Positions 1 to 64,000 of a stretch of DNA of 64,000 nt are shown piece by piece. The stretch comes from Pristiophorus japonicus. Taxonomy: Eukaryota. Under the pieces are notes generated by a model, which searched no databases, had not been told where the DNA came from, and worked only from the letters and a program-made list of their open reading frames with translations. The stretch lies in NCBI RefSeq assembly GCF_044704955.1, contig NC_091999.1, positions 11,036,001-11,100,000 on the forward strand, read 5' to 3'. Both the position numbers and the translations under genes were made by a program. Within the stretch, counting starts at the first letter, position 1. The number at the start of each line of letters is the position of its first letter.

Positions 1-2090
1 GGCCCCAGCACAGAACCTTGCGGTACCCCACTAGTCACCGCCTGCCATTCTGAAAAGTACCCATTTACTGCTACTCTTTGCTTCCTGTCTGCCAACCAGT
101 TCTCAATCTACGTCATTACACTACCCCCAATCCCATATGCTTTAACTTTGCACATTAATGTTTTGTGTGGTACCTTGTCGAAAGCCTTCTGAAAGTCCAA
201 TACACCACACCAACTGGTTCTCCCTTGTCCACTCTATTGGAAACATCCTCAAAAAATTCCAGAGGATTTGTCAATCATGATTTCCCTTTCACAAATCCAT
301 GCTGACTTGGACCTATCATGTCACTTCTTTCCAAATGCGCTGCTATGACATCCTTAATAAATTATTCCATCATTTTACCCATTACCGATGCCAGGCTGAC
401 CAGACTATAATTCCCTGTTTTCTCTCTCCCAACCTTTTTAAAAGTGAGGTTTCATTGCCTATCCTCCACTCCATAGGAACGGATACAGTATCAATGGAAT
501 GTTGGAAAATGACTGTCAATGCATTCGCTATTTCCAAGGCCACTTCCTTAAGAAATCCGATATGCAGACCATCAGGCGCTGTGGATGTATCAGCCTTCAA
601 TCGCATCAATTTCCCCAACACAATTGCCTGACGAATAAGGATTTCCCTCAGTTCCTCCTACATACTGCACCCTCTGTCACCTTTTCTATCCGGAAGGTTG
701 TTTGTATCCTCCTTAGTGAATACCGATCCAAAGTACTTGTTCAATTATTCTGCCATTTCTTTGTTCCCCGTTATGACTTCCCCTGATTCTGACTGCAGGG
801 GACCTACGTTTGTCTTTACTAACCTTTTTTTCTTTACATATCTATAGAAGCTTTTGCAGTCCTTCTCAATGTTCCCTGAAAGCATCCTCTCGTACTCTAT
901 TTTCACGGCCCTAACCAAACCATTTGTCCTCCTCTGCTGAGTTCTAAATTTCTCCCAGTCCCCGGATTCGCTGCTTTCTCTGGCCAATTTTTAATGCCAC
1001 ATCCTTGGCTTCATCATTATGCCTGATTTCCCTTGATAGCCACGGTTGAGTCACCTTCCCTTTTTTATTTTTGCGCCAGACAGGGATATACAATTGTTGT
1101 AGTTCATCCATGCGGTCTCTAAATGTGTGCCATTGCCCATCCACAGTCAATCCCTTAAGTATTATTCGCCAATCCATCCTCGCAAGTCACGCCTCAAACC
1201 TTCAAAGGTACCCTTCTTTAAGTTCTGGACCATGGTCTCTGAATTAACTTTTTCATTCTCCATCCTAATGTAGAATTCCACCATATTATGGTCGCTCTTC
1301 CCCAAAGGGCGTCGCACAACGAGATATCTAATTAATCCTCTCTCATTACACAACACCCAGTCTAAGATGGCCTCCCCCCCTAGTTGGTTCCTCGACATAT
1401 TGGTCACGAAAACCATCCCTTATGCACGCCAGGAAATCCTCCTCCACCATGTTACTTCCAGTTTGGTTAGCCCAATCTATATGCACATTAAAGTCACCCA
1501 TGATAACTGCTGCACCTTGATTGCATGCACCCCTAATTTCTTGCTTGATGCCCTCTCCAATATCACTACTACTGTTTAGAGGTCTGTACACAACTCCCAC
1601 TAACGTCTTTTGCCCTTTGGTGTTCTGCAGCTCTACCCATATAGAATCCACATCATCCAAGCGAATGTCCTTCCTAACTGTTGCATTAATCTCCTCTTTG
1701 ACCGGCAATGCTTACCCACCACCTTTTCCTTTTATTCTATCCTTCCCGAATGTTGAATACGCTTCGATGTTGAGTTTCCAACCCTGATCATCCTGGAGCC
1801 CCGCCTCTGTAATCCCAATCACATCGTATCTGTTAAGATATATTTGCACATTTAATTCATCCACATTATTACGGATGCTCCTTGCACTAAGACACAGACC
1901 CTTCAGACTTGTCCTTTTAACACACCATGTCCCTTTAGAATTTTGCTGTAATGTGGCCCTCTTTGTTTTTACCTTGAGATTCTCTGCCCTCCACTTTTAC
2001 TATTCTCCTTTCGATCTTTTGCCTCTGTCTCCCTTTTATTTCACTCTGCCTCCCCATCCCGTTGCCAGATTTTCCCAGTTACATTAACTA
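1..2090 (-). mobile_element. CR1-clade LINE, degraded ORF2 (endonuclease + N-terminal RT), runs off window start
   Basis: Minus-strand ORF fragments with APE-endonuclease motifs (VVYRP, GDFN, SDH) and near-identity to the intact CR1 at 4033-6290; frameshifted. Confidence 0.9.
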
Positions 2091-2339
2091 GAACGATATC
2101 ATTTCCACCCCGATCTCGAAACGCGAAACCATTTCCCAATAAGGACACTGGCTGTGACCCAGCTTGGGGTATTTCCATTCATGAGACCCAGCTCAGCACC
2201 TACCGGTCTCACAGCGCCCTGGGGATACAAGGGAGTGATGTGATAGAATCCTGAGACACGACAGCAGATTATTGAGGATGGGAATTAGAACGGCTGTTTA
2301 CAAATATCCAACAACCCTTTTACAGGGTGTATGGCGCCA

Positions 2340-2389
2340 ATGTGGCTACTGAGCATTGTGGTTGTCTCGGGCATTTCTGACTTGTAATT
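2340..2389 (+). pseudogene. Orphan TCR V leader exon (frameshifted), paralog of the leader at 51827
   Basis: ATG TGG CTA CTG AGC ATT GTG GTT GTC... followed by GTAATT donor; ~2248-2402 aligns by eye with ~51735-51890; exon is 44 nt versus 46 nt; downstream intron broken by an L2 fragment. Confidence 0.55.
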
Positions 2390-2429
2390 GTGGATCATAC
2401 GCATTTAATCTGCTTATACTTCCAACAGG

Positions 2430-2760
2430 AGCCCAGCAGCAGTGTGGAGATCCGCAATGTTGTGAAGCTGGAGGAGATTACATCGATAGGGAGAGGCGAG
2501 GTCATGGAGAGATTTGAAAACAAGGTTGAGAATTTTACAATCTAGGCGTTGTCGGACCGAGAGTTAAGGTAGGTCAGTGAGCACAGGTGTGATGGTGAAC
2601 GTTATCTGGAGGGAGTTAGGACGAGTGTTCAACACGCTCATGATTCCTGAGTGTGCAAGGTGAGAAGTCGATGCGGAGTGAATTGAAGTAGTCGAGTCAA
2701 GAGGTACCAAAGACATGGACGAGGGTTTAAGCAGAAAGTGAACTGAAGTAGGGAAGGATT
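2430..2760 (-). mobile_element. L2-clade LINE 3' fragment
   Basis: Similar to 53590-53760 of the L2 element (GGAGAGATTTGAAAACAAGG...GAGCACAGG). Confidence 0.6.
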
Positions 2761-2944
2761 TAAAATGCTGTTAGCCAGTTAAAACATCCGGTTCCAATTA
2801 TCAGAAAGGGCATCGCACTATATACTTCCTTACGTTTAATTGCATCTTCCTATCGAGAGTTGCTCAATTTATCAGTATTAATTGCTGCACGTAGAAAGAG
2901 AATTCCTGGTCCAAGGGTGTCTAAGTGAAGGTCTAATAGAGCAC

Positions 2945-3330
2945 ATGTCTTACCGTCACATCGCTATCTTGTGGCTAGTGTTCGGTAGATATGGCTATGC
3001 CTTGTATCTGTTTGCACTAATGTGATGTAATAATCGTTCTAACTCAGCAATGTATTCAATGTTAACTTTTATTTCAGGGGAGATTCAGGTAGATTCTGTG
3101 CCATAGCCTTAGACCGCGCTCCATGTAACTGAAGGGGAAGTTGTGAAAATAGACTGCAGCTACACAACAAGGTCCAGTGTCCCCGAACTGCATTAGTCGA
3201 AACAGCGCACAAAGCAGGTTGCGTGTTTCATGTTGTATCGAGACAAGAGCGCAAAAATAGGCGGATTTTTCGAAGGAAAGATAGGAGGCCGGCCATACAA
3301 TGCAGAAATGCGTTTCCTTCAACTTATAAA
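2945..3330 (+). pseudogene. TCR alpha/delta V pseudogene (leader 2945-2984, V exon from 3078, 3'-truncated by CR1)
   Basis: Leader MSYRHIAILWLVF with phase-1 GT; acceptor TTTCAG ending 3077; exon reads GEIQVDSVP*P*TALHVTEGEVVKIDCSYTTRSSVPELH*SKQ..., i.e. FR1 Cys present, Trp codon turned to stop; no YYC or RSS. Confidence 0.75.
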
Positions 3331-6300
3331 AACGGAGGGGTGTCGTAATATTAAATAAAGCAGCAATTACAACGGTGAGGAGGGGTCATATCTTAAAAGG
3401 ATCATCAAATGAGGCCATATGGGTTCAACGGAAAAAACAGGGGGCCAATCACACTGCTGGGTGTGTACTATAGACACCCAAATACAGTCAGAAGGAGTAG
3501 AAGAGCAAATATCGAGGCAAATTTCTGAGAAGTGCAAAAATAATAGGGCAGTTAGATTAGGGAATTTCAACTAGCCTCATATTAACTGGGATAGAATTAG
3601 TGTGAGATGTATAGAAGGAGCAGAATTCTTAAAAAGTATTCAAGAGAACTTTCAGCCGGTATGTAGCAAGCCCAACAAGAGGTGACGATCTGGATTAGTT
3701 TCAGGAAATAAAGCTGGGCAGTTGGAAGGGGTATCAGTGGGAGTGCATTTTGATGGTTGTGATTATAATCAGTTCGATTTAGGGAAGTTATGGAAAGGGA
3801 CAAAGATTGTCAAGAAATAAAAGTTTCCAATTGGAGAAAAGCCAACATAGCGAAGCTGAGATGTGATTTAGTTAAAGTGAAATGGACAAATCTACTTGAA
3901 GGTACATCAGTGTCAAAGCCGTGGGAGGCATTCAAGGAGGAGATAGTGAAAGTTCAGAATAAGTATTGTCCATTAAAGAAAAAGGGTGGGACAACAAATC
4001 TAGAGCCCCCTGGATGTCAAGGGGCATACAGGGTATGGAGAATGAAACAGTAATTTCAGAGACCATGGTCCAGAACTTAAAGAAGGGTAACTTTGAAGGT
4101 ATGAGGCGAGAATTGGCTAGGATAGATTGGCGAATGATACTTAGGGGGTTGACTGTGGATGGGCAATGGCAGACATTTAGAGACCGCATGGATGAAGTAC
4201 AACAATTGTACATTCCTGTCTGGCGTAAAAATAAAAAGGGGAAGGTGGCTCAACCGTGGCTATCTAGGGAAATCAGGGATAGTATTAAAGCCAAGGAAGT
4301 GGCATACAAATTGGCCAGAAATAGCAGCGAACCTGGGGACTGGGCGAAATTTAGAACTCAGCAGAGGAGGACAAAGGGTTTGATTAGGACAGGGAAAATG
4401 GAGTACGAGAAGAAGCTTGCAGGGAACATTAAGGCGGATTGCAAAAGTTTCTATAGGTATGTAAAGAGAAAAAGGTTGGTGAAGACAAACGTAGGTCCAC
4501 TGCAGTCAGAATCAGGGGAAGTCATAACGGGGAACAAGGAAATGGCGGACCAATTGAACAAGTACTTTGGTTCGGTATTCACTAAGGAGGATACAAACAA
4601 CCTTCCGGATATAAAAGGGGTCAGAGGGTCTAGTAAGGAGGGGGAACTGAGGGAAATCTTTATTAGTCGGGAAATTGTTTTGGGGAAATTGATGGGATTG
4701 AAGGCCGATAAATCCCCAGGGCCTGATGGATTGCATCCTAGAGTACTTAAGGAGGTGGCCTTGGAAATAGCGGATGCATTGACAGTCATTTTCCAACATT
4801 CCATTGACTCTGGATCAGTTCCTATGGAGTGGAGGGTAGCCAATGTAACCCCACTTTTTAAAAAAGGAGGGAGAGAGAAAACAGGGAATTATAGACCGGT
4901 CAGCCTGACCTCAGTAGTGGGTAAAATGATGGAATCAATTATCAAGGATGTCATAGCAGTGCATCTGGAAAATGGTGACATGATAGGTCCAAGTCAGCAT
5001 GGATTTGTGAAAGGGAAATCATGCTTGACAAATCTTCTGGAATTTTTTGAGGATGTTTCCAGTAAAGTGGACAAAGGAGAACCAGTTGATGTGGTATATT
5101 TGGACTTTCAGAAGGCTTTCGACAAGGTCCCACACAAGAGATTAATGTGCAAAGTTAAAGCACATGGGATTGGGGGTAGTGTGCTGATGTGGATTGAGAA
5201 CTGGTTGTCAGACAGGAAGCAAAGAGTAGGAGTAAACGGGTACTTTTCAGAATGGCAGGCAGTGACTAGTGGAGTGCCGCAAGGTTCTGTGCTGGGGCCC
5301 CAGCTGTTTACATTGTACATTAATGATTTAGACGAGGGGATTAAATGCAGTATCTCCAAATTTGCAGATGATACTAAGTTGGGTGGCAGTGTGAGCTGCG
5401 AGGAGGATGCTATTAGGCTGCAGAGTGACTTGGATAGGTTAGGTGAGTGGGCAAATGCATGGCAGATGAAGTATAATGTGGATAAATGTGAGGTTATCCA
5501 CTTTGGTGGTAAAAACAGAGAGACAGACTATTATCTGAATGGTGACAGATTAGGAAAAGGGAAGGTGCAACGAGACCTGGGTGTCATGGTACATCAGTCA
5601 TTGAAGGTTGGCATGCAGGTACAGCAGGCGGTTAAGAAAGCAAATGGCATGTTGGCCTTCATAGCGAGGGGATTTGAATACAGGGGCAGGGAGGTGTTGC
5701 TACAGTTGTACAGGGCCTTGGTGAGGCCACACCTGGAGTATTGTGTACAGTTTTGGTCTCCTAACTTGAGGAAGGACATTCTTGCTATTGAGGGAGTGCA
5801 GCGAAGGTTCACCAGACTGATTCCCGGGATGGCGGGACTGACCTATCAAGAAAGATTGGATCAACTGGGCTTGTATTCACTGGAGTTCAGAAGAATGAGA
5901 GGGGATCTCATAGAAACGTTTAAAATTCTGACGGGTTTAGACAGGTTAGATGCAGAAAGAATGTTCCCAATGTTGGGGAAGTCCAGAACCAGGGGTCACA
6001 GTCTGAGGATAAGGGGTAAGCCATTTAGGACCGAGATGAGGAGAAACTTCTTCACCCAGAGAGTGGTGAACCTGTGGAATTCTCTACCACAGAAAGTAGT
6101 TGAGGCCAATTCACTAAATATATTCAAAAGGGAGTTAGATGAAGTCCTTACTACTCGGGGGATCAAGGGTTATGGCGAGAAAGCAGGATGGGGGTACTGA
6201 AGTTTCATGTTCAGCCATGAACTCATTGAATGGCGGTGCAGGCTAGAAGGGCTGAATGGCCTACTCCTGCACCTATTTTCTATGTTTCTAAAAGGAACAA

Positions 6301-6460
6301 AAGTGACATTTATGACAGAAAAAGAGGGCTCAATTCTGCAGAATCTCTGCACGAATATAGAAAGTGCAAGAGAGAAATTAAAAAAGCAAAGATAGGGCCT
6401 GGAAAGATATTGCCAAGTAAAATCAAGGAAAACCTAAAGATGATTTATAAACGATTTAAC
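3331..6460 (+). mobile_element. Old degraded CR1 (3331-4032 and ~6290-6460) hosting a younger CR1 insertion
   Basis: Endonuclease-region remnants (GVYYRHP, GNFN, NWRKAN) continue on the far side of the young element's 3' tail. Confidence 0.75.
4033..6290 (+). mobile_element. Young 5'-truncated CR1 LINE with uninterrupted ORF2 RT/C-terminal region
   Basis: ORF 3966-6200 (744 aa) has NYRPVSLTS, QHGF, YLDFQKAFDKV, GVPQGSVLGP and FADD motifs; CR1 3' tail ...TTCTATGTTTCTA; first ~22 codons derive from host repeat. Confidence 0.95.
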
Positions 6461-6699
6461 TATTTGTACTGCAGTTTTTTGACAGACATGCATCTGTCAA
6501 GTCCCCCCGACCCCAACTTGCGGCATCTGTCAAGCTCCGCCACTGCACCCGCCCCCGAATCATTCCCTCCACGTGGTGCGGAGATGCAGGACCGGAGGCC
6601 CGAGATTGCGGACCTGATCTCGGCGGGTAGCCGAGAGTGGCAACGAGGGGCCGAGAATGGCGGCTGCGGGCAGTGAAGCGGTGGGGAGCCGGATGGAAA

Positions 6700-6980
6700 A
6701 GAGAGGCAGACGAGTGGAGGGAGAGGGAGATAGAGACTGAGGGGTGCGAAAGAAACTGCGAGAGAGAGAGATAGAGATAGACTGTGGCAGAGCGAGAGAC
6801 TGAGAGAGTGAGAAAGTGATGCTGGGGGAGAGAGAGAGAGGGATACTGGTGGGTGAAGGACAGAGAGGCTGAGGGGAGAGTGAGAGACACTGAAGAGAGA
6901 GAGACTGGGAGAGAGAGCCTGGGGGAGAGAGAAACTGGGAGAGAGAGCGAGAGAGAGATATATTGGAGGTGGGAGAGACA
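6700..6980. repeat. GA-rich low-complexity tract
   Basis: Interrupted (GA)n runs. Confidence 0.85.
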
Positions 6981-7179
6981 CGTGTGCGAGGGGATCGGAG
7001 TGGCGAAAGAGACCTCAGGGAAGAATGATCACATTCTTCTAATAACCTACAAGGGACACCGTTGGAGTGGATGAAATCCAGAAGTCAGGACACTGTCACT
7101 ATTCACTTCATACCCAATAAAACTGTTAACAATGCGTACACAATGCCCCATTTATGGTGGGATCAGGGAGGCGGGAGGA

Positions 7180-7412
7180 TGCATTTGCGCTGGGGTAAAG
7201 CACATTGGCTGGAGTAAGATGCACTTGGACTGGGTTAAGGCACTTCGGGCGGGGAGACATGCACTTGGACTGAGGTAAGCCACTTCGGCTGGGGAATGCA
7301 AGCACTTGAACTGGGCTAAGGCACTTCGGCTGGGGAAGACATGCATTTGGACTGGGGAAATGTAATTCGGCGGGGAGGCATGCACTTGGACTGGGGTAAG
7401 GCACATTGGCTG
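7180..7412. repeat. Minisatellite, ~40-bp dimeric unit (GCACTTGGACTGGGGTAAG + GCACTTCGGCTGGGGAAGACAT), ~6 copies
   Basis: Directly visible tandem copies; explains the repetitive ORFs at 7126-7510. Confidence 0.85.
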
Positions 7413-8370
7413 GCCCTTGCTATCATCTGGGGAGCTCTGTCCTCTATCGCTTTAGGAAGTAAAATTGGATCGAGAAATCCCATCTGCCACGTGTCCACCC
7501 ATTCCACCATATCTTCTTAAAGACTATCGCTGTCCTCCTCACTGTTCACTATACTTACAAATATTGTGTTAGCTGCAGATCTTGAAATTGTGGTTTGTAC
7601 TCTCAAGTGCAAGTTATTAATATACATCAAGAAAAGGAATTGTTCGAGTACAGACCCTGATGAACATTATTATATACCCTCCTGCAGTCTGATAGACAGC
7701 CGTTCACAAAGATTCTCTGTTTCCTGTCACTATGTCAATTCCGCTGTAATATAATTCATGCAGTCAGTCCACATTTCTCTCCTCCGTCTGTGCAAAGAAT
7801 TGTTTTCCTCACCATAAAAATGTATATTTTGCCGTGTCATGTTTCACCCTGTGGGTAAATTTATTATGCGTCTGATCCACAGGGACCAGCAGAGTTTTTC
7901 TTTGATTTCCTTTGGTTCAATCCGCCTTTGACTGATTTGTTTGATGAGCAGTGTCCACCTCTTGGGATTTCCGGATTCGGTGTCCAAACTACTCAGAGAT
8001 TCTCTCCACTCTTCAGGATACCCGCATTCAGCAAGGACCCTCCTGGCTGAAGGGAGGTTGGGATTTGATTCAGTGAGTTAATAAGTCGACCGTGGAGGGC
8101 TGAAAGAACAACGCCGCCCCTGTACATCAAACTAATGTGGGAGGGGCGTTCTCATCGTGCTCAGAAACTAAATGAAGCGCCAGGAAACTGCAGGTCCCTC
8201 TTTTAACCTATTGCTTTTTCATACAGCTCACAGCCAGGATCCTGCCCTCTACAAATCACTTCATCCTCCAAAGTGTTTCAGTCCCGCTTTGAGGTAGTGT
8301 CCAAAAGCAGTCCAGGGCTACAGTGTCCAGCGCCCCCTCATATGAACCATCCGTTATAGCCAGCACAACG

Positions 8371-8847
8371 ATGGGAATCCTGTTTTTTTTCACCCTGTGT
8401 ATCTGTTTCCCACGTGAGTACCCTGCAGCCAAATCGACATTGTGTGGATTTAATATAAAGCTGCCGTGTGCATCCGAATTGCAGACGTTATCTGTGTTTT
8501 AGCCCCGTTGTGTGTTTCGGCTCATATGATCCATTAAACTCTCCCCATTCAATTTCCAGGCTCTTTCAGTCAGTCAGTGGTACAGACCCCGCCAGCGGTG
8601 ACCAGACAGGAGTGTCAGTCTCTCACCATCACCTGCGTTTTCTATGGTGGATTTTGGGCTCATCCTTTAACTCGTGGGGATTTCTTCAGACAAACCCAGA
8701 CCGGGACGGAGTGGGAGCGGATCTCGAGCGACAAGCGATTTGTTATGAGGACGAATGTGGCTGTAAAGACATTTTGGCTGCAAATTAGGGAAGTGCGAGT
8801 TGAAGACAGCGCCACCTATTACTGTAAAGCTCAGTACAAAAATAATA
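8371..8847 (+). CDS. NAR-TCR (IgNAR-like) V gene segment: leader exon 8371-8413, V exon 8560-8847
   Basis: Leader MGILFFFTLCICFP + GTGAGT (phase 1); acceptor TTCCAG; open V RSFSQSVVQTPPAVTRQECQSLTITC...FFRQTQTGTEWERISSDKRFV...EDSATYYCKAQYKNN; short FR2/CDR2 region and YYCKA ending typical of VNAR-type domains; RSS follows. Confidence 0.92.
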
Positions 8848-8885
8848 CACAGTGATGGGCCTTGGCATCCCGCGACACAAAAACT
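8848..8885 (+). other. Recombination signal sequence, 22-bp spacer (23-class)
   Basis: CACAGTG (8848-8854) + 22 nt + ACAAAAACT (8877-8885). Confidence 0.95.
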
Positions 8886-9199
8886 CTCACTGCAGATTGT
8901 GACAGAAACCAGTGAAAAGCGGCGTTAAATAGGCAGTTCCGCCTCGCCGCACCATCTGCCCCACAGTCTAGTTTATAATCATATTGCATTATTGTAGTTA
9001 ACAGTTTGAGTTTTGTAAATGCTGAGTGCGTGCAGGTGGTGATGTCTTCCCGGAATTTGTGTCAATGCATGGCGATTGGAAATGACTGATCGCTGTTGAA
9101 AGTCCAGAACACCAGATGCGATCCTGTTCTAACAGCTGGAACCGGGAACCGCAGACCCCACCGTGTACCTAATGTCCCAACATCTCACCGATTACCGGG

Positions 9200-9268
9200 A
9201 GATTTTATGCTGACGTGAAGCAGTGTGTTGACTGGAACAACACAGTGGAAGAGACCTGAGCAAAAACC
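9200..9268 (+). other. NAR-TCR D segment (9228-9240, TTGACTGGAACAA) with 12-bp RSS on both sides
   Basis: 5': AGATTTTAT-12-CAGTGTG (9200-9227, weak nonamer); 3': CACAGTG-12-GCAAAAACC (9241-9268); frames read LTGT, stop, DWN. Confidence 0.88.
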
Positions 9269-9582
9269 TGTACACAATTGAAGCACAAATTCCCTGGGCC
9301 CGGATCCTAAATATTAGCTTTGATCATATTGTCACCGTAATCTGGTTTAATTTCAGTGTGATTCCTACATTCAGTTATATTTCTCTGATATTTTCTCCAT
9401 TTATATGAGTCATCTAGCGCCGGCCCGTGTTCCTGGGCCATTTTACTACGAGCTCAGAATCACACAAGGAACAGATAGAACCGACGGGGTGTGTGGAAAA
9501 CAAATTTTGATTATTGATCACTGGAATAATTGGGCAGCGCCTAATGTCTGGTGTTGTGTGGCCGGCAGATTGAGGTGCCGGT

Positions 9583-9690
9583 GGTTCTTGTGTCGGGGTG
9601 ACTGAGACCTGTGTCACTGTGCTGGAGACAGCTGGAAGTATGATTATGTGGATGGATCCGGGACTGTGGTGACTGTCACAGCCGGTAAGT
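9583..9690 (+). other. NAR-TCR J segment (9622-9684) with 23-bp RSS and splice donor
   Basis: GGTTCTTGT (9583-9591)-23-CACTGTG (9615-9621); translates GDSWKYDYVDGSGTVVTVTA; phase-1 donor GTAAGT at 9685. Confidence 0.92.
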
Positions 9691-10369
9691 GATTTCAAAC
9701 CACGCTGTGTTACAGACTTTCCTGGTTAATATTCACCGTTAGTTTAGTATTGTGCTCAATATCACCTTAATCTCCTTTAAAGTAAAGCAGTGCTGTTTCC
9801 CAATAGAGCCTTTCCATTGCAGTTTTCGAGGAGTAGAATATGAACTGGGGTGGGGCTCGGGTCCAGGTGTGTGTTCGGAGATTGAAAGGGTAAGATCACC
9901 CCACGAAGCAGGCAGGCTGTAGTGGTCTGACCCCATCTGCATCATCATTGGTGTAACGGGGACCTCAGGATGTCCAACGAATGTTCCAGATTCTCTCTAT
10001 CACTGATCCGCAGTTGCTGTAATTGTGCGCAGATTGTCGACACGCCGGTCTCCGCTCTCGGTTTTAACTGTGACTGAGGGAGCTAAGCCTCTCCCTGCGA
10101 GCCGTGGTGTGGGGTCGGGAGTGGGGGGAGAGTGGCGGGGAGGGAGTGGAGGGGTGGCGGGGTGAGGTGGGGAGGGCAGAGAGCATTTTCATGGCCAGGA
10201 GATGGCTCTCAGAGTCGGGCAGTGTGAATGAAGTAATGGGAGATGAAAGCAATGATTCAGTGACCCGTCTAATACCTGCAGCAGCCCGTCCGTTACATGC
10301 GGCGGCCGGTGCTCTATCTGCAGCGGCCCGTCAGTTCCATGCAGCGGCCGGTCTAGAACAATGGGCCAC

Positions 10370-13300
10370 GAGTATAAGATAGTCACTAACAGAACAACGA
10401 AAGACATTGGTAATAATTTATTTACACAGAGAGAAATCAGAATGTGGAACTCACTGCCGCATTTCGGACCTGGAGCAGCAGGTGGAGTCAAATACGGTGG
10501 AAGCACGAGGCTGGGAGCTACGTTGATAGCACGTTTCAGGAGGTGGTCACCCCGCAACTTAAAGGGGTGCAGGTAGTGGGGAAGTGGGTGAACAGCAGAT
10601 GTAGTAAGTGTGCTAGGCAGGTAGCGGACGAATTATCCCCTTGAGTCCATCTCGCTTTCAAACCGATATTCACTTCTGAGTATCGGTAAGGACGATGGTG
10701 CCTCTGGGGAGCTAATTCCAAGGCACCACGGGTGGCTCAGCTGCACATGGGGGAGCGACGTAGAACAAATGAGCCCTAGTGCCAGGGGATCCTATAGTTA
10801 CTGGAACAGAGAGGTGTTTCTGCGGCCGCAGACGTGACTTCAGAATGGTTTTCTACCTCCCTGGTGCCAGGGTCAAGATCTCACAGAGCAGAGAAAGGGC
10901 ATCCTGTGGCGGGGTGGGGGAGGGGGGGAGGTGGGTGTTGGATGGTAAACAGCTAGAGGTCGTGGTCGATATCGGGACCAACGACATTGGTAAAATGGGG
11001 GATGAGGTCCTACAGGAAGTATTCAGGGAGTTTGGAAGAAAATTAAATGGTAGGACCTCAAAGGTAGTCATCTCCGGGTTACTACAACTGACACGTGTTA
11101 ATGAGTATATGAATAGCAGGTTAGAGAGGATGAACACATGGCTGGAAAGTTGGTGTAGGAGGGAGAGCTTTTCATTCTTGAGGAATTGGGACCGCTTCAG
11201 GGGGAGATAGGACTTTTACAAACCAAACGGTTTGCACCTCAACAGCGCCGGGTCGAATATCCTCACGGGGAGTTTTTCTAGTGCTGTTGCGGGGAGTTTA
11301 AACTAGCTTGGCATGGGGATGGTAACCTGTGAACGAATTCAAAAGCGAAATAGTTAAAGCAGAAATTGGATGGCAAGAAACTAGAAAGCGCTTTTGTAAG
11401 ACAGTAGAAGCAGTGCTTAATACGTCGTGAGGAAGGAGATCTTCCTGTGCTGAATGGTATATACTTTAATGCAAGAAATATAGCTGTTATTTATTAATGC
11501 TTGAGGGTCACCACACACCACAGGGCACTGCGGTCAGAGGATATCGGGCTGTACGCATGTGGCATGTGTGCTTGGTCACCTGTAGATCAGCTGGGTGTCT
11601 TTCTCACGCTGTCACTCTTGGGCTGGAATAAAGATGGATCAGGTTGCACCTGAGTGAGTTTTCAGTAACCAGACCCTTCAGTCATTACAATAGCGAATAA
11701 GGCGGATGAGCTAACAGCACAGGTCGACACTTGAGAGTTTGACATTACAGGCATTATACAAACATGGCTGAAAGAGGGGCAGGTTTGGCCGATCAATATT
11801 TCTGGCTACAGCATTTTTAGACAAGATAGAGATGGAGGTAAAAGGGGAGGGGGAGGTGGTTGCAGTACTAATTAAATAAACTATTACAGTGGTGAAGCGG
11901 GATGATACGTTAGAGCGATCATCAAATGAGGCCATATGGGTCGAATTGAAAACTAAAAATGGACGATCAAACTGCTGGGCGTGTATTATAAACCCCCAAA
12001 CAGTGGGAGGGAGACAGAGGAGCAAATATGTAGACAAATTGCTATGAAGTCCAAAAAGCATCGGGTAGTAATAGTCGGGGATTTTAACAATCCAAATATT
12101 GATTGGGATAAATTTAGTGTGAAGGGTATAGAGGGTGTGGAATTCTCGTGATGCATTGAGGAGAATTTTTTTCAGTCAGTATGTAGCAAGCCCAACACGA
12201 GAGGGTGTGTTCTTGAATTTAGTTTTGGGGAATTAAGTTGGGCAGGTTGAAGGGGTATTAGTGGAAGAACACTTGGGTCCCTGTGATCATAATTCAGAGA
12301 GATTCAAGTTGGTTATGGATAAGGACAAGAATCGGCCTGGAATAAAAGTTCCGAATTGGAGTAAAGCTAATTTTGCTAAGTTAAAGCGTGATTTGGCCAT
12401 AGTGGACTGGAAACAGATACTCGTGGATAAATCAGTGTCGAACCAATGGGAGGCATTGAAGGAGGAGATCAGGAACGCTCAGGCCAAACATATGCCCTTC
12501 AGTAAAAGGCTGGGAATTATAATTATAGAGCCCCCTGGATGTCTTGGGACTTACAGGGGAGGATTAAGAAAAAAAGGACATGTATGTGATATACTAACGG
12601 CAAAATACTGTAAAATCTTTTGAGGAATATACAACATTAAGAGTAAAAAATTAAAATGGATATTAGGAATGCTAAGAGAGAGTACAAGGAATTATTGGCC
12701 AGTAAAATTAAGGAAAACGCTTAGATGTTATATAAATATATTAAGACTAAGAGGGTAACTCAGCAAAGGGTAGGGCCTATTAGAGCTCACGAGGGTAATC
12801 TTTGTGTCGAGGTGGAAGATGTTGGTCGGCTTCTTAACGAATACGTTGCATCTGTTTTTACAAAGGAAAGGGGCAATGCAGACACTGCTATCAAGGAGGA
12901 GTGCGATATTCTTGAAGAAATAAATATAGTGAGAGAGGAAGTATTAAGTGGTTTAGCAGCTTTGAAATTTGATAAGTCCCCAGGCCCGAATGAAATGCAT
13001 CCCAGGTTGTTGAGCGTAGTAAAAGAGGAAATAGCAGAGGCCTTCACCAACTTTTTCCACCCCTGTTTGGATCTGGGCATGGTGTTGGAGAATTGGAAGA
13101 CTGCTAACGTAGTACCCTTGTTTAAGAATGAAGAAAGGGATAGGTCGAGTAATTGCAGGCCTGTCAGCCTAACCTCAGTGGTGGGGAAATTATTGTCAAA
13201 AACCTGAAAGACAGGATGAATCTTCATTTGGAAGGGGAAGGATTAAGTAGGGCTAGTCTGCACGGATTTGTGAAGAGAAGACTGTGTTTGACTCAGCTGA

Positions 13301-14875
13301 TTGAATTTTTTGAGCAGGTTACCAAGTGGGTCGATGAGGGTAGTGTGCACACTATAGTATATATGGACTTTAGCAAGGCCTTTGATAAGATCCCATATGG
13401 TAGACTGATCATGAAGGTTAACGCCATGGGATACAGGGCAAAGTGGCAAGTTGGATCCAAAACTGGCTTGGAGGTAGGAATCAAAGGCTAATGGTTGATG
13501 GATGTTTTTTGACTGGAAGAATGTTTCCAGTGGGGTTTCGCAGGGCTCAGTGCTGCTCCTTTGCTTTTGTGGTGCATATCAACGATTTAGATTTGAATAT
13601 TGGGAGTATGATTAAGAAGTTTGCAGACAACACTAACATTGGCTGTGTGGTTGATAATGAAGAGGAAAGTCATGGGCTACAGGAGGATATCAATGTACTG
13701 GTCAGGTCGGCAGAGCAGTGGCAAATCGAATATTATTCAGAGACGTGTGAGGTGATGCACTTTGCGAGGCTTAATAAGGAAAAGGTATACATGAGGCAAT
13801 AGGACACTTATTAGTGTAGATGAACAACGGGAACTTGGAGGGCTTGTTCTCAGATTCCTGAATGTAGAAGGCCAGGTGGATCAGGTCGTTAAGAAGGCAT
13901 ACGGATTGCTTGCCTTTATTGGCCGAGAAATAGAATTAAAGAGCAGGGAGGTTTTGCTTAAATTGTTTTATACACTGGTTGGGCCATAGCTGGAGTACTC
14001 CGTGCAGTTCTGTTTGCTGTATTGTAGGAAGGACGCATTGCACTAGAGAGGGTGAAGAGGAGATTTACGAGGATGCTATGCCTTGAATCGAGAATCTTAG
14101 ATATGAGGATAGATTTGATAGGCTGGGCTTGTTCTCATTTGAACAGAGGAGGTTGAGAGGAAACCTCATTGAGGTGTACAAAATTTTAAAGGGCCTGGGC
14201 ATAGTGGAGAGTAAGGGCCTATTTCCATTGGTGGAGGGTTCTTTAACGAGGGGGCACAGCTTTAAGGTAGTTGGTGGAAGATTTAGAGAGGATTTGAGGG
14301 GGTAGGCTTCGTTACGCAGAGGGTTGTGAGGATCGTGAACTCGTTGCCTGGAAGAGTGGTGGATACAGAACCCCCACCACTTTTCAGAGACGATTGGATG
14401 GGCACTTAAAGTTCAGTAACCTGCAGGATTACGAACCTAGAGCTGGTAACTGAGATTAGACTGGATGACCTTTTGTTTGACGGTGCAGATATAATGGTAA
14501 GTACTGCAGCGAAAAAAATACCATCAGCTTGATCTCCTGGACTAGTTTCGATCGCCTGGATGGGCCCGAGAGGAATTTTCCCCAGAGTTTTTCACCCTAA
14601 ATTGTCCTGGGTGTTACCTGGTGTTTGCCTCACCCAGGAGATCACATGGCTCCGGTTGAGGTGGAGTGTAGATTGTTTCAAAATAAGGTGTGTGGTAGTT
14701 GTGAGAGGCGGACTGGTTTGCCTGGGTGCTCTTTGCCTTTCCGCCATTGATCATACGTTTATAAGTAACCTTTAGGCCTGCTGACCAAGGGCCATGCGGC
14801 TCTTTGTCGGCCAACGCAGACACGATGCGCAGAAATGGCCTTTTTCTGAACTGTAAATTTCTATGTTCCTATGTT
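10370..14875 (+). mobile_element. Near full-length degraded CR1 LINE (ORF1 SGNH esterase-like + ORF2)
   Basis: ORF1 remnants GDPIV..GTNDIG; ORF2 remnants DKSPGPNEMHP, YMDFSKAFDK, FADNT; CR1-type 3' tail at ~14860. Confidence 0.88.
11485..11689 (+). mobile_element. Solo LTR (205 bp) inserted in CR1
   Basis: TGTTAT...ATTACA termini, internal AATAAA, 5-bp target-site duplication ATAGC (11480-11484 / 11690-11694); CR1 sequence rejoins across it. Confidence 0.8.
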
Positions 14876-15649
14876 TCGACATGGACAAGTTGGAGCAGAT
14901 AGCGTTGATGCAATTAAGCGGATCTTGGAAAAGACATTATAAGAAAGGAATAGATGAACACGGGGTTCAGAGTAGGAAGAGGTAATTAGAGTGGGAGGAG
15001 CCTCGTATCAACACCAACATCGACTCGTTGCGTCGAGTGGCCTGTTCCTTTTGTGCAGATTCTGTACAATGTAAAACTCAGAGAAAACTCCGCCTGCAGC
15101 AAATAGGAGAGAATCATCCAATGGTCTGAAGGAATTGCAGTTTTCAGGGAATTTGAAGAGCCAGTTCCCGGCGAGTAACAGTAAAACCACTGCGGAAGCT
15201 GCACAGACTGAAACCAACCGACAACTGAGAGACTTTGAGACAAGTTCTCAGGCAGGCAAGAAAACCACAAATAACACAAAGTGAGCGACCCAGATGTAGA
15301 TATAAAATGAAACTAACTGTAAATAATTCAACTTAAATTTAAATGGTGTAATAGTTGCCCCATTGATGGAAGAAAAGTCAAACATCGTTCAAGGCAGGCA
15401 GGAGCTCCCGTTAAGAGTAAGGCTAGATTAAATACCTTGCCTTCGCCCCACAACATTTAAGTTTGGCTCAATCGATGCTGATGAACCACTCTGATTTTGT
15501 TTGAATCTTGCTGTGCTCATGACATGACACAGCCGTGTTCCTCTAGGTCAATCATCATTTTAAGATGATTGTATCAGTGAGGAGGAGAATTACAATGTTA
15601 CCTCAGGTTTATCTTGCACCAAGAAAAATCGAAAGATAAATTTAATAGC

Positions 15650-15890
15650 AATCATATCATCGGACAGCACAGAAGGAGGTCATTCGACCCAGTATGTATA
15701 TGCCGGTTCGTGAAGGTGGTGTCACTTGGTCCCTGCCCTTTGCTCTTTTCTCATACCCCTTCAAATGTTTTCTTTTCCAGTATTGATCCAATTCTACTTT
15801 GAAAGCTACAGTTGAATATGCTTCCAGCACCTTTTCAGGCAGTGCATTCCTGTTCATAACAACTCGTCGTTTAAAAAACTTTCTCAACTC
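15650..15890 (-). mobile_element. CR1 3' fragment
   Basis: ORF 15657-15887 RKFFKRRVVMNRNALPEKV matches the CR1 ORF2 C-terminus. Confidence 0.75.
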
Positions 15891-16048
15891 CCCCTCTTAT
15901 TCTTTCGACATTGACTGCGAATACATTTGCAACAGGCTTCAAATGAAAATAGCATTAACGTGAGAGGCAGAACTTTTCCTGTGACTGACCACTGTCCCTG
16001 GGTAAACAGCAGCCAAATAAATTACATTCTTCCATTTTTATCCTCCAG

Positions 16049-16354
16049 CTTCCAGTTCCACAGTGTCCCAGAGTCCGCCTCTACAAACCTCTACTGTCGG
16101 TGACACCATTACTTTAAGCTGTGAATATGCAGGTGCCTGTCAGCACACAGTGCACTGGTACTGTCAGTCCCCAGGGCAGGGTCCGAAATACCTGCTTCAG
16201 AGACACACTTCAGGAGAGGGAAATAAAGAAAACACTGCCGGTGGCCGAATTTCTGCTTCGGTCGATCCTGTAGAGAAAATCAGCCGGTTAAACATCGCAA
16301 AACTTCAACTAAGTGACAGCGCTGTGTATTACTGTGCACTGGGTCGGCGCACAG
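16049..16354 (+). CDS. Leaderless 'supporting' TCR-delta V segment of NAR-TCR
   Basis: Polypyrimidine acceptor ...TCCTCCAG at 16048, phase 1, matching the J donor; open V ASSSTVSQSPPLQTSTVGDTITLSCEYAGACQHTVHWYCQSPGQGPKYLL...LQLSDSAVYYCALGRR; extra Cys in CDR1; no leader exon seen upstream. Confidence 0.9.
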
Positions 16355-16393
16355 CACAGTGATAAACAGTACGGAGAGAGCCATACAAAAATC
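16355..16393 (+). other. 23-RSS of the supporting V
   Basis: CACAGTG + 23 nt + ACAAAAATC. Confidence 0.95.
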
Positions 16394-16808
16394 TGATCAT
16401 GGTCGGGATTACAGATACGCAGTCATACAGAACAAGGAAAGAGCAGTATTAAAGCTGATTATGGTGGATATTACATGCACATAGGGACACAAAGCACGGG
16501 TAGAGTTCGAAAGCCTGGACAGAGTGGGGCTTACAGACACACAGTGATTCAGAGCAGGGAGAGAGCCGTACAAAAACCTGATGTTGGTGGGGAAACAGAT
16601 ACGCAGTCATAGCGAGCATGGAGAGAGTCATACTAATATCTGAATATTGTGGGGATTACAGGCACACTATGACACAGAGCACGATGGAGTACAAAAAGCT
16701 GGACATTGTCGGGATTACAGACACAGAGTGCTGCAGAGCAGAGAGAGATCCGCACTAAAACCTGTTCATGGTGGGTATTACAGTTATGCACTGAATCAGT
16801 GCAGAGGG

Positions 16809-16960
16809 AACATGAGAACATAAGAAGTAGGAGCAGTAGTAGGAAATACAACCCCTCGAGCCTGCTCAGCCATTTAATACAATCATGGCTGATCCGATCA
16901 TGGACTCAGGTCCACTTCGCTGCTCGGTCCCCACAATCCCTTATTCCCTTATCTGTTAAG
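16809..16960 (-). mobile_element. CR1 3'-tail fragment inserted in the RSS array
   Basis: AACATAAGAA..AGGAGCAG..CCCCTCGAGCCTGCTC..CCATT..AATCATGGCTGAT, same as other CR1 tails in the window. Confidence 0.8.
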
Positions 16961-19044
16961 AGCAAGGAGAGGGAGGGAGTGGGAGTGCAATGAGAGGGAG
17001 AGAGCAGCGGAGAGGAAGTGGAGCGGGAGAGCACGGGGGAGAGCAAAGGCAGGGGGAGACCTGGAGCGGGGACGTGGAGAGCCAGGGGAGGTGGAGAGCA
17101 GGGGGAATGGACAGCAGGGAGAGTCGTACGAAAACCGGAAAAATGTTGTGGATTACAGACACACATTGATAAAGAGCACCGAGCGAGTTCAACAACCTAC
17201 ACATAGTGGGGATTACAGACACACAGTGATACAGTGCACCGAGAGAGTTCACAAAGCTGGACGTGGTGGAGATCACAGGCACAGCGATGCAGAGCACGGA
17301 GGCAGCTGTTGAAAAACCTAATCATGGTGGAAAGAGCGATGAGTTCCTGCATATTTTAGGGATCTCGGAAGGAGATTAAGAAGTATCACCTCAAAGGTAA
17401 TTATCTCCAGATTACTCACGGTGCCACGAGCTTGTGCATATAGCAAAAGTAGGAAAGAGCAGAGCAATGCCTGGCTGGAGAGATCGTTCAAGAGGGACGG
17501 CTTTAGATTCCTGCTACATTGGAACCCGCTCCAGGGGATGTGGGACCAGTAAAGGCAGGAAGGTTTGCACCTCAACTTCCCGGTCAAATATTCCGCAGCT
17601 GGGGGGTGGGGGTTGCACGTTCTGTTGGAAAGCTTTAAAATAATTTTGCAGACGGTTGGGCACCATAATGTACCATTAGATGAAAGAATACAGATAGCAC
17701 TAGAGTAAGAAATATTAAGTTATTGGGTGGTAGTCAGACGAAGAGAGAATACAAGGATATTTATTAGCGATAAACGCAAAATTCTTGGTTAATCAGGTTG
17801 GTGAGCAGCAGGTGGAAATAGCCACATGCGAATATGATGTTGTGGCGATAGCGGCTGACAGAAATGCAGGATTGGGTATTAATTAGTCCTAGATATAGGT
17901 GTTAAGGAATGGGAGGGAAAGAAAGGAGTTGGGTTGGCAGTATTAGTTAAGGAGAATGTTACAGTGCTGGAGGGAGGCTATGTACTGGATGGGTGAAGCA
18001 TAGACTCTCTTTGGTTAGATATAAGAAATAATAGAGCTGCAATTGCACAACTGGGTGTTTTCTACAGGCCACCAAATAGTGGGAAGGATATAGATGGGGG
18101 CATTTGCAGGTAAATTACAGAGAACAACAAGAACTACAGAGCAGTGACAACGGAGGCCTTGAACTATGCTAATATAGTCTGGGATAATAATAGCATAAAG
18201 AGCAGAGAGGGGAAAGAATTTCATTGTGTGTTGAGGAGAACTTTCTTGAGCAGATGTACTCGAGGTGGAAGACTTCAACGTCCATCAAAAAGATTGGCTC
18301 GGTAGCAACACTATTGGCCGAGCTGGCCGAATCTTGAGGACATAGCTAACAGACTGGGTCTGTGCGAGGTGGTAAGTGAGACAACACGAGAAGAAATAAC
18401 TACTTGACCTCGTCTTCGTCAATCCACCCGTCGCAGATGCATCTCTCCATGACAGCTCTGGCAGCAGTGGTCACCGCAAAGTCATTGTGGTGACGGGATC
18501 CCATCTTCACACTAACGACATCCGCTACCGTGTTGTTTGGCACTATCAACGGGCTAGATGGGATAGGTTCAGAACAGGTCGAGCAGCTCAAAACTGAGTA
18601 TCCATGACGCAGCAGCAGAATTGTATTCCACCACAATCTGTAACCTAATGGCCCGGCATATCTCTCAATCTACCAATACCATTAAGCGAGGGGACCAATC
18701 CTGGTTCAGAGTTGCCTGTAGAAGAGCATGCCAGAAGCAGCACCAGGTGTATGTAAAAATGAGGTGCCATCGTTGGGAAGCTGCAAAACAAACTACATGC
18801 ACCCTAAAACGTGGAAGCAGGATGCCATAGACAAGGTTAAGCGATCTCACAAACAGAGAATAAGATCAAATCTCTGCAGTCCTGCTGCATCCTGTCGTGA
18901 ATGTTGGTGGAGCATCAAACAACTAACGGGAGATGGTGGTTCCATGAGTATCCCCATCAGAAAAGATGGCAGACCCAGCACGTCAGTGCAAAAGACCAGG
19001 CTGCAGCGTTTGCAATCATCTTCAGCGAAAAGTGCCAAATGGAT

Positions 19045-22000
19045 AGAAATATAGAAACATAGAAACATAGAAAATAGGTGCAGGTGTAGGCCATTCGGCC
19101 CTTCGAGCCTGCACCGCCATTCAATGAGTTCATGGCTGACCATGCAACATCAGTACCCCATTCCTGCTTTCTCGCCATACACCTTGATCCTCCTAGTAGT
19201 AAGGACTACATCTAACTCCTTTTTGAATATATGTAGTGAATTGACCTCAACAACTTTCTGTGGTAGAGAATTCCACAGGTTCACCATTCTCTGGGTGAAG
19301 AAGTTTCTCCTCATCTTGGTCCTAAATGGCTTACCCAACATCCTTAGACTGTGACCCCTGGTTGTGGACTTCCCCAACATTGGGAACATTCTTCCTGCAT
19401 CTACCCGATCCAAACCCGTCAGACTTTTAAACGTTTTTATGAGATCCCCTCTCAATCTTGTGAACTCCAGTGAATACAAGCCCAGTTGATCCAGTCTTTC
19501 TTGATTTGTCAGTCCCACCATCCCGGGTATCAGCCTGGTGAACCTTCGCTGCACTCCCTCAACAGCAAGAATGTCCTTCCTCAAGTTAGCAGACCAAAAC
19601 TGTACACAATACTCCAGGTGTGGCCTCACCAAGGCCCTGTACAACTGCAGTAACACCTCCCTGCCCCTGTACTCAAATTCCCTCGCTATGAAGGCCAACA
19701 TGCCAGTTGCTTTCTTAACCGCCTGCTGTACCTGCATGCAAACCTTCAATGACTGATGTACCATGACACCCAGGTCTCGTTGCACCTCTCCTTTTCCTCA
19801 TCTGTCACCATTCAGATAATAGTCTGTCACTCTGTTTTTACCACCAAAGTGGATAACCTCACATTTATCCACATTATACTTCATCTGCCATTCATTTGCC
19901 CACTCACCTAACCGATCCAAGTCACTCTGCAGCCTCATAGCATCCTCCTCGCAGCTCACACTGCCACCCAGCTTAGTGTCATCCGCAAATTTGGAGATAC
20001 TACATTTAAGCCCCTCGTCCAAATCATTAATGTACAATGTAAACAGCTGGGGCCCCAGCAAAGGACCTTGCGGTACCTCACGAGTCACTGCCTGCCATTC
20101 TAAAAAGTACCGATTTACTCCGACTCTTTGCTTCCTGCATGCCAACCAGTTCTAAATCCACTTCAGCACACGATACCCAATCCCATGTGGTTTAACTTTG
20201 CACATTACTCTCTTGTGTGGAACCTTGTCGAAAGCCGTCTGAAAGTCCAAATACACCACATCAACTGGTTCTCCCTTGTCCACTCTACTGGAAACATCCT
20301 CAAAAAATTCCAGAAGATTTGTCAAGCATGATTTCCCTTTCACAAATCCATGCTAACTTGGACCTATCATGTCACGTCTTTCCAAATGCGCTGCTATGAC
20401 ATCCTTAAGTAATGATTTGATCATTTTACCTACTACCGATGTCAGGCTGACCGGTCTATATTTCCCTGTTTTCTTTCTTCCTCCTTTTTTAAAACGTGGG
20501 GTTACATTGGCGGCCCTCCACTCCCTAGGAACTGATCCAGAGTCTATGGAATGTTGGAAAATGACTGTCAATGCATTCGCTATTTCCAAGGCCACCTCCT
20601 CAAGTATTCTGGGAAGCTGACCATCAGGCCTTGGGGATTGATAGGCCTTCAATCCCATCAATTTCCCCAACAAAACTTCCTGACTAATAAGGATTTCCGT
20701 CAGTTCCTCCTACTTACTCGACCCTCTGACCCCTTTCATATCCGGAAGGTTGTTTGTGTTCTCCTTAGTGAATACCGAACCAAAGTACTTGTTCAATTGG
20801 TGTGCCATTTCTTTTTTCCCCGTTATGACTTCCCCTGATTCTGACTGCAGGGGCCTACGTTTGTCTTTATTAACCTGTTTCTCTTTACATATCTGTAGAA
20901 GCTTTTGCAGTCCGTCTTAATGTTCCCTGCAAGCTTCCTCTCGTAAGCTATTTGCCCTGCCCTAATCAAACCCTTTGTCCTCATCTGCTGAGTTCTAAAT
21001 TTCTCGCAGTCCCCGGGTTCGCTGCTATTTCTGGCCAATTTGTATGCCACTTCCTTGGCTTTAAACCCTGATTTCTCTTGATAGCCACAGTTGAGCCACC
21101 TTCCCTTTTTTATTTTTACGCCAGAGAGGGATGTACAATTGTTGTAGTTCATCCATGCAGTCTCTAAATCCCTGCCATTGCTCATCCACTGTCAATCCCT
21201 TAAGTATCATTCGCCAAACTATCCGAGCCAATTCACGCCTCATACCTTCAAAGTTACCCTCCTTTAAGTTCTGGGCCATGGTCTCTGAATTAACTGTTTC
21301 ATTCTCCTTCCTCATGTAAAATTCCACCATATTATGGTCACTCTTCCCCAAGGAGCCTCGCACAACGAGGTTGCTAATTAATCCTCTCTCATTACACAAC
21401 ATCCAATCTAAGATGGCCTCCCCCCTTGTTGGTTCCTCGACATATTGGTCCAGAAAACCATCCCTTATGCATTCCAGGAAATCCTCCTCCACCGTATTGC
21501 TTCCAGTTTGGTTAGCCCAATCTGTATGCATATTAAAGTCACCCATGATAACTGCTGCAACTTTATTGCATGCACCCCTAATTTCCTGTTTGATGACCTC
21601 CCCAACATCACTACTACTATTTAGACGTCTGTACACAACTCCCACTCACGTTTTTTGCCCTTTGGTGTTCTGCAGCTCTACCCATATAGATTCCACATCA
21701 TCCAAGCTAATGTCCTTCCTAACTATTGCATTCATCTCCTGTTTAACCAGCAATGCTACCCCACCTCCTTTTCCTTTTATTCTATCCTTCCTGAATGTTG
21801 AATACACTTGGATGTTGCGTTGCCAGACCTGATCATCCTGGAGCCATGTCTCTGTCATGCCAATCACATCATAACTGTTACCAACTACTTGCACAGTTAA
21901 ATCATCCACCTTATTACGGATACTCCTTGCATTAAGACACAAAGCCTTCAGGCTTGATTTTTTAACACCCTTTGTCCTTCTGAATTATGATGCAGTATGG

Positions 22001-24036
22001 CACTTTTTATTTCTTGCCTTTATTTACTCGGCCATCCACTATTGCTTTTTACCTTTCTACCATCTGTTTCCGACTCCATATTAGGTTCCCATCCCCCTGC
22101 CATATAAGTTTAAACACTCCCGAACTGCATTAGCAAATGTTACCCCCAGGATATCAGTTCCAGTCCTGCCCAAGTGCAGACCGTTACTTTTGTACAGGTC
22201 CCACTTCCCCCAGATTTGGTTCCAATATCCCAGGAATTTGAATCCTTCCCTCTTGCACCACTGCTCAAGCCACGTATTTATTCTAACTATCCTGCTTGCT
22301 CTACTCTGATTATCACGTGGCACTGATAGCAATCCAGAGATTACTACTTTTGTTATCCTACTTTTTAATTTAACTCCGAGCTCCCTAAATTCAGCTTGTA
22401 GGATCTATTCTCGCTTCTTACCTATAACGTTGGTACCAACATGTACCACGACAACTGGCTGTTCACCCTCCTCTCCAGAATGCTCTGCAGTCGCTCCGAG
22501 ACATCCTGGACCCTTGCACCAGGGAGGCAACATTTAATTCTGGCGTTCTGGTTGTGGCTGCAGAACTTCCTCCTATTCCCCTTACAATAGAGTCCCCTAT
22601 CACTATAGCTCTCCCACTCTTCTTCCCGCACTTCTGTGCAGCAGAGCCACCCATGGTGCCATCAACCTGGCTGCTGGTGCCTTCCCCTGGTAAGTCATCT
22701 CCCCCAACTTATCCAAAATGGTATATCTGTTTTGGAGGGAGATGACTGCAGTGGACTCCTGCACTATCTTCCTGCTCTTGCCTTGGCTCTTGGTCACCCA
22801 TTCACTATCTGTCCTCACCCTTACATGCGGTGTGACCAACTCACTAAATGTGCTATCCACAACATTCTCAGCATTGTGCATGCTCCAAAGTGAGTTCATC
22901 CGCAGCTCCAATGCTGTCATGCAGTCTGTCAGGAGCTGCAGCTTGACACACTTCCCGCACACATAGGATTCAGGGACACTGGAAGTGTACCTGCCTTCCC
23001 ACATGGCAGAGGAGGTGCATGACATGGGTCCGAGCACTCCTGCCATGACTTAACCCTTAAATTAATTTACTTACTAAAATGTATTTAAACACCAAACAGC
23101 TAATTAGTAGTTCACATCCAATTGAACCAATCTAAAAGTCAGTCAAAAAGAAAGTTATACTTACCAGACATACAGTCAACCACTTACCAGCTTGGCTCTG
23201 ACGTCACCTCTCGATTTCGCACCCTTCTATCTTTGTCTGCAGCTGGTTGGGCTGGTCTCTGGGCCTCCGTCTCTTACTCTTGCACTCCTTATCAGCTGCT
23301 CTAGTGTCAGCACTGGTAGGAAAAACAAGACAAAACAGCACCTACCAACCCCAGTAGCCCGAACTCACCCACTTACCAAACTCACGAATGCCACTCTTTG
23401 CTGTTGAACTCCGTTCTCTGCACGAGCTGCCTCTTTTTAAACTGTATCTATGTCAGATGACTCGCTACTGGTCAGTTGTTTACAGACCTGGTTTTAACTA
23501 GCTGCTAATTGCCTCCTATTGGAGAGTTACCCTGATTTACTTTGCCTAAACCTTAAATATTCCCAACTATTTAACTTTACCCCTTTGAATTAAACTGCTA
23601 CTTACTTAGAAGCTACTGGCAATTGCCACTAACAATTTACTGCAGCCTCCAAATTGTTTAAAGAGAATAACCCTTAAAACTCACCCACTTACCAAACTCA
23701 CGAATGCCACTCTTTGCTGCTGCTCTCCGTGCTCTTCACAAGCTGCCACTTTTTAAACGGTATCTATGTCAGATGACTCGCTACTGGTCAGTTGTTTACA
23801 GAACTGGTTTTAACTAGTTGCTAATTGCCTCCTACTGGAGAGTTACCTTGTTTTACTATGCCTAAACCTGAAAGATTCCCAACTATTTAACTTTTCCCCT
23901 TTAAACTAAACTGCTACTTACTTAGAAGCTACTTGCAATTGCCACTCACAATTCACTCCAGCCTCCAAATGGTTTGAAGAGAATTACTCTTAAAACTCAC
24001 CCACTTACCAAACTCACGAATGCCACTCTTTGCTGC
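19045..24036 (-). mobile_element. Full-length CR1 LINE (5' tandem monomers, ORF1, ORF2, (TTTCTATG)n tail), inactivated by stops/frameshifts
   Basis: ORF1 Cys-rich N-terminus (22603-23046) and esterase motif VIGDSIVRG; ORF2 pieces 21942 to 19150 with CLNARSI, GDFN, FADD. Confidence 0.93.
23363..24036. repeat. 316-bp tandem repeat (~2.1 copies) at the CR1 5' end
   Basis: ACTCACCCACTTACCAAACTCACGAATGCCACTCTTTGCTG recurs at 23363, 23679 and 23995. Confidence 0.92.
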
Positions 24037-25489
24037 TGATCCATATCGGCCTGAGGTCACCACCATCACAGAAGCCAGTTTTCATCCAAGTGATCTCAAG
24101 AAAAGGCTGAGCTCTCTGGATACTGCAAAGGTTAGCGGTTCCGACAACATCCTCGTTGTCGTCCTGAAGATTTGTGATCCAGAACTAGCTGCGCCTCTTG
24201 TAGAGCTTCTCTGATATACCTACAACATTGTGGAAAAGTGCCGAGGTATGTCGAGTCCACATAAAGCAGGACAAATCCAATCCGTCCAATTCCCAGCCCA
24301 GCAGTCTATTCTCAATCATCACCAAAATGATGGAAGGTATTATTAACAATGCTATCAAATGGCAATTACCCACCAATAACCTTCTCAAAGATGCCCAGTT
24401 TGGGTTCCACAAGGACCACTCGGCTCCAGACATCATTACAGCCTTGGTCGAAATATCGACAAAAGAGCTGAATTCCAGAGACAAGAAGAGAATGAAAGCC
24501 CCTGATATGAAGGCAGCATTTGACTTAGTGTGACATTAAGGAGCCCAAGGAAACGAAAATCAATGGAAATCGGAGGGGTGCTCTACCCTGGCTGGAGACA
24601 TTTTCAGCAAAATAAAGATGGTTATGGTGGTTGGAGGACAATCACCACAGCCCCAGGATATCACTGCAGGGGTTGCTCAGGGCAGCATCCTCGGCTTAAC
24701 CTTCTTTAGCTACTTCATCGAAGATCTTCCCTCCATGATAAGTTCAGAATTGTGGAGTGTGGATATTTGCTGATGACTACACAGTGTTGAGTGCCATCGC
24801 AACTCCTCAGAAAGTGCAGCAGTCCTTGCCCAATTGCAGCACAACCTGGATGACATTCAGGCTTGGGCTGATAAGTGAAAAGCAATATTTGCGCCACATA
24901 AGTGCCTGTAAATGACAATCTGGAACAAGCGAGGGTACAGCCAGAACCGAATGAACGTCCTGAGGATCACCATTGACCGAAAACCTAACTGGACCAACCA
25001 TATAAATAACGCTCACAACAAGTGAAGGTCAGAGGCGGGGTAATGTGTGGCGACTGCACCACCTCCTGACTCCCAAAGGCACTTCCACCATCTGCAAGGC
25101 GCAAATCAGAAGCGTGATGGAATACTCCACATATTCCTGAAAGAGTGCAGGTCCAACAACATTCAATAAGTTCGATACCATCCAAGAGAAAACAGCACGC
25201 CTGATTGGCAGCCCATCCGCCACCTTAAACATTTGGTCCCTGCACAACCGGTGCACCATGGCTGCACTGTGCACCATCTGCAATGTGCACTTCAACAACT
25301 CGCCAAGGCCTCTTCGGCAGCACAACCGAAACCCGTGAATTTAACACCTAGAATTTGAAGGGCAGTCGGAAATTCCCTTCCAAGTTACACATCATCCTGA
25401 TTTGGAAGTATATCGCCGTTACTTCACCATCACTGGATCAAAACACTGGAAATCCCTCCTTAATAGTACCATCACCACACAAGCTGATG

Positions 25490-27172
25490 TGGTATAACCT
25501 TCCGGAAATACTAGGGGACCGAGTGTCTAGCGAGAAAGAGGAATTGAAGGAAATCGTTATTAGTCTGGAAATTTTGTTAGGGAATTTGATGGGATTAAAG
25601 GCTGGTAAATCCCCAGCGCCTGATAGTCTGCATCCCAGAGTATTTAAGGAAGTGGCCCTAGAAATAGTGGATGCATTGGTCGTCATTTTCCAACATTCTA
25701 TAGATTCTGGATCAGTTCCTATGGATTGGAGAGTAGCTAATTTTACCCCAATTTTTAAAATGGAGGGAGAGAGAAAAGAGGGATATATAGACCGGTTAGC
25801 CTGACATCTGTCGTGGGGAAAATGTTGGAATCAATTATTAAAGATAAAATAGCAGCGCATTTCGAAAGCAGTGTCAAGATCGGTCCAAGTTAGCATGGAA
25901 TTATGAAGGGGAAATAATGCTTGACAAATCTTCTAGAATTTTTTGAAGATGTAACTAGTAGAGTGGAGAAGGGAGAACCAGTGGATATGGTCTATTTGTA
26001 CATTCAAAAGGCTTTTGACAAGGTCCCACACAAGAGATTAGTGTGCAAAATTAAATCACATGGTATTGGGAGTAATGTATTGACGTGGATAGAGAACTGG
26101 AAGCAAAGAGTAGGAAAAAACGGGTCTTTTTCAGAATGGCAGTGAGTGACTAGTGGGGTACCGCAAGGTTCAATGCTGGGATCCGAGCTATTTACAATAT
26201 ACATTAATGATTTAGACGAATAATTGAAGGTAATATCTCCAAGATTGCAGATGACACTAAACTGGGTGGTAGTGTGAGCTATGCGGGGGATGCTAAGAGG
26301 CTGCAGGCTGAATTGGACAGGTTAGTTGAGTGTGCAAATGCATGGCAGATGCAGTATAATGTAGATCAATGTGAGGTTATCCACTTTGGTGGCAAAAACA
26401 GGAAGGCAGATTATTATCTGAATGGTGACAGATTAGGAAAAGGGGAAATGCAACGAGACCTGAGTGTCATGGTACATCGGTCATTGAAAGTTGGCATGCA
26501 TGTACAGCAGGCGGTAAAGAAGGCATGTTGACCTTCATAGCGACAGGATTTGAGTATAGGATCAGGGAGGGCTTACTGCAGTTGTTCAGGGCCTTGCTGA
26601 GGCCACACCTTGAATATTGTGTACAGTTTACGTCTCATAATCTGAGGAAAGACATTCTTGCTATTGTTGGAGTACAGCGAAGTTTCACCAGACTGATTCC
26701 AGCGATGGCAGGACTGACATATGAAGAAAGACTGGATCGACTAGGCTTACATTCACTGGAACTTAGAAGAACGAGAGGGGATCTCACAGACACATATACA
26801 ATTCTGAAGGGATTGGACATGTTAGATGCAGCAAAAATGTTCCCGAATTTGGTGAAGGCAAGAACCAGGGGTTATAGTAGAAGGATAAGGGGCAAGCCAA
26901 TTAGGACCGAAATGAGGAGAAACTTCTTCACTCAGAGAATTCTGAACCTGTGGAAGTCTCTACCACAGAAAGTTGCTGGGGCCAGTTCATTAGATATATT
27001 CAAAAGGGATTTAGATGTGGTCCTGACGGCTAAAGTGATCAAGAATAATAGAGAGAAAGCAGGAATGGGACAGTAAAGATGCATGATCAACCATGCTCAT
27101 ATTGCATGGTGGTGCAAGCTCAAAGAGCCGAATGGTCTACTCCTGCACCGATTTTCTATGTTTCTATGTTTC
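25490..27172 (+). mobile_element. 5'-truncated CR1, degraded
   Basis: ORF fragments 25355-27076 match CR1 RT; tail TTCTATGTTTCTATGTTTCTA. Confidence 0.9.
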
Positions 27173-29599
27173 TACGTTTCAAGATGGCGGCTCACCACCA
27201 TTGTCTCAAGGGCAATTAGGGATGGGCAATAAATGCCGGCATTGCCAGCGACGCCCACATCCCAAGACGAGTAAATCTACTACGTTTCCACCCCATGAGG
27301 AAAGAAGCATTACTCTATCTGGTTCTGGCGAATTGGTGGGCTAAGTGACCAAAGTCTCAGTCGGGGAAAATTTAGGTAACTGTGAACATCGTATCATAAA
27401 TTTGAGATTCGCTCTGGAAACGGACAGGGAGCAATCTAGTCTAAAGTACTTAATTTGAGGAAGGCCAATTTTAGTTGGCTGAGAGCCGATCTGGCCCCAA
27501 TAAATTTAAATCAAAATTGGCTGCCAAAACTGCATTCAAACTCTAGGTTGGCTTTAAAGTTGAGGTGGTTCGGTACAGTCGAGGAACATTCCCATGAGAG
27601 AGAAAGTTAGGACAACTAAAAGCACCATTCCCTGGATGATGAAAGCGATAGAGAGTAAGTTCAAGCAGAAAAAGAGCGTGTATCAGGTTGAGAATACAAG
27701 GGAGAATCAGGCTGAATACAGAAAGTTCAGAGAGGAAGTGAAAAAGAAAATGAGAGGAGGAAAGAGTGAAAATGAGAATTGGTTGGCAGATAAAATAAAC
27801 GGGAATTCAAAAGTCTTCAATAGGTGTACAAATAGCAAATGGATAGTAAGCAGAGGGGTGGGGCCCATTCGTGACCATGGATGCAGAAGCTATGGCTGAG
27901 TTACTAAAGGTGTACACTGCATCGGTCTTTATCAAGGAAGTAGCTGCTGCCCAAGTTGTCGTGAAAGAGCACGTAGTGGAGATACTGGTTGGGATAACAT
28001 TTGATCAAAAGGAGGTACGAGAAAGACTGGCTCTATTAATGTAGATATGTCACCAGGACCGGATGGGATGTATCCTTGGTGGCTGAGGAAAGCAAAACTG
28101 CAATTTGCTGATATATTGGCTATAATCCTCCAATCCTTTATGGACAGGTGGTGGTGCCAGAGGACAGAAGAACTGCAAACGTTGCACCATTGATCAAAAA
28201 ATGTTGTAAGGATAAACCCAGTAACTACAGGCCAGTCAGTTTAACTTCGGTAATGGTGAAGCATTGCGAAACGATAATCAGGGACAACATTAACAGTCAC
28301 TTGGACAAACGTGGATTAATTAACGAAAGGCAGCACAGATTTGTTAATGGGATCTCGTGTTTAACTAACTTGGTTGCGTTCTTTGATGAGGTAACATAGA
28401 GGGTTGATGAAGATAATGCGTTGATGTTTTGTACATGGAATTCAGAAAATGCGTTTGAGAAAGCGCCATGTCATAGACATGCCAGCAAAATTGAAGCCCA
28501 TCGAACAAAAGTGAAAGTGGCATCATGGATACGAAATTCACTTAGTGACAGGAAACAGAATAGAGGTGAATAGTTGCGTTCCAGAATGCAGGAAGGTAAA
28601 GAGTTTTGTTCCCCAGGGATCGGCACTCAGACCACTGCTATTCTAGTTATATATTGGTGAAATAGACTTGGGTGTGCAGGGAACCATTTCAAAACATGTA
28701 GATGAAGCAAAACCTAGAAGTGTACCGAACAGTGAGGAAGAAAGTGATGAACTTCAAGAGGACACAGGCAGGCTGGTGAAATGGGCGGACACGCGCAGTT
28801 GAAATTTAATGCAGATAAGTGTGAAGTGCTGCATTTTGGGAGAAGGAACGAGCAATGGTGCAATTCTAAAGGGCATGCATGAATAGAGAGACGTCGCAAT
28901 ATATCTGCAGAAATCGATGAAGCTGGCAGGGTAGCTTGCGAAAGCATTTAACAGAGCATACGTGATCCTCGGCCTCATAAATAGAGGCATAGACTACAGA
29001 GCCAAGCAAGCTTTGATGAACCTTTATAAAACACTGGTCCGTTCTGAATTGGTGTACTGTGTCCAATTCCGGGCTGCAAACATTAGGAAGGATGTGAAGA
29101 CGTAGAGAGGGTGCAGACAAGATATACAAGAATAATTCCAGGGTTAACGGACTTAAGTTACGTGCATAGAACCGCAGGTTGTTCTCCTTCGAGCACCAAC
29201 GTTTGAGAGGAGATTTGATAGAGCTGTCCAAAATCATGAGACGTGAAGCTGGAGAGAAAGTGTTATCATTGGTGAAAGGTAAGAGAACCAGACGACACAG
29301 ATTAAGGTAATTGGCATCAGAATAAAAGGTGACATGGGAAAATATATTTTTAAAGCGAGTGGTTAGGATCTGGAATGCTCTGCCTTGTCGGATGGTAGAA
29401 GCACATTCAATCGTGGCTTTCAAAATGGAGTCGAATAACTGGTGAAGCGAAAGTTTTGCAGGGCTGCGGAGAAAAGGCAGGGAAGTGGAATTAGCTGGAG
29501 TGCTGTTGCAGACAGCGAGCAAGGACTCGACTGGACGAATGGCCTCCTTCAATGCTGTAACTCTTGTATGATTCAATGATTATTATTATTATTATTATT

Positions 29600-31840
29600 T
29601 AAATGGCGAGAGATCAATGCTGATGTACAGTGGGACCTGGTGTCGTTGTGCATGAAACACAAACATTTAGTATGCAATTACAGCAAATAATCAGGAAGGC
29701 AAATGGAATGTTGGCCTTTATTGCAAGAGGGATGGAGTATGAATGCAGTGTATCCTGCTTCAACTGTATCGGGTATCGGTGAGACCACACCTAGAGTACT
29801 GCGCATAGTTTTGGTCTTATATAAGGAGGGATATAATTGCACTGGAGGCACTTCAGGGAAGGTTCACTAGCTTGATTCGTGAGATGAAGAACGGTTGAGC
29901 AGGTTTGGCCTTTACTCATTGGAGTTTAGAAGACTTTGGTGGCAAAAACCCGAAGGCAGAATATTATCTGAATAGCGGCAGATTAGGAAAAGTGGAGGTG
30001 CAACGAGACCTGGGTGTCATGGCACATCAGTCATTGAAAGTTGGCATGCAGGTACAGCAGGCGGTGAAGACGGCAAATGGCATGTTGGCATTCATAGCGA
30101 GGGGATTTGAGTACAGCGGCAGGGAAGTCTTACTACAATTGTACAGGGCCATGGTGAGGCCTCACCTGGAATATTGTGTTCAGTTTTTGTCCACGAATCT
30201 GATGAAGGTCGTTCTTGCTATTGAGGGAGTGCAGCGAAGGTTCACCAGACTGATTCGCGGGATGGCAGGACTGACATAGGAGGAGAGACTGGATAGACTG
30301 GGCCTGTATTCACTGGAGTTTAGAAGAATGAGAGGGGATCTCATAGAAACATATAAAATACTGACGGGATTGGACAGGCTAGATGCAGGAAGAATGTTCC
30401 CGAGGTTGGGGAAGTTCTGAACCAGGAGACACCGTCTAAGGATAAGGGGTAAGCCATTTAGGACCGGGATGAGGAGAAACGTCTTCACTCAGAGAGTTGC
30501 TAACCTGTGGAATCCTCTACCACAGAGATTTGTTGATGCCAGTTCGTTGGCTATATATGTATATGAGTTCGATATGGCCCTTAAGGCTAAAGGGATCAAG
30601 GGGTATGGAGAGTAAGCAGGAAAGGGGTACTGAGGTGTGATCAGCGATCATCTTATTAAATGGTGAGGCAGGCTCAAGGGGCCAAATGGCCTACTCCTGC
30701 TCCTATTTTTTATGTTCTTATTTTCTTATGATTTGCGAGAGAAACACAGCAAGTTGACGTGACATTGGACGATGAGATTATAAATGAGTTAAATGCACTT
30801 AAAAAAGAAAGAGGGTAACTGTGAAATAAACTATTCAAACTCAAATTGAATAAAACTTCTCATTCAGATGGATTACATCCGCGCATTTTAAAATGAACTA
30901 GAGAAGAGCTCGCAGAGGCATTACTACACATAATAATAATTCGTTAGAACAATGTGTTGTGCCAGAGGACTTTCGTATAGCTGATTGATATGTCTATATT
31001 CAGCTTGAGATAAAACATGTCCAGTGAAGTACAGACCCGTCAGCTTAGCATTAATCATAGGAAAAATTTTGGAATTGTTAATAAAGGAGAAAATAGAAGA
31101 ACATCTATTCTATGATTAATCTATGATCTATGAAACCAAAAATATACTGTGGAATATCAGCATGGATCCCTAAAAAGCTAAAGTCTTGATTGACCAATCT
31201 CATTCAATTTTTTGAACAAGGAACAGAGAGGAAGGACAAAACTAAAGTAGTATAAGTAATTAATCTAGATTTTCAAAAGGCCTTCGATAAGGTACCACGT
31301 AATAAACTAATGAATAAATTCATAACATCTGGAATCAGCGACAACTAGCAGAATGGATACCGAGCTTAACTCAAGACTGAAAGCAGAGAGTAAGCGTGAA
31401 TGGAAGCAATCCAAAGTGGCATATTATGGTAAGTGGTGGTCCACAATGGTTATGCTGGGACCACTGATGTTCACAATTTATATTAACTATTTAGAATTTG
31501 TAATTATAAACATAATTTCGAAATTTGCAGAGGTTATCAAAATGGGAGGAATATTTAACAATGAGGAGGACTGCAACAACTTCGAAAAAAAGTAAATAAA
31601 GTTGAAGAATGGGCATATACTTGGCAAATGTAAGTCAACACAGATAAATATGCGGCTTTGCATTTTGTTCAGAAAAAAATCTCCGAGTACAAATACACAA
31701 ATCACTAAAAGTAGTGACAAAGCCAAAACAAAGCAAACTAAGCAGTCGGGTTTATTTCGAGAGTAATTGAATTGAGAAGTCGGGAAGCTATGCTAACCTT
31801 ATATCTCAGCTGTTACACCAGACATGTAGTGCTGTGCCTT
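29600..31840 (+). mobile_element. Cluster of CR1 fragments (29600-29930, 29932-30730, 30735-31840)
   Basis: ORF 29905-30279 and 31353-31595 similarity to CR1 ORF2; 3' tail at ~30720. Confidence 0.8.
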
Positions 31841-34800
31841 CTTCTTAGGCAGTCCCTCGGATTCGAGGAAGATTCGCTTCCACACTAATATGAGTTCTCA
31901 GGTGACTGATGAATCCAATGCGGGACCTACAGTTTCTGCCACACGTGGGGCAGAACGTGGTTGGAGGGATCGGTGGGTGCAATGCTTGGCTTGCCGTGCA
32001 CGACTTCCGCTTTGCACTCGGCTTCCATGTACTCCCGACGAAGAGACTCGAGATGTTTGGCACCTTCGCGGATTCTTCTTCCTCACTTTGAGCAGTCTTG
32101 GGCTAATGATTCCCAGGTGTCAGTGGGGATGTTGCACGTTTTCAAGGAGGCTTTGAGGCTGTCTTTGAAGCGTTTCCTCTGCCCACCTGTGACTCACTTG
32201 CCGTTTCGGAGCTCTGAGTAGACTGCTTGCATTGGGTTCAAGAATCAGGAAAGCTGACGAACTGGCCCGTCCATCAGAGCTGACCGAGTGTGGTCAATGC
32301 TTCGATGCTGGGGATGTTGGCCTGAGTGAGAGCACTGGTGTTGATACACCTGCAAAGGATTTGCAGGATCTTGCAGAGGAAGCGTTGCTGGATCTTCTCT
32401 AGTGCTTTGAGATGCCTGTTGTACATAGTCCATGTCTCTGAAGAATATAGGATGGCGGGTCTCACTACTGCTCTGCAGTCCATGAGCTTGCTGCCGGGTT
32501 TGAGGTCCTGGTCGCCAAACATTATCTTGCTCAGGCGGCTGAAAGCTGCACTGGCACAGCGAAGGCGGTGTTGGACTTCATTGTCGACGTCTGCCCTTGT
32601 TCACAGCAGGCTCCAGATGTATGGAAAGTGGTCCACATTGGCCACGGCCCCGTCATGTATATTGATAATCCACAGAAATACTTTGTGGTTGGGCAGGCGG
32701 GTAGAGGATATTTGTCTGATGAATATTTAGTGCAATGCGCATAATCTGTATGCTTCAGTGAAGGTGTTGACAATGGTTTGGAGGTCGACCTCCGAGTGTG
32801 CGCAAACGCAAACATCAATGACTGAGGATGGGACGACCTCGGAGCTGGACTCGAGGCAACGGAGCTTGAATAATTTCCAGTTTGTTCTGTAGATAAGCTC
32901 CACTCCTGCGGGGAGCTCATTGAGGTTGAGATGGAACTTTGCAGCAAGGAAGATCAAGAAGAGCGTTGGTGCAATGACACAGAGTTGCTTGATCCTGGTC
33001 CGTACGTGAATTGGGTCTGTGGTGGATCCATTGGCCAGGATGATGGCTTGCATGTCATCGTGGTGTAGATGGAGGAGGTGTCAAAGTTTTGAGGGGAACC
33101 TGAGGAGGAAAATCCATAATCTTTTATGGTTGACAGTTCTGAAGGGCTTTGTGAGGTCAAAGAATGCCATATACAGGGCTTGGTGCTGATCTCTGCATCC
33201 TTCTTGAATTAGAAGAGCTGTGATGATCATGTCCATTTTACCCATTAATGGATGGAATCCACATTGCGACTCTGGGAGGAGTTCTTCAGCTACTTTGAGA
33301 TGGTGATTGAGGAGGATTATTGCGATGACTTTCCCTGTGGCAGAGAGCAGGGACACTCCTCTGTAATTACTGCAATCGGACTGAACACCTTTCTTGAAGA
33401 TGGTCACGATTACGGCATCTCTGAGATCTCCTAGCATGCTCTCCTCCTTCCAAATAAGACAAACGAGTTCTTGGATTCGCACCAATTGTGCTTCTTCACC
33501 ACGCTTTAGTGCTTTGATGGGGTTTCCATCTGCTCCTGAGGTTTTGTTGTTCTTCAGATATCGGATGACTTTTGAACCGGATGCCAGGCACGGCTTGTGC
33601 TGAAGTGCTAGTGGGTGGCACGCTGTGGGATGGACTCGAGGACAAACATGTCAAAGACAGAATCTCGCTGAAGGAGATCTTTGAAGTGCTCTTTCCAGCG
33701 GGCACTGACTGCCTCTCTGTACTTGATGTGCAACTACTCGGCCTTGCCCTGCATTGGGGTATAATCTTGGGTACATGGGCCATAGGTGGTCTTGACTGCA
33801 CTAACGAATCCTCGCACGATCTCCTGAAAATTCTACACCCAGCACCTGTTCTTTAGGTCACGAGTTTCACGTTGGACCTCGGCCGGCAGACGACTATAGA
33901 GCTGGTTTCTTGCACACGAGTTGTATTGCTGTTTCCTGTTCAGGAATGTCTGGTGCAAATTAGCTCCTGGATGTGCTGATCGTTCTCGTCCAACCAGTCT
34001 TAATGTTTCCTGGTCGAGTGACCAAGCGTTTCTTCACATGTGCTAATTATGGAGGCCTTCAGGGCAGACCAGGCAATGTGGTCACTCTGCGTCTCTGGAT
34101 CACTGGGAATCGTCACTTTGGATGGGAGGCGCTGGATGAATAGAGGTTTCTTCGAAGGGTCTTTGAGTGCTCCAGCGATGATTTTCGAGAGGCATCATTT
34201 CTGCTGCCGCCGCCTCTTTGGGGCTAGAGTGATGGAAATGGCAGAGTGGATTAGGCGGTGGTCCATCCAGCAGTCATCAGCTCCTGTCATGGTGCGGCAG
34301 ATGCGGACGTCTTATTGGTCCCTTGCTCAGATTATTACATAACTTAGCAGATGCCAGTGTTTGGAGCGAGCATATTGCAATGAGGCCTTTACTTGTTTCT
34401 ATCATGGCCCAAGGTGTTGGTTAAGACAAGGCCATGTTCTAAGCATTTCTTCAGCAGGTTTGAGTTGGTTTTCCATAACCCCTCTCTCCCAATTCGAGCT
34501 CCACAGAGTTATGTTTCCTTTCCAACTCTGGCGTTGCATTCGCCAAGGAGGATCAGCTTGTGGCCCGTTGGGATTCTTGTCAGGAATTGTTCAAGGCTGC
34601 AGCAGAATTCCTCTATGAACTCGTCTGTAGGGGCATATGCACTGATGAATGTAACGCATTGGTACTGAGCTAGGTTGAGTCGAAGGGTCATGAGGCGTTA
34701 CTTTATCCTGCAAAGGGAGTATCTAAGGACGCCCAACTAGCTCATTTTTATGGTGAAGCCTAGCCCATTGGGGATGCAAAAACCTCTGAGTGCCACGGCA

Positions 34801-35030
34801 GTGATATCAGTACGGAATTCCAGTCTGTCACTGTTGGCATTGTCCATGAGAGACCTGATGTTCCAGGTCCCGAACATTAATTTAAAGGATGGAAAATGGC
34901 TGTGAGTGAATTCCTTTTACATGGAGTGGAAGTTGCGCAACAGCTACCATACGGGCATGACAGCGCATGGTCTTGGTCCAATGGAAAAGGAATCCAAGAC
35001 GATTGGAGACGGGCAACGTTGCACAAACCT
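31840..35030 (-). mobile_element. RTE-clade LINE, near full length, degraded
   Basis: Endonuclease ISAYAPT; RT NYRGVSLLS, ESQCGF, FFDLTKPF; C-terminal CPTCGRNCRSRIGFISHLRTH zinc finger typical of RTE. Confidence 0.9.
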
Positions 35031-35119
35031 CATTCAAACACACACACACATACTTCGAGTCTCTTCCTTCCTCCTTGCCACGAGCCCTCTCTGCCTGGGT
35101 TTCACAGGATGCAGTGTCG

Positions 35120-35410
35120 GCCTGCTGACCTCGCTGTTGGTCCGTGCTGTACATTCCCTGGGCACCGACCCCACTGCAGGTCCAGCTCGTTGCTCGGTAT
35201 GACCTCGTTCCTGGGTCACAATTCGCTCCTGGGCCTCGACCTCGCACATGGTTCCCGACCCCGCTGCACCTGTCCCAGGTTTTGCTCCTTCTGACCTCAC
35301 TACTGGGTCCCGACATCACTCCATGGTCCCAAACATGCTGCGCCGTTTCTTCCCTCCGTCCCTCTGGACCTTGCTCTTGGCCCTCAACCTCGTTCCTCCG
35401 GACCTCGCTT
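35120..35410. repeat. Degenerate short-unit repeat (GACCTCGCT../CTGGGTCCC..)
   Basis: Recurrent GACCTCG/CTGGG motifs. Confidence 0.5.
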
Positions 35411-36379
35411 GACTCTGTAAAATTCTAGTCACCGCACTATAAAAAGGAACTGCAGAGAGTGCAAAAAAGATTTACAGGGGCCATACCTGAAATGCAAGGA
35501 CATTCCACTCAGGAAAGGATGAACTGGCTCTTTTCTCTTGAAAACTGAAGGCTCTGTGGTGCCCTCATAGAAACGTATTATACCTGAGTTCAGAGTATTC
35601 GATGGCACCTGATAGATGTGATATATTCTGCATGTGAGCGACGATTATGGGGCAGAGTAAATGAAGTTGAGTTTTATGTAACTTGTGCAGTAGCTGACAT
35701 GTAAATTTTTCTTGTAAACTTTTTTTTTATCTAATCCATGCTGTACCTGCCTTGGAAGTGTTCAATACCACATGTTGAACTGCTTTCTTGATCTTTTTCA
35801 TTTAGTTGCTTTAAAAATTAAGTTGCACACAATCAGTTGTAGTAATGCAGAATCAGCTCTTTATTCAAACTTCATACTTCACGAAACCAACATGAGAGCT
35901 ACCGAGATACACGTGCGCGCTAGCTACTTTTGATCTACACATGATCTGATTCCCGTGTGTGCTGCTAAAATAGTGTTCACTTACATTTCTCAGAAAAAGA
36001 TTGCCTTTGATCACTACAGTCCATGCATTCTATCATTAAATCACGGTACGTCAAAGGTACATAAAAATGCTAACAGAAAAACAATGTAAACTAAACGGAC
36101 AGGCACTCAACTCTCCTGAACTTGCTTTATTGCCGCAATCAACTCTTGCCATTTAATGTATTACTGTAACACAGATGACAAAGTTGACACATTTGAATAT
36201 GGCTGAATGACTCACATTTTCTATTATCCCCTTCACCGTTCCTCTAATTGATCTACTACCCACGTTACAACCCATGGTCAGCAGGATGCAATTTGAATTT
36301 TAACCCAGCTGATCTCACAGACCAAACAGAGTGCACAGCGAAGTACTCGGGTAAAACGGACTTTCTCTCCCATGGCACA

Positions 36380-38500
36380 GTTTACTTTATCACACTTGAT
36401 AACACCTGCCCTCGCAATGTTTGATGGGAATGTGTAGAGGAAGCTTTACTCTCTAACTAACCCGTGCTGCAACTGCCCTATGAGTGTTTGATATAAAAGT
36501 GCATCGGGAACTTTCCTCTGTATTGAACGCATGTTATAACTGTCCCAGGTGTACTTGATGGGACAGTGCAGAGGGAGCTTTACCTTGTATCAAATGTGTG
36601 CTGCCTCTGCCTTAGGAGTGTTTGATGGGACAGTATAGATGGAGCTTTATTTTTTTCTAACCCCTGCTATACGTGCCCTGGGAGTGTTTGATTGGATAGT
36701 GTAGAAACATAGAAACACAGAAAGATAGAAAATAGATGCATGAGTCGGACATCGGCCCTTCGAGCCTGCACCGCCATTCAATGAGTTCATTGCTGAACAT
36801 GCAACTTCAGTACCCCATTCCTGCTTTCTCGCCATACCCCTTGATCTCCTTTGTAGTAAGGATTACATTTAACTCCTTTTAGAATACATTCATTGGATTG
36901 GCCTCAACAACTTTCTGTGGTAGAGAATTCCACAGATCCACCACTCTCTGGGTGAAGAGGTTTCTCCTAATCTCGGTCCTAAATGGCTTACTCCTTATCC
37001 TTAGACTGTGACCACTGGTTCTGGACTTCCGCAACATTGGGATCATTCTTCCTGCATCTAACCTGTCTAAACCCGTCAGAATTTTAAAAGTTTCTATGAG
37101 ATCCCCTCTCATTCTTCTGAACTCCAGTGAATACAAGCCCAGTTGATCCAGTCTTTCTTGATATGTCAGTCCCGCCATCCCGGGAATCAGTCTGCAGAAC
37201 CTTCGCTGCACTCCCTCAATAGCAAGAATGTCCCTCCTAGAGTTAGGAGACCAAAACTGTATACAATACTCCAGGTGTGGCCTCACCAAGGCCCTGTACA
37301 ACTGTAGTAACACCTCCCTGCCCCTGTACTCAAATCGACTCGCTATGAAGGCCACCATGCCATTTGCTTTCTTAATCGCTTGCTGGACCTGCATGCCAAC
37401 CTACAATGACTGATGTACCATGACACTCAGGTCTCGTTGCACCTCCCCTTTTCCTAATCTGTCACCATTCAGGTAATAGTCTGTCTCTCTGTTTTTACCA
37501 CCAAAGTAGATAACGGCACATTTATCCACATTATACTTCATCTGCCATGCATTTTCCCACTCACCTAACCTATCCAAGTCACTCTACTGCCTCATAGCAT
37601 CCTCCTCGCAGCTCACACTGCCACCCAACTTAGTGTTCTCTGCAAATTTGGAGATACTACATTTAATCCCCTCGTCTAAATCATTAATGTACAAAGTTAA
37701 CAGCTGGGGCTCCAGCACAGAACCTTGCGGTACCGCACTAGTCACTGCCTGACATTCTGAAAATTACCCATTTACTCCTACTCTTTGCTTCCTGTCTGCC
37801 AACCAGTTCTCAATCCACCTCAGCACACTACCCCTCAATCCCATGTGCTTTATCTTTGCACATTAATCTCTTGTGAGGACCTTGTCGAAAGCCTTCTGAA
37901 AGTAAAATCCATCACATCAACTGGTTCCCCCTTGTCCACTCTACTGGAAACATCCTCAAAAAATTCCAGAAGATTTGTCAAGCATGATTTCCCTTTCACA
38001 AATCCATGCTGACCTGGACTTATCCTGTCACTTCTTTCCAAATTCGCTGCAATTATATCCTTAATATTTGATTCCATCATTTTAACGACTACCGATGTCA
38101 GGCTGACCGGTCTATAATTCCCTGTTTTCTCTCTCCCTACTATTTTAAAAAGTGGTGTTACATTGGCTACCCTTCATGCCAACGGAACTGATCCAGAATC
38201 TATGGAATGTTGGAAAATTACTGTCAATGCATCCACTATTTCCAAGGCAACCTCCTTCAGCATTCTAGGATGCGGGCCATCAGGCCCTGGGGATTTATCT
38301 GCCTTCAATCCAATCAATAACCCCAACACAATTTCCCGACTAATTAGGATTTCCCTCCATTCCTCATTCTTACTCGACCGTCTGACCTCATTTATATCCG
38401 GAAGATAGACAGATATTTACTCTGTATCTAACGCCTGCTTGTCTGCCCTGGGAGTCTTTGATGGGACAGTAAAAATGGAGCATTAATCTGTATCTGTGTT
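36380..38500. repeat. ~65-bp degenerate satellite (CTAACCCGTGCTGTACCTGCCCTGGGAGTGTTTGATGGGACAGTGTAGAGGGAGCTTTACTCTGTAT-like) split by a CR1
   Basis: Tandem copies 36380-36700 resume at 38405-38500; weaker copies at ~35600-35790 and ~43090-43230. Confidence 0.75.
36702..38404 (-). mobile_element. 5'-truncated CR1 of the young family
   Basis: ORFs 36879-37394 and 37850-38080 nearly identical to the 744-aa ORF. Confidence 0.92.
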
Positions 38501-38509
38501 AGCTGTAAC

Positions 38510-41500
38510 TCATAAGAACATAAGACATAACAAATAGGAGCAAGAGTAGGCCATCTGGCCCCCTGAGCCTGCTCCGCCATTCAATACGATCATGGCAGAT
38601 CCGATCTTCTCCTGAACTCCAGTTCCCTGCCCTCTCCGCCTTACCCTTGACTCCGTTAACTTTCAAAAATCTGTCTATCTCTACCTTAATTATATTCCAT
38701 GACCCAGCCCCCACTGCTCTCTGGGGTAGAGAATTCGAACGATTCACGACACTCTGAGAGAAGTAAGTCTTCCTCATTTCCGTTTTAAATGATCGATCAC
38801 TTACTCTGAGAATATGCGCCTAGATCCAGATTCCTCCCTACGAATCATCTTCTTTGCATTTATCCTTTTCAGACCCCTCAGATTCTTATACATTTCAATA
38901 ACATCTGTTATCGGTCATCTAATCACCAATGAGTATGGGCCTAAAAGTGTACAACTTTTATTCAAATAAAAACCACTTCATATCAGGAATCAACCTCGTG
39001 AACCTTTTTTGAACAGCCTCCAATGCAAATACACCCCTCCTAAATAAGGAGTACAATACTGTATAAAGTACTCCAGGTGTGGTCTCGCCATCGTCGTGTA
39101 CAGTTTCATCTACGAGGACACCCAGATACCTCTGTAGCATCGCAGTTTGTATTCTCTCCGCATTACAATAATAATTTGCTTTTTTATTTTTCTTAACAAA
39201 TTGGATAACCTCACATTTTCGCACATTATACTCCATCTGCCAATAATTGCACACACTCACAGCCTATCTATATGCCTTTGCTGACCTTTTGCGTTCTTCT
39301 CATAACTTGCTTTCCTACCGATCATTGTATCATCAGAAAATTTGGTTAACTTATACTCAGTCCCTTCATCTTTCATTAATATAGATTGTAAATAGTTGAG
39401 GCGCCAGCACTGATGCCTGTGACACCCCACTAGTTAAAATCTGACAACCTAAAAATGACGCATTTATCCCAAATCTCTCTTTTCTGTTCTTTCTCCAATC
39501 CTCTATCCGTGCAAATGTATTACCTCCAACCTACTGAATTTTAATCTTGTGCCGTACCCTTTTATGTGGCATCTTAACGAATGCCTTCTGCAATCCAAAT
39601 ACAGGACATCAATTGGTTCCCATTCATCCACCCTGCTCGTTACCTCCATAAACAACTCCAGCAGCTTTGTCAAACATGATTCCCCTTTCATAAAACCATG
39701 CTTTACTGCATTATCGTTTTCGAAATGTCCTGTTACTCCTTCCTCAGTAATGGATTCCATCAATTTCCCAATGATAGATGTTCGGCTAACTGGTCTATAG
39801 CTTGCTGCTTTCTGTCTTTCTCATTTCTTAAATAGTGGCGTTGCATTTGCGGCTTTCCAATCCGAATGGAACTCTCCAGATTCCAGGGAATTTTGGTCGA
39901 TTACAATGAATGCATTTTCTATCTCTGCAGCTTCTTTTAAGACTCTAGGATATAGGCCACCCGGTCCAGGGCACGTCCACTTTTAGTCCCATTAGTTCGC
40001 CAAGTCCTTTTTTCTCTACCAATGGCCCCTTAATTATCAATTATTTTGATGCTTTTAGTATCTTCTACCGTGACGTCTCTGCCATTCCCTGTTTCCCATT
40101 ATTACTTTCTCAGTTTCATCCTCTCGGGGAGCAACGAGTACTTTCGCTTCGCTCTTCCTTTTTACATACCCATGGAAGATCTTGCTATCTGTTTTGATAT
40201 TTCTTGCTAGTTTACTATCATAAACTATCTACTCTGTCTTTATCGTTTTTTTGTCGTCGTTTGCTGTTTTTTTAAAAATCCAAATCCTCTGGCCTTCCAC
40301 TCCTCTTTGTAACGTTGTATGCCTTTGTTTACAATTTGATACCATCCTTTACTTCCTTATTTAGCCACAGATGTTTTGTTCTTCTCTTCGAGTCTATTTC
40401 TCTCACTGGAATATATCTTGCTGAGAGTTATGTAATATCTCCTTAAATGTTTGCCACTGCCTATCTATCATCTTATAATTTCAGATATTTTCCAAGTTAC
40501 TTTAGCCAACACTGCCTTTGGACCTTTGTAATTGCCTCAATTTAAGTTCAGGGCATGAGTTCGAGACCTTGCTTTCTCATGCTCAAATTGAATTTGAAAT
40601 TCCACCACGCTATGAACACTCTTCACAAGAGGATCCTTTAATGTGAGATTATTTAATTAATCCATTCTCATTAACCTTACCACATCAAAAATAGTCTGCT
40701 GCCTGGTTGGTTCCGCAAAGTATTGGTCTAAGAAACCATGCCGCACTCACTCTGTGAAATCTTCCTCAAGGCTACCTTTGGCAATTTGATTTGTCCAATC
40801 AATATAAAGATTAAAATCACCAATGATTATTGCCATATATTTCTTACAAGCCTCCAGTATTTCTTGATTTATACTCGTTCCAACAGTGTAGCTACTGTTC
40901 GGGGGGGGGCCTTAGCGGGGGAGGGGGGCTGTAGACTACTCCCATCAGTGACATATTTCCCTTATTATTTCTTATCTGCATCCAAACTGATTCTACATCT
41001 TGATTTTTTGAGCCATATCATTTCCCACTACTGCACTGATCACATCATTTGCTATCAGATGCACCTCGCCTCATTTTCCTTCCTGATATCTCTCTGGAAT
41101 GAAAAATCCCCTGAATATTCAGTTGCTAGCCTTGGTTATTGTGCAATCACATCTATGTAATTGCTATCAGATCAAAACCATTTATTGCAATTTGTGCCAT
41201 CAACTCAAATGTCTTGTTAGAATGCTGCGTGCATTCAGATAACACACTTTTAATTTGGTCTGTTTACCATTTTTTCCTACTCTGAGCAAACCTTCTGATG
41301 CAGTCTTATTTGTATACGCTCTGTCCCTTCTTGTCACACTCATGCTATCATTACCTTTATCGCTACTCTGTACGATTGCCTCCTCCTTTTCATTTGGCGT
41401 TACCAATTTATGCTCACCGGATGCCCCACCCCCCACTCACTTGTTTAAATTTCTATCTCAAGCAGTCGTTATCCGATTCGCTTGGACACTGTTCCCAGCG

Positions 41501-42500
41501 TTGTTCAATCGATTCCGGTCCTGGCGGAACAGCTCACTGTTACCAGTGCCCCATTAGTTGAAACCCATTTCGCCCAAGCCAGTCTTTGAGCCACGCCTTT
41601 AACTCTATGATCTGATTTACCCTATGCAAGTTTGCTCGTGGCTATGGTAGTAATCCAGCGATTATTACATTTGTGGTTCTGATTTTTAATTTTGCTCCTA
41701 GCTGCTGATACTCCCTCAGCAGCACCACTTTTTTGACATACCTATGTCATTAGTACCTATATGGACCACGGCAAGTGGATCTTTCCCCTTCCACTCTAAG
41801 TTCCTCTCCAGCACAGAGGAGGTGCACTTAAGCTTGGCACCAAGAAGGCAACACAGCCTTCGGGACACTTTCTCTCATCTGAAGAGAACAGTATATATCC
41901 CCATAACTATACTGCCCGCTACCACTACCACCTTTCTCTTTCCATCTGCACTTGAATGGTCCCCTGTACCAACGTGCTGTGGTCAGTTTGATCATCCTCC
42001 GAGCAGATCCTGCTCTCGTCCACAAATGGAGTAATAATGTCGTACCTGTTAAACAATTGCAAGGGCTGAGACTCCTTCATCAAAACATTCTGTGTCTGCA
42101 TATCTGCCTCACTCGTAGTCGCATCCTACTGGTTCTGACCACGGACTAATTCAAATTAAGGGGCGTGATTCTCTCCTGGATCATAGCGTCCAGGTAACTC
42201 TCTCCCTCCCTGATATGTCGCACTGTCTGAAGCTCGGACTGCATTTCATCAACATGGAGCCGAAGTTACTCGAGCAGCCAACACATACTGTAGATGTGGT
42301 CGCCATGGATCACATTGGTGTCCACCAGCTCCCACATGCTGGAGCTGGAACACATCGCAACACCTGCCGTCTCTAACATATTTTGAACTCCCGCTGATAG
42401 GCTCTCTCGCACTGTTATTTTACTCAATCTGGTAGGCTCTCTCGCACTGTTATTTAACTCCCACTGGTAGGCTCTCTCGCGCCTTTCTTTAACTCCCACT
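38510..42500 (-). mobile_element. Older near full-length CR1, heavily degraded
   Basis: KHGFMKGESCLT (39503-39763), CYLNARSI (41200-41436), ORF1 N-terminus CSSSSMWE (42266-42499). Confidence 0.85.
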
Positions 42501-42955
42501 GCTCAATGGGTGGCACACTCAACTCTGATTCAGAAGGTTGCTCGTCATGTCCCATTCCAGGGACTTAAGTACAGAAATATAGGCTGAAACTCTACTGTAG
42601 TGCTGAGGGTGTGTTGCACTGTCGCAGGTGCTGTCTTTCAGATGAGATGTTAAATCGAGGTCCCGTCTGCTCTCTCAGGTGGACATGAAAGATCCCATGG
42701 CACTATTTACAAGAAGAGCAGGCGAGTTATACCCGGTACCCTGGCAAGTATATATCCCTCAATCCAAATAACAAAAACAGATTTCTGATCATTATCACAT
42801 TGCTAATTGTTCGAGTTTGCTGTGCGTAAGTTATCAGCCGTGTTTCCTGCATTACAACGGTGATTACACTCCAAAAGTACTTAATTGGCTGTAAAGTGCT
42901 TTGAGACGTCCCATAGTCGTGAACGACGCTATATAAATGCAATTTGTCTTTCATT
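42500..42955 (+). mobile_element. tRNA-derived DeuSINE (SacSINE1-like)
   Basis: Deu-domain-like core CTGTCTTTCAGATGAGATGTTAAATCGAGG..CTCTCAGGTGGAC..AAAGATCCCATGGCACTATT; L2-like tail CGCTATATAAATGCAA. Confidence 0.8.
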
Positions 42956-44839
42956 ATCTGACATTTACTATACTTTCCCGATGAGAGTTATTTGCGAAAG
43001 TGCAGAGAAAGATTTCCTGTTTTGCAACATTTTCTGAACTCAATGTTTGAGTGTCTCGTGGAATGCTGTAAATATGAATCTACATTACAGTTAGTCCATG
43101 CTATATCTGACATCTGAAATTTTAGTGTGGCGGCATAAAGGAAGCTTTACCCTGCATCTCACCGCTGTTGTATGGGAACTTGGAATGGTTGGTGGGGTAG
43201 TGCAGTTGACGCATTACACTTCACTTTGGCATGTGGTAACTGATGTATAAACTGATGATCTTTCTCTGCATTTTGGCCATCAGCATTTCTACTGAATTTA
43301 CATGCATTTTGTGGAATTTATCTATCAAGCATTTTGTCCACTGCTCTCTACCTAACTTCTCCGATCGCCACATGTAATGTCCATGCAGATGACTAAAGCC
43401 ATATCGTATTATCCCGTCTGCCCACCGTGCAAATAGGAACAAAATCTGCACAAATCAGTTTAGCTCCTACATCCGGAACGATTGGGGGAATTTTAAACCA
43501 GGATAAATGGTAACAGTAAATAATGATTAATTGAAACTGTCAGCAAATCTTGACATCGGGGCACCCCGCTTTAATGCGAAGGAAAATGCGCTAAAATTAT
43601 CAGAGAAGTAATGCATGCATAGTAAAACAACATCCCAAATAAAATATTTCACTTTGAGGTTGAACGGCAAAACTTGATATTAAATTATTGAAAATTATTT
43701 TATTTACATCAGATGTTTCGCTTCTATTGAACTTGACTTATTTTGTCCAGAGTTAATTAATGGTATAACTACTGAAAATTATTGATTAGAGCAGCACGAC
43801 AATTGCTGAATCTTAAAAGGTCCTGGCTGCTGAGATCTCCCAGTAAAGCTTTGCGCTGTCCTTAACTTTTAGATATTGACTGTCTTGTCTTACATTTCAA
43901 TCACTTTCGGATTGTAATATTTCAGGGATTGCTATCCTCTCTGTTTTTTTTCCACTGTTATTCTGACTTTGCAACTTCCCTTCTCCCACTATAAAACACA
44001 CCGAGCACAGAAATGTTAACAGAAAAATTAAAATAACTGAGAATCGAAGGTAATGCTACCATATTCCACTTGACTTAATAAGCACTGAACAGAAACCGTT
44101 GCTCAGGGTTAGCAACCGCAAGAATTTTCGTCATGCAATTTATTTATTTTTATAAATATAACTGACAATCCTGCGGTTCGCTGTTTTATTCGCACTCAAG
44201 AAACTAGGTGATCAAAAGCCGTTTTGCAGGATGTGGGCAAAGAGAAAATGGAACAAAGAATTTGAGCAATTTAATGAAGCTTACTACTCTTAAACTGACC
44301 CTTTGTTTCTGATAAAATATGCCCTGATGGATCTGGGCTCAAGTGCTGCTCGTGGATTGTTGCAAAGAGCCTCGAATCCGATTCCTTTAAAGGCGCAATG
44401 CGCCATTGGCCAGGCGCCAAAGCCACTAAAATAATTAACATCATCTCTGCCAGACTGGAAGTGAGACCGCTCCAGGAGTTACAATGTATAACATGCTACA
44501 TATATTGGAACAATGACAAATGGGAAAAGACGCCCTGGTCCATACAGACTGCTGCATACGTCCCAAAATGCCAACGAAGTAATTTAAAAATATACTGTGT
44601 CATGCAGGCAACACGGTTGCCTATATTTGCATTTCAAGATCCCACAAAGAATTTAGGATAAATTTTGGCCCACGCCACCTGGGTGAGCTCTGCTAACAGA
44701 AAGTGAGGAAGTATCTCATGCATTTCTGTTTCTGGTAAAACTACCGAATGCAATAATTGGGTAAGAGCACTTTTGCATCTCGTCGGATGTAATTTCTCTA
44801 CTTCCTACTACGTCACTCACAATCTCACTCAGCAGAATA

Positions 44840-47460
44840 AAGGAGGAGAAGCACAGATGAGAGACTATGGTAGAGGTGGTCAGGTAGCCTTCGTGAATAA
44901 GGATGAAATCATGTCAATGATAAGAGGGGATATAACGAGATTTGAGCAGGTCGTGGAGACTGAATGGGTAGAAGTAAGAAACAACATGGATTTAAGGTTT
45001 TATTGGTAGTTGTTTATATGCCCCCTGGTAGTGGCTGTGAAGTGGTAGAATGTACAGATGCAGAGATTATACAATCATGGAGCAAAGGCAGAGTGGTTTT
45101 AATGAGTCATTTTATATTTCGTGCAGATTGCAATAAGCTGACCAACTAATGTTGGAAAGGTAGTGAGTGTCCTGAGTGTGTCAGGATAGTTTACTGCACA
45201 AATATGTCCTAGAACCAACAAGGTGTCATGCCAAATTATATTTAGCAACGAATAATCAGCCAGATTTAGTTAACACCCAAACGGTATATGAATAATTATC
45301 TAATAACGAGCTTAGTATGATCAAGTTCATCATAGTCTGTGAAATAGTGAAACGCGAAACAGCTACGAACATTGTAGATTTAGGTACGGCTAACTTCAAT
45401 GGAATGAGACAGAGACTGCACAGGAAACTGTGGAAATCTGTTAATGGGTGAAACGACAGAAGACCAATGTGATTTGCTCAAAATAGAATTCAATGTGACA
45501 AAAAAAAATGTTATACACCGAAGGGTTAAGAGCTGTACTTGCCAAACAAAGCTATGGATGACTCAAGAGGTAAAAGACCAGATGAAACTAGAAGAAAATG
45601 CAAACAATAAAGCAACAAATAGTTGCATGGGAAAGATGCAAAGAACAGCAAAAGTTGACAAAACAGATGGTTGAATTACAAAAAAGGAGAATGTAAGTAC
45701 ACCTTCAAGGCATATAAAAATCAACACAGTTTGTTTTATAAATATATTAAGCAAAATAGGTTTTCAGGAACAATGTGGGTCCTTTAGAAATTGATAACTG
45801 TGAAAGTGTCAACGAAAATAAGGAAATGTTGAGTATCACTTTGCGTCACTGTTTGGATAGAGCAAGTGCATAGCATTCCGGAAATACAAAGGAAATTGAA
45901 GCTGGGTCGGCAGCTCACCAAAATTAACATAAAGAAAATAATAGTAATGAATAAAAAAATTATTGGAATAAAGTGTGACAAATCCCTAGGACGATATGGT
46001 TTTCAAGTCAGGATTTTGAAGAATGTAGGTGCGAATATTGCAGATGCCCCAACTATAATCTTCAAAATTTCTCTCGATTCAGGAATTGTTCCTTTAGATA
46101 GCAAAATTGTGCATGTCACTCCGTTATTTGAGACAGGTGAGAGAGGAAAACCAGGGAATTATAGGCAAGTAACCTAACATGTGCTGACACAAAATTACTA
46201 GAATGTATAACTAAGGATAGAGAGAATGAACATCTTAAAAATGTGCAGCTGCTCAGAGACAGGTCGGTCATGTCAGACGACCCTCGTTGAATTTTTTGAA
46301 GAGGTGACTAAAGTAGTGGACAGGGAAATGTCTATGGATGTTATTTATATGGACTTCCAGCAGGAATTTGATAAAGTCTCTCATAAGTGACTGTTAGCTG
46401 AAGTTGAAGCTCGTGGAAGTGAAAACAATTTATTGACCTTGTTCGGAATTTGGCTGAGCGGCTGGAGAAAAAGACGAGGGGTAATAGTATTTTGCAAGAT
46501 CAGTGGTGGTCTCAAATATTCACCATATTTATTAACGACTTAGATGATGGGATAGAACGCAAAAAGTTTGCCGATAACACAAAGAATAGCCGCCATTGTA
46601 AGCAGGTTCGATGGAAACATAAAATTACAAGGCGATATTACTAGATTAAGCAAATGGGTAAAACAGTGGAAAATGCATTTCAATATAGGCAAATGTGGGT
46701 TCATCCACTTTTGGACCTAAAACCGCTAGAACAGGGTATGTTCTAAATGGTGAAATGGTAGAAACAATACAGGTACAAATGTTCTTGGGGGTCCATGTAT
46801 ATAGATCATTAAAATGTCATGGACAGGTGCAACATATAAACAACCCGTCTGCTGGAATGCTGGCTTTTATATCTAGAGGGCTCATATACAAGGGGGTCGT
46901 AGTTATGCTACATATGTAAAAACTCTGGTTAGGCTATACCTGAAGTACTGTGAGTAGTTCGAGGCAGCAAATCTTTGAAAGGGTATATTGGCTTTGGTAT
47001 TTGTGCAGCGTAGATTTACCAGAATAAAAACTGGACTCCAAGGATTAAATTACGATCAGAGATTGCAGAAACTAGTGCGTAATTGGCTGGAATTTATATG
47101 GTTCAGCTGTGATTTGATCGAAGTTTTCACGCTTCTAATGGTTAGATAGAGATACACTATTTCTGCTGCGTGGAGTCTCTAGGACTATGGGACAGAACCT
47201 AAAAGTTAGAGCCATGCCTTTCTGGAGTGAAGTTACGAAACATTTCGAAATGCAAGGTTTGGCTGAAGTTTGGAACTCTCTCCTGTAAACGGCAATTGTT
47301 GGCAGGTCCATTGTTCATTTTCATCTGAGATTGACAGGTTTTTGTTAACCAAATTGTTTAAGGGATATGGGGCAAAACATATGGAGTTACGTCACAGCCA
47401 TGGTCTCTTTGAATGGCGAAATATGCTGGAGGGGATAACTGAACTACTCGTGCTCCTATG
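44840..47460 (+). mobile_element. Old CR1, degraded
   Basis: VVYMPP, GKPGNYRQ, INDLDDG..FADNT remnants. Confidence 0.8.
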
Positions 47461-47914
47461 TAGATAACAACGCCCTGAACGTCAATTCTGTTTCTCAATT
47501 CACCCCTCCCTCCTCACCTCATTCCTCATGTTCAAAAAAATCGATAAATGCATAATAACTGTTGAATGTTTTTAATATTGCAAAAGAAGAAATTGAAATA
47601 ATGATAATGAGTGAACGAGAGAAAGTACGAGAGACGAGAGAAAGACTGAAATAAAGAAAGAATGTGTGACAGAAACCAAGTAAGATTTCACGTTGTGATT
47701 GCCCTATTAAATCGCCTGTTTCTCTTAATTTTTTGTGTCCATTCCCGAGATATGGGCGGCGATGACAAGGCCGGATTCTATTGGCCATCACTAGCTGCCC
47801 TTGGTGAAGGTGCCACTACAGTGATGTGAGGGAGGGACTTCCACGATTTTGACGCAGAGACAGTAAAGGAACGACAATTTACATCAAAGTCAGGCTGGCG
47901 AGCGACTTATTGAA

Positions 47915-48370
47915 TTAAAGAACGTACAGCACAGAAGGAGACCCATCGTGACTGTACTCGCTCTATGAATGAGCGATCCAATTCGGCCCACGAACCTGCT
48001 GTTTGACCATAACCCTGAATACTTTTCCAGTTCAAGTATTTCTCTAATTCCTTTTTGAAATTTATTATGCAATCTACTTCCAACACCCTTTCCGTCAATG
48101 CATTCTAGATTGTAACAATTCTCTGCATAAAAATATTCTCCTAATTTGCGCCCTGGATTTTGTTGGCCTTTTGTCGTAAATCTGTTTCGTCTGGTTATCG
48201 ACCCACATGGCAGTGGAAACAATTCCTCCCCATCTACTTTATCAAAACTCTTCATAATTTTGAACACGTTTATTAAAACTCCACTTAACCTTCGCTGCTC
48301 CAAGGACAACAATCTCCGTTTCTCTAGTCGCTCCATGGACACGATGTACCTCAACCTTTCTACACTTCTT
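47915..48370 (-). mobile_element. CR1 3' fragment
   Basis: SLEQRRLSGVLINVFKIMK in ORF 47890-48354. Confidence 0.8.
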
Positions 48371-48929
48371 GTAAAAATGCGAGATCTATTTCATCATTCC
48401 CTCAATGACAAATAGTTTTTTCTTGAGTCGCTCGATAACAGATGTCTTTACTTAGCTCTTGGGTTGGACTGTGGTTTGGTTAGGTTTTTGCTCGAGTCGA
48501 GCAATTTTGAAGTGCCATAATCCTTAGTCCGCAGCAATAGGCCGGTTTGTCTTCAGTCTCTGCTGCAGAAATTGACAAAGGGAAACTTGGTATCGATTGA
48601 AATGACGAGCATCGAATTCTCATTTCACAAAACATGCAACCTTTCCCCTGGTGATATCATGATACAAGATAAATTGCAAAGCCTACTTCGGGTACAGCTC
48701 GTACCAGTAACAATTCGGAGCGTCCGAACTGCTGTTGTAATTACAGTTCAATTGAGACTTATCTGCTTCATATACATTCATCTCATATTGAGGCTGCATT
48801 ACCAAACTGCATTGGAATTTATCTACGCAAAATGATTTAAACCATTACTTAATATACTTCTTAATTATGAAAATTCACACCAGCATAGGGAACATGTAGC
48901 ACAACATACCTATTACAATTGACATCAGG

Positions 48930-50790
48930 ACTAAAAACGGATAGTAAAAGCTTTTACAGATATATAAAACGGAAAAGAGTGATTAAAGTAAATGTTGTTC
49001 CCTTAGAAGATGAGAAGGGGGATTTAATAATGGGAAATGTGGAAATGGTTGAGATCTTAAACAATTATTTTGCTTCGATCTTCACAGTGGAATACACAGA
49101 AACCATGCCAGAAATTGCTGGTCACAAGAATGTGGGAAGGGAGGACCTGGAGACAATCACTATCACTAGGAGGGTAGTGCTGGACAGGCTAATGGGACTC
49201 AAGGTAGACAAGTCCCTGGTCCCGATGAAATGCATCCCAGGGTATTAAAAGAGATGGCGGAAGTTATAGCAGATGCATTCGTTATAATCTACCAAATTTC
49301 TCTGGACTCTGGGCAGGTACCAGCGGATTGGAAAGCAGCTAATGTAACGCCACTGTTTAAAAAAGGGGCCAGACAAAAGGCCGGTAACTATAAGCCGGTT
49401 TGTTTAACATCTGTAGTGGGGAAAATTCTTGAATCTATAATTAAGAAAGAAATAGCGGGACATCTAGATAGCAATAGTGCAATCAAGCAGATGCAGCATG
49501 GATTCAAGAAGGGGAAATCATGTTTAACTAATTTACTGGAATTCTTTGAGGATATAACGAGAATTATGGATAGAGGTGTACCGATGGATGTGGTGTATTT
49601 AGATTTTCATAAGGCATTCGATAAGGTGCCACACAAAAGATTACTGCAGAATATAAATGTATGCGGAGTCAGTGGAAATGTATTAGCATGGATCGAGAAT
49701 TGGCTGGCTAACAGAAAGCAGAGAGTCCGGATAAATGGGTCCTTTTCGGGTTGGAAATCGGTGGTTAGTGGTGTGCCACAGGGATCGGTGCTGGGCCCAC
49801 AACTGCTTGCAATATACATAGATGACCTGGAAGAGAGGACAGTGTGTAATGTAACTAAATGTGCAGATGACACAAAGGTTAGTGGGAAAGCGGGTTGTGC
49901 AGAGGACACAGAGATGCTGCAAAGAGATTTAGATAGGTTAAGCGAATAGGCTAAGGTTTGCAGATGGAATACAATGTCGGAAACTGTGAGGTCATCCACC
50001 TTGGGAAAAAAAACAAAAAAAGGGAATACTATTCGAATGGGGAGCAATTACAACATGCTGCGGTGCAGAGGGACCTGGGGTCCTTGTGCATGAATCCCAA
50101 AAAGTTAGTTTTCAGGTGCAGCAGGTAATCAGGAAGGTGAATGGAATGTTGGCGAGAGGGATGGAGTACAAAACCAGGGAGGTCCTTCTGCAACTGTATC
50201 GGGTATTGGTGAGGGCGCACCTGGAGTGCTGCATGCAGTTTTGATCACCTTACTAAAGGAAGGATATGCTGGCTTTGGAGGGGGTACAGAGACGATTCAC
50301 TAGGCTGATTCCGGTGATGAGGGGGTTACCTTATAGTGATAGATTGAGTAGACTGGGTCTTTACTCGTTGGAGTTCAGAAGGATGAGGGGTGATCTTATA
50401 GAAACATTTAAAATAATGAAAGGGATAGACAAGATAGAGGCAGAGAGGTTGTTTCCACTGGTAGGGGAGACTAGAACTAGGGGGCACAGCCTCAAAATAC
50501 GGAAGAGCCAATTTAAAACCGAGTTGAGAAGGAATTTCTTATCCCAGAGGGTTGTGAATCTGTGAAATTCTCTGCCCAAGGAAGCAGTTGAGGCTAGCTC
50601 ATTGAATGTATTCAAGTCGCAGATAGATAGATTTTTAACTAATAAGGGAATTAAGGGTTATGGAGAGCGGGCGGTTAAGTGGAGCTGAGTCCTCGGCCAG
50701 ATCAGCCATGAATTTGTTCAATGGCGGAGCAGGCTCGAGGGTCTAGATGGCCTACTCCTGTTCCTAATTTTTATGTTCTTATGTTCTTAT
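48930..50790 (+). mobile_element. 5'-truncated CR1 in the V intron
   Basis: ORFs 48919-49949 and 50266-50565 with RT motifs; tail TTATGTTCTTATGTTCTTA. Confidence 0.92.
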
Positions 50791-50794
50791 TTAA

Positions 50795-51100
50795 TACACA
50801 GCAGCATAGGCAACACACTTTACTAATTACCTATTATACAATGGCCATGAGGTGCATTCATACCAGCATGGGGAACATATTGTACTCATTACCTATTACA
50901 ATGGCCATCCGAAGCTTACACCCGAGCATAGAAAACACATTTTACGAATGACCTCTTATGCAAATGCCATCAGTAGCATGCATACCAGCAGAGGGAACTC
51001 ATTTTACAATTGCCTATTACAATAGATATCAGGAGCATTCACACCAGCATGGGTAAAACATTCCACAATATACCAATTGCAATAGACATCATTAGCTGGT
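50795..51100. repeat. ~60-bp minisatellite (CACCAGCATGGGGAACATATTTTACAATTACCTATTACAATGGCCATCAGGAGCATTCA-like), ~5 copies plus one at 48876-48930
   Basis: Visible tandem copies on both sides of the CR1 insertion. Confidence 0.85.
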
Positions 51101-51826
51101 GAACCAGTGCCATCACGAAAATGCTGCCAATATGATCCGGACTTCCGTTCTCACCTGGATAAACAGAATCAATAATTCAACCTGAGATTCGTGGGGAAAT
51201 TCTTAAACTTGCAACAAAAAAAGCACGCAACCAGAGCAGATGAGGTGCTCTGCAGGAATGACGTTAGTTAGTGAGTGCAATGCACAATTATCACAAATCT
51301 ATCTGTGGCACCTTAACTCGTGGCGGTCTGCAATATTGTGCAGCCCATTTCACAACACCGAAGTTATTGTTCCAGATCCTTTGATCGAGGCCTGTACACA
51401 GGGTTTATTTGATCAGAGTATGTTGCTGGGTCAGAGATAGTTCATTCACAATGCACAGATTTCACAAGGTAGTTACTGTTCTCTTCCAAACAAGTCCCAA
51501 GCACAGAGCTCCTCCTTTTCCATTGCCCTTCTGATTGTTTCTTTAATTCTTCCACCATTAACCCTCAGCTTCCGGGTTACAATAACCAGAAAGGAGTTTC
51601 ATTTCCAACTCAGGTCTCCAAAGACGGAACCATTCCGGTATAAGCACATTGACTGTAGCCCAGTTCTTGTTGATTCCCTTCACTGGTAGACAGCTCACAG
51701 CACCAGTGGGAACAAAAGGAAATGTGGTGAGAGCATCCTGAGACATGATGGCAGATTATTGAGGCTGGTGATTCGAACGGATGTTTGCAAATATCCAACC
51801 ATCCTTTTACGCAGCGTACAACGAGA

Positions 51827-52316
51827 ATGCGGCTGCTCAGCATCTGGGTTGTATGTTGGACATTTCTGACAGATAATTGTGGATCGAACACACGTCATCT
51901 TTTATCCATTTATGATATGGTTCAAATCTGAATTTCAAACACCGTATCTCTCCTGTTGAACATATTTTTCAGATCTGAGTCATGGAGATTCTGCCACTCA
52001 GCCACTGTCTTCAGGAGTGAGGACAGAAGGAGAAGCGAAGACTTTAAGCCACATCTATGATACTACACAAGCGGCTATTATATATGCTGATAACGGCAAT
52101 TCCTAGACACACAGCACGAGTTTATTCTGATGAAAACCCCGAGCGTTTATGAAGCTCAGGCAGCATTTGCAGAAACCCGCTTCACTGCAAAGCTCCTGAA
52201 CCATGAATAAATTCACCAATTTAATCATCTCGCGGATGCAGCTGACCGACACGAGCTGATTACTGTGCTCTGAGACTCCCGATGATGGAAACCCGTTGAA
52301 CTCTCGTATAGAACTA
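51827..52316 (+). pseudogene. TCR alpha/delta V pseudogene
   Basis: Leader MRLLSIWVVCWTFLT (51827-51872) with donor mutated to ATAATT; exon from 51973 DLSHGDSATQPLSSGVRTEGEAKTLS.. with stops/frameshifts, ending LIISRMQLTDT..YCALR; decayed 23-RSS. Confidence 0.8.
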
Positions 52317-52595
52317 CTGCCACATTGTAGATCAGAAGTAAACTGAGTCCCGAGGGAGTAGCGAGAAACATCTGACTATGGCGCGCTCTGGCGGTTTTGA
52401 TTGTTCACAGACTGAATGCAATCACAGTCAGTGTATCTACGGGGCAGCCTCCAGCGCGCATTTATTTGGAGATGTATTGCAGCGATATTAATCACAAATG
52501 TCGATGAACATATATGGTCCTAATTCAGTTTAACTCGTGCTTATTCGTTTACTTTGTCACATTTCTAAAGGAAAGCATTTGATTGAAGCTCAATT

Positions 52596-52915
52596 CTTCA
52601 TCATCATCATAGGCAGTTCCTCAGAATCGAGGAAGACATGCTTCCACTTTTAGCATGAGTTCTTAGGTGGCTGTACAGTCCAATACGAGAACTGCAGTCT
52701 CTGTCACAGGTGGGACAGACAGTGGTTGAAGGAAACGGTGGGCGGGAAGTCTGGTTTGCCGCACGCTCATTCTGCTGCCTGCGCTTAGTCTCTGCATGCT
52801 CTCGGCGATGATACTCGAGGAGCACAGTGCCCTGCCTGATGCACTTCCTCAACCTAGGGCCGTCTTTGGCCAGGGATTCCCAGGTGCCAATGGGGATGTC
52901 GCAGTTTATCAGGTA
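52596..52915 (-). mobile_element. RTE LINE 3' fragment
   Basis: CPTCDRDCSSRIGLYSHLRTH; (ATG)n-type tail. Confidence 0.85.
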
Positions 52916-53263
52916 TGGAACCACAGAAATGCCGAATTTATTACCGCGCCACATGCAGAGGATGCAGATTTGTCACATCATTCCCACCTATCCAATATAC
53001 TGTGGGATTGCTTAATGTAACTTCTGCCATTTTTAAGTTGTCACTGAGCTTTCGTTATTATCTTTTATTATTAACGTGAATTGAAATCACCAACTAATAT
53101 AATTTCGCCAGTGTACCTCACCTGGTCTTGTTGAGTCTTGTGATGTGTTGCCTTTCAAGAAGTTCCTTGTGAAGCACTGCAGAGGATGAATTATTTCTTC
53201 TGTTAAATGGCGTGAGAGTGACATCTGCTGAGCACGAATTGGAACTCTCACTGTCGGCGATAC

Positions 53264-54400
53264 CAACAACAACAACAACTTGTACTTATATAGCGCCATG
53301 AATGTAGTAAAATATTCTAAGGCGCTTCTTGCTGCTGTTTTAAGACAAACATTTGATTCCGAGCCAAATAACGAACAATTCGGGCAGATGACCAAAAGCT
53401 TTTTCAAAAACGTACGTTTTAAGGAGCGTTTTAAAGGAGGAACAAGAGGGAAAGAGGCTGTTCCGTTTCGGCAGAGAGGTCCTGAGATTATGGCCTCGGC
53501 AACTGATGCCCAGCCATGAATAACTGCAGGAATGCGCAACATGGCAGAATTCGATATGCACTGAAATTTCGAAGGGAAAGTGGGGTCAGAGGAGATTACA
53601 GAGATAGGGAGGTGCGATGCCATGGAGAGATTTGAAAACAAGGATGATAATTTTGAAATGCAGGCAAAGCTTAATCGGGAGCTAATGTAGGTTAGCGAGC
53701 ACAGGTTTGATGGTCGAATGGGACTTGGTGCGAGTTCGGACATGTGCAGCCATGTTGGATGACTTCAAGTTTATGTAGGCTTGAATGTGGGTGGGTGGCC
53801 AGGGAACGCAGATTGTGACTGGGACCGAAAACAATGGTTTTGTGCATCCCAAAATTGAATTGCAGACATTTCTGCACGTCTACTGCTGGATGTCGGACAA
53901 GCAGTCTGATAATTTCGAGACGGTGGAGGAGTCGGGAGAAGTGGCGATGAGGCATAGCTGTGCATCTTCAGCATACATGGTGAAAGTGAGGCTAAGCTTT
54001 AGGGTAATGTCGCTAAGAGGTCGAATGTAGATGAGAAATAGGAGAGGGCAAGGATAAATCCTTGGAGGACACCAGAGGTAACGATGCAGGAGTGGGAAGT
54101 GAAGCCATTGCTGGTGATTCTCTGGGTACAATTATATAAATAAGAATGGAACCAGTCGATTGCAGTCCCTCACAGCTGGACATCCTTGGAGAGGCGTTGG
54201 AGAAGCACAGAGTGATCATCCATGTCAAAGATTGCAGACAAGTCAAGAAGGGCAGGAGGGTCAGTCACAAACGATGTAATTTGTGTCTTTGATGAGAGCT
54301 ATTCTGGCAAGGCGGCAGGTGTGCAAACCTGATTGGATCGAATCAAACAAGGAGTAATGGGAAAGATTTTCACCGATTTGGGAGGCGACAACACGTTCAA
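53264..54400 (-). mobile_element. L2-clade LINE 3' portion
   Basis: YAEDAQL (YADDTQL-like) RT remnant; tail GCGCTATATAAGTACAAG(TTG)n. Confidence 0.85.
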
Positions 54401-54884
54401 CACTATCCCTCCACGGAGATAAAACAAATATTGTGGAGGCTGCCGGGGGTACTGAATGTACCAGAACACATACGGCTTAAGTTCTGTTTCATCTTGAAAT
54501 TTTCCAGTTTTGACGAAAGGTCACAAACCCGAGACGTTTACTCTGTTTCTCTCCATAGATACTGCCTGCCCGCTGAGATTTCAGGTTCCAGCATCCGCAA
54601 TATATTACTGTTGTAAGCTCAGTACCTCTTGTTTTCAAAGTGCAAATTGGTGTGGCATCAATTTCCTCTTCAACCATCATCACAGCGATCGGCTGTTCCA
54701 CTGTGTCTTGGTAGCTCCATTCAAACACAAAATAAGTATAATAGTCACCATCATCAGCGTCATAATTTTACCACAATCAACATCTGGATTACAGCAGTCA
54801 TGGGGAGAATGGACTTTTGCTAGGAAATAAAACCTTGCTGAGAAGTGATATTATGATGAGGAGTGGTGCGAGACGGTCCAGCAT
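54400..54884 (-). pseudogene. TCR V pseudogene disrupted by two insertions
   Basis: Leader MLDRLAPLLIIISLLSK (54884-54834); QDTVEQPIAVMMVEEEIDATPICTLKTRGTEL [~135-bp repeat insertion ~54614-54478] KPYVFWYIQYPRQPPQYLFYLRGGIV, then cut by L2. Confidence 0.75.
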
Positions 54885-55374
54885 GATGCTCCCTGAGTAT
54901 ATAATACTGCAGTCCGGGAAATCCTCTGTCGGAGCAGAAGTACTGATCCCAGCTTCACTGCACTGCACATCCAACAAATGCCAAACAGGGAAGAGCAGCA
55001 ACAATCTGTCTATTAACACAGGACAGGCAAGGCCGGTCAGAGCGAGCGCAGCATACGGAAGCTGTGGGCGGGGCTGCCACGGGCAGTGTTGTCACACGTA
55101 GGATTCACTTGTTAGGTCAGAATTCAATAATAATGCCCCCTTTGGAAAATTACATAACCCCGCCTCTCCAGAAGGCTCCGTTAGTTTTATAGTTAATAAC
55201 AATTCGGTGCAAGCAGGTTCACGACAGTAATTTCAGATTTATTAAATTAATCAATACTTGCTGTCATCTCCATCACTTAGGAGGATTAAAACCAATGGTT
55301 GAAAGACGGAGAGAAATAGAAAAAATCTGCAACCATTCCGAAAGTTCTGCAGGCGCACAGATTATTTACATAAG

Positions 55375-56068
55375 AACATAAGAATTCGGAGCCTGCTCCA
55401 CCATTTAATAACATCATGGATGATCTGATCTTGGGCTCAAATCGACACCTTGCCCGCTCCCCATAACCGTTCACTCGCTTATCATTCAGAAATCTGTCTA
55501 TCTCCATGTTAAATATGATTAATGCCCTTGCATCCTCAGCTCTCTGGGGCAGAGAATTCCACAGATGTACAACCATCTGCAATAAAATCATTTCTCATTC
55601 TTCTAAACTCTAATGAGTATAGGCAAAAGCAGCTCATGTTTTCTTCATAAGTCAACCCCCTAATCGCCAGAATCAACCGAGTTAACCTTCTTTGTACTGC
55701 CTCCAATCCAAGCATATCCTTCCTTACATAAGGATACCAAAACTGTACGCAGTACGCCAGTGTGGCCTCACCAATATCCTGTACAGTTCCAGCACGACTT
55801 CCCTGCTGTATACTCTATTCCCTTTTCAATAAAGGCCATCATTCCATTTGCTTTCCGGATTACTTCCTGTACCTGCAAACTAACTTTTTGTGTTTCATGC
55901 ACAAGGATTGAAATCAGTACAGCGGGCCCTGGGGAGCCTTGTGGATGAAACACAAAAAGTTAGTATGCAGGTACAGCAGGGAATCAGGAAGGCAAATGGA
56001 ATGTTGGGTTTTTTTTGTAAGGGGGTAGAATATAAAAGCAAAGAAGTCCTGCTGCAACTTTATCAGAT
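55375..56068. mobile_element. Two CR1 fragments in opposite orientation forming an inverted repeat
   Basis: ~55780-55906 (-) and ~55937-56065 (+) encode the same segment ETQKVS(L/M)QVQ..IRKANGM. Confidence 0.85.
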
Positions 56069-57256
56069 TTACGTTAATTTGCTGCAAAGCTCTGCTCGGC
56101 TGTTCACTCCATTCTCCCTGATGAAAATTCAAAGTTCTGAAGATTAATGATCTTTAAATCATTCACTACCACTATAAAGGTCAGGACTCACCAGGTAGAA
56201 TTTAATCATCATTTTAACTGCAAACCACAGAAGGGGACGGTGCTACAAACGCTGTTTAAATCACAGGGATTGCTATAATTAATCATTGTTAGTTCACTCG
56301 CTAACTGAATGTGAGGAAATGGTCACTATTTTCACAGTTAACAGCGTCCTGCCGGTAAAGGTAACGGAACTATAGGCAATGAATCGACCCCAGAATAAAC
56401 CAAACTAATAACAATTCTTCAGATTTCAGGTCACAATAACCAGACAATATATTCCTTTCTTCCCTGCTCTATAGCGGAAGAATTTTCCGACAAGGACACA
56501 GACTGCAGTCCAGCTCGGGTGTCAGAAATTCCTCCCACAGAAGAGTAATTATTCTTGTGCTGCCAGCAGGGAGCAAAGCTCCCGCACAGTAGCCCCATTG
56601 CTGCTGTCCGCTCAGTAAAGTGTAGTAGAGTATTTAAGATTAACGCTCAACACCAGGTCTGGATTCGAAGATTGAAGCAGTCTTTAATGTGCTTGAAAGT
56701 GAAGGGCATATCTGCAGTCCACCTGTTGCTGAGCTTTGCTCACCTGCTCTCCCTGAACAAAGAAAACACAGGGTTTTTATATAGTTCCTCGACCTATAAT
56801 GGCCGGATATCCAATACATGAGACAGACATAGATTTGAATGGTCAAATCCCTTGTCGCTGAAAGTAAATTTACAATCCTGACCACGCCTATCTCCAGTAC
56901 TTTTCCATGAACTTCACTGTACCACAAAAATTCATTAGTACATTGGAATGTTATCTTATCTCTCTTGCCTTGATAGAGGGAGTTTTTCATTTATATCACT
57001 TTTGACCCCTTGCCTTGTTTAGCTGCCCCTCTGGGCTTCCTGTGCTTCAACTGTTTGGCCTCCTGAAATTGTCCTCAGGTTACACATTTTGTAACAATTA
57101 ATCATTCTGATATGTTATTTCCCTTTACATACCTTTAGAAAGTCGACCACTACAAAAGCCTATGTCAGCTCGTTTTAGTTCGAAGGTCCATTCTTAACCA
57201 TTTAATGATAACAGAGCTCGATAGTCCCACTTCAGACGGTAAGGCTGGATATTAGC

Positions 57257-59420
57257 TGTTACTGCTGTGGGGAGCTCGTTTCGCTTCCATTGATTATAAC
57301 GTTGTATTACCCGTGCACACTCAGTTGTAGTAAAGGCCGGATCTTTATTTAGGCATTCAGACATTCACAAGCCAACAACTCTGCTTGCAAAGGCAGCTCT
57401 TGTGAAGTTACACAATTTTCAAGATTCCAGTTACTCTACAGTCCAAGTGTCTCTACAGTCCAAAAGAGTCTCTGTAGTCCATACGAGTCTCTACAGTCCA
57501 TAAGTCTGTGTGACAAAAGCCAGTTCCATCTTTTATATCTAAAAAGCCTTTGAACTCTTATTCTTTGCATTGAGACAATCAAGACGAACTGCTTTCTGAA
57601 TCGTTTAAAATACATACTATTATTACCACCGTAACAAAGTATTCAAACACTTAACATTGCTTGCTTAACCTACGATATCATTAAATAGTAACAAATGTAC
57701 AATAGAATACTGAACATACAGAATCGTTTCCTCGCACAGTAAAACAGTTACACTCAAATATAACATACAGATATCAACAAATCGTTTCGTCATGAATTTC
57801 CTTCATTCTCACCGTAACAAGGTACTGAAATATTTAACACCCAGACAATGGCCAGTCACTCATCTCACTGGCTGGAAGGCAGCACATTGTCCAGCAGTCT
57901 CTTTTTGATCCAAACTTCCAATCCTCTTGTTTTTTAAACCAAACTTCAGACCGCGTGCTGAAGCAAAGAGTTCTGTAATGCGCGACTGTGCTTGCACATT
58001 CCATCACTTCATCTCCTCGCCTCTCTGTAGGTCTTATCTGGGTAACATAGATTTGCCTGGTCGCTCGAGCTCGTTCAAAGGCATTGTCCAGTTGTAGACC
58101 TTGTGTTTGAACATGACATCAGCAGTAAATCAAAATGACCAGCACAATTAGTGGAACAGCACCAGCATAATGACAGGGTGTATCATGGTGTTCATCGCGA
58201 CTGTTGCCATCGGGATCATCCAACAATGACTCCGACCAAGTTACATCTCCAATCTGGTCCAAAGTAATGCGAATGTACTCGATTTCCGCAGTGTGATGGT
58301 TAATGTCCACAACAATTGATTGATTCAAACTCTGTAGCTGTTGAAATCTTGTACTCCATTTCCACATTTCCTTCTTCCAAATTGCAGCACGATTCGGGTC
58401 AAAGTTGAGTTGTTGTAGATTCAAATTCTCAGTATGCTATTTTAAAGTCCGGTGGTCTGTGATCACCATACCCATTTTCACTTAAACGTCAACTTTCAAT
58501 TTCTGATGTATTCGACTGAATTCCATGTTGTTTACATTCAGAAATGTAAACTCGCAATCGGTGTCTTCAACCAAGTCTGTTGCCCTCTGCACAGTTTTAA
58601 ACAATTTACTCTGTTTTGTGGGAAATGTGTAACAACACAGAGCAAAGGATAACGGAAATACTGAAAATTCAGTCGAGTGTCCCAGTCCTTCTCTCAGTTC
58701 ACCCTTCGGAACTACTGTAATTTCCTCTCTCGACATTTGCAATGCTCCATCTTCTATTTCGCATCCTTTTAGATCATGATTATAACTCCCGCATTTGAGC
58801 TTTTCACTTAACATCTCATCAGTTCTGAGACAGCTCATTCCTGCAGGAACTTTAAATGCTTCTGAACAAGTTTCTTCCACTGCTTTCATTTCTACAGACT
58901 GTTCAGTAACTGCTCTTTGTGCAACTGAGGTTATGGGATACTATTTCTGAAGAGGGGATTCCCCTTCCTCCAGGAGCACCTCAACGTTCATTTGTCTGGC
59001 AGACCCTGTGTCAATCACCCGCTGTCCTTCTACACATACCTGGATAAAGGCATGGCCACCCCTATCCTGATGTAAAGGTCCAAAAGCAACGACATGTGAA
59101 GTTGAGGCGCGGCATCAGTATCGGAATCCTCCCTCACCTGCGGAATCTACCCCAACCTCAGCAACTAAACCGAGGTATCATTTCTGACTGTGAATCTAGC
59201 TTCTCTTTCCTGATTCTTCAATTTTTCTTTTAGCTTTTCCAAATCTTTATCCAGTCTATCCCTGTGCTCTATCAACTGACTGGTCGGGATCCAGGCACCA
59301 CCGAGACCTGCTACTTTTATGCGATAACTCGCGGGATTTATCCACTCAAGCCCATCTGCCTTCCATTGCTGTATCCCTGTCTCACTTCCATGACTGGGAT
59401 ACCTGCAGCTCTCTGATTCG
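57257..59420 (-). mobile_element. Degraded, internally deleted LTR retroelement/ERV-like remnant (gag end, protease, env-like C-terminus)
   Basis: MPFIQVCVEGQRVIDTGSA aspartic protease motif (~59075-59000); Cys-rich and heptad + hydrophobic TM-like remnants 58889-58119; LTR-like segment with minus-strand AATAAA near 57345; boundaries uncertain. Confidence 0.6.
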
Positions 59421-59498
59421 GTTCGGGTTCTTCTGAGGCGAGCTGTCTGCTGCGTTATTCTTCACACTGTAATCTCATGGATGTATTAATCGGTACAT

Positions 59499-59935
59499 GT
59501 GAAGCTATTACTCGTTATTCTGTTGCACCTAACACTTAGGTACAGGAGCTGAGCGCAATAACCCGCAGTGTTTTTTATTCGCTTTGCTCCAGTTTTTTAT
59601 TATATGAATATTTTTACAGGTCGATGTCTCACGAACCAATTGCTGCGATAACATTCCGAAGGGGTGAATCAGTGCTGATAAACTGTAGCTATGACACGTC
59701 CAGCATTTACGCCATGCACTGGTACACACAGAAATCTAGTCAGCGACTCGAGTGGGTAAAAATGCGACCATCGCATGGCAAAGGGAGCAGAGCCTGATTT
59801 GAATTCGATCTTTCCACTGCGGACAAACGCGGCCAACTGGCCATTGAGAGCTCGGAGAGCTCGGATACCGCTGTGTATTATTGTGCGATAGAGTCACACA
59901 CGAAGAGGAAATGCAGTAGTCACTTTACAGAAACC
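59499..59935 (+). pseudogene. TCR V pseudogene with 23-RSS
   Basis: Leader-like (V)KLLLVILLHLTLR 59499-59539 without in-frame ATG; exon from 59620 ..RRGESVLINCSYDTSSIYAMHWYTQKSSQRLEWV..SRA*FEF..SDTAVYYCAIES; CACACGA-23-ACAGAAACC (59897-59935). Confidence 0.85.
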
Positions 59936-60619
59936 TCCATCCTGTTTACAATTCCGTAACAGCTGCTGCAATCTCTCCAATAACACAGGGCTGGCAAGGA
60001 GGGTCACAACGAGAGCAGCAAACGGAAGCTGTAGGCAGGGCTGCTGCAGGCAGTGTTACCGCAATGCATGTCTCTAACATTTCCAGTTGATAGTAGATTT
60101 GATCAGATGTATTGGTAGTCACAGCCTAAAGAATTCACCTGCGGAGCCAGTCGCTCAGTGAGTGCAGACTTTATTGTGAGGAAAACTTTAGCATTGCTAA
60201 ATTGTTGGACTATATTCACCAGCCCCGAGTCAATCACTTTATTGATTGTTGGTTTATGTGATGTTTGGTTTATGTGGCCTGTGACGACTTATCGAGAGCA
60301 TTAAGTTCCTTCTCCTGTAACATTCATGTTTACACTTAAATATCTTCCTGCATTTCCCGATTCCAGTGATTCCTTTCTGTGTGTAGTTGCATTGAGGTCA
60401 CCCTGATACAAACTTTTTCCGCTGCTCAGTGACGGAAACGAGGCCCATAGAGGCCGTTTTACATCTGCCGGTCAGTTATCAGCCAGGTTCCCTCTATAAT
60501 GTAATTTCACTCATCAATCTGCATTTGTGTGTAAATATATTGATGTATAATATTTATTATTAATAAATATACTCACGTGCGAGAGTTACTAAACAAGGTC
60601 GAATCTGCAAGCGTTAGGT

Positions 60620-61020
60620 GTCAGCTGCTGAGGGTTCACAGCTCAGTCCTGAGACTTGAGCACATCATCTAGGCTGATACTTCAATGCAGAAGTCGGGGA
60701 ATACAGAATTATTTCGCAGAAGATGTTAATCCCATCTGCTCTCTCAGGTATTTGTAAAATATCCCAATGCCACTATTTCGAAAAAGAGCTGAGGAGTACT
60801 CCCCTGTGTCCTGTCCAATACTTATCCCTTAATCAACATCACTAAAAACAGACTATCATAAAATTATTGCTCTTTGTGTGATCTTGATATGCTCCGATTA
60901 GCTGCCATGTTTCCTACATTACAACAGTGACTGCACTCTTAAAATGTAGTGTAATCATTGTAAAAGGCTTTTCAGGGTCCCGAAGTCATGAAAGATGCTG
61001 AATAAATGCAACATCTTTCT
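60620..61020 (+). mobile_element. DeuSINE (second copy)
   Basis: Aligns by eye with 42500-42955 (CTGCTCTCTCAGGT..CACTATTTCGAA..TTTCCTACATTACAACAGTGACT). Confidence 0.75.
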
Positions 61021-61200
61021 TCTTGTGTTCTTTCCTTCCCTTTCATTTATGTGCCAGCAGGCTGTATTGTTCATGAGTAAAGGTAAATACATATGAGAAT
61101 TAATAGTAAAATAACTGATCAAGAATACAGGGCCAATCTCAGACTTGCTCCTGATCACAATGTTACCTGGACGTGCTGATATGCTGCGCGATGCTTTGAC

Positions 61201-61239
61201 AGTTTTTGTACAGCTCCAGCCCTGCACCGTGCCTCTGTG
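61201..61239 (-). other. 23-RSS
   Basis: Minus strand CACAGAG + 23 nt + ACAAAAACT. Confidence 0.92.
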
Positions 61240-62143
61240 GGGTTCAGAGCGCAGTAATATACCGCGGAGTCTGCCAGTTGTGTTTCAGACACATTCAGTG
61301 GGACGGTTCGTCTCAAATCATTCAACTTCGCTGAAAAACGGTCCCCTGGAGGTCTCTCTTTTTGTTCGGTATATTTGTTAATCTGCAGTAGATATTTTAT
61401 TGATCCGCTGGGATACTGACGGTACCAGAATAGGTAAGGAGTGCTCCCACTTGTAGCTGTGTAATTACAGTGCAACTGAACATCGTCTCCTGCACTTACT
61501 GTGGTTTCAGCCGGTGTCTGTGAAATGGAGTCTCCTCGACAATGTCCTGCAAGAGCCCAGAATTATACTAAATTAAACAGTGTCACTTCATTGTGTCTAT
61601 CACCCATAATGAATCTGTCATCCCCAACACTTGCCTGGGAAGTAACTCTGGGTAATTAAACAGAAATATATTTTCACGCAACTCAAATGCTGCAACTGGA
61701 AGGTGCTTGCATCGACTGAATAAATCTTCCTTCAATGAACCTTCAGCGGGATCAGTTCCTCACCTTCATATCTTGTGATGTGAAGGGAAAACTACAAACG
61801 GTCTGCAAGTTTACGACCCCTGTGTCTGTCAAAGTCCGTAATTGGCCCTGGCGGGCCTGGTGAGTCTGCGTGTCAGTCGCATGTAATCTCACCTGAACTG
61901 AACCGCTTTCAGTCACTGGGAATTATGGCGAGTTTTCCGAAACAGTTCTCAGTGGTGAGTCAAGGTGAATCCTAATGTTCTTCTCCACTTTAGATCAATC
62001 TATTGATATTCTTGTGTTCAGGGTAGTGACCGATTAAGTATAATGTATGATGCAGATGAGCAACACAGTGTTGTGCAACTTGTGAACTTACCAGTTAAGA
62101 CAGTTGTAGATGTGATGAACAAATAAAAAGTAACATCCACCAT
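61240..62143 (-). CDS. Intact TCR alpha/delta V gene segment (probable leader 62143-62092; V exon 61546-61240)
   Basis: Leader MVDVTFYLFITSTTVLT + GTAAG phase 1; acceptor TTGCAG; GHCRGDSISQTPAETTVSAGDDVQLHCNYTATSGSTPYLFWYRQYPSGSIKYLLQ...LADSAVYYCALNP, open. Confidence 0.9.
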
Positions 62144-62459
62144 GTTTGTTTGCAGATTTCAACAGAACGGTTTGAAGCTGAAATTGTTTTTCATCAAGAG
62201 TAGGGAGAGGTTGACTAACATCCGGCCTCTTTGCTGATTGGACCGTTCTTGACAGAGACAGCAGGTGATATATAATCAACTCACGTGTCCTGTGTTCTTC
62301 AATTCATCCAATCATCTTACAGCCCTTTGTTCCCCAAGTCAACCGATCTGCTCACTGTGCTTTGTTCTCCAATTCATCCAATCAGCTCACAGCTCATTTG
62401 TTCTGCAAAGTGGACAGCAGGGAAAGGAGTGCAAAAATATTTACAACAGAAAATGCCTG

Positions 62460-62582
62460 GGGATTAAAGCCAATGTTGGCCCTTTAATAGGCAATTGAGG
62501 CCAATGTTTGCCCTTTAACAAGGGATTGAAGCCAAAGTTGATCCTTTAACACATAATTAAAGCCAATGTTGCCCCTTTAACG
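62460..62582. repeat. ~31-bp minisatellite x4 (ATTAAAGCCAATGTTGGCCCTTTAA...)
   Basis: Visible tandem copies. Confidence 0.8.
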
Positions 62583-62828
62583 GGGTCACTCTGGGCGGTG
62601 GAGGCAGTGAAGGGATACATTAACATTGTTCTGGTATCAGTACCGCAGGCTTCATTTAAAAGAGCTGCTCACTCACCATTGAAATCAGCTCACATAGAAT
62701 TTTGCAGAGCCTACAGCAGAGAAATTCGTCATTTGGCGAAACTAGTCTGCATACTTTGGTTTAGGTTCCATTGTTAGTTCACAATCCCGGTTACAGATCT
62801 AATTTATTGACAGGAGAGTCTATTGCTG

Positions 62829-63305
62829 TTGTTTTGTACGGGGTTACTGCATCCGTGTAACAGTGTGGGGCGCAGCGCAGATTTATATACGGCGGAGTCA
62901 GAGACTAAAGCCCCGGAGACATTAAATGAAACCGATTTCTTGTCTTAGTCCTAATCATCAGAGATCCAGTCTGGGAGATTTCGAGAATGATCCCGCTGCC
63001 GCTTGCCGTGTCTCTTCAGTAAATATCTCGGAGTTTTCCCGGGATGATGGATATACCAGAAGAGGTAAGTATAGGATTGGGATGTGGAGTAGCTGCAGAA
63101 GAGTATTATGGTCTGTCCTTCCTGAACCGTTAATTCTGACGGATCCTGGGACACTGAATCTTCGCCATTCGTTCCAGTTACAACATGCAGAATGCGTCCA
63201 AAGTCTGGAAGTGAATTTGAACCATGAAAGACACAGTGATCAGTTAATCACAGACTCACCAGGCAGTACGATCATTATTATCAATAAGGAACATGGGGAG
63301 TACAT
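62829..63305 (-). pseudogene. TCR alpha/delta V pseudogene with 23-RSS
   Basis: Leader MYSPCSLLIIMIVLP + GTGAGT (63305-63260); acceptor AG mutated to TG; EDSVSQDPSELTVQEGQTIILFCSY..LFWYIHHPG..DD*D*..SDSAVYKSALR (second Cys lost); CACACTG-23-ACAAAACAA. Confidence 0.88.
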
Positions 63306-63574
63306 CGTGTCTGGTTTAGATTCCGACAAAAAATAACAGAATGTTCTAAACATGTGCGATATTAAAGATTAAACCCAAATCAGGGCTGGCTCCACTTATT
63401 GACAAACTGAGGGGTGTTTCCCAGGGAAAGGTTTGGCTGGTCTCTCATAACTGTATTCAGCTTTGCACCAATGAGTGTTAGTTGAGCTCAATTGCTGCAT
63501 GATCTCCGTCCCCACGCGGTTCTCGGTCTCCTTCTCTCTGTCTTTTACATGCGTTCTATCTCTGCGGCGCTGTC

Positions 63575-64000
63575 ATTAAGGTGCAAGAGTCAAGGATGTC
63601 TCGGAGTGGCTGCAGCGCATTCTGAAGGGGAGCGTGAAGAGTCAGCTGTCGTGGTGCATATAGGTACCAACCAAATAGGTAAAAAACGGGATGAGGTACT
63701 ACAAGCGGAATTTAGAGAGCTAGGAGGTAAATTTAAAAGTCGGACCTCAAAGGTAGAAATATCAGGATCGCTGCCAGTGCCATGTGCTAGTCAGAGTAGA
63801 AATAGCAGGATAGCTCAGATGAAAACGTGGCTTGAGGATTGGTGCAACGGGGAGGGATTCAAATTACTGGGACATTGGAACCAGTTCTGGGGGAGGTGGA
63901 ACCAGTACAAACCGTAATGTCTGCACCTGGGCAGGACCGGAAACGATGTCCTCGGCGGAATGTTTGCTCGTCCTGTTGGGGTGGGGGGGGCGGTTAAACC
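63575..64000 (+). mobile_element. CR1 ORF1 (esterase-like) fragment
   Basis: VVVHIGTNQIG..SKVEISG..WLEDWCNGEGFKLLGHW. Confidence 0.85.

What the first reader, a model, noticed from the sequence alone, without database searches (positions are those of the whole stretch)
8371..16393. Complete intact NAR-TCR double-V cassette (L-V-D-J + leaderless supporting V-delta)
Seen: all four parts are open and have RSSs. The J donor (9685, phase 1) and the V acceptor (16048, phase 1) give an in-frame ...GTVVTVTA-ASSSTVSQSPP... fusion, and no leader is visible before the second V. Established: this is the architecture of NAR-TCR, the doubly rearranging TCR-delta chain of cartilaginous fish with an IgNAR-like N-terminal domain. 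The system itself is known, but this germline copy is invisible to plain ORF calling and is likely unannotated.
Basis: partly seen in the sequence, partly recalled or inferred. Interest (0 to 1): 0.7.

Follow-up and report, generated by a model that had tools for sequence, protein, structure and literature searches.

The report
Intact shark double-V T-cell receptor cassette
This is an intact inherited gene cassette for a known shark T-cell receptor (NAR-TCR) that likely carries an antibody-like domain on top of an ordinary receptor domain; it is one of four intact copies found in this genome, and it is ordinary.

Summary
Confirmed. Leader, VNAR-like V, one D and J (22/12/12/23 RSS) lie 6.4 kb before a leaderless TCR-type V with a 23-RSS; donor and acceptor are both phase 1, in frame. 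All three published sequence hallmarks of NAR-TCR are met (PMC1845163), and the two Vs are 71% and 72% identical to a white-shark gene hand-annotated as NARTCR. The cassette sits in the TCR alpha/delta locus, 1.315 Mb from the one D-delta found and opposite to C-delta, so the second join would be an inversion. It is one of 11 NAR-V cassettes found; 4 are intact. 'Invisible to ORF calling' is wrong: both Vs are open frames with V-set hits, and two sister cassettes have double-V database models under wrong names. The scan already noted this array on three sister cassettes. Expression is untested. New member of a known kind.

The parts
8371..8413 (+). Leader exon (14 codons + 1 base), donor GTGAGT at 8414
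   Evidence: same leader in database double-V models
8560..8847 (+). NAR-TCR V exon (VNAR-like): a-b loop Cys (codon at 8613), canonical Cys at 8634 and 8823, FFRQ in place of WYR, no CDR2 loop
8848..8885 (+). V RSS, 22-bp spacer, 1 mismatch
9200..9227 (-). 5' 12-RSS of the NAR D (weak: heptamer 1, nonamer 3 mismatches; the same or similar in sister cassettes)
9228..9240 (+). Single NAR D segment, 13 nt, open in 2 of 3 frames
9241..9268 (+). 3' 12-RSS of the NAR D, 1 mismatch
9583..9621 (-). 23-RSS of the NAR J, 1 mismatch
9622..9684 (+). NAR J segment with DGSG in place of the usual W/F-G-X-G; phase-1 donor GTAAGT at 9685
   Evidence: D or E at this site in 36 of 37 aligned database models
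9685..16048 (+). Intron, 6,364 nt; holds decayed LINE-type pieces (about 10773-13490), no constant exon, no usable leader
16049..16354 (+). Leaderless supporting V-delta exon: canonical Cys at 16120 and 16333, CDR1 Cys at 16138, a further Cys at 16162 (WYCQ)
16355..16393 (+). 23-RSS of the supporting V, 1 mismatch
16394..17318 (+). Tandem array of ~61-bp units, each a copy of the 23-RSS plus ~23 bp; mostly decayed, one perfect 23-RSS at 16540-16578, a weaker one at 17280-17318

Best explanation
This is an intact germline NAR-TCR cassette in the shark TCR alpha/delta locus that likely yields a TCR-delta chain with two V domains after two separate RAG rearrangements. Step 1 (inferred from the signals): the VNAR-like V, the single D and the J join by deletion within 1.1 kb, following the IgH-type 22/12-12/23 pattern. 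Step 2 (inferred from signals and map): the 23-RSS of the supporting V pairs with the 12-RSS of D-delta 1.315 Mb away on the opposite strand, so the join is an inversion that carries the whole cassette next to D-delta, J-delta and C-delta. Splicing then links leader, NAR V-D-J, supporting V-D-J and C-delta; the phases fit (shown), the transcript is not observed. The supporting V has no leader (shown by scan), so it can only be exported behind the NAR V. The top domain is predicted to bind antigen unpaired, like a VNAR, and to be clamped to the supporting V by a disulfide between the a-b loop Cys and the CDR1 Cys (published prediction, not tested here); the supporting V would pair with V-gamma. 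The RSS array behind the supporting V is most likely a drifting repeat.
For: Anatomy and phases. Top PDB sequence matches of V1 are VNARs, best E 9e-15. The three hallmarks in PMC1845163 are all present. V1 71% (66/93) and V2 72% (71/99) identical to P0015 = LOC121270138, hand-annotated 'NARTCRdV' in table S1 of PMC12227049. Tree: V1 groups with shark, ray and chimaera first domains (97/89), sister to this genome's IgNAR Vs; V2 groups with their second domains among TCR Vs (97/95). C-delta, 10 J-like motifs, one D (12 and 23 RSS), 100 J-like motifs and C-alpha lie on the same contig on the minus strand. The two Cys are each kept in 35 of 37 aligned double-V models. Exons are better conserved than flanks against L002/L003 (92-93% vs 78-87%). 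All 4 intact NAR Vs have an intact supporting V; the other 7 of 11 are broken and have a broken (3) or unfound (4) supporting V.
Against: No transcript or rearranged read was seen, so splicing, rearrangement and use of C-delta are inferred. The 5' D nonamer has 3 mismatches. pN/pS between the four intact copies is below 1 in 12 of 12 comparisons but on few changes (for this copy's V1 0.6-0.9), so selection on this copy alone is weakly shown. The supporting V has a third non-canonical Cys without an evident partner. The inversion rests on the assembly; most of the 1.3 Mb between cassette and D-delta was not read. The primary paper (Criscitiello 2006) was not held; its features are taken second-hand.
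Confidence: 0.95

Rival explanations
1. The cassette is intact in sequence but silent or rarely used (an open-frame pseudogene from a recent duplication).
For: 7 of 11 sister cassettes are broken; copies are 79-93% alike over V1, so turnover is fast; weak 5' D nonamer; 1.3-Mb inversion needed; no expression data.
Against: All frames, splice sites and five signals are intact; the weak D nonamer is the same in intact sisters L001 and L002; exons conserved above flanks; NARTCR genes occur in both orientations in the white shark table (3 plus, 4 minus).
Confidence: 0.12
2. The L-V-D-J is an IgNAR cluster whose J splices to Ig constant exons, and the second V is an unrelated neighbour.
For: V1's best solved-structure matches are VNARs; RSS pattern is IgH-like.
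Against: This genome's IgNAR-type Vs have WYRK (3 of 4 fetched), a GAGT J and, in the C2090 stretch, a C1 exon about 6.8 kb after J; they form a separate clade, 29-31 of 88 residues identical. No C1-set hit in the 7 of 7 plus-strand intron ORFs or in 56 of 60 plus-strand ORFs after J, and no C1 motif in the window. The V-D-J and second V duplicate as one ~10-kb unit.
Confidence: 0.01
3. The RSS array is functional: RAG also cuts at the perfect 23-RSS at 16540, leaving the V's own RSS intact for a second try on a downstream J, or the array loads RAG onto a V that must compete from far away.
For: Array behind 4 of 4 intact supporting Vs and 0 of 50 other Vs scored; perfect copy at +185 in this cassette and L001; protein P0054 from another shark reads through five RSS-compatible units spaced 61 nt (0 of 200 shuffles); decayed second units can be read in whale, zebra and epaulette shark models.
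Against: The array diverges like intron: 81-86% vs 78-87% to L002/L003, exons 92-93%; unit number and which unit is intact differ between copies; nonamer columns are less conserved than spacer columns; the copies within this genome are not independent. The P0054 test takes the best codon choice, so it overstates the match.
Confidence: 0.12
4. The parts are also used outside the canonical route: the NAR V joins D-delta directly (single VNAR-like domain on C-delta), or the supporting V joins J-alpha (double-V alpha chain).
For: Both joins obey the 12/23 rule on the signals mapped here.
Against: NAR Vs that lack a good supporting V are all broken; the papers read describe NAR-TCR as a delta chain with two Vs.
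Confidence: 0.07

Closest known systems
NAR-TCR of cartilaginous fish (Criscitiello et al. 2006, not held; described in PMC1845163, PMC12227049, PMC6795676, PMC5931798)
   Same: Leader + IgNAR-related V with a-b loop Cys and no WYRK Trp; leaderless TCR-delta V with CDR1 Cys; two separately rearranging units; position among TCR alpha/delta Vs; both orientations; 71-72% identity to a hand-annotated white-shark NARTCR gene.
   Different: Nothing defining. This copy has a further Cys (WYCQ; 2 of 37 aligned models, also in four epaulette-shark models) and an RSS array behind the supporting V that the papers read do not mention.
IgNAR clusters (this genome: C18, C2090, C27)
   Same: VNAR-type V without CDR2; cluster-type V-D-J with 22/12 spacers; sister clade.
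   Different: IgNAR Vs keep WYRK, lack the a-b loop Cys, use a GAGT J and are followed by C1 exons; clusters have 2-3 D segments (PMC3149040 legend) against one here.
TCR-mu of marsupials and monotremes (PMC3457774, PMC7615758)
   Same: Three extracellular domains; an N-terminal, probably unpaired V on a supporting V; (V-D-J)-(V..J)-C logic.
   Different: Convergent: both TCR-mu Vs are VH-related, the locus is separate, and the supporting V is germline-joined or lacks D; here the top V is IgNAR-related and the supporting V is TCR-type and uses the shared D-delta, J-delta and C-delta.

Membership tests
NAR-TCR | N-terminal V related to IgNAR V | tested here: met
   VNARs top the PDB search; sister to IgNAR Vs at 100/99
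NAR-TCR | Typical leader on the NAR V | tested here: met
   8371-8413
NAR-TCR | Cys in the a-b loop of the NAR V | tested here: met
   codon at 8613; feature from PMC1845163
NAR-TCR | [quoted passage not shown] | tested here: met
   FFRQ
NAR-TCR | Supporting V-delta without a leader | tested here: met
   No candidate in the intron; same kind of scan finds leaders for 32 of 42 ordinary Vs; the one weak candidate, in L002, has no GT donor in this copy
NAR-TCR | Cys in CDR1 of the supporting V | tested here: met
   codon at 16138
NAR-TCR | Two separately rearranging V(D)J units with working signals | tested here: met
   Five RSS in the cassette; matching D-delta and J-delta signals
NAR-TCR | Location in the TCR alpha/delta locus | tested here: met
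NAR-TCR | Expressed V-V-C-delta transcript | not testable with these tools
   No RNA run was listed
NAR-TCR | Inter-domain disulfide between the two Vs | not testable with these tools
   Model of sister protein P0002 gives two Ig domains (pLDDT 83.9, pTM 0.65) but no distances
IgNAR cluster | Ig constant exons after J | tested here: not met
   present in the C2090 control
IgNAR cluster | WYRK motif and IgNAR-type J | tested here: not met
   FFRQ and DGSG here; WYRK and GAGT in controls
TCR-mu | Both V domains VH-related, own locus | tested here: not met
   V1 VNAR-like, V2 TCR-type, inside TCR alpha/delta; no VH was in the tree

The most novel reading that the evidence does not exclude
NAR-TCR supporting Vs carry an old, family-specific array of recombination signals, and intact units such as the perfect 23-RSS at 16540 are real RAG targets: a first join at the spare signal docks the cassette beside D-delta/J-delta and keeps the V's own signal for a second try, a built-in rescue for a receptor that needs two in-frame joins.
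Probability: 0.12. Interest if true: 0.65.

Novelty: new member of a known kind. Interest (0 to 1): 0.3.

Why it matters
The system is known, so the value is a clean germline map: one cassette with all signals, a census of 11 NAR-V cassettes (4 intact), and the D-delta, J-delta and C-delta it would join by a 1.3-Mb inversion. Automatic annotation names such genes wrongly, so the map gives primers for repertoire work and a template for expressing a NAR-TCR, whose ligand is still unknown (PMC7615758). The match between intact NAR Vs and intact supporting Vs is modest genetic support for the idea that the top domain depends on its support. The RSS array would matter only if RAG is shown to use it.

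Tried and rejected
The look-up of sequencing runs: no RNA holder listed, so no reads were laid. Primary papers not held: Criscitiello 2006, Ott 2021, Deiss 2019; they may describe germline cassettes, D number, orientation or the array. Supplement of PMC3964593 searched, no hit for four terms in the one file held. Structure prediction of sister protein P0002 and Foldseek gave only generic two-V matches (TM about 0.4) and no test of the disulfide; no complex job was sent. PDB sequence search with V2 returned only generic V domains. A leader-like ORF about 285 bp before the supporting V (15765) was rejected: no GT donor here or in L001, poor hydrophobic core, and similar text occurs elsewhere in the locus. 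Alternative acceptors 10 nt (V1) and 7 nt (V2) downstream are out of frame (read). My J parser picked the wrong site for L002 and L003; their J signals were read by eye from the printed sequence. The first tree lacked the IgNAR rows through a pattern error and was redone. Promoter motif scan found no CRE or octamer in 400 bp, uninformative. Paper search for tandem RSS behind a V listed 10 papers, none on this by title or abstract start; searches showed no paper on the array either, from listings only.
Full report
Observation. The leader exon is 8371-8413, the first V exon 8560-8847 with a 22-spacer RSS, a 13-nt D at 9228-9240 between two 12-RSS, a J at 9622-9684 behind a 23-RSS with a GTAAGT donor, then a 6,364-nt intron and a second V exon 16049-16354 with a 23-RSS. 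Donor and acceptor are both phase 1, so J and the second V are in frame. The window holds 5 RSS with at most one mismatch against a mean of 0.02 in 100 resamples. The 5' signal of the D is weak (nonamer 3 mismatches), but it is the same in intact sisters L001 and L002.

What the two Vs are. V1's best matches among solved structures are shark VNARs, colinear through the region where CDR2 is missing. PMC1845163 (passages) lists the hallmarks of NAR-TCR: leader, a-b loop Cys and loss of the WYRK Trp in the NAR V; no leader and a CDR1 Cys in the associated V-delta. All are present. Table S1 of PMC12227049 (part 1 of 2 read) hand-annotates white-shark LOC121270138 as NARTCRdV; that model is P0015, and V1 and V2 match it at 66/93 and 71/99 residues. 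In a tree of 34 domains V1 groups with the first domains of shark, ray and chimaera models (97/89), sister to four IgNAR-type Vs from this genome, and V2 groups with their second domains among TCR Vs (97/95) (midpoint root, no VH included). In 37 aligned double-V database models the a-b loop Cys and the CDR1 Cys are each kept in 35, and the J has D or E in place of the usual W/F in 36, which fits an unpaired top domain (inference).

No constant exon, no second leader. Pfam found no C1-set domain in 77 of the window's 147 stop-to-stop ORFs of 90 aa or more, which included all 7 plus-strand ORFs of the intron and 56 of the 60 after J; a C1 motif scan of both strands was empty, whereas an IgNAR control stretch has a C1 exon about 6.8 kb after J. 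A leader scan that recovers the true leader found no candidate in the intron; a like scan found leaders for 32 of 42 ordinary Vs, 4 of 5 NAR Vs and one weak candidate among 4 supporting Vs, rejected. The intron holds decayed LINE-type pieces.

The locus. The window is G000:C23:11036001-11100000. On the same contig, on the minus strand, lie C-alpha (9.578-9.580 Mb), 100 J-like motifs, C-delta (9.720-9.723 Mb), 10 J-like motifs and one D with a 5' 12-RSS and a 3' 23-RSS at 9,737,185-202, the only D found in the 230 kb read. The cassette is on the plus strand, 1,315,152 bp from that D. The supporting V would therefore join D-delta by inversion, which keeps the NAR V-D-J upstream of it (inference from the map). 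This is not unusual: 15 of 42 ordinary Vs sampled are also on the plus strand, and the 7 white-shark NARTCR entries are 3 plus, 4 minus.

The family here. DNA searches found 11 NAR Vs and 8 supporting Vs, all between 9.93 and 11.34 Mb (lower bounds). Each NAR V has its own L, D and J, and the unit duplicates as a block of about 10 kb. Four cassettes are intact in both Vs: this one and L001 (inverted), L002 and L003 (direct). The other 7 have a broken NAR part (stop, frameshift, lost Cys or lost ATG; L010, with a lost start codon and an altered J, is the mildest) and a broken (3) or unfound (4, about 17 kb read after J) supporting V. The copies are related, so this is suggestive only. Exons are 92-93% identical to L002/L003, flanks 78-87%.

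Annotation. [quoted passage not shown] Gene predictors thus do find these cassettes and misname them. No protein identical to this copy came up among 45 and 56 hits in searches limited to long proteins, so its own status is open.

(a) Behind the supporting V lies a tandem array of ~61-bp units, each a copy of the 23-RSS plus about 23 bp, with a perfect RSS at 16540. It follows 4 of 4 intact supporting Vs and 0 of 50 other Vs scored; 3 further rows had no scorable RSS. Protein P0054, from another shark, reads through five RSS-compatible units 61 nt apart (0 of 200 shuffles; best codon choice allowed), while the other 8 tails tested showed at most one site at 2 mismatches or fewer. Earlier notes of this scan describe the array on three sister cassettes and call it drifting; my own test agrees: it diverges like intron, and nonamer columns are not better kept than spacer columns. 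(b) The supporting V has a third non-canonical Cys (WYCQ), shared by the sister copies and four epaulette-shark models, where most models have Arg or Ser; no partner is evident in C-delta, and it is probably a tolerated change.

Mechanism. Shown: segments, signals, phases, absence of a second leader and of constant exons, map and orientation. Inferred: two RAG rearrangements, the second by inversion; splicing to C-delta. From the literature (passages in PMC3457774, PMC6795676, PMC5931798, PMC3149040): the top V is thought to be unpaired and to bind antigen alone, the chain to pair with TCR-gamma, and the disulfide is putative; the ligand is unknown (PMC7615758). That inversion is a normal RAG outcome and the RSS consensus itself are recalled textbook knowledge. 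A model of sister protein P0002 shows two Ig domains with uncertain relative orientation (pLDDT 83.9, pTM 0.65) and adds no test of the disulfide.

Verdict. A real, intact, well-supported NAR-TCR cassette: a new member of a known kind. Papers were seen as passages (PMC1845163, PMC12227049 with part of table S1, PMC6795676, PMC3457774, PMC5931798, PMC3964593, PMC3149040, PMC7615758); the three most relevant primary papers were not held and may already cover germline layout and the array. Interest 0.3.

Noticed in passing
window 16394-17318: Tandem array of ~61-bp RSS units behind the supporting V with a perfect 23-RSS at 16540; specific to supporting Vs, traces in other sharks, diverging like intron.
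   Followed up: yes
window 16162 (WYCQ): Third non-canonical Cys in the supporting V; Arg or Ser in most other sharks; no evident partner.
   Followed up: partly
window 61201-61530 (-), 62829-63190 (-), 59660-59910 (+): Three ordinary TCR alpha/delta V segments: one open with a 23-RSS, two with stops.
   Followed up: partly
L017 (G000:C23:11189074 and 11189501): A broken sister cassette carries a duplicated D with flanks, 427 bp apart.
   Followed up: no
P0021, P0032, P0034, P0036, P0037: In 5 of 37 aligned models (catsharks) the first canonical Cys of the supporting V is Trp, so that domain may lack its core disulfide.
   Followed up: no
G000:C23:9746500-9759300: Ig-like V segments just upstream of D-delta, resembling the Ig-type Vs known in shark TCR-delta loci (name TAILV in PMC12227049); at least one has a stop.
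   Followed up: no
G000:C23:9737185-9737202: Only one D-delta was found in the 230 kb read; it is open in all three frames.
   Followed up: partly
window 3963-6200 (+): 745-aa open frame with a reverse transcriptase domain of a LINE-type element, 2 kb upstream of the leader.
   Followed up: no
L008 (G000:C23:9935590-9935779): A 5'-truncated supporting V with its RSS and one repeat unit; no NAR V was found next to it.
   Followed up: partly

What the first reader, a model, noticed from the sequence alone, without database searches (positions are those of the whole stretch)
16355..17330. Minisatellite built from the V(D)J recombination signal: ~12 tandem 23-RSS units behind the NAR-TCR supporting V
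Seen: the V's own RSS is unit 1 of a 59-63-bp tandem repeat whose unit is heptamer + ~23 spacer + nonamer + ~24-bp linker. Heptamer positions read CACAGTG 16355, CGCAGTC 16418, CATAGGG 16480, CACAGTG 16540, CGCAGTC 16602, CACTATG 16665, CAGAGTG 16724 and TGCACTG 16787. After a CR1/G-rich interruption come a partial unit, then CACATTG 17162, CACAGTG 17222 and CACAGCG 17280. Units 1-3 and 4-6 form a 185-bp higher-order repeat, and the array predates the CR1 insertion. Established: V segments normally carry one RSS, RAG1 binds nonamers, and cleavage needs CAC. Inference: the array could be a RAG loading platform or a set of decoys that tunes how often or when this leaderless V rearranges relative to the NAR VDJ. 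It could equally be neutral slippage. I know of no description of such an array, but cannot check the literature.
Basis: partly seen in the sequence, partly recalled or inferred. Interest (0 to 1): 0.85.

Follow-up and report, generated by a model that had tools for sequence, protein, structure and literature searches.

The report
RSS-derived minisatellite behind shark V-delta
The recombination signal behind a shark T-cell-receptor V gene has been copied head to tail about a dozen times into a decaying minisatellite; one extra copy is still a perfect signal, but the array as a whole shows no sign of having been kept for a function.

Summary
The leaderless NAR-TCR supporting V-delta exon (16048-16354) ends at a 23-RSS (16355). 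That RSS is unit 1 of a 59-63-bp tandem array: units 1-7 plus a stub at 16355-16809, then units 9-12 at 17103-17335. Three units make a 184-bp higher-order period. A 5'-truncated CR1-like LINE tail and a G-rich microsatellite split the array.

The array consensus is a perfect RSS (CACAGTG, 23 nt, ACAAAAACC) plus a 24-nt linker. Heptamer and nonamer columns decay as fast as spacer and linker (20.8% against 23.2% mismatches, p=0.64). Five of eleven heptamer positions have lost CAC. Only unit 1 and unit 4 (16540, perfect, the best RSS in the window) score like real V RSSs. One perfect survivor is expected by chance in about 19% of cases.

Contig depth shows the unit is low copy, not a genome-wide repeat. 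Colinear paralogous contigs about 15% diverged carry the array and the LINE/G-rich block, so both predate the cassette duplications.

This scan already noted the same kind of array at three other supporting V-deltas in this genome (s1-876490, s1-878610, s1-878787).

Best reading: a neutral minisatellite seeded by the RSS. Unit 4 is a plausible but untested competing RAG target. Three conventional Vs in the window and 48 V segments from other vertebrates have none.

The parts
16048..16354 (+). Leaderless NAR-TCR supporting V-delta exon, with its splice acceptor AG at 16046-16047 and an extra CDR1 cysteine (EYAGACQ)
   Evidence: Open frame of 102 aa. Pfam V-set E=9.7e-15. A 71% identical V with the same CDR1 Cys is in the public protein set (P0001). 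The NAR V, D and J with their RSSs lie at 8848, 9241 and 9621, and a GTAAGT donor follows the J.
16355..16393 (+). Unit 1 signal: the V's own 23-RSS (CACAGTG, 23 nt, ACAAAAATC)
   Evidence: PWM score 22.5, rank 4 of 127,918 positions in the window.
16355..16786 (+). Array block 1: units 1-7 (59-63 bp each), with a 184-185-bp higher-order repeat (u1-3, u4-6, u7-)
   Evidence: TRF period 184, 2.4 copies, 77% matches, score 488. Unit identity: u1/u4 82%, u4/u7 79%, u2/u5 74%, u3/u6 69%.
16540..16578 (+). Unit 4 signal: a perfect-consensus orphan 23-RSS (CACAGTG, 23 nt, ACAAAAACC) in the same orientation as the V's RSS, 185 bp downstream
   Evidence: PWM score 28.0, rank 1 of 127,918 positions, equal to the best of 17 distinct real V 23-RSSs used for training.
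16787..16809 (+). Unit 8 stub (TGCACTG plus the first ~16 nt of spacer), cut by the LINE insertion
   Evidence: Alignment A1.
16808..16960 (-). 5'-truncated CR1-like LINE 3' tail, with the 8-bp tail repeat GAACATAA at 16808-16826
   Evidence: It matches 50786-50635, 30725-30639 and 6286-6211 (the last just 3' of the RT ORF 3966-6200) in reverse orientation. RVT_1 E=1.4e-33. TRF finds the 8-bp repeat. Summed contig depth is 3e4 to 2.8e6.
16961..17119 (.). G-rich 11/16/17-bp microsatellite, possibly expanded from the spacer motif GAGCAGGGAGAGAG (inference)
   Evidence: TRF rows 16966-17029, 17064-17103 and 17064-17119. It shares GAGCAGGG with the unit spacer.
17103..17161 (+). Unit 9, partial: no heptamer, nonamer ACGAAAACC, full linker
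   Evidence: Alignment A1.
17162..17335 (+). Array block 2: units 10-12. Units 10 and 11 have 20-nt spacers. Unit 12 is CACAGCG, 23 nt, TGAAAAACC (weak)
   Evidence: PWM scores are 8.0, 10.6 and 15.6, all below the 22.1 minimum of real V RSSs.

Best explanation
This is a neutral minisatellite seeded by the 23-RSS of the supporting V-delta. A 62-bp segment, made of the 39-bp RSS and about 24 bp of downstream flank, was duplicated in tandem by replication slippage or unequal exchange. It grew to at least 11 units and was partly re-amplified as a 3-unit (184-bp) block. A CR1-like LINE tail then hit it, and a G-rich microsatellite expanded beside the insertion. All of this happened before the NAR-TCR cassette was copied along the locus, so sister cassettes inherited the array. 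Only unit 1 is kept by selection, as the V's working RSS. The other units drift, and most can no longer be cut by RAG because CAC is lost or the spacer is 19-20 nt. Unit 4 happens still to be a perfect 23-RSS in the productive orientation. By inference from mouse work on RSS strength and RAG scanning, it should compete with unit 1. Such joints would be V + 185 bp + D joins and non-productive, because an in-frame TGA falls in the heptamer at 16360-16362. What is shown: the anatomy, the uniform decay, the low copy number, and the inheritance by paralogues. What is inferred: the slippage mechanism and RAG use of unit 4.
For: Array and consensus. Uniform decay: mean column identity is 0.84 for the heptamer, 0.77 for the spacer, 0.78 for the nonamer and 0.79 for the linker, permutation p=0.34. 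Mismatches to consensus are 20.8% in signal columns and 23.2% elsewhere, Fisher p=0.64. The shared dead heptamer CGCAGTC in u2 and u5 shows that dead units were copied. The chance of at least one perfect unit among 9 non-V units at the observed divergence is 0.19. Low copy: array bins have summed contig depth 9-70, like the V exon (33-95), against 10^3 to 10^6 in neighbouring TE bins. Paralogous contigs are colinear across V 3' half + u1-3 (60/383 differences), V end + u1-4 (49/318), LINE/G-rich + u10-12, and G-rich + block 2 + downstream flank (93/628). Their divergence is like that of the flanks (11-14%) and the V exon (9-13%). Joints show unit-number differences among copies (16590>16804, 17140>17207). 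The array is specific to this V type: three conventional Vs in the window have single RSSs, and 0 of 48 V segments from other vertebrates have an array.
Against: Unit 4 has 0/16 signal mismatches where about 2.4 are expected (P=0.076 for that unit alone). Unchecked scan notes say that two sister arrays also keep one extra good or perfect RSS. If that is the same unit in each, drift alone becomes less likely. I could not read the sister arrays or any other species, so selection on unit 4 is not excluded. The per-column test has low power (10 full units, related through the higher-order repeat).
Confidence: 0.75

Rival explanations
1. Selected decoy or throttle. Unit 4, perhaps with unit 12, is kept as a second and stronger 23-RSS. 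RAG arriving from the downstream D/J side meets it before the V's own RSS. This diverts part of the rearrangements into non-productive joints and so tunes how often or when the supporting V rearranges relative to the NAR V-D-J.
For: Unit 4 is the top-scoring RSS of the whole window, in the correct orientation and 185 bp from the V. It has 0/16 signal mismatches against 7/47 elsewhere in the unit. Scan notes report an extra good RSS in two sister arrays (unchecked). In mouse, RSS quality sets V usage (PMC7478721), and scanning RAG uses convergent RSSs, including cryptic ones (PMC11153149; 10.1101/2020.06.30.181222).
Against: There is no excess conservation of signal columns across the array. 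A perfect survivor is expected by chance in about 1 case in 5. Array divergence between paralogues equals that of the flanks. No junction or expression data exist: the only other runs of the species hold TE pieces only.
Confidence: 0.13
2. RAG loading platform. The many nonamers recruit RAG1 to the V and raise its rearrangement frequency.
For: Nine of the units keep an A-rich nonamer-like block.
Against: The nonamers decay like the linker. By established knowledge from mouse, RAG accumulates at H3K4me3-marked D/J recombination centres and not at V segments. Binding without cleavage at dead heptamers has no known positive role.
Confidence: 0.04
3. The units belong to a genome-wide repeat or a TE-borne satellite (for example one with RSS-like ends) that only resembles an RSS and landed next to the V.
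For: TE fragments lie in and around the array. An unrelated 62-bp-period repeat sits next to another copy of the same LINE tail at 50794-51091.
Against: Contig depth over the array equals single or low-copy flanks and is 100 to 100,000 times below the TE bins. Unit 1 is the V's own working RSS, in register. There is no similarity to the 50794 repeat (score 22 against 18.4±2.2 for shuffles). There is no other copy in the 64-kb window.
Confidence: 0.03
4. Assembly artefact: a mis-assembled or over-expanded repeat.
For: No single short-read contig spans the whole array. The runs that hold it come from one sample, probably the assembly's own source.
Against: The units are only 58-82% alike, too diverged to collapse or over-expand. 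59-72% of sampled 31-mers are present in the runs. A 294-nt contig covers 16551-16800 with one difference. Diverged paralogous contigs show the same layout.
Confidence: 0.03

Closest known systems
Minisatellites (tandem repeats of 10-100-bp units with higher-order structure)
   Same: Head-to-tail 59-63-bp units, a 3-unit higher-order period, unit-number differences among copies, uniform drift, and interruption by a LINE.
   Different: The seed sequence is a working V(D)J recombination signal, and the first unit is still in use. I found no description of such an array in the paper library.
Cryptic or orphan RSSs and competing RSSs in mammalian antigen-receptor loci, scored by RIC (PMC2193808); RSS quality controlling V usage (PMC7478721); RAG scanning of convergent RSSs (PMC11153149)
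   Same: Unit 4 has a full consensus heptamer, a 23-nt spacer and a consensus nonamer. It lies in the orientation a scanning RAG would use, and no coding segment is attached.
   Different: Known cryptic RSSs are usually weak chance matches. This one is a perfect copy derived by duplication of the neighbouring real RSS. Its use by RAG is untested.
NAR-TCR double-V cassette of sharks (Criscitiello et al. 2006, cited in PMC12227049; the paper itself is not held in the library)
   Same: An L-V-D-J NAR part with a splice donor, then a leaderless V-delta with an extra CDR1 cysteine and a 23-RSS.
   Different: The descriptions I could read do not mention a tandem RSS array behind the supporting V.

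Membership tests
Minisatellite | Head-to-tail copies of a 10-100-bp unit, detectable above chance | tested here: met
   TRF score 488, period 184 with a 62-bp sub-period. 12-unit alignment with 72% mean column identity.
Minisatellite | Unit number varies between copies or alleles | tested here: inconclusive
   Paralogous contigs skip 66, 213 and about 202 nt, which are whole-unit multiples (tables 5 and 5c). Short contigs in a repeat can also be laid in a shifted register.
Functional 23-RSS (RAG target): unit 4 | Heptamer starting CAC, spacer 23±1, A-rich nonamer | tested here: met
   CACAGTG, 23 nt, ACAAAAACC. PWM built from 17 distinct real V RSSs: score 28.0, rank 1 in the window.
Functional 23-RSS (RAG target): unit 4 | Adjoins a usable coding segment | tested here: not met
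   The flank is units 1-3. The V frame meets TGA at 16360-16362.
Functional 23-RSS (RAG target): unit 4 | Cleaved by RAG in lymphocytes | not testable with these tools
   No thymus DNA or RNA run holds the stretch.
Functional 23-RSS: units 2, 3, 5-12 | CAC plus a 23±1 spacer plus an A-rich nonamer | tested here: not met
   u2, u3, u5, u7 and u8 lack CAC. u9 has no heptamer. u6, u10 and u11 have 19-20-nt spacers. u12 scores 15.6, below the 22.1 minimum of real RSSs.
Selected cis-element array (decoy or platform) | Signal positions conserved above neighbouring positions | tested here: not met
   20.8% against 23.2% mismatches, p=0.64. Permutation p=0.34.
Selected cis-element array (decoy or platform) | Present at related V genes and in other species | tested here: inconclusive
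   Present in paralogues of the same genome (notes), but inherited together with a LINE insertion.
Interspersed repeat or TE-borne satellite | Many dispersed copies in the genome | tested here: not met
   Depth 9-70 over the array against 10^3 to 10^6 over TE bins.

The most novel reading that the evidence does not exclude
The second perfect 23-RSS (unit 4) is held by selection in several NAR-TCR cassettes as a built-in competitor of the supporting V's own RSS. It would be a germline-encoded brake that lowers or delays productive supporting-V rearrangement in this doubly rearranging receptor, and a natural test of RSS competition under RAG scanning.
Probability: 0.12. Interest if true: 0.7.

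Novelty: new variant of a known kind. Interest (0 to 1): 0.38.

Why it matters
As it stands this is a curiosity: a working recombination signal can seed a minisatellite and be carried along through cassette duplications. The value lies in unit 4. A perfect orphan 23-RSS sits 185 bp behind a real one in the same orientation, repeated in sister cassettes. That gives a natural substrate for asking how RAG chooses between neighbouring signals in a shark, and whether such competition costs productive NAR-TCR rearrangements. Annotators of shark TCR loci should also expect several RSS-like hits behind these V genes and should not call extra gene segments from them.

Tried and rejected
1. Linker derived from the V's 3' coding end. 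Local alignment of the linker consensus and of each unit's linker against the last 45 nt of the V is no better than shuffles or random windows (consensus p about 0.5; two of ten units nominally p=0.01-0.04, not robust). Rejected, so the unit is the RSS plus downstream flank.

2. Relation to the 62-bp-period repeat at 50794-51091 beside another copy of the same LINE tail. No similarity.

3. Other copies of the array or of this V in the window. None.

4. Cross-species and paralogue retrieval.
- The search for homologous proteins gave only one close V (P0001, 71% identical), and it is cut before its RSS.
- The search for related loci on metagenome contigs returned 55 V segments of 26-42% identity, plus one 18-residue match at 89%, from unknown vertebrate hosts. 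The one I read, L054, looks teleost-like, and I took none for human. I used them only for a mechanical count of arrays (0 of 48) and to train a heptamer/nonamer matrix.

5. True RIC scoring. The published models are not available offline. The matrix from 17 distinct real V RSSs is a stand-in that ignores spacer sequence.

6. Expression or rearrangement. Runs X5 and X6 of the same species hold only TE pieces, so they give no information.

8. Literature. No paper in the held library describes tandem RSS arrays. PMC1458790 and PMC7909615 are not held.

Full report
**What is there**

The window holds a NAR-TCR cassette.
- A NAR-type V (V-set) ends at an RSS at 8848.
- A D-like element has an RSS at 9241.
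- A J has its RSS at 9621 and a GTAAGT donor.
- About 6.4 kb on lies a leaderless V-delta exon at 16048-16354. It starts at a splice acceptor and carries the extra CDR1 cysteine (V-set E=9.7e-15).

The V exon ends at CACAGTG, 23 nt, ACAAAAATC (16355-16393).

**The array is real**

- TRF calls 16355-16790 a repeat of period 184 (2.4 copies, 77% matches, score 488).
- Self-BLAST links 17103-17335 to the same family.
- Aligning the 12 units gives the consensus CACAGTG + 23 nt + ACAAAAACC + a 24-nt linker. This is a textbook 23-RSS plus a linker.
- Unit identities show the 3-unit higher-order repeat: u1/u4 82%, u4/u7 79%, u2/u5 74%, u3/u6 69%.

**The interruption**

- 16808-16960 is the 3' tail of a LINE family in reverse orientation. 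It matches the sequence just 3' of a reverse-transcriptase ORF at 3966-6200 and several other copies.
- It ends in an 8-bp tail repeat.
- It is among the most abundant sequences in the genome's contigs.
- 16961-17119 is a G-rich 11/16/17-bp microsatellite that shares GAGCAGGG with the unit spacer. Its origin from the spacer is an inference.
- Array units lie on both sides, so the array is older than the insertion.

**Is it a genome-wide repeat or an artefact?**

I laid Logan contigs of four runs on 15500-18000 at 80% likeness.
- Array bins have summed depth 9-70, like the V exon (33-95) and the unique flanks. TE bins reach 10^3 to 2.8x10^6. The unit is therefore low copy.
- A 294-nt contig covers 16551-16800 with one difference.
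- 59-72% of sampled words are present in the runs.
- These runs come from one sample, probably the assembly's own, so this is consistency and not independent proof.
- The units are 58-82% alike, too diverged for repeat collapse or over-expansion.

**Paralogues**

The same lay shows diverged contigs that are colinear with:
- the V 3' half plus u1-3 (60 differences in 383);
- the V end plus u1-4 (49 in 318);
- the LINE/G-rich stretch plus u10-12 (one 353-nt contig);
- the G-rich stretch plus block 2 plus the downstream flank (93 in 628).

So sister copies in this genome carry the array and at least the inner (5') end of the LINE fragment with the G-rich block. Their divergence (about 15%) is like that of the flanks (11-14%) and the V exon (9-13%).

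Higher-order copies are 77% alike, which is more diverged than the paralogues. This gives the order: unit expansion, block duplication, LINE insertion, cassette duplication.

Several joints differ by whole units, which suggests changes in unit number. Register shifts of short contigs could mimic this.

This agrees with earlier notes of this scan. They place RSS arrays behind supporting V-deltas about 189, 539 and 837 kb upstream of this window (s1-876490, s1-878610, s1-878787). Two of these were followed up, with the same verdict as mine. I could not read those sequences.

**Specificity**

- Three conventional V segments in the window (59663-59902 on the + strand; 61242-61529 and 62873-63157 on the - strand) have no high-scoring tandem array in the window-wide TRF run.
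- For the two minus-strand Vs I read a single RSS with no RSS-derived array.
- Of 48 V segments with at least 300 bp of downstream flank, from vertebrate host contigs in metagenomes, none has a tandem array at its RSS. Their hosts are unknown. The one I read (L054) looks teleost-like, and I took none for human.

**Selection test**

- Mean column identity is 0.84 for the heptamer, 0.77 for the spacer, 0.78 for the nonamer and 0.79 for the linker. The permutation test gives p=0.34.
- Excluding unit 1, signal columns differ from the consensus at 30/144 positions and other columns at 98/423 (Fisher p=0.64).
- CAC is lost in u2, u3, u5, u7 and u8.
- u2 and u5 share the dead heptamer CGCAGTC, so a dead unit was copied with the block.
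- u6, u10 and u11 have 19-20-nt spacers.

I built a heptamer/nonamer matrix from 17 distinct real V 23-RSSs, whose own scores run from 22.1 to 28.0.

| Unit | Score | Rank among 127,918 window positions | Note |
|---|---|---|---|
| u4 | 28.0 | 1 | perfect consensus |
| u1 | 22.5 | 4 | the V's own RSS |
| u7 | 17.7 | 7 | no CAC |
| u12 | 15.6 | 8 | below the range of real RSSs |
| other units | 10.6 or less | | |

Given each unit's own non-signal divergence, the chance that at least one of nine non-V units stays perfect is 0.19. For u4 alone it is 0.076. The array as a whole drifts, and u4's perfection is unremarkable on this window's evidence.

**Mechanism**

Shown:
- The unit is the RSS plus about 24 nt that are not derived from the V's coding end.
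- The copies are direct and not inverted.
- Decay is uniform.
- Sister copies inherited the array.

Inferred:
- The array arose by slippage or unequal exchange.
- RAG-made signal joints would be head-to-head, not tandem, so a RAG origin is unlikely.

Also inferred, from mouse work on RSS strength (PMC7478721) and on scanning RAG using convergent RSSs (PMC11153149; 10.1101/2020.06.30.181222):
- u4 should be a competent target, met before u1 by RAG coming from a downstream D/J centre.
- A join at u4 would keep 185 bp of array behind the V and would be non-productive, because TGA falls at 16360-16362 in the V frame.
- Whether this happens, and whether it matters, is untested.

**Literature**

Full-text searches for tandem, multiple or duplicated RSS, for RSS with minisatellite, and for NAR-TCR found no description of such an array. 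The original NAR-TCR paper and a 2021 locus paper are not held. "Not described" is therefore provisional.

**Limits**

- No other shark genome could be reached.
- No RNA or thymus data hold the stretch.

**Verdict**

The functional reading of the whole array is not supported, and neutral slippage is supported. The open question is unit 4 as a competing RSS.

Noticed in passing
window 50794-51091: Another minisatellite with a 59-62-bp period (4.2 copies, 70% matches) starts right after the 3' tail repeat of another copy of the same LINE family (50635-50790). It is unrelated in sequence to the RSS array.
   Followed up: partly
window 16673-16708: Inside unit 6 a 4-nt deletion creates CACAGAG, 11 nt, ACAAAAAGC. 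This is a 12-RSS-like motif with an 11-nt spacer, in the same orientation as the 23-RSSs of units 1 and 4.
   Followed up: no
window 59663-59902 (+), 61242-61529 (-), 62873-63157 (-): Three further V-set segments (27-40% identical to the supporting V), each with one 23-RSS-like signal (59897 +, 61239 -, 62867 -). Two of them are on the opposite strand to the NAR-TCR cassette, so they would need inversional joining if D/J lie downstream.
   Followed up: partly
window 1-20050, 20051-37707, 37708-about 56000: Three diverged (70-92%) tandem copies of a 17.6-20-kb, TE-rich segment. Only the first holds the NAR-TCR cassette parts; the V and the array have no counterpart in the other two.
   Followed up: partly
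window 62274-62581 (- strand reading): Two short tandem repeats (35-bp and 31/62-bp periods) lie 250-600 bp behind the V at 62873-63157. They are not RSS-derived, although one unit gives a chance CACAGTG, 22 nt, ACAAAGGGC match at 62359.
   Followed up: partly
P0001 (public protein set, 1,197-nt contig, JGI/ENA): A 71% identical supporting-V-like ORF with the same CDR1 cysteine and the same acceptor-side residues (ASSS). It is cut at the contig end before its RSS, and its source organism was not determined.
   Followed up: partly

What the first reader, a model, noticed from the sequence alone, without database searches (positions are those of the whole stretch)
16540..16578. Perfect-consensus orphan 23-RSS with no coding segment, better than the V's own RSS
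Seen: CACAGTG-ATTCAGAGCAGGGAGAGAGCCGT(23)-ACAAAAACC is an exact consensus match, 185 bp 3' of the V RSS whose nonamer is ACAAAAATC. A join made here would keep the in-frame TGA at 16360-16362 and be non-productive, but it would leave the real V RSS intact upstream. Inference: it may act as a competing decoy, or as a sacrificial first-round substrate that permits later rearrangement of the same V to a more distal 12-RSS. The deletional elements TREC/deltaRec and kappa-KDE are functional analogies. Units at 17222 and 17280 also keep CACAG.
Basis: partly seen in the sequence, partly recalled or inferred. Interest (0 to 1): 0.7.

Follow-up and report, generated by a model that had tools for sequence, protein, structure and literature searches.

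The report
Repeated cut signals behind shark V-gene
The perfect spare DNA-cutting signal is real, but it is one of eleven head-to-tail copies of the signal belonging to a shark T-cell-receptor gene segment; it is predicted to be cuttable by the RAG recombinase, yet the copies wear away like unselected DNA, so it is likely a duplication by-product rather than a purpose-built decoy.

Summary
In detail: an exact 23-RSS lies at 16540-16578, 185 bp behind the V's RSS, with no coding segment. It is unit 4 of an 11-unit, ~61-bp head-to-tail array of copies of the RSS of a leaderless supporting V-delta in a shark NAR-TCR cassette. Such arrays occur only behind paralogues of this V in 1.46 Mb scanned. 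'Better than the V's own' is one change at non-critical nonamer position 8; a paralogue has both signals perfect. Heptamers and nonamers of spare units are no more conserved than the rest (39/109 vs 93/303, P=0.82). The perfection of this unit has P~0.10 under drift, and two paralogues with open V frames lack it. D-delta and J-delta lie 1.3 Mb away on the opposite strand, so a join would be an inversion, not a TREC/KDE-type deletion. RAG probably cuts it, giving non-productive joins; no reads were available to test this. The scan noted the same array before in other shark/ray genomes and at a paralogue here (unchecked AI notes). That keeps a selected RAG-loading role for the array as a whole open.

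The parts
8371..8413 (+). NAR-TCR leader exon (MGILFFFTLCICFP, GT donor)
8560..8847 (+). NAR-TCR V exon: open frame, Cys in a-b loop, no Trp of WYRK; best single-domain PDB hits are shark VNARs
8848..8885 (+). RSS of NAR V, 22-bp spacer
9200..9268 (+). NAR D segment (9228-9240) between two 12-RSSs
9583..9684 (+). NAR J segment (9622-9684, ...DGSGTVVTVTA, GT donor) with its 23-RSS (9583-9621, read on the - strand)
16049..16354 (+). Supporting V-delta exon: splice acceptor, no leader seen, open frame, extra Cys in CDR1
16355..16417 (+). Array unit 1 (A1): the V's own 23-RSS (16355-16393, nonamer ACAAAAATC) plus 24-bp linker; holds in-frame TGA TAA at 16360-16365
16418..16539 (+). Units B1 and C1: dead RSS copies (heptamers CGCAGTC and CATAGGG; C1 spacer 20 bp)
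16540..16578 (+). The finding: perfect orphan 23-RSS, the signal part of array unit 4 (A2, 16540-16601)
16602..16785 (+). Units B2, C2, A3: dead copies (CGC start; 19-bp spacer; CAG start); second turn of a 184-bp trimer
16786..17097 (+). Truncated unit, a high-copy interspersed repeat (matches on many contigs, from about 16808) and a purine-rich tract that interrupt the array
17098..17279 (+). Units D, E, F: D lacks the heptamer; E and F have 20-bp spacers
17280..17330 (+). Last unit G: CACAGCG-23-TGAAAAACC, a weak but possibly usable 23-RSS

Best explanation
The perfect signal at 16540 is the best-preserved spare copy in a tandem repeat made of the supporting V-delta's own recombination signal, likely spread by slippage and unequal crossing-over and likely not selected as a signal; RAG is predicted to cut it and would then make an occasional non-productive inversion join to D-delta. 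Shown: the array, its restriction to paralogues of this V, the variable unit number, the decay of most units, and the opposite orientation of D/J-delta. Inferred: the duplication mechanism, neutrality, and use by RAG. After such a join the allele would read V - own RSS - 146 bp - N - D, with stop codons in frame. It could be rescued only by a D-less join of the V to a downstream J-delta.
For: Tandem Repeats Finder: period 184, 16355-16790. 11 units of 58-63 bp. 53 unit hits in 1.46 Mb, all behind the 8 supporting-V copies or at one cassette whose V is deleted; hits per copy 11, 11, 8, 8, 7, 4, 2, 1, plus 1 at the V-less cassette. Only 8 of 44 non-first units keep CAC, a 22-24 spacer and nonamer AA. 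Distinct changes per column in non-first units: heptamer+nonamer 39/109, spacer+linker 93/303, one-sided P=0.82; with CpG masked 28/95 vs 71/272, P=0.75. A2 is identical over 39 bp in window and L002, but the intron differs at 76/1380, so P=0.11. About 2.3 changes are expected in its 16 signal bases since the duplication, P(0)=0.10. Hybrid units in L003/L004/L005 suggest deletions between trimer copies, and L003 and L005, with open V frames, lack A2. Only 4 of 71 open V segments have an exact consensus RSS, so exact consensus is not the mark of a working signal here.
Against: A2 has no change in 16 signal positions while B1/B2 and C1/C2 differ at 15-19 of about 60, a weak hint of constraint. 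Five of six multi-unit arrays compared keep at least one plausible spare signal. The array is confined to one V class. Unchecked AI notes report it in other sharks and rays, which would be a long life for a useless or harmful repeat. The tests have low power: even the true V signals show no clear excess conservation over only four intact copies, and units are not independent. The NAR-J RSS of L003 and L005 did not pass the filter and was not inspected, so those cassettes may not be functional.
Confidence: 0.6

Rival explanations
1. The array as a whole is kept by selection as a RAG landing pad. Spare heptamers and nonamers raise local RAG occupancy or capture at the supporting V, which must rearrange in addition to the NAR V-D-J. 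Single units turn over, but at least one good spare is kept.
For: The array is confined to supporting V-deltas. 5 of 6 multi-unit arrays keep a plausible spare. Heptamers of non-first units match the unit-1 consensus at 84% against 74% for spacers (units not independent). Unchecked AI notes report the array in other elasmobranch genomes.
Against: No excess conservation of signal columns among orthologous units. 36 of 44 spare units have lost a critical feature. A perfect spare should compete with the true signal and waste joins. Unit number varies from 1 to 11.
Confidence: 0.2
2. One reading: unit 4 is a selected decoy or sacrificial first-round substrate that limits or delays use of this NAR-TCR cassette, or flips the cassette next to D/J-delta so that the V can join a J in a second round.
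For: The signal is perfect and identical in two cassettes 5% apart. The geometry allows inversion followed by a deletional V-J join. Use of alternative RSSs with germline retention is documented in mouse TRB (PMC6857471, abstract and discussion part 1).
Against: Conservation is not significant (P about 0.10). The unit is absent in L003 and L005. A single D-delta was found, so the rescue product lacks D and could form without the decoy. The join is inversional and removes nothing.
Confidence: 0.1
3. The array was built or trimmed by RAG cutting in germ cells, so unit borders mark inherited RAG breaks.
For: 2 of 5 interruptions I looked at fall within about 3 bp of a heptamer start (L008 and C23:10921451; read). 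An AI note (e1-8591136) proposes this in another genome.
Against: RAG signal joints are head to head, while this array is head to tail (established knowledge). The junction at C23:10921451 keeps CAC. The linker end (GGTCGGGATTACAGA) resembles the V end (GGTCGGCGCACAG), which suggests that the duplicated unit began inside the V and not at the cut site (weak similarity).
Confidence: 0.06
4. Assembly artefact: a local mis-duplication of the V's 3' flank.
For: Tandem arrays are prone to mis-assembly.
Against: Units differ from each other at 9-19 of about 60 positions, and the same 11-unit order occurs in a separate cassette 0.56 Mb away at 93% identity.
Confidence: 0.02

Closest known systems
NAR-TCR cassette of cartilaginous fish: NAR V-D-J plus leaderless supporting TCR-delta V (as described in PMC1845163, PMC12227049 and PMC3457774 passages; primary papers not held)
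   Same: Leader, NAR V with a-b loop Cys and no WYRK Trp, D, J, then a V without leader and with CDR1 Cys, inside the TCR alpha/delta locus.
   Different: The passages read mention no repeated RSS behind the supporting V; here it carries 11 head-to-tail RSS-derived units.
Alternative or cryptic RSS next to a gene segment's own RSS (mouse TRBJ1-2, TRBJ1-7; PMC6857471, abstract and discussion part 1)
   Same: A second signal outside the proper one whose use keeps germline DNA, including the first RSS, in the coding joint.
   Different: Those are unrelated in sequence to the proper RSS and rarely used; this is an exact-consensus duplicate within a minisatellite, 185 bp away.
deltaREC / psi-J-alpha and the kappa-deleting element (PMC3666889 passages)
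   Same: RSS with no coding segment; its use yields no receptor chain.
   Different: Those are dedicated elements whose joins delete the TRD locus or C-kappa and release circles. This one is a repeat unit that varies between paralogues; it would join by a 1.3-Mb inversion, delete nothing and leave the V reusable.

Membership tests
23-RSS (RAG substrate) | Heptamer starting CAC, nonamer with A5/A6, spacer 23 +/- 1 | tested here: met
   Exact consensus; criteria from PMC212687 passages
23-RSS (RAG substrate) | A 12-RSS partner in the same locus | tested here: met
   D-delta 12-RSS at C23:9737203 and J 12-RSSs at 9.58-9.73 Mb, opposite strand
23-RSS (RAG substrate) | Cut and joined in lymphocytes | not testable with these tools
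   No run was listed, so no reads could be laid
NAR-TCR cassette | NAR V with leader, a-b loop Cys, no Trp in the WYRK position, own D and J | tested here: met
   VTRQECQSLTITC and GDFFRQ; VNAR hits E 9e-15; D 12/12; J; criteria from PMC1845163
NAR-TCR cassette | Supporting V-delta without leader and with CDR1 Cys | tested here: met
   Acceptor at 16048 in phase with the NAR-J donor; CEYAGACQHTVHWY; no leader-like exon among ATGs in the 450 bp upstream (the rest of the intron was not searched)
NAR-TCR cassette | Expressed as a three-domain delta chain | not testable with these tools
   No RNA run listed
Deleting elements (deltaREC, KDE/RS) | Isolated RSS without coding segment | tested here: met
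   No V end upstream of 16540; it is, however, a repeat unit
Deleting elements (deltaREC, KDE/RS) | Join deletes a C exon or a locus and releases a circle | tested here: not met
   All D/J segments found lie on the opposite strand, so the join inverts
Deleting elements (deltaREC, KDE/RS) | Conserved dedicated element under selection | tested here: inconclusive
   0 changes in 16 signal bases against 2.3 expected, P=0.10; absent in two paralogues with open V frames; no excess conservation across spare units

The most novel reading that the evidence does not exclude
Supporting V-deltas of shark NAR-TCRs carry an ancient, class-specific RSS minisatellite that is kept by selection and tunes RAG at this one V class. 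It either boosts capture of the V or, through perfect spare copies like 16540, allows a two-step route: inversion to D-delta, then rescue to a J. That would be a tandem-repeat control of V(D)J recombination with no counterpart that I found described.
Probability: 0.22. Interest if true: 0.72.

Novelty: new variant of a known kind. Interest (0 to 1): 0.36.

Why it matters
Even if unselected, an exact 23-RSS 185 bp behind a V is a natural experiment on how RAG chooses between two adjacent signals. It predicts a class of non-productive NAR-TCR joins with 185 bp of germline DNA, which standard repertoire pipelines would discard. If the array proves to be conserved across sharks and rays and to change joining rates, it would be a new way to control a doubly rearranging receptor. 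As a single site, the finding is largely explained by tandem duplication.

Tried and rejected
Reads: the look-up of sequencing runs (RNA, window 16030-16800) listed no RNA holder, so no reads were laid; this is no evidence either way. Pfam C1-set search did not show C-delta/C-alpha among the 150 scored of 970 candidates; orientation rests on D and J segments. A position-weight matrix trained on 70 locus RSSs was blurred by mixed 22/23/24-bp spacers; I drew nothing from its scores. In-frame read-through to a spare signal (long-CDR3 idea) was rejected: the V frame stops 5 nt after the heptamer start in window, L002 and L005, and at 80 nt in L003. Linker as the selected part: 37/148 vs 95/264, P=0.034, but P=0.13 with CpG masked and not planned in advance. 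L007 has a single unit followed by the terminal flank; this may be the ancestral state or a full collapse, and I could not decide. Literature: searches listed no paper on RSS arrays behind NAR-TCR supporting Vs (listings and starts of abstracts only). The primary papers (Criscitiello 2006 and 2010, Deiss 2019, Ott 2021) were not held, and they or their supplements may describe it. No other shark genome could be searched. Look-ups of earlier findings by place and by sequence returned nothing.

Full report
Observation. The exact signal CACAGTG-23-ACAAAAACC lies at 16540-16578 on the + strand. It is the only exact match in the window, and none of 100 shuffles gave one. The genome holds 21 exact matches against 5 for the reversed control pattern, and 9 of the 21 are in this locus. 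The V's signal at 16355 has nonamer ACAAAAATC, 185 bp upstream. The V frame reads ...YYCALGRRTAQ and then TGA (16360-16362) and TAA. All stated facts check out.

Context. The window is G000:C23:11036001-11100000. It holds a leader, a V whose best single-domain PDB hits are shark VNARs (E 9e-15), a D between two 12-RSSs and a J. After a 6.4-kb intron comes a V that begins at a splice acceptor and has an extra Cys in CDR1. These are the features listed for NAR-TCR V and its supporting TCR-delta V in PMC1845163 (passages). I fetched and scanned C23:9.70-11.16 Mb. One D with 12- and 23-RSS (C23:9737184-9737203), J-delta-like segments at 9.727-9.737 Mb and a J-alpha-like array at 9.58-9.68 Mb all lie on the minus strand (the alpha/delta labels are my inference from layout). 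The window's V is on the plus strand 1.31 Mb away, so it must join by inversion, as must 27 of the 71 open V segments counted.

What the orphan signal is. It is unit 4 of an array of 11 units of 58-63 bp that starts with the V's own RSS: A1 B1 C1 A2 B2 C2 A3, a stub with an interspersed repeat and a purine tract, then D E F G. Each unit is a copy of heptamer, spacer, nonamer and a linker of about 22 bp. An HMM of the unit gave 53 hits in 1.46 Mb, all behind the 8 copies of the supporting V or at one cassette whose V is deleted. A genome-wide DNA search with the array found matches only in this locus (such searches skip common words). Unit numbers run from 1 to 11. Diagnostic sites indicate that paralogues L003, L004 and L005 carry hybrid units. 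B1/B2, C1/C2 and A2/A3 differ at 10-12 sites shared by window and L002, against about 4 expected on their 0.036 stem branch (my arithmetic). So the trimer duplication is likely older than the spread of these cassettes, and L003/L005 and L004 likely lost units by deletion. A later unequal crossover that gave A2 the nonamer of A1 is not excluded.

'Better than the V's own'. In paralogue L002 both A1 and A2 are exact. The window's A1 differs by one base at nonamer position 8. The critical bases are heptamer 1-3 and nonamer 5-6 (PMC212687 passages), and only 4 of 71 open V segments have an exact consensus. The inversion of rank is therefore one private change of probably small effect.

Selection. 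Among orthologous non-first units I counted distinct changes per column: heptamer plus nonamer 39 in 109 columns, spacer plus linker 93 in 303 (one-sided P=0.82; CpG masked 28/95 and 71/272, P=0.75). Class D, L008's second unit, L006's fused E/F unit and the shifted L005 A3 were left out; with L005 A3 included the counts were 40/109 and 97/303. Only 8 of 44 non-first units keep CAC, a 22-24 spacer and nonamer AA. A2 itself is identical over 39 bp in window and L002, which has P=0.11 at the intron rate of 76/1380. No change in its 16 signal bases has P=0.10 over the estimated branch length, and it is one of several candidate units. L003 and L005 have open NAR V and supporting V frames and lack A2, although their NAR-J signals did not pass my filter and were not inspected. 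Against neutrality: A2 is clean while its neighbours diverged by about 25%, 5 of 6 multi-unit arrays keep a plausible spare, and the tests are weak, since even the true V signals show no clear excess over four intact copies.

How it most likely works. Shown: sequence, array, orientation and partner signals. Inferred: an exact 23-RSS 185 bp from an accessible V signal should be bound and cut by RAG. Joining to the D-delta 12-RSS inverts 1.3 Mb and gives V, own RSS, 146 bp of germline DNA, N bases and D, with stops in frame. Use of alternative signals with germline retention is documented in mouse TRB (PMC6857471, abstract and first part of the discussion). The V would then face J-delta in deletional orientation and could join a downstream J. 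With only one D found, that product lacks D and could arise without the detour. The site therefore probably acts as a competitor in the mechanical sense, with no evidence that it is kept for that purpose. No reads were available.

Comparison. It shares with deltaREC and the kappa-deleting element the lack of a coding segment, but those joins excise the TRD locus or C-kappa and release circles (PMC3666889 passages). This join would delete nothing, so it is not filed with them. It is closest to a duplicated alternative RSS within a NAR-TCR cassette. My searches (listings only) showed no paper on such arrays, but the primary NAR-TCR papers were not held.

Earlier notes. After my own analysis I found unchecked AI notes of this scan that describe the same kind of array behind supporting V-deltas in other shark and ray genomes, and one on a paralogue in this genome. 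I could not check the other genomes. They raised my odds for a selected role of the array as a whole from about 0.1 to 0.2; they are not support in themselves.

Verdict. A real, probably cuttable spare RSS that is explained by a class-specific tandem array. The single site is of modest interest; the array is the part worth testing. Interest 0.36, new variant of a known kind.

Noticed in passing
G000:C23:9.70-11.16 Mb (e.g. 9995614, 10298775, 10977476): 29 of 71 open V segments, from two large families, have a best-fitting RSS with a 24-bp spacer. For those with CACACTG an alternative CAC two bases on gives 22 bp, but for CACAGTG/CACATTG/CACAATG copies it does not.
   Followed up: partly
G000:C23:9737184-9737203: Only one D segment with 12- and 23-RSS was found in 9.70-9.76 Mb, upstream of about ten J-like segments, several with poor or unrecognised 12-RSS.
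   Followed up: partly
G000:C23:9746507 (-): The V nearest to D-delta ends in ...EESATYYCAR, like an IgH V; possibly a TAILV-type segment (name from PMC12227049; identity not tested).
   Followed up: no
G000:C23:10624460, 10928091 (-): Two NAR V-D-J units have no detectable supporting V; at 10921451 the V and most of the array are deleted and one unit remains.
   Followed up: partly
window 61239 and 62867 (- strand): Two further V segments with leaders on the minus strand; the one ending near 62868 appears to have lost the second Cys (...AVYKSALRP) and has a weak nonamer.
   Followed up: no
window 50794-51091 and 62460-62581: Other tandem repeats with period about 60-62 bp, not hit by the RSS-unit HMM.
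   Followed up: partly
L005 (G000:C23:10396521): A deletion between units C and A3 appears to have created a new in-register signal CACAGAG-23-ACTAAAACC, showing how unit shuffling can make fresh RSSs.
   Followed up: partly
L007 (G000:C23:9970165): An interspersed repeat sits 11 bp into the V's RSS of the most diverged cassette (27%), whose V also has stop codons.
   Followed up: partly
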